From positions 1,200,001 to 1,232,000 of the forward strand of contig NC_014729.1 in NCBI RefSeq assembly GCF_000172995.2: a DNA stretch of 32,000 bases. Direction: 5' to 3'. Below, piece by piece: positions 1 through 32,000 of the stretch (within the stretch, counting starts at the first letter, position 1; every line of letters starts with the position of its first letter). The notes below the pieces were generated by a model, which was not told the DNA's origin, made no database searches, and saw only the letters and a list, made by a program, of their open reading frames with translations. The DNA is from Halogeometricum borinquense DSM 11551 (GTDB lineage: Archaea; Halobacteriota; Halobacteria; Halobacteriales; Haloferacaceae). Position numbers and translations under genes: made by a program.

Positions 1-2438
1 TGCCATGGGATTCGGGACGGGAGAATTTCGTCAACGGATTCTGAAACGGGGTGTACGTCCGTAGCATCGTCGTCTTCGCTGCCGCCCTGGAGGACGAGGA
101 CATCTTCGGCGCGCGTGATGCCGACGTGGAACACGCGACGGGTTTCACGGGCGTCACGCTCGACGAAGTCCTCGGCAAACGCCGCCTCTGCGCCGTCTGA
201 AAGGCTGGTTTCGAGCGCGTCGTAGGTGCGTGAACTCGGTGCCCACTCGCCCGCTGTGACTTGCGGGATGAGGACGACTGGGAAGTCAAGGCCCTTGCTC
301 TTGTGGATAGTCATCACGTTGACCGCGTCGTCGGCGACATCCGGCTGACTCGTCGGGGACGAGCCGCTCTCGTCGAACAGAGAGTCGTAGTGTTCGAGCG
401 AGTCGATGAACTCCGGGGTGAGCGGTGGTTGAACAGCGCTGTCTCCGTACTGTTCGATGACATCCTCCAGCTGGGCGAGATCCCGACGTTCCTGCTCGCT
501 GAGATACCACTCGATATTCGTGACGTCTGTGAGCTCGCGGTACAGATGACTGAGCGACGCTGAATCTCGGATAGCGAGGAGTTCCGTGACGTGTTTACGG
601 GCCTCCGCGACGCGGTCTGGCTCCTCGAACTCGTCGAGTGGCGTCTCGCGGAGCGTGTCCACGAGCGGGTCATCGCCCGCGTTGAGCTTGCGGAGGTCTG
701 TATCGCAGAGCCGGTACCGCATCAGGAGGACGCGATTCCAGCTCACCTCGTCTTCGGGGCGTGCGAGTGCCTTTAGGTAGGCGGTCACGGTGCCGACACC
801 AACGGATTCCGTGGCCAGATCCCCTGCAACCTGGTACGGGATGCCAGCGTCTTCGAATTCCTCGATGACTGGTGTCGCGTGGTCGTTTTTCCGGACGAGT
901 AACGCGATGTCGCCCGGGTCGTACGCCTCATCGAAACTCTCTGCTGCCCCGCTCAGCAAGTTCTGCACGACGGTACGAAGCTGAGAAGCACCGTCCGCAT
1001 CGTCCTCATCCGACAGCTCGACGGTAGCGATGGTGTCCCCATCGTACTCGGGTTCGTCGACGCGCTTCAGTGTCTTGTGACGTTCCCGGTGATCGAGTTT
1101 CTGAATCGCCTCGTTCGCCAAGTCCAGGATCGGCTGCCGAGAGCGGAAATTCTCCTCTAAGGGTTCGTCGGAGAGTGCCGCGAATGCGCGGTCGAGTTCA
1201 TCAGTGATGTTGGCGACGTGCGCGCCGCGCCACTCGTAGATCGCCTGATCGTCGTCACCCACGACGAACAGGTTGTCGTCAGTGACGAGTGACTTGACGA
1301 GGTCGAACTGCAGGCGGTCGGTGTCCTGAAACTCGTCACAGAACACGTAGTCCCACCGAGCAGCGATTTCCTCCCCGACCGGCGACTCCATCAGCTCGGC
1401 CGCCTCTACAACTAGACCGTCGAAGTCGATGAGATTCCGCTCATCGAGTTCCCGCTCGTACGCGGCGTATCCGGCCGTCAGGTCACGGGCCGTCAGACAG
1501 TCCGAGAGGAACGAGTCGAGATGATCCGTGAGCTCAAGATCAAGGTCACCAGGGATTCCTTTCGGCGCACCGTTCGCGTACCCACCGAGTAGATACTTCG
1601 GGAGCTTGTACGCGTTGTCCGGCAGGTCCCGGTCGCCCGCCTCGTGGGCTTCAAACGCCGCTTCTAGCGCATCGCAAAGATCCACCAAGCGGTCGAGGAA
1701 ATCGCGTACACTGGCCTCCATTCCGTCCATCCCCAACACATCACGTTCTTCAACGAGGTCAGCACGGACGTCTGGGAGCGAGTCCAGCACGCTCGACACG
1801 GACCGGCCGCCCAGATGGTCACTGGCAATCGCCTCGACGCGCTCCGAGAGGTCGGCGAGTTCGTAGACACGGTCAGCAGGACCGAGGAACGCGTCGATAT
1901 CGTCGGGCGTGATGCCGCTGCGTTTCATCGATCCGATGAAGTTGAGCAACTTCGATGCGGCCCCTGACGCGTACCCATCAGAGCCGTACACGTTGGGTTT
2001 CACAGACCGGTACTCGATGTCGTCCAGGACATCCAACACGATGGCGTACTTTTCGGCGTCCGTAGCGACCTCGAAGTCTGGGTCGATCCCGGCTTCGTAC
2101 GCGTAATCGGTGAGGATCTCGTTACAGATCGAGTGGTACGTGTACGCGTCGATGTCGTACCCTGCCGTACCGAGTTTCGCGTTGAGCTTCTCCCGCATCG
2201 AGCCTGCAGCGTTGTTCGTGAACGTCAACGTGAGAATCCGATCCGGGGATACGTCCTCCTCGTCGATGAGGTGCTCCACCTTCCGTACCATCGTGAACGT
2301 CTTTCCCGTCCCAGCCCCGGCGAGCACCCGCATTGGGTATGCGTCCGAGTCGATGATCGTTTCTTGCTGGGGCTCCGGTGACACATCTTCCTCCGGAACC
2401 GGGTACCACAACGGGTACTCGTCACTGTCACCGCTCAT
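1..2438 (-). CDS. UvrD/PcrA-family SF1 DNA helicase; its 3' end runs off the window (812 codons visible)
   Basis: It is absent from the ORF track because it has no stop inside the window. My own minus-strand translation from ATG 2438..2436, spot-checked codon by codon at several segments, found no stop down to position 1. No listed minus-strand ORF in 1..2438 uses this frame. SF1 motifs appear in order: AGAGTGKT (Walker A), FCDEFQDT (II), VGDDDQAIYEWRGA (III), ENFRSRQPIL (IV), VMTIHKSKGLDFPVV (V), VGITRAEDVL (VI). Its start overlaps the stop of the upstream gene as ATGA at 2435..2438. Confidence 0.9.
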   Translation of the reverse strand, partial: MSGDSDEYPLWYPVPEEDVSPEPQQETIIDSDAYPMRVLAGAGTGKTFTMVRKVEHLIDEEDVSPDRILTLTFTNNAAGSMREKLNAKLGTAGYDIDAYTYHSICNEILTDYAYEAGIDPDFEVATDAEKYAIVLDVLDDIEYRSVKPNVYGSDGYASGAASKLLNFIGSMKRSGITPDDIDAFLGPADRVYELADLSERVEAIASDHLGGRSVSSVLDSLPDVRADLVEERDVLGMDGMEASVRDFLDRLVDLCDALEAAFEAHEAGDRDLPDNAYKLPKYLLGGYANGAPKGIPGDLDLELTDHLDSFLSDCLTARDLTAGYAAYERELDERNLIDFDGLVVEAAELMESPVGEEIAARWDYVFCDEFQDTDRLQFDLVKSLVTDDNLFVVGDDDQAIYEWRGAHVANITDELDRAFAALSDEPLEENFRSRQPILDLANEAIQKLDHRERHKTLKRVDEPEYDGDTIATVELSDEDDADGASQLRTVVQNLLSGAAESFDEAYDPGDIALLVRKNDHATPVIEEFEDAGIPYQVAGDLATESVGVGTVTAYLKALARPEDEVSWNRVLLMRYRLCDTDLRKLNAGDDPLVDTLRETPLDEFEEPDRVAEARKHVTELLAIRDSASLSHLYRELTDVTNIEWYLSEQERRDLAQLEDVIEQYGDSAVQPPLTPEFIDSLEHYDSLFDESGSSPTSQPDVADDAVNVMTIHKSKGLDFPVVLIPQVTAGEWAPSSRTYDALETSLSDGAEAAFAEDFVERDARETRRVFHVGITRAEDVLVLQGGSEDDDATDVHPVSESVDEILPSRIPW

Positions 2439-3340
2439 CGGCGCACCTCCGTCGCCAAGCGGTCAGCACACATTTCTCGATAGTCACAGTCCGGGCACGC
2501 TTCCTCGCTGATGAGATCGAACGGTTCTGGTCCGTAGGTCTCGCCCGTGATGCCGTCGTGTGCGGCGCGAATGAGCGCCCAGATCGTGTCATAGTGATCT
2601 TCATAGATTTCAGTGGTTTCCCGCCCCCAGCCGCGTGCAGACACATCGTACCCGGTGGGAGTGCTCTCGAACGACGTGCTATTGAGGAGGCCGTAGAAAC
2701 TGAACCGGATCTCCATTCCGTCCTCGTAGAACGGTTCGTTCTTCACGCCCTCGATGTACGCCGCGGTTTGGAACGCGTTCCGCACACGCTTCGGCTCGTG
2801 CGCCTCCCCGTCGAGGTGGTCGCCAAGGTATTCCGCTGTCCCGTCGGAGAGCATTCCGTGTGTTTTCCGTTTGTAGTCGAAGATGTGGAGGCCGTCGTCC
2901 GTTCGGATGACGTTGTCTGCTTTCCCGTGAAGCCCCCGCCCGTCTACCTCGCACTCTACCCAGCACTCGGTGGCGATTGAGCAGCGGGCGTGGTCGATAC
3001 CGACGCCGCCATCGGGAGCGAAGAACGACTCGATGGCAGCGCGATTCTCAGCACGCTGGTACTCTTGATGCGCAGCAGATTCGTAGTCGTCCGGAGTACT
3101 GTGCTCGTCCCATTTCGCATCGAAGATCCGCATCGCCCGCTCGTGAATCACCTCCGGGTCGTCGCCACGGTTGGTCGCCTTACACACGTCCTCGATAGTC
3201 TCGTGGTAGATCGTCCCTTGGTTGAGGTAGAGTTCGGTGCGGTCTGGCGCGTTCACGTCCTGTACGTACCGATAATCGTACAGCCGTGGGCACGTCGCGT
3301 AGTTCGCCAGCCGCGACGGTGAGAGCGACTCCTGGCTCAT
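2435..3340 (-). CDS. Cas4/AddB-type PD-(D/E)XK nuclease with a 4-Cys (putative Fe-S) cluster
   Basis: 301-aa ORF. It has an N-terminal Cys (ATCPRLYDY) and a C-terminal CPDCDYREMC, giving the C...CxxCx5C arrangement typical of Cas4 and AddB nuclease domains. The nuclease core reads GKADNV ... IFDYKRK (D...D/E-x-K) followed by QTAAYI (QxxxY). ATGA overlaps occur at both ends (3337..3340 and 2435..2438). Confidence 0.8.
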   Translation of the reverse strand: MSQESLSPSRLANYATCPRLYDYRYVQDVNAPDRTELYLNQGTIYHETIEDVCKATNRGDDPEVIHERAMRIFDAKWDEHSTPDDYESAAHQEYQRAENRAAIESFFAPDGGVGIDHARCSIATECWVECEVDGRGLHGKADNVIRTDDGLHIFDYKRKTHGMLSDGTAEYLGDHLDGEAHEPKRVRNAFQTAAYIEGVKNEPFYEDGMEIRFSFYGLLNSTSFESTPTGYDVSARGWGRETTEIYEDHYDTIWALIRAAHDGITGETYGPEPFDLISEEACPDCDYREMCADRLATEVRR

Positions 3341-5397
3341 CGTCGCACCTCCCCGTTAGCGAATTCGACACGCGCGCGCAGCGCCTTCCGTAACTCCTCG
3401 CCACGCGCCCCGCTCTTATCGAGCAGGTCCTGAATCTCGCCGAGTTCCGCTTCTACCTCGTCGAGCGACACCGTCACGTCCTGACTGTTCGCGCGGCGCA
3501 CCGCGGCGAGCGCGTCGTCAACCCGCGACAACAGGAAATCCTCCGCCGCTTGCTCACTCGTGATGCGTGGATCGTCGGATTCAGTGACCCACGGCAGGGT
3601 GTCGTACGCGTCTGTGAGGAACCGCGATGCCTGCGCACGCTCTTCCAGTGCGGTGTCCTCGTACTCGTAGAGACAACAGTACAGGTGCTCGTCAGCAGCG
3701 CCAGCCCCAATCGCCAGGCGTCGCCGGGCGTGCTCCGTGTGATACCGAGCGAACGGCCGACTCGACGCTGTGGACGTCGTCGGGAACGTCGCATCCACGT
3801 CCGGCTCGTCGAGATCCGTGACACCAGGGTAGTCCACCATCGATGCGACCCGCTCGGTCGGGAACAATCGAGTCAGGAACGGGTCACCAGGGTACTCACT
3901 ATCGACGAGATTCACGAGAAACACCGCGCGGAACGACTCGTTCTTGATCGCCTGCAGGTGGTCCACGCGAACCCCGCCGTCAAGGTTCGTCGCACTCGTC
4001 TGGTTTTGTTGCGGTGCGTACTCGTGGGCGCGTTCGAGCATCTCCTCGAAGGACTCCCACCCCGCATCCACAAACTCAGTCTCTTCGAGAAACGCGGCCA
4101 TCCGGAACGCCCGCTTGACATTTCCGAACTGCGCCCGTGCGTTCAGCGGGGTCGCGCGCTCCGCAATCCGCTCTTTTAAGCCTGCGTCTGTCGCCCACCA
4201 GTGAATCCCATCTTCGAGGCTGTCTATCTCCCGGACGCGGTCCAAGCGCTCCGTATCAAGATCCGGGCCGTGTTCAGGCAGCTCGTCCTTGTCGTCGGCA
4301 GCGAGATACCGCACGGCAGCGAGAAGTTCCCGGATCGCAGGATCGTCTCCGAAACCAGTGACTGTTGTCGATTCCGTCGGGATGCCGGTACGCTCGAACG
4401 CCTCAATGACATCCGTAACCGACCTCCCACTTTGTTTCGTGGCGACAGCGATGTCGTCGTAGTTCCAATCCGGCTGCGCGACGAGTTCCTCAATCTCGTT
4501 TGCAATATCGGCGAGTTGTTCGTCACTGGAGTCTGCAGCGAGAACGGACACCGATCCCGTGTCTGGGTCTGCCGGGACCGTTTCTTTGGCAAAATACGTT
4601 GCTGTGGCAGCTGGTCGCGTTGACGGCGTCTCTGACACCCCACGGCGAGCCTCGCTGAACGTGACATAGTCCGTAACGGGCCCCGTTTCGACCCACGTTC
4701 GGCGCACACTCGCATTCTTTTCGGCGATACAGACGAGCTCACAGTCCCCTGCGAGCGCGTCGAGATACGCGCGGTCGAGCGGGAAGAACTCCTCAAACTC
4801 GACTGTGAGCACTGCCTCGAAATCGACGACGTCGTCACGGGCATCCCCGGTGAGGACATCGAGTGCTTCCGAGATGAGTTGGCCGCGTTCCATGTGGCCG
4901 TACTCGGCCAGCCACTCATGGAACGCGTCGAGCGCAGCCGCGATGTCACGGAGTTCCGGGGTTTTCTCAGGCGTGACCGTCTGCCAGGAGATCGTTCCCA
5001 TCACGGCGTCCACGTCCTCGATGAACGACGGCTGTTCAGAGGCCCGTTGAAGGTACTCCGTTTCCCACTCGTAGTCTTCGAGGAATCGGTGAAGGAGTTC
5101 TCGCCGCAGCGCGTCGGAGAGAATGACGCGGTCATCGGTCTGGTTGAGGACGTCGGTCGCGTGCACCACGAGCGACGTCACGTACGGCGTCGCCGCACCC
5201 GACAGTTCCTCACCTAAGGTCTCCCGGAACGTGTCCGTACTCGTCGGCGCACCCGTGACGACGAGCACATCCTCAGAATCGTGCTCGTCGAGGAGCGTTC
5301 GGTATTCCTCCCGCGCTGTCCGTTCGACGTTTTCGCCCCCGAACGGTGCCGTGACTAACGCCCCGTCGAATCGCCGGTGAGATGAGTGATCAGACAT
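3337..5397 (-). CDS. SF1-helicase-like protein with degenerate motifs (AddB-like inactivated helicase subunit, tentative)
   Basis: 686-aa acidic ORF, tightly packed in the operon. There is no GK[ST] P-loop; the N-terminus reads LVTAPFGGENV. Degenerate counterparts of SF1 motifs occur in the right order: TVEFEEFFPLD (where DExQD would be), VRVDHLQAIKNESFRAVFLVNL (resembles motif V), RRRLAIGAGAADEHLY (resembles motif VI). The CDS call is solid. The fold assignment is pattern-level inference only. Confidence 0.6.
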   Translation of the reverse strand: MSDHSSHRRFDGALVTAPFGGENVERTAREEYRTLLDEHDSEDVLVVTGAPTSTDTFRETLGEELSGAATPYVTSLVVHATDVLNQTDDRVILSDALRRELLHRFLEDYEWETEYLQRASEQPSFIEDVDAVMGTISWQTVTPEKTPELRDIAAALDAFHEWLAEYGHMERGQLISEALDVLTGDARDDVVDFEAVLTVEFEEFFPLDRAYLDALAGDCELVCIAEKNASVRRTWVETGPVTDYVTFSEARRGVSETPSTRPAATATYFAKETVPADPDTGSVSVLAADSSDEQLADIANEIEELVAQPDWNYDDIAVATKQSGRSVTDVIEAFERTGIPTESTTVTGFGDDPAIRELLAAVRYLAADDKDELPEHGPDLDTERLDRVREIDSLEDGIHWWATDAGLKERIAERATPLNARAQFGNVKRAFRMAAFLEETEFVDAGWESFEEMLERAHEYAPQQNQTSATNLDGGVRVDHLQAIKNESFRAVFLVNLVDSEYPGDPFLTRLFPTERVASMVDYPGVTDLDEPDVDATFPTTSTASSRPFARYHTEHARRRLAIGAGAADEHLYCCLYEYEDTALEERAQASRFLTDAYDTLPWVTESDDPRITSEQAAEDFLLSRVDDALAAVRRANSQDVTVSLDEVEAELGEIQDLLDKSGARGEELRKALRARVEFANGEVRR

Positions 5398-5402
5398 GGC
5401 TG

Positions 5403-7523
5403 TTATCCTCGGACGAGCCGCGTGACCCGAGACAGAACACCGGTGTTGTCAGCGGCTCTTTCAGTGTCACGTCGTGCATCTTCGATGATACTGGGCTCAT
5501 CTATCCAATTCTTGAACCTGTTTGCGCTTTCAAACTGGACTGCCGGCCCGTAAATACTGGCCCGGATGTGGGCCGGCGTAGCTTTCTGGAACTCCCAGCA
5601 CTGCTGCTGATCCAGATTCGCTGAGAAATCAGCGATAACACGCCCGTCGTCCTTGAAATCGAGTTCACACAGCCCGTCGGACAGCGCGCTGATCCACTTC
5701 CGTCGTCCCGGGTCGTGTTCCTGCTCGGCGGGTTTCTCCAGCGGCACGTACTCCGGCGGTTCCTTCTCGGCGTACGCGTACAGCTCCGCGAACACGTCCC
5801 GAGCATCCGCCAGCCGATCCGACTGGTCTGGCAGCGAGATATCTCGCTGCAAAAACAGGTGGGCGAACCAGGGGAACAGATTACAGCTGTCCGCCTGCCC
5901 CGCGATCTGCGCGGCAGCTTCCCGTTCGTCCTTCTCCAGTTCGGAGAAATTGACGTTGAAATCCAGCGTCTTCATCCGGGTCCGAAGCTCGGATTTCGGT
6001 TTCGTCGAGTCGTTCGAGGAGAAGATGAACGTCGGCATCTGGATGGAGCCGTCCCACTTCCCCTCCCAATACGATTTGATGATGTCCCGGTCGATCTTCG
6101 ACTTCGCCACGTCGTCAACGATGTACGGGAAAACAGTGTCCGACGCACGAGCACGCTCGATGTTGTTTTTGACGAAGTCGTCGCCGGTCGTAACCTCCTG
6201 CACGTACCCGTTCGAGATGAGCCGCGCCCCGAACCGCAGGAACATACCCTTTCCACTGTCGTTGTCGCCGTGAAGAAACAGGAACGGGAGGTCCTTGTCC
6301 AGTTCCGCAGATTCGTATTCGGCGTAATGATGGGCGCAGTAGTTGGCGAACGGAGCCCAGCAGAAGTAGATAACACCCTCGTAGAAGTGTGCCCGTGTTT
6401 CCTTCGTCGTTCGCGTTTCACCGAACTCGCCGACAGTTTCGACGTACTGCTCGATCAAATCTAGCGCATCAGCGACTTCCTGCGGATCGTCCGGGAGAGG
6501 TGCCGTTAATTCGAGGACGGAGTCGTCAACCCGCAGCCCGACCGTGTTCTCGTCCTTGTCGACGTTGAGGTCGGGGTATCCGGTGAAGGTCTCTTTGTAC
6601 CGTGCGATACCGGCCGGTGTCGCTACGATTTCACCGTCGTTGATACGGATGTTATTGGCGGACAGCGTATCATCCAGATTCGAGATGGCGTCTTCGAGAC
6701 CCTGCGGGGAGAGGCGTACACGTTTGTCCGGACTGATCTCTGTTGGGTCAGTATCCGTATCTTCGGCGGCGAATACCGCCTTCTCTGCTTCTTCGGCGTC
6801 TGTGACGACGTTGTACCTGTTGACTTGGTCGTCGTCAACCGCTTCGTCGAGCCGAGCGTTCAGCTCGGCGACCGGGTCGTCACTGAACTCGTCCCCGCCC
6901 AGCCAGATGTCGTAGATCTTCGCCTCTTCTTCTGCTGTTTCGGCGTCCTCAATCTCCTCGGTGAGGTCCTCCATGAACGGCGTCGCGTAGTCCTTGTGAA
7001 ACGCGTAGAGCCGTTCGAACCACTCGTCGACGGGCGTGTCCCCGTCGGTACGCCAGGCCATGTTGACGTTAGTTTGTTTGCTCCCCTGCCAGGCTTGCTT
7101 GGAGAGGTTCGCCGACCCACAAATGAGTGTGCGAGACCCGTCCTGATTCTCGATGATGTAGAGCTTCGTGTGGAGGAGGACGCGCGCGGAATCGACAGTA
7201 TGGATGCGGAGATCACCGTCTCGCCGAAGCGACTCCAGTTGCGCGGCGATTTTCTTCGCGTTGTTCGTGTTCTTCAGCGACCGCCGGTAGTCGTCGTGTT
7301 GGTTGTCTCCGACGATGACTTCCAGCGAGTCCACTGCGAGGTCCCGGTTCTGAAACATCTTGTAGATGAACGCCGGGGACTGACTGTACGTGACGCAGTA
7401 GACGTGCTGGGCGTCACCGAAGTAGTTCACGAAACTGTCCCATGATTTGTCGGCAGCCATCTCCAGGTCAGCGGTGCTGCCGTCATCGAACTCGACTGTT
7501 GCTTCGAATTCTGTCTTGGTCAT
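5403..7523 (-). CDS. Fusion protein: N-terminal HKD (phospholipase D-family) nuclease and C-terminal SF3-helicase-like P-loop NTPase
   Basis: 706-aa ORF. A single HKD motif, LHTKLYIIENQDGSRTLICGSANLS, starts at H118 (codon 7170..7172, checked). The P-loop FLFLHGDNDSGKGMF lies at 6246..6269 (checked). Walker B is FPYIVDDV and the SF3-type motif C is TFIFSSND (6012..6029, checked). An acidic linker separates the two domains. Confidence 0.75.
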   Translation of the reverse strand: MTKTEFEATVEFDDGSTADLEMAADKSWDSFVNYFGDAQHVYCVTYSQSPAFIYKMFQNRDLAVDSLEVIVGDNQHDDYRRSLKNTNNAKKIAAQLESLRRDGDLRIHTVDSARVLLHTKLYIIENQDGSRTLICGSANLSKQAWQGSKQTNVNMAWRTDGDTPVDEWFERLYAFHKDYATPFMEDLTEEIEDAETAEEEAKIYDIWLGGDEFSDDPVAELNARLDEAVDDDQVNRYNVVTDAEEAEKAVFAAEDTDTDPTEISPDKRVRLSPQGLEDAISNLDDTLSANNIRINDGEIVATPAGIARYKETFTGYPDLNVDKDENTVGLRVDDSVLELTAPLPDDPQEVADALDLIEQYVETVGEFGETRTTKETRAHFYEGVIYFCWAPFANYCAHHYAEYESAELDKDLPFLFLHGDNDSGKGMFLRFGARLISNGYVQEVTTGDDFVKNNIERARASDTVFPYIVDDVAKSKIDRDIIKSYWEGKWDGSIQMPTFIFSSNDSTKPKSELRTRMKTLDFNVNFSELEKDEREAAAQIAGQADSCNLFPWFAHLFLQRDISLPDQSDRLADARDVFAELYAYAEKEPPEYVPLEKPAEQEHDPGRRKWISALSDGLCELDFKDDGRVIADFSANLDQQQCWEFQKATPAHIRASIYGPAVQFESANRFKNWIDEPSIIEDARRDTERAADNTGVLSRVTRLVRG

Positions 7524-7586
7524 GCGAGGGTTACCGGTGTGGTGATGAGTGCGTGAGTGGTTGCGTGAGGCTGTACTGGCGCATGG

Positions 7587-15300: not shown

Positions 15301-17329
15301 GCCGACCTCGTTCGACGCCGTCCGCCCAACGGCCGCGTGGAGTCTTCCACGCAGCGACCGTGAGCGCTTCAGCCTCGACGTGAACGGGCTACAGCCCTTG
15401 CTACCGTTCGTAGACGGGGACTTCCCAACAAGAGAAAGTGAAACGCCCGTCAGCTTCGAAGAACTCGCCGACACACTCGGTATCGGGGTCCGGCTAGAGC
15501 AAGGCACGTTCTCACCACAGGACGCCGAACGCGTGATCAGTCGTGTCGGGGAGTTACTCGCGTGGACCGATGACGACCTCGCTCAGTACAGCAGTGCTGT
15601 CGAACTACTCTACACACGCGTCGCTGAACTCCTCCCGAGACTAACGCATGGCAACCAGATCAGTGGGGAGTGGGACCCCGAACAAAGTGGGCTCGCGGAC
15701 GCACTTGTCCTCTGCCGGGTTGATGATAAGTACTCCCTCAAGCGCGCGGGTGACACCTACTTCGTCCGGTCACGAAGCAGTCGTGACCGCTACGGAAACC
15801 TCGGCGTTCCACTCCTCGCTATGTTCAAATCAGAAGCCGTCAGTCTCGGCGAATACTGCGGCGCAACCGACTTGCGAGCCGCTGTCGAGAAACAACCCGG
15901 ATACGGCGATGAACGCCCTCTCCCGACGTCTGTCTCTGGCTTCGAAATCGACACCACGTGGCTCCAGACCGTCCTTGCCGCGCTCGTTCTCCGACTCCGA
16001 ACAAACCGACCATCATCCGCACTCGTCGACCAAGACACGACCCGAACCAAGTCATTCTTCGAGAACATCGTGTTCGTCACCGACCTCGATCTCAACATCA
16101 CGCTCACCGACGGCAGCTGGAACCGAAATCTCGACCCGAAACCGCAACCGTACCACATTGAACGCGACGGCGACACGATCACCACGATCCTCATCGACGC
16201 GACACTCAACCGAGAGGCGTTCGTCGACGCACTCACCGGCGCATTCACCGACCGGCTCGATGTCCCACAGTACTACGAAGCCGTCAACAACCTCATTGAC
16301 CACGCGTTCGGGAACGAAACGCCAGCAATCGCGTTACGCGAACGACTCCGAACCGTCGGCAGCGAAGTTCCGAACGGCCAAATCGAAGTGACTCGGAAAG
16401 CACTCTTCGAAAGTGACCATGAGGACCCACCGAAAGACGACGGCGTGACAGACCACCCACCCGACCCTAAACCAGACAATGGTGGCGCATTCGATTCCAC
16501 TACGAACACACAAACCGCAGCAGCTAACGGCGGATCGGGATCATCCACCGGCACGGCTGGAACCAGCGCACACTCCTCGCGCATCCCCAGTATCGACGCC
16601 GTCACTCGAATCGGCGACCGACGAATCGCCGAATCACTCCGGAACGCCGATGTCTCCACAAACCCACCCGATAACGGTGGTCGTCAGGACTTGGGGAACG
16701 AGCAATCCACATCTAGTAGTCATATCGGTGGGGGTGGAGCTGCGTCACAAGAGTACCGTGACGAGATAGACGCGTTCGGTATGGCAATTACGCTTGATGC
16801 AGAACGAACGCGGCTCGCGGACGCCGACGAACCCAACCCGGAATCGAAAGTCTTCGACGTTCACACACCAGAAGAATACCTAAAGCACCGTGAACACTCC
16901 GAGCTCCTCGAATCCGCGATTCACCGGTTCGCAGACCAACGCGGCCTATCCGCCGCAGAAAACCCGCTCGACCGCGACTGGCCCGGATTCGACGTCCTAA
17001 CGATCCGGACTGACGACAACGGCGACGCAGTGATCGACCGTTGCATCGAGCTGAAAACCTCCGGCCTGAACACACGCAAGCCATCCCTCTCCTGGAACGA
17101 ATGGAAAGCCGCAGGCGGCCCGCTCAGCAAGCATTACTACCTCTACGTCGCCCGGAACATCCGACTCGGCAACAGTGGCGACGCAGAACTCCTCGAAATC
17201 CCACAACCATTCGACCGGCTACGCAACCGGCAACGCGAAACACGCGAACGGAATGTTCAGGTAGACCTCCGCAGCTTCGACTTCGACGACGACCCAATCA
17301 TCGAACGCCCCATTGAGTGGGAGGAATAA
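12305..17329 (+). CDS. Giant GHKL ATPase (sacsin/NO VEIN-type Bergerat fold) with a C-terminal DUF3883 (NOV_C) PD-(D/E)XK-like domain
   Basis: 1674-aa ORF. The N-box is FELLQNAVDE (12452..12475, checked), G1 is LVANNGAAFSFEDL and G2 is IGHKGRGFTSVLGVTDNPSVYS. A low-complexity linker covers about 16418..16747. The C-terminal domain (16748..17326) reads WPGFDVLT...VIDRCIELKTSG (E1582 codon 17048..17050, checked)...LSWNEWKAAG...HYYLYVARN. Together these give the D...E-x-K and YyLYvV pattern of DUF3883. The middle stretch of about 1200 aa has no motif I can recognise. Confidence 0.8.
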   Translation: MCMNGSGPASISDIQCRHVDTYESNPDRIEADAGTERQDRADYEGRFVFELLQNAVDEMDDTGEPRVRFELTEDSLLVANNGAAFSFEDLYALTLTTRTTKAGETTIGHKGRGFTSVLGVTDNPSVYSENVQAQFNRKTTADLLKGNDKISAERDDALAAEQVPLLCLPHETTTPPRVRALLNDGFTTVFKLPLRDPARHRESIHTKLEGLDANTVALLPQLQEIEISSLGQDWEWEIARHDMTGCDATLIELTTDTADGPEETRTDWFCLFEQTDLDQKQISDRADLTQPEVDAMGELSVGIAFSVTPGDSPPSLRPKGWKLKPVYGETHNQPPYLHVFLPTKERSPIPALVTGTFQSDTSRRNLTLNYDDSRGYDGQFNALLFMAVGELLADSVISFVEQSATSEGDFLTTLDPSLGQGRDWSFTKGTVEGCLFDAIKTRLTSVEFLPSARANQRVAIDDITVPPTSAQLSDLGTDFVSLLQSGDSQADDRPHVPSAELSTHQHAQTLVAYGASQYDASSVPEALAAVSVDPPLRIVDEREFGRTPPDDDEPCRLTVDPVLVYLVRLRKTLESDEDRSAFDDACRRHDVFPVEIKTDQEGTKHAIRGSNEAGTIFMPPEGDITADALPTLEFLPRDLYHGTNADRAAPLREDALPANFDADVQTIWDINDYLFSQVFDTAISPHLPGPNSPNADPSILASGGVLRTIREMTDVQSPENDRSPESPLLYQSAKKPYSALAQLPVPTQPTEDGTVEWHPAHRVYFSSDWQTTLNRPEDAYIEPFLNAVAAQTDSERFDPKFLASPSWFTTDKDEERVETLKAWAAFFSWLGVFEHLRPLPLFAPGEQQTYRQTQGLSQPSNSTITASEDLQRDGVYSVDHRYTGLTDVEWQSYRDHLVDAVTSEIPDPDEQYLFQVNSLEYASEILSAAKQSGEVGSRLLRHLTRWWDHGLSKRRHATVAEFTNERWRGSNVSYVFTHDEQSALGWNLWVWQLRQSSWVPTSFDAVRPTAAWSLPRSDRERFSLDVNGLQPLLPFVDGDFPTRESETPVSFEELADTLGIGVRLEQGTFSPQDAERVISRVGELLAWTDDDLAQYSSAVELLYTRVAELLPRLTHGNQISGEWDPEQSGLADALVLCRVDDKYSLKRAGDTYFVRSRSSRDRYGNLGVPLLAMFKSEAVSLGEYCGATDLRAAVEKQPGYGDERPLPTSVSGFEIDTTWLQTVLAALVLRLRTNRPSSALVDQDTTRTKSFFENIVFVTDLDLNITLTDGSWNRNLDPKPQPYHIERDGDTITTILIDATLNREAFVDALTGAFTDRLDVPQYYEAVNNLIDHAFGNETPAIALRERLRTVGSEVPNGQIEVTRKALFESDHEDPPKDDGVTDHPPDPKPDNGGAFDSTTNTQTAAANGGSGSSTGTAGTSAHSSRIPSIDAVTRIGDRRIAESLRNADVSTNPPDNGGRQDLGNEQSTSSSHIGGGGAASQEYRDEIDAFGMAITLDAERTRLADADEPNPESKVFDVHTPEEYLKHREHSELLESAIHRFADQRGLSAAENPLDRDWPGFDVLTIRTDDNGDAVIDRCIELKTSGLNTRKPSLSWNEWKAAGGPLSKHYYLYVARNIRLGNSGDAELLEIPQPFDRLRNRQRETRERNVQVDLRSFDFDDDPIIERPIEWEE

Positions 17330-17411
17330 TCCACTCATTCTACGACAACTGAGCCAATAGCGATCCCACACTCCCTAAACTAATGATAACAGGTCGTGAA
17401 TAGCGATAATA

Positions 17412-18644
17412 ATGGCAGCTACACTCACTGAACCCACCGTTCTCGCTGCCGCGAAGGACACTCTCTACCCTGATCTCGACACGAACACAGACCATTACGC
17501 TGTCACAGAAACGCAGTTCACGAAATCCTCTTGGGGTGGATGGGAGATTCCTGACGATCTCCGTCGTCGCCTCGCGCCGTACAACACCATTCGACTCACG
17601 GACGGGGAACCTGATCTCCTCGGCGTTGGGATGCCTGCTCTCGAAGTCCTGAACGCCGATGCCACAACAACACCGGTCACGGTAATCGAAGCGAAAGGCC
17701 ACAATAGCGATCCGAGTGCTGCTGATGTCCGAACCGGCATCAACCAGGCGCACGGTCACTTATCCGAAGTCAACATCGGGTACGTCGCTGCCCCCATCCA
17801 AAGCATCACCGACCAGGCACGGGCACTAGCTCGGGACCTCAACATCGGCGTCATCGGCGTCGAAAGCCCGCACGACGCAATGCTCATCGAACCAGCTCGC
17901 GTCACCGGTGTCGGCGACTTCTCCACCACTATCGACGCGATCCGGTTCCAAGCCACAACGCACCAACTCACCGAAGGCAGCTTCCCAGTCAATCACCCGA
18001 AGAACTACCTCGGCTACGCACTCGCCCTCGCGGCAGATGGCGGCACCCCTGACGTTTACTCCGAGCACGTAATCAACAGCGTATCAGGTGGCCGTCGCGG
18101 CGCAATCCTTCTCGGTCTCGTTGACAATCAGCCTCACGGAGAGACACTCACGCATCTCGGTGCAGAAGTCGTCCGCTTCGCCCGCAGCCACCACGGGACT
18201 GTCGATGCTGCACTCGACGAATTCGCCTCGTGGAAAGGCCGTTCAACACCGTTCACCGACCTTGCTCCTCGGTGGGCGCAACTCGCCCGCTCAGTCGCCA
18301 TCCAGTACGAGCCAACGCAACTCATCATCGAAGCACTCGAACGCCTCCACCAACACGGCATCAAACCCGCCACCATCGACACCGTCGTCCGAGAAGCCTG
18401 CCGCATCAACCAACCACTCGCCGTGGAAGTATTCTTCACCCAATCTAGGCGTGAAGACGTGCTCACCGCCGATGGCGACATCGACGAATCAGTGCTTACG
18501 GATCCGACTGTGTACAAGTCCGGCATTCACTTCCAGTTCAAGTACCACCTCCGACATATTGGACTGCTCACGGCAGGCGGAACCGATGACAAAGACGAGG
18601 TCCTATCGAACAATTGGGAGCTAAATCAAGCGGTCGGACTCTGA
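17412..18644 (+). CDS. Hypothetical protein with an N-terminal PD-(D/E)XK (Hjc/restriction-endonuclease-like) motif
   Basis: 410-aa ORF. TDGEPD68LLGVG ... PVTVIE93AK95GHN followed by QAHGH fits a D-(x)n-E-x-K nuclease core. The C-terminal half is helical and unassigned. A TATA-like taatgata lies at 17381..17388. Confidence 0.55.
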   Translation: MAATLTEPTVLAAAKDTLYPDLDTNTDHYAVTETQFTKSSWGGWEIPDDLRRRLAPYNTIRLTDGEPDLLGVGMPALEVLNADATTTPVTVIEAKGHNSDPSAADVRTGINQAHGHLSEVNIGYVAAPIQSITDQARALARDLNIGVIGVESPHDAMLIEPARVTGVGDFSTTIDAIRFQATTHQLTEGSFPVNHPKNYLGYALALAADGGTPDVYSEHVINSVSGGRRGAILLGLVDNQPHGETLTHLGAEVVRFARSHHGTVDAALDEFASWKGRSTPFTDLAPRWAQLARSVAIQYEPTQLIIEALERLHQHGIKPATIDTVVREACRINQPLAVEVFFTQSRREDVLTADGDIDESVLTDPTVYKSGIHFQFKYHLRHIGLLTAGGTDDKDEVLSNNWELNQAVGL

Positions 18645-18649
18645 TTGGC

Positions 18650-19996
18650 TCACTCTTCGCCTGACTTACTGGCCTCTGTGATGAGGTTCCCGAACCGTCG
18701 GAGCAGGACTTCTGCATTCTCCTTAGTTGTTGTCGGTTGGTACTGCTCCTCCTCGTACTCTGCCAGTTGGATGCTTGGGTGAGCCAACAGGTTGAGCGAC
18801 TGTTCAATGACGTGCTGGTCCGGAACCCGCTCCTCATTGTACATGCCTTTCAAAATCAAACGGAGCCGGTCAGCGGTTCCTTCCTCTGGGTCTGCTCGTT
18901 GAAGCGCTTCCATCACGGCAAGCAAATCCTCAGTCCCACCAAGACGAGTCCGTAGTTCATCATCGATCTGATCAAGCCGGTCATCTTGGAATGCACCCTG
19001 CTCAGTAAGATATGTTGAGAGTGCTTCCGGCGGAATCCCGTAGGTATCTCGCCGTTCTAAGAGCGCCTTGAGGTGATCGGTTGCAAGGAGGACGATTCCT
19101 TGCCGGTCCGCATCTTCAATTGCTGCCGGGGTGAAGCCAGGTGCAACTACAATCGCTTGGTCGGCCGAATGTCGCTCTTTATGCCCTTGGATTCGCGTTG
19201 CATCTGGCGATGCCAGCGTTCCACTGCTTCGTGCCTTCACTTCAACGACCGCATGAATCGGTGCGGTAACCTCGACATCCGTATCGTCCCCACCTTCTAT
19301 CCACCGTGCCTCAAACCCCAACCGAGAGAACGCCTTAGCGACAAGCTCTTCCAACTCCTCATACTGGTCACCATCCCGACTCGCCGCAACGATACGCTCT
19401 CCCAGACCGAGTTCCTGTTCTTCTTCAGACTCCTCCTGCAACGAGTCCTCATCGAACTCATGAACCCGGACACCACTCCCCGTTAACTCATTAACTGCGG
19501 TTTCAACGGACTCGTACGCATCCTCTACATCTCGGATACGCGCATCGGACACCCGACTGAATCCCTGCGGGATGTAATTATCTTGGTACCCAACAAGCTC
19601 GTTGAACGACTGGACATCCACATCAATCTCCGCCACACCGGTCAAGAACACCAAATACCGCCACGGACTTTCAGGGTCCCACGGATTCCCCTCAGTACGC
19701 CAGAGATGCTCAGCCAGGTCAAGATCATCCCGTGTTCGAACAACAGTGGCCTGCGCAATGTACCGCCCATCCCGGTAAATTAACGCGATGTCACCACCCT
19801 CCACGAACTGCCACTTCGAATCAACTGACGTCCCCCAAAGATGCACCTTCTCCGACTCCGAATCAGTAACGGCCTCAACTTCGGCATCAGAAAGATGTTC
19901 CGCAAACTCCGCTGGGTCATGCCCTCCCTTCACAGACTGCAGATAATCCTGATAGGCATCCTCACGTCCAGCTGTAATAATGGCTATCCCCGTCAT
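18650..19996 (-). CDS. Mrr-type restriction endonuclease domain fused to an N-terminal PUA/EVE-like domain (candidate modification-dependent nuclease)
   Basis: 448-aa ORF. The central region reads ELVAKAFSRLGFEARWIEGGDDTDVEVTAPIHAVVEVKARSS ... QAIVVAPGFTPAAIEDADRQGIVLL, which gives the Mrr_cat D...E-x-K pattern. The N-terminal VHLWGTSVDSKWQFVEGGDIALIYRDGRYIAQATV resembles PUA-like (EVE/ASCH) beta-barrels. That part of the call is weak. Confidence 0.6.
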   Translation of the reverse strand: MTGIAIITAGREDAYQDYLQSVKGGHDPAEFAEHLSDAEVEAVTDSESEKVHLWGTSVDSKWQFVEGGDIALIYRDGRYIAQATVVRTRDDLDLAEHLWRTEGNPWDPESPWRYLVFLTGVAEIDVDVQSFNELVGYQDNYIPQGFSRVSDARIRDVEDAYESVETAVNELTGSGVRVHEFDEDSLQEESEEEQELGLGERIVAASRDGDQYEELEELVAKAFSRLGFEARWIEGGDDTDVEVTAPIHAVVEVKARSSGTLASPDATRIQGHKERHSADQAIVVAPGFTPAAIEDADRQGIVLLATDHLKALLERRDTYGIPPEALSTYLTEQGAFQDDRLDQIDDELRTRLGGTEDLLAVMEALQRADPEEGTADRLRLILKGMYNEERVPDQHVIEQSLNLLAHPSIQLAEYEEEQYQPTTTKENAEVLLRRFGNLITEASKSGEE

Positions 19997-20188
19997 TCGT
20001 AAGTAAATGAATAACTACTCGGTCAGGAGAAAAATCATAGGGGTAAACAAGGATTCTATTGGTCACTCTGGGGTCTGGATTCTGGTACGTATGCCGGAAT
20101 TGTCCATCAATGAAGCATCGAATTCAGGACTAGCGTCCACAACAAACATCCCTCTGTCCCACGCGCCTTACGCCTGAGGTCTGTTAAG

Positions 20189-20956
20189 ATGGGCACACTT
20201 GTCATCGACATTGAAACCGCCAGCCCGTTCGAAGAGCCGCCCGACAACTCGAACGACACCCAGTACTTCGAACTCTTCGCTGTCAGCCTCGCGTACGCTG
20301 ACGACCTGAACGACACACCAGAAACCGAAGTGTTGTTCCGGAGCGGCGACTGGGACGACCAGTATACGATTGACCTCTACGAGCGCCTACTCGACTGGTG
20401 TGATGACCGCAGCGTAGATCGTCTCCTCACGTATAACGGCACCTGGTTCGACGGCACGCACTTGCTGAACTGGGCCTGCAACATCGACGATAGTGCTAAC
20501 CGAGACTTCTTGACACGCACAGAGGCCTTGTTCGAGAACCACGTTGATGTCGCGCTCGCAGCTGCCGATGAGTACGAAGCCGAGCTATGGGACGACCAGC
20601 ACATCCTTCCTGACTGGAAGGTCTACGACCTTGCTGGGATCGACAACGACAGCGTCTGGTACGACGACTACGACTTCCCCGACAACTATCTCTCCGGAAT
20701 AGATGGGAAAGCTGTCCAAGGCAAGCACATCGGGCAAGTCCTCGGCGACAAATACGTTCAAAACGTCGAAGCCGGCATTGAACATACCAGCGTCCACCGC
20801 GAACTCACACAACTCCTCAAAGACTACTGCCTTAGCACGTCGCGGACCTCATCAACCTTTACACCACCCTCGGAGGTCCCAATCTCGATGATACCTACCG
20901 CCGGCCCGCCACCGACATCGTCTGACGCGTATTCCTCCCATCATCCCAATACTTAG
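20189..20956 (+). CDS. DEDDy 3'-5' exonuclease related to the PolB exonuclease domain; the C-terminus appears frameshifted
   Basis: 255-aa ORF. ExoI is LVIDIETAS and ExoII is LLTYNGTWFDGTHLL. After DYCLS (20822..20836) the listed frame becomes low-complexity (TSRTSSTFTPPSEV...). The frame reached by inserting 1 nt after 20836 reads D-VADLINLYTTLGGPNLDDTYRRPATDIV and stops at 20923..20925. That insertion completes a Y-x3-D ExoIII motif. Confidence 0.65.
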   Translation: MGTLVIDIETASPFEEPPDNSNDTQYFELFAVSLAYADDLNDTPETEVLFRSGDWDDQYTIDLYERLLDWCDDRSVDRLLTYNGTWFDGTHLLNWACNIDDSANRDFLTRTEALFENHVDVALAAADEYEAELWDDQHILPDWKVYDLAGIDNDSVWYDDYDFPDNYLSGIDGKAVQGKHIGQVLGDKYVQNVEAGIEHTSVHRELTQLLKDYCLSTSRTSSTFTPPSEVPISMIPTAGPPPTSSDAYSSHHPNT

Positions 20957-20988
20957 GATAACGGGATAGTCCTGAACCGAGGATGCGC

Positions 20989-23900
20989 TCAGTCTGATTT
21001 CTCAATCGGGTCGGGCGCTGCTGAAATCCGATCAAGGAGTCTATCTGCGGCCGTTGCTGCCGTGGATGGTTCGAGTCCGTGCTGACAGTACGTGTCAACC
21101 ATCGTTGACCGAATTTGTTCGTCCGGTCGCGTTGGGCGCGGATCAAGATAGTTCTCTTGCCGGAAGTACTCCTGGAGTTCCTCGATTTTATCTTGGCGGA
21201 AGTGGCTGACATCCGGCAGTGCATCGAGGATCTCTTCTGGATCTCCGTCGACTCTGTCTGCCAGCTCGCTTACCTTGTCGATGAACGTATTGCTGACGGC
21301 ACCACTGGCTTCCAAGACACTGCGGTCAACTGCCTTCCCGCGCCCAACTGTGTACGCCTCAACGAACGATTCTAATGCCGCACCGTGTCGGCGGACTTGC
21401 TTCCGGGCCGACTGCGACAGGAGGCCATCAACGGCACCGATCTCCAGCAACGACCGGAGATGCCCCCAGCGCTCGATTCCTGCACACCGCAGTCGGTACA
21501 AGACTTCCGGCTCCTCAGTCACGTACCAGAGCGGTGCCGACGCCGCTCCTTGTCGTGGGTCGAACGTTGGCACGCCTAGTCGCTCACGGTACGACCAGTG
21601 ATCGTCGCCGTCCGGGGCAGGGACGTTGATCGAACCGGCCGTCTCAACTGCCGGCGGCTCCGCGACTGGGTCGTGCCCGTCGCTCGCCGTCAATTGCTGG
21701 AGACTGTACTCAACATCCGACTCTTCGAGACGAGTTTCCCACCGTGCGCGTTCGTCGTGCCGGGCCGTGAAGTAGAATACTTGCCTCCCTTCCCGGGCCA
21801 GGTCAATCACGGTGTCAAGAACCGTTTCAGCGCGTTGGTCATCGAACGGTGCCAGCGTCTCGTCAAGCAACAACGGGGGCGCAGTCTCTTGCTCTCTGTG
21901 TTCGACGAAAGCAACCCGAACCGCGAGCAGGACCTGCACTCGCGTCCCACTGGACAAATCGTTCAGGTCAACGCGCCGCTGTTCTCCCGTATCGAACGCC
22001 CTGAACGTCCCGTCATCCAGTCTGAGCTCAAACTGTCCGTCAGTAATCCGCCGCAAGAGATCATCCGCCCGCTGAAACACCGGCTCCTGATTGCTGGAAA
22101 CCGTCTCCGCCTCGACGAACTCAAGGAGTGTATCCGTGACCGCGTCGGCCACGTCCGCTTCGAGCGCTTCCTCAAGACCTCGCAAGGCTTCACCTCGTTC
22201 TTGAACAGCGTCAGCAATCTCCGTCGACGCCTTCGCATCCTCGATCTCCTTCTCCAGCGTCGTTTTCTCCTGTAACAACTCGTCGTACTGGTTCGCAATC
22301 TCCCGTTTTTCGTCTAACTCTCGCTCTAAGTCGTCTCTGTCTCGCTCTTCGATCTCTTCCTCGTAAGCATCGTGTTCACGAAGATCTGAACGGCGATTCT
22401 CAAGTGTAGTCTCCGCAGTACCTTTCGCCTCAACGGCTGCTTCGTACTCCGAGTATTGCTCACACAGTGTTGCAAGCCGCTCCCGGTCGCCAGGCTCCAA
22501 GCCACGCTCGGTGAATAATTCCTCTCGGTCGGCCCTGTACCGGTCGAGTTCCTCGTGGGCCACAGCGACACTCCCATCGACCTCTTCGAGTCGCTGCGTC
22601 GCATTCTCGTAGTCACGCTGTCGCTGTTCGAGACTCTCAACAGCAGCCGTCGCATCCGCACTCGTTTCGACCGTGTAGGAGTACGCATCAGTCGTGTAGG
22701 GCTCAATCGTCGCGCAGAACTGCTCCCGATACGTCTTGACCTGATCGTTGGCTTCCTGTAGTGCCGCCTGTTTCCCGACAACAGTCTCGTCAGCAGCCTG
22801 CCAGCGCTCAACACGCTCGACCGTTACTGCCAGTTCAATGTCGTCGTTGACCTCGGTATCGAACCGATTCTGAAGACGATCACGCGCCGTCTCCAGTTCA
22901 TCTCTGATGTCATCGATGTCAAACTGTGCACGGAGCTCATCCCGCTTCTGCGCCTCCTGCTCGTCCACTTCGATGACCCGCAGTCGCTCACGAAGATCAG
23001 CTACCCGGTCCCTGACTCCGTCAGGTTCCCACGAATCTGGCTCTGGAAGCCCAGTCTGCCGGAATGTCTCCGCATGGGTCGCCCTGGCAGTGTTGTCCGT
23101 GCCAGTATCGTCACTCCTCGCGGAGAGCACCGCGTAGCCAGCGAGAGCGAGTCCGAAGAGTGTCAGCAGGCCACCAGCCGGATTGACTGTGAGCGCGATC
23201 ACGACGCCTGACAGCGCCGTCAAGATCCCTGCTGTGATGGCCGCTACTACAGGGCCTCGACTACCCGTGTCGTCAGGAGCTTGTTCTGGCGGGGCTGCGA
23301 GCCAGTTCTCAAGCGCATTCCGCCCGCTTTCGAGCGTTCCACGATCCGCTGATTCCTTCGACTCCCCGGCGAGCCACTCATCGATAGCAGCCTCGACCTG
23401 TCCCTTCCCGTCGACTTCCGCTACCTTCGAAACGAACGAACGAAGCTCAGCAAGATCGTCCGTGTCGACCTCGCGGAGGGTCTCACCGTCAAGGTCCAGG
23501 GGAATCTTCTCCCGTACCTCACTGCGCTTGGCTTCTGCATCAGCTACTTCACGCTGCAAACGATCACGATTATCTTCAGCATCATCGAGGTCATCTCGGT
23601 ACCCTCGAAGCGTCTGCAACACCCCATCGGCAACCCCGTCCTCAGGTAGTTCCGTGCCAGCCAGTTTGTCCGCGGCCTCACGGTATTTCACCGCGGCCTC
23701 CTGCTCAACGCGTTTCTGTTGCGCTATCTGCTCGTCAAGATCGTCGAGCTGGTCCAGTTCATCACCATCGAACGACGCCAACTCATCCGGGAACGATGTT
23801 ACCTCATCGACCCGCTGGTCATAGGCATCCTGCGCCTCCCGGTACTGAATCGCCGTCTCAAGCAGATCAACGCGCTCACTCGCATCGGCGGCGGCCGCGA

Positions 23901-24549
23901 GGTCCCCTTCGAGTTGACTGAGACGAGTTCGTTCTGCCTCCAAATCCGGCGCGTCCCGCCGCAGTTCCTCGACCTTATCGATAGCCGCCGCCGCCTCTTT
24001 CGTAGCACTAATTCCTCGTGTGGCGGGACTGGCCCCGTCAGTCAGGTCGAACTCACTACGGACTGCGTCGATATTGAACCCGCCAGTCGACTCACGCTGA
24101 ATGACGCTTGCAAACTCGCCGTCGTCCGTTTCCTCTTGCAACATGTCGTGCAACGACAATGCGTACCGACGACCACCATCCAACGACGGCACCGGGATCG
24201 CATCAGCGGGTTCGCCATCACGAAAGTGCTCACTGACGCCACCGTGCAGTTCGATCCGCCGCAATTCCCCATCGTAGGTAAGGTCAGTCCGAACAGTCGC
24301 CGACGACGGGGCTTCATCCGGCCATAAGGACCATCGGATCGCCTCTGCCAGCGTCGATTTACCAGCCGCATTCGCGCCGTAGACAACGTTGACTCCCGGC
24401 GAAAACCCATCAAGCGAGAATCCAGCCGTCTCAAACCCAGGCGCACGGTCAAGGGTAACAGCGTTAATTGCGACCGGGGTTTCTCGACCCTCTCCAGTGA
24501 CGCGGTCGGAATCGGTCTGGTCACCGTCAGTCGGGGCCGGCTCACTCAT
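20989..24549 (-). CDS. SbcC/Rad50-like SMC-type ATPase (YhaN-like) with a central hydrophobic hairpin and a C-terminal extension
   Basis: The ORF track gives 20989..24705. I place the start at ATG 24549 (MSEPAPTDGDQ...), which overlaps the upstream stop (ATGAGTGA at 24542..24549). The extra 52 codons are Arg/Ser-rich and lie inside the upstream gene. Walker A is VVYGANAAGKSTLAEAI (24352..24378). Long acidic heptad-like coiled-coil regions follow. The ABC signature is LSSGTRVQVLLAVRVAF and Walker B is PPLLLDETLAPFDD. Confidence 0.85.
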   Translation of the reverse strand: MSEPAPTDGDQTDSDRVTGEGRETPVAINAVTLDRAPGFETAGFSLDGFSPGVNVVYGANAAGKSTLAEAIRWSLWPDEAPSSATVRTDLTYDGELRRIELHGGVSEHFRDGEPADAIPVPSLDGGRRYALSLHDMLQEETDDGEFASVIQRESTGGFNIDAVRSEFDLTDGASPATRGISATKEAAAAIDKVEELRRDAPDLEAERTRLSQLEGDLAAAADASERVDLLETAIQYREAQDAYDQRVDEVTSFPDELASFDGDELDQLDDLDEQIAQQKRVEQEAAVKYREAADKLAGTELPEDGVADGVLQTLRGYRDDLDDAEDNRDRLQREVADAEAKRSEVREKIPLDLDGETLREVDTDDLAELRSFVSKVAEVDGKGQVEAAIDEWLAGESKESADRGTLESGRNALENWLAAPPEQAPDDTGSRGPVVAAITAGILTALSGVVIALTVNPAGGLLTLFGLALAGYAVLSARSDDTGTDNTARATHAETFRQTGLPEPDSWEPDGVRDRVADLRERLRVIEVDEQEAQKRDELRAQFDIDDIRDELETARDRLQNRFDTEVNDDIELAVTVERVERWQAADETVVGKQAALQEANDQVKTYREQFCATIEPYTTDAYSYTVETSADATAAVESLEQRQRDYENATQRLEEVDGSVAVAHEELDRYRADREELFTERGLEPGDRERLATLCEQYSEYEAAVEAKGTAETTLENRRSDLREHDAYEEEIEERDRDDLERELDEKREIANQYDELLQEKTTLEKEIEDAKASTEIADAVQERGEALRGLEEALEADVADAVTDTLLEFVEAETVSSNQEPVFQRADDLLRRITDGQFELRLDDGTFRAFDTGEQRRVDLNDLSSGTRVQVLLAVRVAFVEHREQETAPPLLLDETLAPFDDQRAETVLDTVIDLAREGRQVFYFTARHDERARWETRLEESDVEYSLQQLTASDGHDPVAEPPAVETAGSINVPAPDGDDHWSYRERLGVPTFDPRQGAASAPLWYVTEEPEVLYRLRCAGIERWGHLRSLLEIGAVDGLLSQSARKQVRRHGAALESFVEAYTVGRGKAVDRSVLEASGAVSNTFIDKVSELADRVDGDPEEILDALPDVSHFRQDKIEELQEYFRQENYLDPRPTRPDEQIRSTMVDTYCQHGLEPSTAATAADRLLDRISAAPDPIEKSD
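23122..23253 (-). other. Predicted two-helix transmembrane hairpin in the middle of the SMC-like coiled coil
   Basis: GPVVAAITAGILTALSGVVIALTVNPAGGLLTLFGLALAGYAVLSA is 44 uncharged residues with an NPAGG turn. Charged coiled-coil sequence flanks it on both sides. The protein has no CxxC hook motif anywhere. Confidence 0.6.
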
Positions 24550-25828
24550 CTGCGGGCACCCCCTGCTGCTCAACGAACACGTCGACGAGTTGCCGAGCTT
24601 GTCGCCGGAGTACTTCCTTCGTTTCAGCTTCCGTCGGGCGAGTGTACGTCTCGTCGTGGCTCTTGAGCTCCCGATACGCATTCGAGTCGTGGGTCTCGCG
24701 GACACTCGTATGAGCAGCCTCTATGACGTCCCGGTACGGATCCAGCGGTTCGTCATCGTCAAGGGCACGCAGCAACCCGGCCAAGTATCCGACCGGGTCA
24801 TCGTCGCCAGCGCGTTCAGCGAGCTCAATCGACGGTTTCGTATCGACAGTCACGTCGAGAACACGCACTGCCGTCCCGCCGTCCGTGAGCTCAATCTGTT
24901 CAAGCTCCCCGCGTCGGCTGCGCAGATCAGTGTCCGCATCCGTTCGTCCTGCAACCGTTACGGTGACCGCAAGGAGCTCGGTTTCGGAGCCGCACTTCGT
25001 GGCTGTCTCACGTAACTGCTCGTGAGTAGCATCGACGACGTCGTGGAATCCGTGGTCAGGTTCCGTCGAGACAACGACCTCCTCGTACTGCAGTGTCGCC
25101 GACCTCAGCGGCTCCGTCTCTACTGTCCCATCGCTCTCGACCGAGACAAGCCACGCACCGTGACCGCTAGTCTCACTCGGATCCAACGGTTGAAGCGACC
25201 CCGGATAGAGAACTGGCGGGTTCTCGTGACGGAGCCCTGGAACGTGGAGGTGGCCAAGAACCCACGCCGAATGCCCACTCGTCGCCAAGTCATCCACAGC
25301 GACCGGGGCGTACCGATCCTCCCCACTAACGTCTGCGTGGACGACGCCGAGACGCGGAACGCCCTCATCAACCAAATCATACGCATCCAACGGATTCTCG
25401 TGGTAGTACCGGCCAGGGAACGACCACCCGTCCACGTGAAGGCACGGCTCACCATCGGCGTCGGTCAAGGCTGTTCGCTCCCACGACCCATCCCGACCGA
25501 GCAACTGCAGATGCTCGATTGCCTCAGCCAAGTCCGGGAGTACGTCGGCGTCGTGGTTCCCAGCGACAGCAATGAGGGGAATACCAGCCTCTGCAAGTCT
25601 GGTCGCCACGGACTCAACGGCACCGAACGCTTCCGCATACCGGTTCTCCTGGTCAACCAGGTCACCCGCAACGACGACCGCATCAACTCCCTGAGTAACA
25701 GCCGACTCCGCGAGATTAGCCCAGATTGTACGGGGAGAAAAATCGGCCGGATCGAACCGGTCAGGGAGCCGGCTTGGACGACGCCCAATATGAATATCTG
25801 CTACACACAGAACCTCTACTGATGCCAT
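24542..25828 (-). CDS. Calcineurin-like metallophosphoesterase, SbcD/Mre11-like nuclease subunit (YhaO-like)
   Basis: 428-aa ORF. Phosphoesterase motifs appear in order: VLCVADIHIGRR, AVVVAGDLVDQ, AVAGNHD, VLGHLH. The gene is translationally coupled to the downstream SMC-like ATPase gene. Confidence 0.85.
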   Translation of the reverse strand: MASVEVLCVADIHIGRRPSRLPDRFDPADFSPRTIWANLAESAVTQGVDAVVVAGDLVDQENRYAEAFGAVESVATRLAEAGIPLIAVAGNHDADVLPDLAEAIEHLQLLGRDGSWERTALTDADGEPCLHVDGWSFPGRYYHENPLDAYDLVDEGVPRLGVVHADVSGEDRYAPVAVDDLATSGHSAWVLGHLHVPGLRHENPPVLYPGSLQPLDPSETSGHGAWLVSVESDGTVETEPLRSATLQYEEVVVSTEPDHGFHDVVDATHEQLRETATKCGSETELLAVTVTVAGRTDADTDLRSRRGELEQIELTDGGTAVRVLDVTVDTKPSIELAERAGDDDPVGYLAGLLRALDDDEPLDPYRDVIEAAHTSVRETHDSNAYRELKSHDETYTRPTEAETKEVLRRQARQLVDVFVEQQGVPADE

Positions 25829-25846
25829 CTAACAATCAAATAAGAA

Positions 25847-25855
25847 GATATTAAC
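25847..25855 (-). promoter_or_regulatory. TATA-like element upstream of the metallophosphoesterase/SMC-like operon
   Basis: The minus strand reads ttaatat (reverse complement of 25848..25854), 20-26 nt upstream of ATG 25828. Confidence 0.35.
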
Positions 25856-25963
25856 ATAAGCCCGGCGGTCGATCTGAGAGCAGTCGAGGAATTTCGGCAA
25901 ACGCCATCGTCTTGACATCGATCCACTTCGTGCGACCAAGCTTCCGTTCAGCTACAAATTGAC

Positions 25964-26104
25964 TCACACCCACTCAAGCACCGCATTGTGCTGCGCAACA
26001 TACTGCGGCTTCAAACCATCATCGGGAATTGAGATTCGTTCTCCTGCATGGTCCATAATCGTGCATTGGAGTACGTCGCTCTGTGTTTCGAAGCTCTGAT
26101 CTAC
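25964..26104 (-). pseudogene. Orphan 3' remnant (46 codons plus stop) of an HNH-nuclease gene paralogous to 27041..28033
   Basis: Minus-strand translation gives VDQSFETQSDVLQCTIMDHAGERISIPDDGLKPQYVAQHNAVLEWV*. The C-terminus of the 330-aa protein is VNPSFETQSDVLQRTILDRAGERISIPEESLNPQYVAQHNAALEWV*, so 36 of 46 residues are identical. At nucleotide level 25962..26101 against 27039..27178 is 118/140 identical and ungapped, by hand alignment. The remnant has no upstream coding continuation or start codon. Confidence 0.75.
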
Positions 26105-26976
26105 ACGAATTCAACTGGCTTTTCCTCGTCCTCTACGGGGATCGAATATTCGTTTTGGAGGCTGACCCGCCGTTCTACCAACTCTTCGGATAACTCCTCA
26201 CAGTGCGTCCGATACCGGTCGATTTCCTCTTGTAGTTCTTCGTACTCGTCAGCCGCCACCTCATCAAGGATACGACACAACTCGTCCTGGTGTTCTGACC
26301 AAATTTCCGCGTGTTCGTGTTGATCGCTATATTGATCGATTTGCTTGAAAATGGCACCATTGAGTGTCCGAATCCCTCCTTCATCGAACTCGCTCAACAA
26401 ACTGTGGTCTTCGAGGTATCGCTTCACAGCGGGCTCAAGCAAGCTGTTAATTTGACCCCCGAGATCGGCGATTTCGTTGAGGAGGTAGTCATGCGTCTGT
26501 ATCATCTTCCACAGGCGTGGTGCATCCCGTTCAAGTCGAGTGTAGAGATGCACGTCGTCCGTCTGCAGCAGCGAGACGGGTTCGGATTTCGAAGTATGCA
26601 TCCCATCAAAAGCTAGGCTCTTCCGCGGCGAATAGCTGCCCCAGTCGATCACAGATGAGCCTTCAACCGCCTCTATATTATTCCGCACAACCTCATGGTA
26701 CGGGATAAGAATCTCTTCCAATTCCTCCCGGATTATCGGCTTCTCCGCTTCTTTCACCCGTTCATCAACCAGTACCTGGTTCTGAAGAGCAGTCCACACC
26801 GTCGCAGTTGCTAACACGAGCGTACCGAGAACTCCTACGAGCGAGGCAGCGACGGATACCCGAGAATTGAGCGTTAGATTCGACCATTGAAACACTAAGT
26901 AACCCGAAACTACGACCAAGATGAATATGAACAGGCCGAGGAACACGAGCAGAGCATACTGAATACGGTTTCTCAT
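26101..26976 (-). CDS. Membrane protein of unknown function (two N-terminal TM helices plus a soluble helical domain)
   Basis: 291-aa ORF. The TM segments are YALLVFLGLFIFILVVVSGYLVF and VAASLVGVLGTLVLATATVW. Two 60-nt spot counts give 47% GC, against about 60% in a pAgo line. The stop codon lies inside the first bases of the HNH remnant. Confidence 0.7.
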   Translation of the reverse strand: MRNRIQYALLVFLGLFIFILVVVSGYLVFQWSNLTLNSRVSVAASLVGVLGTLVLATATVWTALQNQVLVDERVKEAEKPIIREELEEILIPYHEVVRNNIEAVEGSSVIDWGSYSPRKSLAFDGMHTSKSEPVSLLQTDDVHLYTRLERDAPRLWKMIQTHDYLLNEIADLGGQINSLLEPAVKRYLEDHSLLSEFDEGGIRTLNGAIFKQIDQYSDQHEHAEIWSEHQDELCRILDEVAADEYEELQEEIDRYRTHCEELSEELVERRVSLQNEYSIPVEDEEKPVEFV

Positions 26977-27038
26977 GAGGGTCTATCTCGACATTTGATG
27001 GCTTTTTGAATAATTTACCGCTACTAAATATGTGGCTC

Positions 27039-27178
27039 ACTCACACCCACTCAAGCGCCGCATTGTGCTGCGCAACGTACTGCGGGTTCAAACTCTCCTC
27101 TGGAATCGAGATCCGTTCTCCTGCACGGTCGAGAATCGTCCGTTGGAGCACATCACTTTGGGTCTCGAAGCTCGGATT
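27039..27178. repeat. Direct-repeat partner of 25962..26101 (the 3' end of the intact HNH gene)
   Basis: This is the same hand alignment as above. The copies are offset by 1077 nt and similarity starts 2 nt beyond the stop codon in both. Confidence 0.75.
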
Positions 27179-28033
27179 CACGCACAGCCGGTAGTCCTGA
27201 TCGATAGTGAATAGCTCCCGGTCGAACGCCGCGTGATGCGTCTTACTAAGAGCCAGTACGTTCGATAAATCGGCCCGGTATTCCGGGTAGTCATTCCACG
27301 ACAAGACATGGGCCACGTCCAACAGACCGGGATGATCCACCCCGGAAATCGGACACGTACGGTCGTGCCGAGACAACACGGTCGCACGGAACTCCGGATC
27401 GACCGACCGTGCATGGACCGTCGTTTCGTACGTCCCAGCACGCATCTCGGTATCGCTCACCGACGGTGTCCAGTCCGAATCAGCCCACACCTCCACCGCG
27501 CTCTCAACGAACTGTAGGCCGTTATCTGTCAACGCGTACTCGTCGCCGCGCTTCTCAACGAGTCCCATACTCCGCAGCCAATTCACCCTCTGCTTCGCCA
27601 TATCCGTCTCGCCACGGCTCCACCCTAACTCCGGATGCGTATCGAGCTGCTGCTCACTCACCTCTGCAAGCGTCATCGGGCCAGCAGCCAACGCATACAT
27701 GAGACTCCTCAGCCCGACGTTCCGATCACACATAATTCGCAGCAGCGTCGCCACATCACCCTGCTCAACGTACTCCCGACCAGCACCACCAAGCTCCCAG
27801 TGATCGTTTACCTGGCGGAGAAACCCGACCTGCTGTAAATAACTCACCCGCCGCATAATCGAATCCCGACTAGAAACGTTCTGGAACGAACCACGGTGCC
27901 ACCCAACGAGTTCATCCGACGTCGGCTGATGCGCTCCAACGAAGTCGAGAACCGCATCCAATGTCTCGACATATCGTGTCCCCCCACCAAACATCGGAAC
28001 GATACTACGGAGCCGATCTGGAGGCATGAACAA
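27041..28033 (-). CDS. HNH endonuclease (HNH_2 / putative restriction endonuclease type) with N-terminal winged-helix-like domains
   Basis: 330-aa ORF. The C-terminal HNH core reads CPISGVDHPGLLDVAHVLSWNDYPEYRADLSNVLALSKTHHAAFDRELFTID. The N-terminal approximately 180 aa contain two HTH-like segments (IMRRVSYLQQVGFL and RVNWLRSMGLVEKRGDEYALT). Confidence 0.8.
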   Translation of the reverse strand: MFMPPDRLRSIVPMFGGGTRYVETLDAVLDFVGAHQPTSDELVGWHRGSFQNVSSRDSIMRRVSYLQQVGFLRQVNDHWELGGAGREYVEQGDVATLLRIMCDRNVGLRSLMYALAAGPMTLAEVSEQQLDTHPELGWSRGETDMAKQRVNWLRSMGLVEKRGDEYALTDNGLQFVESAVEVWADSDWTPSVSDTEMRAGTYETTVHARSVDPEFRATVLSRHDRTCPISGVDHPGLLDVAHVLSWNDYPEYRADLSNVLALSKTHHAAFDRELFTIDQDYRLCVNPSFETQSDVLQRTILDRAGERISIPEESLNPQYVAQHNAALEWV

Positions 28034-28107
28034 ACAGTGACAGAGCCGGATGATGATCCTTTCCCCAGGAGAGATTAACTCCGAGGCTGGCCGAGAGTTG
28101 TCGAAGG

Positions 28108-28350
28108 CTATGCTTGTGAGGAGTCCTCAATTGGTGGCCGCAAGTCACGCCACCGGAAATCGACTTCCTCACCTGAATCAAATGCAACCCGGTAGATCTG
28201 ACCATCCCGCTCGTCAGCGGTGAGCGAATCCGCATCATCACTCAAAACTGAAACGACCCGGCCGTGCTCCCCGTGATACACCTGATGATCAGGATCCGTC
28301 TCATCAGGAATATCGACCCGGACGCGATCACCCTCAGAGAAGCGCTGCAT
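28108..28350 (-). CDS. Small acidic hypothetical protein (possible SH3/KOW-like beta barrel)
   Basis: 80-aa ORF with haloarchaeal composition (FSEGDRVRVDIP...HGRVVSV...IYRVAF). It has no recognisable catalytic motif. Confidence 0.5.
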   Translation of the reverse strand: MQRFSEGDRVRVDIPDETDPDHQVYHGEHGRVVSVLSDDADSLTADERDGQIYRVAFDSGEEVDFRWRDLRPPIEDSSQA

Positions 28351-28407
28351 TATCGGACCAGACGACAGCGATGGTTATCAGCACTTGGTATCTACGACTG
28401 CTCGTAG

Positions 28408-29790
28408 TTAGAGCGGGTGCCGGGTCGGTGTCACTCCCGCAGCAGAAATTGAGAGTTCCGTCACAAACGCCTCATGATCTCGGTACGCCGGCCCGACGCG
28501 TACGGCCGGTCCCGTGTATAACACCGGCGTTCCATCTTCCGTCTCGAACGAATACCCGTTCTCGAAGTCATCGTACTTAGGCCGGTGCTCATCGCCCACT
28601 AGCACACAGTCGAACGAGACGCGTGACTGCGCGAGCAACTCGTCGAGATTGACATCCGCAGTCGAACGATTCCGGTACGGCGTCACGCCATCGTGGAGAC
28701 ACAGCACATTCGGTCCCGGCGACGCCGCACCGAAGGCAATCTCCGACGGACGCCACCCCAGCGACTCGTACTTTCCGACATCGTCGAGTCCAACGTTCTC
28801 CGCTGAGACCCCGTATGCGTCAAGCGGACCGCCAGCAACCGACGTCGGGCTGGCCGATAACTCGATGAGGTACTCGTTTCGAACCTGGTCTTTCAGCCAT
28901 GCAATCCCATCTACAGAGTTCGAATAGTACGGAATCGCCGCGTTGTGATCGTGTGTCCCGAGAATACAGTACACTGGGATATCACTGAGAGCCAAGTCAC
29001 GCAAACTCGACTCAGCAGCGTCGAGTGTCACCGCGTCCACCTCGTGATCCAGCACATCCCCGGTGTGAATCACCGCATCAACGTCACGCTCCATCGCAAT
29101 CGTTCGAATCCGTCGAATCGTATCCCGACTATCAATCTCGTCAATCCACGGTACTGTCTTCCCACTCCCGGTCTCCGCACGATTCTCGTACCCGAGATGC
29201 GTATCACTCACGAACAACACACTCGTCGATTCACCACGTCCCCCCAGTCCCGCCCGGTCCCCCGCCCGACGAACTCGCTCTCGATCAAGCAACACGTCAA
29301 CCCCGTCATCAGGCCGATCAGCCGCAGGTTCCGCTGGGAATTCAGCCAGCAGCGAGATCGCCCAATCAACCTCCGCAGACGAGACGTTTACCGGAAGCAC
29401 TTCTCCGGACTCCGGCGCAACCGGTAACCTCGCCCCGGTCGGCACATACCGGCGATCCTCCTCTCGCGGCTCCGCCACCGTAATCGCCGAAAACTCCGTT
29501 ACCCGCTCCCCATTCCCATGTCGCCGCGCGTAATCCTTCCGCTTCCCCAAATTCCGCCTCTTCTGCTGCGCCCCGTAACACGACGCCTCATCAGCCAGCA
29601 ACTCATCACCGTACAGCACGGACCGCAACGCCAACTTCCACTCCGAATCCACCCCCGTAGGCAGAGACCCATACAGAACAGAAAGAGAATCGTATAACTC
29701 AGTCAACTCATTCCCAGAACCCATCGTATACAGTACCTCAATTTTGCCAAGTGATAGCAATTTCTCTCCACGCCTCCCCTCAATTCTCAA
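28408..29790 (-). CDS. Metallophosphoesterase (Mre11/SbcD-like fold) with an N-terminal domain of about 190 aa and unknown function
   Basis: 460-aa ORF. Motifs appear in order: SVLFVSDTHLGYEN, AVIHTGDVLDHE, CILGTHDHN, LCLHDG, VLVGDEHRP. An alternative start is M23 (ATG 29724). Confidence 0.75.
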   Translation of the reverse strand: MRIEGRRGEKLLSLGKIEVLYTMGSGNELTELYDSLSVLYGSLPTGVDSEWKLALRSVLYGDELLADEASCYGAQQKRRNLGKRKDYARRHGNGERVTEFSAITVAEPREEDRRYVPTGARLPVAPESGEVLPVNVSSAEVDWAISLLAEFPAEPAADRPDDGVDVLLDRERVRRAGDRAGLGGRGESTSVLFVSDTHLGYENRAETGSGKTVPWIDEIDSRDTIRRIRTIAMERDVDAVIHTGDVLDHEVDAVTLDAAESSLRDLALSDIPVYCILGTHDHNAAIPYYSNSVDGIAWLKDQVRNEYLIELSASPTSVAGGPLDAYGVSAENVGLDDVGKYESLGWRPSEIAFGAASPGPNVLCLHDGVTPYRNRSTADVNLDELLAQSRVSFDCVLVGDEHRPKYDDFENGYSFETEDGTPVLYTGPAVRVGPAYRDHEAFVTELSISAAGVTPTRHPL

Positions 29791-29960
29791 TAACCAATCA
29801 AAACGGGCTATCCTGGACCTCTTGAAATAGTGATTTGCAGAAGAGCGGCTCTTCCCGCAAGGGGTTGCGAATTAGGTGAGAAGTTGCCTTCTCAGCAACT
29901 CGCCAGACGTGATGAGGGCTTCAATAAAGCTGCTTCATCACATTGCGATTCAGACGTCCG

Positions 29961-29980
29961 TTCTATAATTAGTATTATCT
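29961..29980 (+). promoter_or_regulatory. AT-rich TATA-like region upstream of the 480-aa GHKL ATPase gene
   Basis: ttctataattagtattatct lies 24-43 nt upstream of ATG 30004, within a 213-bp divergent intergenic region. Confidence 0.3.
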
Positions 29981-30003
29981 GACTGTATAGCGACCAAATT
30001 TGT

Positions 30004-31446
30004 ATGTCAACGTCAACGCGAGAATTCGACTTGAATATGGAGGAAGTCCTTGAGGCGTGGGGACCAGCAGACGCAGCACGCGAAATCATTGCGAATGCCC
30101 TTGACGAAGCCGCCCTCACGGACACGGATGATCCAGATATCTATAGCGAGGCCGGCGCATGGCATATCCGAGACTATGGACGCGGATTCCGGTACGAGCA
30201 TCTCACCCAGGCCGAAGACGAAGAGAAGCTAAACAACCCTGACAAGGTGATCGGGAAGTTCGGCGTCGGGATCAAGGACGCAATTGCGACCTGTCACCGG
30301 CACGGCATCGACATTACGATTCATTCACCGCACAACACGTTCACGGTAAAGGAAGCCCCGAAACACGGATTCGAGGAAATTGAGACACTTCACGTTGAAA
30401 TCCACCCACCGGAGAAAGACATTGAAGGTACAGAGGTTGTGCTGGATGGAATCACGGACGAGGATATTGAGGCGGCAAAGCAGAACTTCATTGATTACAC
30501 TGACGCAGAACTACTGGAACAAACCCGGTTTGGGGACGTGTACAAAGTCTCTGACACCGAGGAGGCGTCGGTGTTCGTGAGCGGACTTCGAGTAGCATCA
30601 GAGCCGAACTTCCTGTTTAGCTACAATATCACGAACACGACGAAGAAAATCAACGACGCACTGAATCGTGAGCGGTCGAACGTAGGGCGGACAGCGTACT
30701 CAACACGAGTGAAGAAAATCCTGCAAGCCTGTGAATCAGAAACTGTGGCATCGCGGCTAGTCGATGATTTGAACGAGTTCGTAACGGGTGAGACCCACGA
30801 CGAGTTAGACTGGAAACCGGTGCAAGTCCACGCGGTCAAGATCCTGAACGCGGAACGGGATGTCGTGGTGGCGACACATGACGAGCAGCATCGTAGCCAG
30901 AACTTGTTCGACAATGCTCGCTCAGACGGCTATGAGATCGTTACTATCCCGGACCGAATCAAGCCGGATATCGAGGACACCACTGACGTCAACGGCGACC
31001 CGATCCGTGGGGCCGAAGAATATCGTGAGGAGTTCAGAGAGTCGTTCAGCTACGAGTTCATCGACGAGGCAGATCTCACCGATGAGGAACTGGAGACGTG
31101 GGAGTTGCGGCACGCCGCGTTCTCGTGGGTTGCACTACCGGGTGAGGAGTGGGAAGCGAAAGTTTCCGAGTCGCTGCGGGCAACAGATCCATCAAGGATG
31201 GTGACCTGCGAACACGACGATGAACTGATTATCGTCCACAGAGATCTCCTGACGTACGATACCCAGTCGTTTCTTCGCAGTCTGGTAGACATCGTCGCGT
31301 TCGCTCATGGAGGCGAGCTACTCCACAGAGAGATGCTGGCAGACATCGCTGGTGCTGTCAGTGCTGAATTGATCGGAGCGGCCGGACAGGCAGACAGCGA
31401 TCCTGTGTTTCCCGGAAAACAACGGGAACCAGAACCGGACGAATAG
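30004..31446 (+). CDS. GHKL-superfamily ATPase (HATPase_c_3 / MORC-like Bergerat fold)
   Basis: 480-aa ORF. The N-box is AREIIANALDEA, G1 is WHIRDYGRGFRYEHL and G2 is VIGKFGVGIKDAIA. The C-terminal approximately 250 aa are unassigned. Confidence 0.75.
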   Translation: MSTSTREFDLNMEEVLEAWGPADAAREIIANALDEAALTDTDDPDIYSEAGAWHIRDYGRGFRYEHLTQAEDEEKLNNPDKVIGKFGVGIKDAIATCHRHGIDITIHSPHNTFTVKEAPKHGFEEIETLHVEIHPPEKDIEGTEVVLDGITDEDIEAAKQNFIDYTDAELLEQTRFGDVYKVSDTEEASVFVSGLRVASEPNFLFSYNITNTTKKINDALNRERSNVGRTAYSTRVKKILQACESETVASRLVDDLNEFVTGETHDELDWKPVQVHAVKILNAERDVVVATHDEQHRSQNLFDNARSDGYEIVTIPDRIKPDIEDTTDVNGDPIRGAEEYREEFRESFSYEFIDEADLTDEELETWELRHAAFSWVALPGEEWEAKVSESLRATDPSRMVTCEHDDELIIVHRDLLTYDTQSFLRSLVDIVAFAHGGELLHREMLADIAGAVSAELIGAAGQADSDPVFPGKQREPEPDE

Positions 31447-31707
31447 CACCGCTACAGACCCAATCTGATTAACTGACACGGTTGGAACTCCTCGCGGAGT
31501 AGTTAGTAACGGCGCTGTTTGACCGTGGTGACTTCCGTGAGCAAAGAGCGACTGCGGTACGCTCCGTCCTAAAACCTACCAAGATGGCTTTATTGAACCT
31601 CCTGTGCGTTGATGCACATATTCTAAGGAGATCTATGAACCCGGTCGGAAGATGGGATCACTTCACATCAACGATTAAGCGCTTGAACCGAACGAGAATG
31701 CTGTTTC

Positions 31708-32000
31708 CTACCCCCGTTCGGCTACAGACAGATAAAGCGCGTAGTTATCAGTCAATTCTCCAGTGTCCCGATCTTCGGTCCGTTGCAGATTGATCTCAAG
31801 CCGTGTCTCTTCTCCTTCGAACTCTAAGAGCGGTTTGAACAGGCTTCCGACTGCTTCAACGAACTCGGGGGCTCCCGTGACTCGAATGTCAGATATCTCG
31901 GTTGCGTATTTGCTCCCCGTGAAGCCGTTCGGTTTCTCGATGACTGACTCTCGAATCTCTTGTTCAGAAGCCTCATCAAGACCACTCAGCCAGTCGATTG
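31708..32000 (-). CDS. Hypothetical protein, C-terminal 96 codons only (its 5' end lies beyond the window)
   Basis: My own minus-strand translation reads ...IDWLSGLDEASEQEIRESVIEKPNGFTGSKYATEISDIRVTGAPEFVEAVGSLFKPLLEFEGEETRLEINLQRTEDRDTGELTDNYALYLSVAERG*, with the stop at 31708..31710. The frame is open to the window edge and the composition is acidic and haloarchaeal. Confidence 0.5.
   Translation of the reverse strand, partial: IDWLSGLDEASEQEIRESVIEKPNGFTGSKYATEISDIRVTGAPEFVEAVGSLFKPLLEFEGEETRLEINLQRTEDRDTGELTDNYALYLSVAERG

Follow-up and report, generated by a model that had tools for sequence, protein, structure and literature searches.

PLD nucleases are recurrent partners of pAgo proteins, and plasmids and viruses are the usual carriers of SF3 helicases. 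AgaP is the tested PLD partner of a long-A pAgo in the APAP defence system of Natrinema pellirubrum (Cheng et al., 2024, mLife; PMC11442185). By itself, the N. pellirubrum protein (NpAgaP) is toxic through its HxK site, and this toxicity is suppressed by pAgo (Cheng et al., 2024). H105 and K107 of NpAgaP, which make up this site, are required for both toxicity and plasmid restriction; immunity to a ssDNA virus requires the catalytic site of pAgo and is strengthened by AgaP (Cheng et al., 2024). Two further features have been published, namely a pAgo-AgaP spacer of 31-64 bp and a 'split' motif, HxK(x)~49GSxN (Cheng et al., 2024). This account is of a purely PLD nuclease under Argonaute restraint, with no mention of an ATPase domain (PMC11442185). 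Literature searches on pAgo with PLD and SF3, on APAP, and on phospholipase D with superfamily 3 helicase found no description of such a domain, and Makarova 2009 does not mention a PLD-SF3 fusion. The reading of the C-terminal half of AgaP as an SF3-like ATPase, which predicted structures suggest, is absent from the searchable literature and is the new element here.

The window, a stretch of 32,000 nucleotides from Halogeometricum borinquense DSM 11551, contains an AgaP-family gene at 5403..7523 on the minus strand, an intact ORF of 706 aa with an ATG start. The protein is composed of a PLD nuclease domain, an acidic linker, a small middle domain, an SF3-like ATPase domain, and a C-terminal alpha/beta domain. 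As the original prediction had it, the gene lies immediately after a pAgo gene, with a 63-bp spacer on the same strand separating the ORF start from the stop of an 895-aa Piwi-domain protein. This protein (7587..10274, minus strand) is a long-A pAgo with an N-terminal OB-fold (Pfam Piwi, E 4.1e-21; PADLOC pAgo, 1091 bits). Its closest solved structures are CpAgo and CbAgo, with which the catalytic motifs align, and alignment to CpAgo places an intact catalytic tetrad at D677, E713, D747, and D872, in GLDV, GE, HRDG, and YADK motifs.

Comparison with NpAgaP, using the sequence encoded on plasmid pNATPE02, shows that the window protein is a homologue along its full length (BLASTP, E 6e-104, with 32% identity over residues 10-678). 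Walker A, Walker B, motif C, and the arginine that follows all fall within the aligned region, and NpAgaP carries the C-terminal domain as well. Both proteins have the HxK and GSxN residues, and the mutagenesis primers in the supplement of the APAP study translate to the same PLD motifs (PMC11442185). Orthologues 94-99% identical to the window protein are encoded by Halosimplex salinum YPL4, Halorussus marinus LYG-36, and Haloferax profundi SB29, all of which are named in that study (Cheng et al., 2024). As in APAP, the gene lies directly behind a long-A pAgo with an intact DEDX site, and its spacer falls within the published range. Unlike NpAgaP, the window protein does not have the split motif; only 16 residues separate K120 from G136, and a 34-residue acidic insertion is absent. 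Judged from the aligned sequences, the split-motif hallmark is an insertion of one clade, and its absence is variation inside the family that does not exclude the window protein from AgaP. A second difference is in Walker A, which reads GKGM in the window protein and GKGT in NpAgaP. By sequence, the window gene is a new member of the known APAP system and not a new kind of system. The expectation that this architecture had not been described did not survive, since the protein is a homologue of published AgaP and, in its homologues, the region after the PLD domain is already assigned to Pfam PF27394.

The operon of the window differs from the APAP operon in having two additional genes. The first, which begins on the same strand 5 bp after the end of the AgaP-family ORF, encodes a UvrD/AddB-like protein of 686 aa (3337..5397, minus strand; weak UvrD_C, ADDB_N, addB_Gpos, and AddB 3u44_B matches) and is kept in 13 of 14 near-identical loci, the exception (L009) ending at a contig end. 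This protein has no GK[ST] or DExx pattern, and was rejected as the active helicase of the operon for want of a Walker A or DExx motif. The second gene, whose start overlaps the stop of the first, encodes a Cas4-like PD-(D/E)XK nuclease of 301 aa (2435..3340, minus strand; Pfam PDDEXK_1, E 1.6e-22; Cas4 models in NCBIfam and PADLOC). On the other side of pAgo is a divergent gene for an AAA_14/DUF4143 ATPase of 558 aa (10533..12209, plus strand; Pfam AAA_14 and DUF4143; PADLOC PDC-S01), which accompanies the operon in all 14 near-identical loci and has a 25%-identical counterpart in a clade whose AgaP is 48% identical to the window protein. No tRNA genes that could serve as borders of an integrated element were found within the window.

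The PLD (HKD) nuclease domain spans residues 67-171 (7011..7325, minus strand) and is recognized by Pfam PLDc_2 (E 1.8e-7, 31.5 bits against a gathering cut-off of 27), by Foldseek, and by a family profile. Its motif reads LLH118-T-K120-LYIIE125-NQDGSRTLIC-G136-S-A-N139-LS. The HxK catalytic dyad H118-T-K120 (7164..7172, minus strand) is invariant in a family alignment of 54 sequences that reaches down to 16% identity. The GSxN part, G136-S-A-N139 (7107..7118, minus strand), corresponds to G157-S158-N160 of NpAgaP; in the 54-sequence alignment N139 does not vary, and S137 reaches at least 90% conservation. The superfamily motif HxK(x)4D(x)6GSxN is thereby present as H118-x-K120-(x)4-E125-(x)10-G136-S-x-N139, with Glu replacing Asp and a longer spacer. 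The original prediction of a PLD-family nuclease with a single HKD motif is confirmed by the position of the motif, of which there is one per chain, and by the matches of domain, fold, and profile. A lone HKD per chain would place the active site across a dimer, as in Nuc or BfiI. For the N-terminal part, Foldseek with the full-length model matched SauUSI, NgoAVII, and Nuc, with the first two among the best PDB matches. The family profile likewise matched SauUSI (9.6e-9) and NgoAVII (3.5e-6), as well as BfiI, Zucchini, and Nuc.

The acidic linker that had been predicted between the domains is also present. It covers residues 186-270 (6714..6968, minus strand), in which 30 Asp/Glu stand against 7 Lys/Arg in 85 residues, and is partly disordered according to composition and pLDDT, the latter falling below 50 at residues 255-265 of the predicted model. 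At the other end of the protein, residues 561-706 (5406..5843, minus strand) form a confidently modelled helical and alpha/beta region, in which R575 and P590 are invariant in the 54-sequence alignment; the family profile spans this region in most members. A precomputed PF27394 (Aq_aa27) match lies in the region after the PLD domain in 20 of 20 homologues, one of them 96% identical to the window protein, and PF27394 is also carried by every distant member looked up. The family is named after an Aquifex open reading frame that is itself uncharacterised, which suggests that the family has no assigned function.

Residues 345-560 (5844..6491, minus strand) are assigned to an SF3-like AAA+ ATPase domain of the D5/P4 type, which opens with two long helices, through an AlphaFold model, Foldseek, and a profile of the ATPase core. 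The model of residues 340-706 is confident (pLDDT 95.1, pTM 0.91). Its top Foldseek match in the PDB is vaccinia D5 (probability 0.97), with NrS-1, MPXV E5, SV40 LTag, and MCM also matched; the E-values against the PDB are weak (~1e-2), and other AAA+ proteins (MCM, RFC, RuvB) appear too. Against BFVD, 25 matches were obtained at E <= 1e-3 (best 7.5e-7), and those with names are nearly all phage or giant-virus primase-helicases. The full-length model again matched NrS-1, together with the SaPI5 primase-helicase. At the level of sequence profiles, the ATPase core matched PDB sequences of the Cch helicase (1.1e-3) and the SaPI5 primase-helicase (1.7e-3), in both cases across the segment bounded by Walker A and the Arg finger; papillomavirus E1 was matched at 0.08. 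Other sequence searches were less productive. Scans of the window protein with Pfam, NCBIfam, PHROGs, and PADLOC matched the PLD part and nothing in the ATPase part; phmmer against PDB sequences gave no match for the ATPase part; none of the 54 family members matched a Pfam SF3 family (e.g., DUF5906/PF19263, Pox_D5/PF03288, RNA_helicase/PF00910) at E <= 0.01; and a profile from a 10-sequence C-terminal alignment returned a chance thioredoxin match alone. With hhalign, a single sequence of phage P4 alpha aligned with its motifs in register at a probability of 3.5%, and a 17-sequence template, which is shallow (relatives at least 76% identical), gave 21% with Walker A alone aligned. At fold level, the claim of an SF3-helicase-like NTPase holds: the C-terminal half is predicted to be an AAA+ ATPase closest to the D5/P4/NrS-1-type SF3 primase-helicases, and these, rather than a non-helicase NTPase family with no DNA-related role, were the best neighbours of the C-terminal part in Foldseek.

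The ATPase motifs themselves are conserved throughout the family. Walker A, G419-DNDS-G424-K425-G426 (6246..6269, minus strand), has invariant G419, G424, and K425. Walker B, Y467-IV-D470-D471 followed by V (6111..6125, minus strand), is preceded by an invariant P466; conservation reaches at least 90% for D470 in the 54-sequence alignment, and for D470 and D471 alike in a 95-sequence alignment of the C-terminal part. Motif C, or sensor 1, is F499-IFSS-N504 (6012..6029, minus strand), and N504 is invariant in every family alignment, as is R516 (5976..5978, minus strand), which lies 12 residues further on and, from this placement after motif C, is a candidate arginine finger by analogy with SF3 helicases. 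Across the 54 sequences the invariant columns are H118, K120, N139, G419, G424, K425, P466, N504, and R516, which rules out chance motifs. K425, D470-D471, N504, and R516 fall within 92 residues, in agreement with the packing of SF3 motifs into ~100 residues with an Arg after them. The family comprises matches in 313 cluster representatives, and most of the matches listed are of 640-720 aa with the same domain order. All three motifs named in the original prediction (Walker A, GDNDSGKG; Walker B, YIVDDV; motif C, FIFSSN) are found in their places and conserved family-wide. A detail absent from it is that the Walker A lysine of the window protein is followed by Gly-Met and not by Ser/Thr (GDNDSGKG-M), which departs from the canonical SF3 Walker A GxxxxGK[ST].

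The explanation that we favour, and hold to be reasonably probable, is that the window protein is the AgaP-family PLD partner of an active long-A pAgo, as in APAP, and that its SF3-like domain acts as an ATP-dependent motor. The modelled fold suggests a nuclease driven or controlled by ATP. In such a mechanism, AgaP would assemble into a ring through its SF3-like domain, most simply a hexamer, and the PLD domains would pair between subunits to give complete active sites. pAgo would restrain this complex until a guide-directed meeting with invader DNA, whereupon ATP binding or hydrolysis by the SF3-like domain would load the enzyme on DNA and then move or unwind the DNA. The metal-independent PLD nuclease could in this way gain processive access to double-stranded plasmid DNA, which would be poorly cut by pAgo alone. 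In the operon variant of the window, the DNA ends left by this cutting may be processed, possibly into guides, by the Cas4-like nuclease and the Walker-less AddB/UvrD-like protein.

The GKG Walker A of the window clade counts slightly against the proposed ATP-driven translocating nuclease. The Ser/Thr of Walker A normally binds Mg2+. In its place, Gly follows the Walker A Lys in all haloarchaeal pAgo-linked clades, while S/T is found in most other (bacterial) members. Since the GKG of the window clade lacks the Mg2+-binding residue, hydrolysis in this clade may be slow, or may be replaced by a nucleotide-binding switch. It is thus possible, if on balance doubtful, that the C-terminal domain does not translocate but serves as a switch or assembly module governed by nucleotide, in which ATP binding with little or no hydrolysis sets oligomerisation and the pairing of PLD half-sites; pAgo would then act on the switch, and the nuclease would cut locally and not processively. 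The need for pAgo to restrain AgaP is consistent with such a switch (PMC11442185), as are weak Pfam AAA_16, STAND, and ATPase_2 matches in a few family members and the listing of non-helicase AAA+ proteins (RFC, DnaA, Cdc6) by Foldseek. Furthermore, the stretch between Walker B and motif C is modelled as helical, so that the beta-hairpin typical of SF3 pore loops is not predicted. However, replicative SF3 helicases are consistently the best structural neighbours, and canonical GK[ST] is retained by most of the family (58 of 95 aligned members). Even in the GKG clades there is no variation in the DD of Walker B, in the Asn of sensor 1, or in the candidate Arg finger, residues that serve hydrolysis and not binding alone.

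A more extreme version, that the ATPase site of the window clade has decayed and the domain is a scaffold (e.g., a pAgo- or DNA-binding surface) for an ATP-independent PLD nuclease, is improbable. It draws on two clades, that of the window and the 48%-identity clade, having lost the Walker A hydroxyl residue, at +1 as well as +2 after the Lys (GKGM or GKGQ; the NpAgaP clade has GKGT), and on the fact that PLD nucleases such as Nuc and BfiI work without a cofactor. Drift would be expected of a decayed site, but K425, D470, D471, N504, and R516 are invariant in the window clade, whose members are 46-96% identical overall to the window protein, and no protein of the operon is better conserved than AgaP (94-99% identity vs 84-94% for pAgo).

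Orthologues of the window protein at 94-99% identity occur in 14 haloarchaeal genomes, and pAgo is directly upstream of the AgaP-family gene in 17 of 18 haloarchaeal genome loci; the fusion is thus linked to pAgo, as originally proposed, and is not unique to this genome. Distant bacterial relatives have no pAgo beside them and lie close to RM, BREX, or toxin-antitoxin genes. Within this broader PLD-ATPase family, AgaP forms one branch. Across more than 10 haloarchaeal genera the block shares 84-94% DNA identity, which indicates horizontal movement, and homologues are present on 20 haloarchaeal plasmids. The mobility of the block, the typical association of SF3 helicases with plasmids and viruses, and the interpretation of a PrimPol with a DUF3987 helicase, linked to pAgo, as an element's replication module (PMC11724360) might point to another reading, in which the gene is a replication helicase left over from a mobile element, carried along with pAgo and without a role in defence. 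This reading is very improbable and was rejected as largely refuted by published genetics, plasmid restriction requiring the nuclease site of the homologue (PMC11442185). Against it also stand the nuclease at the N-terminus, the absence of primase, origin-binding, and Rep domains, the close operon arrangement with pAgo, the lack of any relative of the haloarchaeal AgaP alignment in 2.9 million viral contigs, and the RM, BREX, and toxin-antitoxin neighbourhoods of distant members.

More tentatively, the whole AgaP family (Aq_aa27) could consist of ring-forming SF3-type motor nucleases, an extension that we regard as possible at most. In APAP systems, their motor would supply the unwinding or translocation missing in mesophilic long-A Argonautes, and a guide-directed encounter would then lead to ATP-driven destruction of double-stranded invader DNA; outside Argonaute operons the protein would serve as a stand-alone defence nuclease in bacteria and archaea. 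A type of helicase would thereby have been recruited into defence from the replication of mobile elements. What is gained is a domain annotation together with a hypothesis, the kind of system being known already.

Among known systems, the D5/P4-type SF3 helicases (vaccinia D5, MPXV E5, the C-terminal region of NrS-1, the SaPI5 primase-helicase, and P4 alpha) resemble AgaP in having Walker A, Walker B, and motif C within ~85 residues, an invariant Asn with an Arg 12 residues on, and long helices ahead of the core. The Walker A typical of these helicases, GxxxNGK[ST], is also that of most AgaP-family members. Unlike them, AgaP is fused to a nuclease and has no primase or origin-binding domain, the window clade has lost the Walker A Ser/Thr, and there is no Pfam SF3 match; its helicase activity is putative. 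The PLD restriction enzymes SauUSI and NgoAVII (R and N proteins), and their ATP-independent relative BfiI, share the single-HKD PLD domain, and the first two share the principle of an NTPase-coupled PLD nuclease directed against foreign DNA. The motor of SauUSI is an SF2 helicase, and the NTPase of NgoAVII is a separate subunit. To our knowledge, none of the three has an SF3/AAA+ domain or an Argonaute partner.

The DUF3987 helicase, which we take to be D5-like, provides a parallel beside Argonaute genes. A PrimPol with a PriCT-DUF3987 helicase is associated with long-B pAgo as a separate protein 2-8 genes away, and has been interpreted as an integrated element's replication module (Fu et al., 2025; PMC11724360). 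In both cases a P-loop helicase of the type used in mobile-element replication lies near pAgo, and the PrimPol is thus a precedent for a motor near Argonaute genes; unlike AgaP, it has no nuclease fusion. With respect to APAP itself, the published study leaves three questions, namely the hand-over of double-stranded plasmid DNA from an active Argonaute, the toxicity of AgaP alone, and the different catalytic centres on which plasmid and ssDNA-virus immunity rest. The predicted AAA+ part of viral-helicase type, which is conserved and takes up more than half of AgaP, is a possible source of duplex opening, the limiting step for mesophilic Argonautes as genome tools.

The 706-aa ORF at window 5403..7523 (-) begins with ATG, is intact, and lies second in a compact minus-strand operon. 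The composition (~60% G+C, 20% acidic residues) indicates a haloarchaeal source, as do all relatives. A 63-bp spacer separates it from the preceding gene for the 895-aa Piwi-domain protein (pAgo; 7587..10274, -). It is followed after a 5-bp gap by a 686-aa ORF (3337..5397, -), whose stop is overlapped by the start of a 301-aa ORF (2435..3340, -), while an AAA_14/DUF4143 ATPase gene (10533..12209, +) is divergent to the operon. The original prediction described a single HKD motif, an acidic linker and a set of P-loop motifs in a protein encoded immediately after pAgo, and each of these features was recovered: the PLD motif LLH118-T-K120-LYIIE125-NQDGSRTLIC-G136-S-A-N139-LS, present once per chain; an acidic region (186-270) in which 30 of the 85 residues are Asp/Glu; and Walker A (G419-DNDS-G424-K425-G426), Walker B (Y467-IV-D470-D471) and motif C (F499-IFSS-N504).

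The AgaP of Natrinema pellirubrum (NpAgaP), a PLD-nuclease partner of a long-A pAgo, was recovered from plasmid pNATPE02 (L028 4989..7142) as one intact ORF of 717 aa that immediately follows the Piwi gene. Its alignment with the window protein spans the full length, with 32% identity (E 6e-104), and takes in GESNGGKGT, FPVVVDD, FAFISN and RNRAK. Halosimplex salinum YPL4, Halorussus marinus LYG-36, Haloferax profundi SB29 and Natrialba asiatica, named in a supplementary figure of the study describing the system (PMC11442185), are also the sources of four loci in which homologues of the window gene were found (L011, L003, L009 and L013, respectively). The window gene is therefore, with near certainty, a member of the AgaP family, for which the link between pAgo and a PLD nuclease is already known. 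In the PLSDB gene table for RefSeq pNATPE02, the agaP region is split into three short hypothetical proteins, of which two are read from the opposite strand, and the C-terminal ATPase part of NpAgaP is entered as a separate 'hypothetical protein'.

Residues 67-171 match Pfam PLDc_2 above the gathering score, and the N-terminal part has weaker Pfam matches to Tyr-DNA_phospho and the NgoFVII PLD domain. The family profile matches SauUSI (9.6e-9) and NgoAVII (3.5e-6), as well as BfiI, Zucchini and Nuc, and the best PDB neighbours of the full-length AlphaFold model (pLDDT 77.6) are SauUSI, the NgoAVII R-protein, phosphatidylserine synthase and Nuc. With one HKD motif per chain, and by analogy with Nuc and BfiI, two chains would be needed to form the active site.

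Because the C-terminal half had no match in curated sequence libraries (Pfam, NCBIfam, PHROGs, PADLOC, and phmmer against PDB sequences), a profile of residues 340-706 was run against 1.84 billion cluster representatives. At E <= 1e-3 it matched 313 proteins (107 at E <= 1e-30), and most of the matches listed have a length of 640-720 aa and carry the domain at approximately residues 300-650; for this sizeable family, then, a PLD-ATPase fusion is the normal arrangement. The region most probably corresponds to Pfam family PF27394 (Aq_aa27), an entry newer than the Pfam copy searched and precomputed for all 20 homologues looked up, one of them 96% identical. In an alignment of 54 sequences, down to 16% identity, H118, K120 and N139 are invariant in the PLD domain and E382, G419, G424, K425, P466, N504, R516, R575 and P590 outside it, with S137 and D470 at least 90% conserved. 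This indicates that both the PLD and the ATPase catalytic centres are under selection family-wide.

The C-terminal 367 residues, modelled from a 95-sequence alignment, reached a pLDDT of 95.1 and a pTM of 0.91. Foldseek against the PDB ranked the vaccinia D5 helicase highest (probability 0.97), ahead of MCM subunits, the phage NrS-1 helicase region, MPXV E5, the ASFV primase-polymerase and the SV40 large T antigen; the E-values were weak, near 1e-2. Predicted viral structures gave 25 matches at E <= 1e-3 (best 7.5e-7); nearly all named ones are phage or giant-virus primase-helicases, the names including 'SF3 helicase', 'NrS-1 polymerase-like helicase', DUF927, VirE and P4-type primase. The SaPI5 primase-helicase and NrS-1 were also found, independently, with the full-length model. 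The ATPase-core profile matched the SCCmec Cch helicase (1.1e-3) and the SaPI5 primase-helicase (1.7e-3) from Walker A to the conserved Arg, and papillomavirus E1 at 0.08. In a profile-profile comparison with phage P4 alpha the motifs were in register, with a probability of 3.5% against a single sequence; a 17-sequence template, still shallow, gave 21% and an alignment over Walker A alone. We assign the domain to the D5/P4-type SF3 helicases by its fold and the layout of its motifs, and not by sequence-level membership in a curated SF3 family; the C-terminal domain very probably has an SF3-like fold. The predicted combination of a PLD nuclease with an SF3-like NTPase is thereby supported at the fold level, through SauUSI and NgoAVII for the former and D5 and NrS-1 for the latter.

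The pAgo has long-A enzyme motifs (D677, E713, D747 and D872), and the closest solved structures are CpAgo and CbAgo. Its residues 1-82 (10032..10274, -) form an OB-fold-like extension at the N-terminus that weakly matches replication factor A (NCBIfam PRK07217, E 0.0017); a similar repA-like domain is reportedly present in NgAgo. The 686-aa protein has at most weak UvrD_C and AddB matches, and was ruled out as an active helicase since it shows GGEN where the Walker A GSGKT would be expected and has no DExx motif. The 301-aa protein is a Cas4-like Fe-S-type nuclease with a C-terminal Cys cluster, and together the two look like a split, motor-less AddB.

The hydroxyl residue after the Walker A Lys normally binds Mg2+. 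It is absent from the window protein and its clade, where the Walker A is GKG-M, or GKG-Q in one member; the motif is GKG-T in the clade of NpAgaP and the canonical GxxxNGK[ST] in most other family members. Walker B, the motif C Asn and the Arg are invariant in GKG-M, GKG-T and GK[ST] members alike, and the ATPase site is clearly maintained. A model that we regard as reasonably likely overall is that the SF3-like domain would assemble AgaP into a ring, the PLD domains would pair to form active sites, and pAgo would hold the complex in check until guide-directed recognition. Nucleotide binding or hydrolysis would then engage DNA, and the PLD nuclease would destroy double-stranded plasmid DNA. 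If the operon has a motor, the AgaP ATPase is the only candidate; true translocation or unwinding is a more tentative proposal, a little short of an even chance. In the window clade, with its GKG-M, ATP hydrolysis may fall short of the rate of a motor. The main rival, a nucleotide-controlled assembly switch without translocation, is rather unlikely; the GKG Walker A fits it well, as does the published requirement to restrain AgaP (PMC11442185).

A scan of one genome per species yielded 18 haloarchaeal loci. In 14 of them, from more than 10 genera, AgaP is 88-99% identical to the window protein (one AgaP ends at a contig end, and one, at 88%, has internal deletions). All 14 carry pAgo, AgaP and the divergent AAA_14 gene, and 13 also carry the 686-aa and Cas4-like genes; the fourteenth (L009, Haloferax profundi) ends at a contig border inside agaP. 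Three loci at 48% identity have the AAA_14 gene and a pAgo (34% identical) upstream, without the 686-aa and Cas4-like genes. The suggested co-occurrence of the fusion with Piwi genes therefore holds in 17 of the 18 loci. The exception, in Haloplanus litoreus (L016 7923..15792), has an AgaP homologue of ~48% identity preceded by a Csa3/HFX_2341-like regulator and GmrSD. Mre11-like, Rad50/SbcC-like and NurA genes lie downstream in the same direction with no HerA, and the PLD-ATPase gene occupies the usual place of the HerA helicase gene. In Halocatena pleomorpha (L018 8181..8963), agaP lacks the segments matching window 5487-5809 and 6527-7289, beside intact pAgo, 686-aa and Cas4-like genes, and is probably a pseudogene next to a live pAgo.

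The near-identical loci share 84-94% DNA identity with the window between its start and ~12205, which, across genera, indicates recent horizontal spread of the module; homologues also occur on 20 haloarchaeal plasmids. Among these loci AgaP is the best conserved module protein (94-99% amino-acid identity, versus 84-94% for pAgo), the opposite of what might be expected for an accessory effector. In most of the genomes compared (from L001-L012, L017 and L018) identity ends within a few bases of 12205-12215, beyond which the cargo varies, so that window 1..12209 resembles a mobile module that spread recently and has a junction for variable cargo. Its left border falls beyond the window, which contains no tRNA genes. 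Past this junction, a 1674-aa protein (12305..17329, +) is hit by PADLOC TmtA (Tiamat) models at 226 bits and by the Pfam Sacsin domain; it is found at 94-95% identity in only three related loci, and in three others its place at the junction is taken by a TmtA-like gene of 29% identity. The stretch 17412..29790 is defence-island-like, with an Mrr_cat nuclease (18650..19996, -), a 1238-aa Rad50/SbcC-like ATPase (20989..24705, -) overlapping a Metallophos protein (24542..25828, -), an HNH protein (27041..28033, -) and a second Metallophos protein (28408..29790, -).

Distant family members occur in bacteria (Dehalococcoidia, Coprothermobacter), and none of the six neighbourhoods read contained a nearby Piwi gene. 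These members lie beside Type ISP restriction-modification with an SF1-helicase/PLD gene, BREX PglZ and BrxL, or HepT/MNT toxin-antitoxin pairs, or stand alone. No relative was found in 2.9 million viral contigs scanned with the haloarchaeal alignment. Within a broader family of defence islands, AgaP thus forms the branch linked to Argonaute. In a Dehalococcoidia MAG (L021 3496..11527), a distant Aq_aa27 member comes after a ParE toxin gene and is flanked by a Type ISP (MmeI-like) methyltransferase-nuclease gene on one side and a 963-aa SF1-helicase/PLD fusion on the other. With these two genes it may form a three-gene defence module that has two different PLD nucleases.

The N. pellirubrum pAgo-AgaP pair has been tested by expression in Haloarcula hispanica (Cheng et al., 2024, mLife, PMC11442185). 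NpAgaP alone is toxic through H105 and K107, and this toxicity is suppressed by pAgo; plasmid restriction requires the AgaP site and not the pAgo site, and immunity to the ssDNA virus HHPV-2 depends on the catalytic site of pAgo, with AgaP enhancing it (PMC11442185). That study makes no mention of a C-terminal domain, ATPase, Walker motif or P-loop, and further literature searches found no paper describing the AgaP C-terminal domain as an ATPase. The architecture, for which the original prediction knew of no description, is therefore known as a gene and system (PMC11442185) and as a Pfam domain (PF27394), while its SF3-like ATPase nature is undiscussed in the searchable literature. The gain is a new member of a published system and, in the SF3-like ATPase, a testable addition to its mechanism. 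The window clade also differs from NpAgaP in its PLD motif, where 16 residues space HxK from GSxN, compared with the 'split' motif of NpAgaP.

Follow-up and report, generated by a model that had tools for sequence, protein, structure and literature searches.

A haloarchaeal operon for a predicted Mre11/SbcD-type nuclease and a YhaN-like ATPase with a hydrophobic hairpin in the zinc-hook position

In a stretch of 32,000 nucleotides from Halogeometricum borinquense DSM 11551 (GCF_000172995.2 NC_014729.1:1200001-1232000), referred to as the window, two overlapping genes on the minus strand were predicted to specify a metallophosphoesterase and a large ATPase. Their features are given below, with coordinates counted from the first nucleotide of the window.

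24542..25828 (-): nuclease gene, 428 aa, Mre11/SbcD-type metallophosphoesterase, the predicted nuclease subunit
20989..24549 (-): ATPase gene, 1186 aa plus stop codon, SbcE/YhaN-like Rad50/SMC-type ABC ATPase
24542..24549 (-): overlap of nuclease stop and ATPase start, 8 nt, ATGAGTGA, read off the sequence; translational coupling
24040..24483 (-): N-terminal half of the ATPase head, residues ~23-170, from alignment invariants and matches to the N-terminal part of Rad50 in the PDB
24355-24378 (-): Walker A motif GANAAGKS, residues 58-65; G58, N60, G63 and K64 are invariant in the alignment
23296..24012 (-): ascending coiled-coil arm, residues ~180-418 (AlphaFold2 helices H180-H418)
23119..23256 (-): apical hydrophobic helical hairpin, residues 432-477, consisting of helix, NPAGG turn and helix; putative membrane anchor in the zinc-hook position
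22045..23088 (-): descending coiled-coil arm, residues ~488-835 (AlphaFold2 helices H488-H835)
21694..22044 (-): C-terminal half of the head, residues ~836-952, with signature LSSGTRVQ, Walker B PLLLDETL, D-loop and GRQVFYFTA
21601..21687 (-): flexible linker, residues ~955-983 (AlphaFold2 pLDDT below 50 for 955-973)
21022..21600 (-): family-specific all-helical C-terminal domain, residues 984-1176, ~200 aa

A first-pass annotation had placed an SbcCD-like pair at 20989-25828 and had proposed translational coupling of the phosphoesterase gene to a 1186-aa ATPase starting at the ATG at 24549. These coordinates are correct, the pair is of the Mre11/Rad50 type by motifs, profiles and fold matches, and the coupling is borne out by the 8-nt overlap. 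Nuclease and ATPase genes that overlap by 4-8 nt or abut each other were also found in related loci. The ATG at 24549 was chosen as the start of the ATPase gene, and not the upstream GTG at 24705, because the close homologues are all ~1186 aa long. The nuclease reached 41 bits against Pfam Metallophos (cut-off 21.5), and its top PDB sequence matches were P. furiosus Mre11 and SbcD. Weak scores below the respective cut-offs were obtained with the NCBIfam equivalogs Mre11_Halo (48; cut-off 550) and sbcd (44.6; cut-off 77.65). All five motifs of the predicted Mre11/SbcD catalytic site, D11-x-H13, G55-D56, G90-N91-H92-D93, H164 and G192-H193-x-H195, are retained in the phosphoesterase, and their conservation among 38 family members is 94% or higher.

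The ATPase possesses a split ABC head with Walker A, signature and Walker B motifs, the two halves of which are joined by long antiparallel helical arms. This is the arrangement described in the first-pass annotation, and the motifs (signature LSSGT at about residue 865, Walker B LLLDE at 893-897) are conserved throughout the family. In the C-terminal head half, which matches the C-terminal lobe of Rad50 in the PDB, residues L865, Q872, L874, R878, E886, P892, D896, L899, D903, R922, Q923 and A929 are invariant in the alignment, and S866, T869, R870 and E897 are nearly so (at least 90%). At the position of the canonical H-loop histidine, following FYFTA, most family members contain a glutamine, and the ATPase cycle may therefore differ from that of Rad50. 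The ascending arm terminates in a conserved juxtamembrane motif, ALENWLAAP, in which L413, W416 and L417 are invariant or nearly invariant; the descending arm opens with the conserved motif R..H...F..TGL..P..W (P504, W507 and V512 conserved). AlphaFold2 predicted an SMC/Rad50-like head and long helical arms (pLDDT 80), and the top Foldseek matches of the model were Smc5/6, condensin, Mre11-Rad50, MukB, JetC and LmuB. Among Pfam families, AAA_23 was matched with 30.9 bits (cut-off 27). NCBIfam Rad50 models gave 22-28 bits, compared to cut-offs of 700-1000, and all Rad50, SbcC, Mre11 and SbcD equivalog scores of the pair were far below the NCBIfam cut-offs. Assignment to the archaea-specific SMC-related proteins (ASRP, NF045487) was rejected, the match being partial and scoring 38.7 bits versus a cut-off of 300.

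Rad50 and SMC proteins are defined by the terminal element of the arms, which is either a zinc hook or a hinge. In the window ATPase, the arm apex is a uniformly apolar helix-turn-helix of ~38-46 residues with a central polar residue and a proline, and a zinc hook is absent. An uncharged segment of 44 residues with an NPAGG turn had been noted at 23122..23253; it lies within a run of 46 residues devoid of D, E, K and R, with a maximal Kyte-Doolittle mean of 2.31 over 19 residues. Given 34% charged residues in the ATPase, such a run is expected by chance about 6e-6 times per protein. The four cysteines (612, 696, 1022 and 1155) are isolated, as had been stated, and CxxC does not occur anywhere in the protein. 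The proposal of a hydrophobic hairpin instead of a hook is further supported by the AlphaFold2 helices at 432-454 and 458-478, modelled with modest confidence (pLDDT 54-68). The hairpin was detected in 87 out of 87 homologues and in all 137 representatives examined, none of which contains an apical CxxC. Insertion free energies, calculated by a position-independent approximation of the Hessa scale, were -0.5 and +1.5 kcal/mol for the hairpin helices of the window ATPase and +9.8 for the next-best segment; overall, they were about -4 to +3 kcal/mol per hairpin helix versus +7 to +10 for any other segment. Several hairpin helices are only marginally hydrophobic, since they are rich in Ala and Gly. 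In the flanks of the hairpin, K/R are enriched (1.70 and 1.83 per 10 residues versus 1.29 expected), and D/E are depleted on the N-terminal side (0.94 versus 1.94 expected). Within the two helices, no residue is conserved to 90% or more in an alignment of 40 sequences, and the helices therefore give no pointer to a specific dimer interface.

About 210 residues without a recognizable motif had been reported beyond the head, from about residue 950. The head ends at about residue 952 and is followed by the linker, which is variable and gappy in the alignment, and by the helical domain. This domain is conserved across archaeal and bacterial family members, net acidic in 97% of 152 of them, and modelled confidently by AlphaFold2 (pLDDT 91, pTM 0.83). 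Searches revealed neither a Pfam match nor a PDB sequence match, and the Foldseek comparison suggested in the first-pass annotation yielded no relative in PDB or BFVD (E values of 1.2 and 0.36 for the respective top matches). A conserved domain with a confident predicted fold and no Pfam, PDB or BFVD relative is the new element described here.

The family comprises at least 150 clusters at 50% identity from haloarchaea and at least 10 bacterial phyla. Its length of ~1150-1200 aa and its architecture are uniform, and hairpin, C-terminal domain and upstream nuclease were present in every member examined. In 40 out of 40 loci for which upstream sequence was available, the nuclease gene directly precedes the ATPase gene; it is the sole conserved neighbor, a third conserved gene not being found at these loci. 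ATPases from distant haloarchaeal genera share 76-91% identity, and members are encoded on 11 haloarchaeal plasmids. Six out of seven haloarchaeal contexts are defence-like, with variable, defence-rich flanks. The window itself, as had been recognized, is a defence island with genes for pAgo, a Tiamat-like TmtA, PDC-S01, Mrr and HNH, and the five other loci adjoin BREX, MmeI/Eco57I-type methyltransferases, GmrSD, SNF2/PLD helicases or toxin-antitoxin genes. Of the bacterial loci, the three for which genes are annotated (L004, L046, L047) are surrounded by ordinary metabolic or envelope genes. Searching PADLOC, no full system model was matched by the pair; the nuclease gave no match and the ATPase only partial matches to the P-loop proteins LmuB, AriA or GajA. 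The pair is probably accessory and moves horizontally, travelling in haloarchaea in defence islands and on plasmids.

From its sequence, the locus appears to be an autonomous operon of two genes that specify an ATP-gated DNA nuclease of the Mre11/Rad50 type, belonging to the SbcE/SbcF (YhaN/YhaO) lineage and inserted into the membrane by its apical hairpin; we consider this description as a whole rather probable. The hairpin would enter the cytoplasmic membrane with both ends remaining cytoplasmic and thereby tether the complex. With helices of only ~17-18 residues each, a re-entrant (monotopic) hairpin is possible instead of one spanning the bilayer. The hairpin could also stand in for the hook as the module joining two arms, since Rad50 hook and SMC hinge are reported to be interchangeable dimerisation modules (PMC6969161). 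On binding ATP, the two heads would come together on DNA and thereby allow the nuclease to act, as in SbcCD/Mre11-Rad50; the nuclease would then cut DNA ends, hairpins or protein-blocked ends. The acidic, tethered C-terminal domain is more likely to bind a partner or to serve in regulation than to bind DNA. Such a machine could process DNA ends near the membrane. The nuclease itself had been proposed to be positioned at the envelope, but it should reside with the head at the far end of the arms; with arms of ~240-340 residues, its distance to the membrane would be up to ~35 nm, or less if the arms are folded.

Instead of being inserted into the membrane, the hairpin might be buried as the core of a soluble dimer or tetramer and act as a "hydrophobic hook". 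Its Ala/Gly-rich helices contain many small-xxx-small spacings suited to tight packing, the AlphaFold2 confidence in this region is low, and the central domain of SbcE was not termed transmembrane by the authors (PMC2811018); the Rad50 apex is reported to be primarily a dimerisation module (PMC6969161). However, charged or strongly polar residues are missing from every helix face in hundreds of sequences, even in haloarchaeal members, whose soluble surfaces are otherwise highly acidic, and K/R are enriched at both flanks. The isolated central domain of SbcE as well as the full-length protein were completely insoluble in E. coli (PMC2811018), and even in a four-helix bundle, hairpins of ~38 residues would leave a large apolar surface exposed. 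A soluble core is regarded as very unlikely. Membrane insertion appears to be the most parsimonious reading of the hairpin, well supported by its sequence but unproven.

Regarding the role of the pair, a back-up or specialised factor for repair and recombination, equivalent to SbcEF, is conceivable but less likely than not. Its substrates would be double-strand breaks or incoming DNA, processed for recombination, and it would be found in defence islands only by coincidence. Against this, a canonical mre11-rad50 operon is already present in haloarchaea, the distribution of the pair in these organisms is patchy, plasmid-borne and shaped by horizontal transfer, and the family differs from SbcE in the extra C-terminal domain, with the window ATPase just below the PF13514 cut-off. 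Clear homology to YhaN, a shared gene order in which the nuclease comes first, the bacterial contexts and the phenotypes of SbcE mutants, sensitivity to double-strand breaks and reduced transformation (PMC2811018), are in line with repair. An anti-MGE role had been called plausible in the first-pass annotation. The haloarchaeal islands, the plasmids and the close copies in distant genera speak for it, and membrane-localised DNA-targeting defence is an established principle, known from Zorya, Kiwa and SNIPE (PMC12904381); the bacterial surroundings and the PADLOC results do not. In a dedicated defence, the membrane-tethered nuclease would intercept linear or end-bearing virus, plasmid or transforming DNA at the envelope, with the C-terminal domain sensing or licensing. 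We consider this rather doubtful. Unrelated horizontally acquired genes also accumulate in defence islands, an element for discrimination of self and non-self is not evident at the pair, and the uniform length and architecture across at least 10 phyla lack the effector swapping typical of defence modules. Unlikely, too, is the more specific proposal of an uncatalogued, phylogenetically widespread defence system, in which the apex-anchored ATPase would patrol the sub-membrane space, the nuclease would destroy free ends of entering DNA, and the acidic fold-orphan domain would act as a sensor or safety catch, for example as a DNA mimic or by binding an invader or the uptake machinery. The residence of the haloarchaeal operon on plasmids and among defence genes makes it plausible that incoming DNA is restricted there; by analogy to B. 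subtilis SbcEF, repair or processing of incoming DNA would be equally compatible.

The pair represents a large, almost unstudied Rad50/SMC lineage with a membrane-type hairpin at the end of the arms in place of a hook or hinge, a trait uniting Bacillus SbcE with a much broader family from haloarchaea and many bacterial phyla. Should the hairpin indeed be inserted into the membrane, the processing of DNA ends would be coupled physically to the cell envelope, which would bear on uptake of foreign DNA, virus entry and the organisation of repair. Haloferax relatives carry the operon, making it a genetically tractable test case for a membrane-tethered Mre11-Rad50 machine.

Among known systems, SbcE/SbcF (YhaN/YhaO) had been named as the closest described analogue, and profile homology, gene order and the shared central hydrophobic segment agree with this. 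The YhaN lineage (Pfam PF13514, YhaN AAA domain; COG4717) is likewise characterised by a long-armed SMC-like ABC ATPase that lacks CxxC and has two hydrophobic helices and a proline in its central part; the likeness of the partners is one of gene order, the ATPase following directly downstream of an SbcD/Mre11-like phosphoesterase, as yhaN follows yhaO in B. subtilis (PMC2811018). Using hhalign, the family aligned head to head through the hairpin with four PF13514 proteins (E 5e-46, 886 columns) and with Cohnella YhaN (E 4e-26, 876 columns), but only over 126 columns, the C-terminal head half, with E. coli SbcC (E 5e-7). By these profiles, it is much closer to YhaN than to E. coli SbcC. PF13514 (AAA_27/YhaN) was matched by 31 out of 40 family members at E<0.01, some close homologues are precomputed as PF13514, and the window ATPase scored 21.4 bits (cut-off 22). 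A set of 114 YhaN proteins from Bacillales lacks CxxC and shows a pair of hydrophobic segments near the centre, separated by 2-15 residues. The hydrophobic hairpin characterises the YhaN/SbcE superfamily as a whole and is not peculiar to the window locus. It is also not a new principle, since SbcE was reported in 2009 to lack CxxC and to have a hydrophobic central domain that is insoluble and contains a conserved proline; SbcE was further found to interact with YhaO/SbcF, to form polar foci in competent cells and to contribute to double-strand-break repair and transformation (PMC2811018). The present family differs from YhaN in several respects. The C-terminal helical domain of ~200 aa is absent from Bacillales YhaN, and the hhalign alignment stops at the head; the turn is tighter (2-5 versus 2-15 residues), usually N/H/D/E followed by P; the hairpin is located at 0.37 of the protein length compared to 0.47-0.49; and Walker A reads GPNA(A/S)GK versus GPNEAGK.

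Like Rad50-Mre11 and SbcC-SbcD, the pair is an operon in which a metallophosphoesterase nuclease is combined with an ABC ATPase whose head is split by coiled-coil arms, and Rad50 and Mre11 are its best sequence matches among solved structures. Unlike Rad50 and SbcC, the family has a hydrophobic hairpin where the CxxC zinc hook would be, and an additional C-terminal domain. Lamassu LmuB and Wadjet JetC are similar in SMC-type head and arms, Foldseek matches and location in haloarchaeal defence islands, but LmuA/LmuC or JetA/B/D partners are absent, the sole conserved partner being the Mre11-like nuclease. Compared to LmuB, the arms are far longer and the apex is hydrophobic. Membership in Lamassu was rejected, as the LmuB match is partial (57 bits, residues 514-881 versus positions 268-524 of the 611-position PADLOC profile) and no neighbor besides the nuclease is conserved. 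Zorya, Kiwa and SNIPE resemble the pair only in the idea of a membrane-tethered nuclease meeting entering DNA (PMC12904381). There is no kinship in sequence or architecture, and while separate membrane proteins recruit the nuclease in those systems, the putative anchor of the present pair is the apex of the ATPase itself.

The two genes of the pair lie on the reverse strand:

24542-25828, reverse strand: metallophosphoesterase gene (428 aa), calcineurin-like, Pfam Metallophos 41 bits
20989-24549, reverse strand: ATPase gene (1186 aa, from an ATG at 24549 to its end at 20989), directly after the nuclease ORF

The ATPase start codon at 24549 overlaps the stop codon of the nuclease gene as ATGAGTGA, as read from the sequence. 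A GTG at 24705 was considered as an alternative start and dropped, because all close homologues share the product length of 1186 aa and start where the ATG at 24549 does. By this overlap, the two genes were shown to be translationally coupled, as the first-pass annotation had proposed. A homologous phosphoesterase is encoded immediately upstream of the ATPase in 40 of 40 listed loci with enough upstream DNA (26-42% identity in bacteria), and all-against-all ORF clustering of 45 loci for a third conserved gene beside the pair yielded only shadow ORFs within the two genes. The pair is a strict two-gene module.

Mre11 and SbcD are the closest NCBIfam and PDB likenesses of the nuclease, which scored below every curated NCBIfam equivalog cut-off for Mre11/SbcD. 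Five Mre11/SbcD motifs are present (D11-x-H13, G55-D56, G90-N91-H92-D93, H164, and G192-H193-x-H195), 94-100% conserved across 38 aligned family members, and at the level of residues the Mre11-type catalytic site was shown to be intact. In the ATPase, Walker A was located at residues 58-65, the signature LSSGT at about residue 865, and Walker B (LLLDE) at 893-897. Pfam AAA_23 was detected above cut-off, and AAA_27 (the YhaN AAA domain, PF13514) scored 21.4 bits, just under its cut-off of 22. Rad50 was the first match in PDB sequence searches. An AlphaFold2 model from a 40-sequence alignment (mean pLDDT 80) displayed a split head and long helical arms, and Foldseek matched it in the PDB to Smc5/6, condensin, Mre11-Rad50, MukB, JetC, and LmuB. 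Motifs, model and Foldseek matches therefore all bear out the earlier description of ATPase motifs at the protein ends with long arms between them. Motif content shows a Rad50-type ATP-binding head that is intact, save for a Q in place of the usual H-loop histidine in most members.

This H-loop position, at ATPase residues 925-932 approximately (window 21754-21777 approximately), follows a conserved GRQVFYFTA strand; it is Q in most members and R-H in the haloarchaeal subclade. Rad50, SMC and YhaN proteins have the H-loop histidine at that place (FTCH in YhaN). The switch residue of the family ATPase may be non-canonical. In the AlphaFold2 model, the descending arm (488-835) exceeds the ascending one (180-418) by about 100 residues and contains helix breaks at about 618-630, 680-689, and 725-738; for these reasons the arms may have an elbow or an extra helical sub-domain instead of forming a simple two-stranded rod.

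A word-indexed search recovered 87 full-length relatives with 25-91% identity, all of 1144-1211 aa. An exhaustive profile search for the window family, that is long-armed ATPases with the same C-terminal tail domain, covered 1.84 billion cluster representatives and returned 2704 proteins with E below 1e-30. It revealed at least 150 clusters at 50% identity, all above 1000 bits and nearly all covering almost the entire profile. A taxonomic scan with one genome per GTDB species, for which the matches listed were bacterial only, detected the window family, among these matches, in Gammaproteobacteria (including Thioalkalivibrio and Arhodomonas), Myxococcales, Bacteroidota, Balneolales, Gemmatimonadota, Chloroflexia, Planctomycetota, Lentisphaeria, Trueperaceae, and Spirochaetales.

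Between the arms, ATPase residues 432-477 (GPVVAAITAGILTALSGVVIALTVNPAGGLLTLFGLALAGYAVLSA) are free of D, E, K and R, while charged residues make up 34% of the protein; the chance expectation for such a charge-free run is about 6e-6. This is the uncharged segment with an NPAGG turn that had been noticed at the arm midpoint, and the count of only four isolated cysteines and no CxxC in the ATPase likewise held when the protein sequence was inspected. In the AlphaFold2 model, helices 432-454 and 458-478 are joined by an NPA turn, with modest confidence (pLDDT 54-68). Insertion free energies, obtained by summing residue values over 19-residue windows with approximate Hessa-scale values and no position dependence, were -0.5 and +1.5 kcal/mol for the hairpin helices and +9.8 for the next-best window in the ATPase. 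The pattern of two low-energy helices versus all other windows was repeated in 40 of 40 aligned members. A hydrophobic hairpin at about 0.37 of the length was found in all 87 homologues and in 137 of 137 further representatives examined, and an apical CxxC in none of either set.

In 217 family proteins the hairpin has a median length of 38 residues and a turn composed mostly of P, A, G, V, H, and N. Each hairpin flank of ten residues is richer in K/R than expected (1.70 and 1.83 versus 1.29), and D/E are depleted on the N-terminal side (0.94 versus 1.94). This pattern agrees with a predicted in-out-in topology in which both ends would run into cytoplasmic coiled coils. Within the helices only hydrophobicity and a central proline are conserved, not sequence; conserved juxtamembrane motifs are ALENWLAAP and R..H...F..TGL..P..W. 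The apex has the look of a general-purpose anchor whose neck is conserved.

The ATPase head ends at about residue 952 and is followed by a linker (955-973) that is disordered in the AlphaFold2 model and by a ten-helix domain at residues 984-1176, which all full-length members of the family retain, in archaea and bacteria alike. Modelled alone from 15 sequences, this tail domain reached pLDDT 91 and pTM 0.83. It was without a match in Pfam, NCBIfam and PADLOC scans of the full ATPase, a profile search of the PDB stayed at noise level (RecA at best, E 0.005 over 26 residues), and its profile retrieved from the sequence database only fragments of its own family and no other architecture. The Foldseek comparison proposed for this extension was run with the pLDDT-91 model and gave nothing better than E 1.2 in the PDB and E 0.36 in BFVD. 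The extension had been described as having no recognised motif, and neither Pfam, PDB nor Foldseek supplied a relative; it is the sole orphan feature of the window family. In 97% of 152 members, of which the majority are non-halophilic by composition, the tail domain is net acidic. On this ground it was judged unlikely to bind DNA nonspecifically and would more probably serve in regulation or partner binding. Stand-alone or truncated ORFs, consisting of the tail domain alone or of partial ATPase segments, occur in complete genomes and plasmids. Examples are P0102 (Halobaculum, 235 aa, on a 589-kb contig), P0108 (Halovenus, 128 aa), and the plasmid matches H10 and H11. Such ORFs are probably decayed copies, which would fit an accessory gene subject to gain and loss.

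The window is a defence island. Around the pair, the following genes were identified:

2435-3340, reverse strand: Cas4-like PD-(D/E)XK nuclease, on the same strand after pAgo
3337-5397, reverse strand: UvrD_C-like protein, on the same strand after pAgo
5403-7523, reverse strand: PLD-family nuclease, on the same strand after pAgo
within 2435-10274, reverse strand: long pAgo, 895 aa (PADLOC pAgo, 1091 bits)
10533-18644 (span of a trio), forward strand: AAA_14/DUF4143 ATPase, first of the trio (PADLOC PDC-S01)
within 10533-18644, forward strand: 1674-aa Sacsin/HSP90-like protein, second of the trio (Tiamat TmtA match, 226 bits)
within 10533-18644, forward strand: 410-aa ORF, third of the trio, no family match
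18650-19996, reverse strand: 448-aa protein with the restriction-endonuclease domain Mrr_cat only in its middle (residues 213-313)
20189-20956, forward strand: 255-aa ORF without family hit; its N-terminal VIDIETAS resembles a DEDD/RNase H-like exonuclease motif
26101-26976, reverse strand: 291-aa ORF with an N-terminal hydrophobic (TM-like) segment, between the HNH and nuclease genes
27041-29790, reverse strand: HNH_2/phosphorothioate-DNA-restriction-like protein (PADLOC HNH, 75 bits) and an unrelated 460-aa Metallophos protein, upstream of the pair

The pAgo, PDC-S01-type, TmtA-like, Mrr and HNH genes confirm the defence-island location assigned to the pair. The arrangement at 2435-10274 resembles an operon in which pAgo is joined by nuclease and helicase partners. 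The window is syntenic with a 540-kb Haloferax plasmid (90% protein identity), and the trio adjoins the pair on Haloferax plasmid CP106967.1 too. In the otherwise syntenic Haloferax locus, a DUF6884 gene takes the place of the Mrr_cat and 255-aa ORFs, which therefore represent an indel within the island. GC content falls to its minimum in the window (0.505) in the stretch that holds the 291-aa ORF; since the HNH_2 gene immediately precedes the nuclease gene in Salarchaeum, an insertion at 26101-26976 is suggested. HNH_2 and the 460-aa Metallophos gene are also upstream of the pair at the Salarchaeum locus (L002, 3708-8635). Both were considered as parts of the system and placed outside it, because the 90%-identical Haloferax locus is without them; their linkage to the pair extends to only a part of the haloarchaeal clade.

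Four further haloarchaeal loci have these neighbours:

Salarchaeum: BREX, HNH_2
Natranaeroarchaeum: large helicase-nuclease, PIN toxin, Eco57I-type methyltransferase
Natronorubrum: GmrSD, DEAD/MZB helicase, AAA_5 protein
L049 (haloarchaeal locus, GCA_052060055.1): SNF2 helicase, DUF499

The window family is present on 11 haloarchaeal plasmids, and copies 76-91% identical occur in genera of different haloarchaeal families, which indicates that the pair is an accessory, horizontally moving module in haloarchaea. The neighbours suggest a possible link to defence in this group. Bacterial neighbours were taken from precomputed gene and Pfam tables, as naive ORF calls in high-GC DNA were mostly spurious. 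The three gene-annotated bacterial loci sit among lipid A/MsbA/ExbBD genes, malate synthase and glucokinase, and a kinase/phosphatase cluster, respectively, and at these three no clear defence signature was seen. The anti-MGE role proposed earlier fits the haloarchaeal contexts, but not the bacterial ones. Taken together, the contexts allow a role of the pair in defence as well as one in SbcEF-like repair or DNA processing, and either may apply. For the first-pass reading as a whole, the sequence observations and the suggested analogue stood and the interpretation was supported in part.

By analogy to Mre11-Rad50/SbcCD, two ATPases and two nucleases would form one complex, in which ATP-driven head engagement would clamp DNA and gate the cutting of ends or hairpins. 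The ATPase apex would sit in the cytoplasmic membrane, exposing a minimal turn to the outside and tethering the complex, and the hairpin possibly stands in for the hook as arm-joining module. Arms of about 240-340 residues could place the heads as far as about 35 nm from the membrane within the cytoplasm, and the complex would scan a layer under the membrane instead of sitting on it.

Among known systems, no PADLOC model fits the pair, and membership in Lamassu, Wadjet, PARIS, Gabija or ASRP was rejected, as only P-loop or partial coiled-coil matches were obtained (NCBIfam, PADLOC). Membrane-localised systems in a 2026 review of nuclease-based defence are Zorya, Kiwa, and SNIPE (PMC12904381). 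A literature search for membrane-anchored Rad50/SbcC-like proteins or defence systems of such composition found only a 2009 paper on SbcE; no paper in the library searched was found to describe the window family, to call the centre of SbcE transmembrane, or to count such a pair among defence systems. In Bacillus subtilis, yhaO, encoding the SbcD-like nuclease SbcF, is followed downstream by yhaN, encoding SbcE, and the two proteins interact in a two-hybrid assay (PMC2811018). SbcE is without the CxxC motif of SbcC and Rad50 (2009; PMC2811018), and a unique domain at its centre, kept in all SbcE homologues, is hydrophobic in the first half and includes a proline that is highly conserved (PMC2811018). 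It has a part in double-strand-break repair and transformation and gathers at the poles of competent cells (PMC2811018).

For comparison, 114 Bacillales YhaN proteins (Cohnella, Paenibacillus) were used, all with PF13514 and many named YhaN at source. In these proteins the two windows of highest hydrophobicity map to 0.47 and 0.49 of the length with 2-15 residues between them, and a central CxxC is absent throughout. Alignments of the window family with hhalign gave the following results:

four PF13514 proteins: E 5e-46, 886 columns, covering N-terminal head, both arms, hairpin and C-terminal head
a single Cohnella YhaN: E 4e-26, 876 columns, over the same regions
E. coli SbcC: E 5e-7, 126 columns, C-terminal head only

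Given the hydrophobic centre of YhaN, its lack of CxxC and homology extending through the hairpin, the suggested analogue YhaO/YhaN (SbcF/SbcE) proved correct and the hydrophobic apex is, by these comparisons, a trait of the superfamily, not peculiar to the window locus. The alignments with YhaN end at the start of the tail domain, which the window family has in addition. It further differs from YhaN in a tighter turn with a polar residue and proline, in its Walker A motif (GPNA(A/S)GK versus GPNEAGK), and in a PF13514 score slightly under threshold. The window family is a widespread new variant of the known, neglected SbcEF/YhaNO-type Mre11-Rad50 paralogues.
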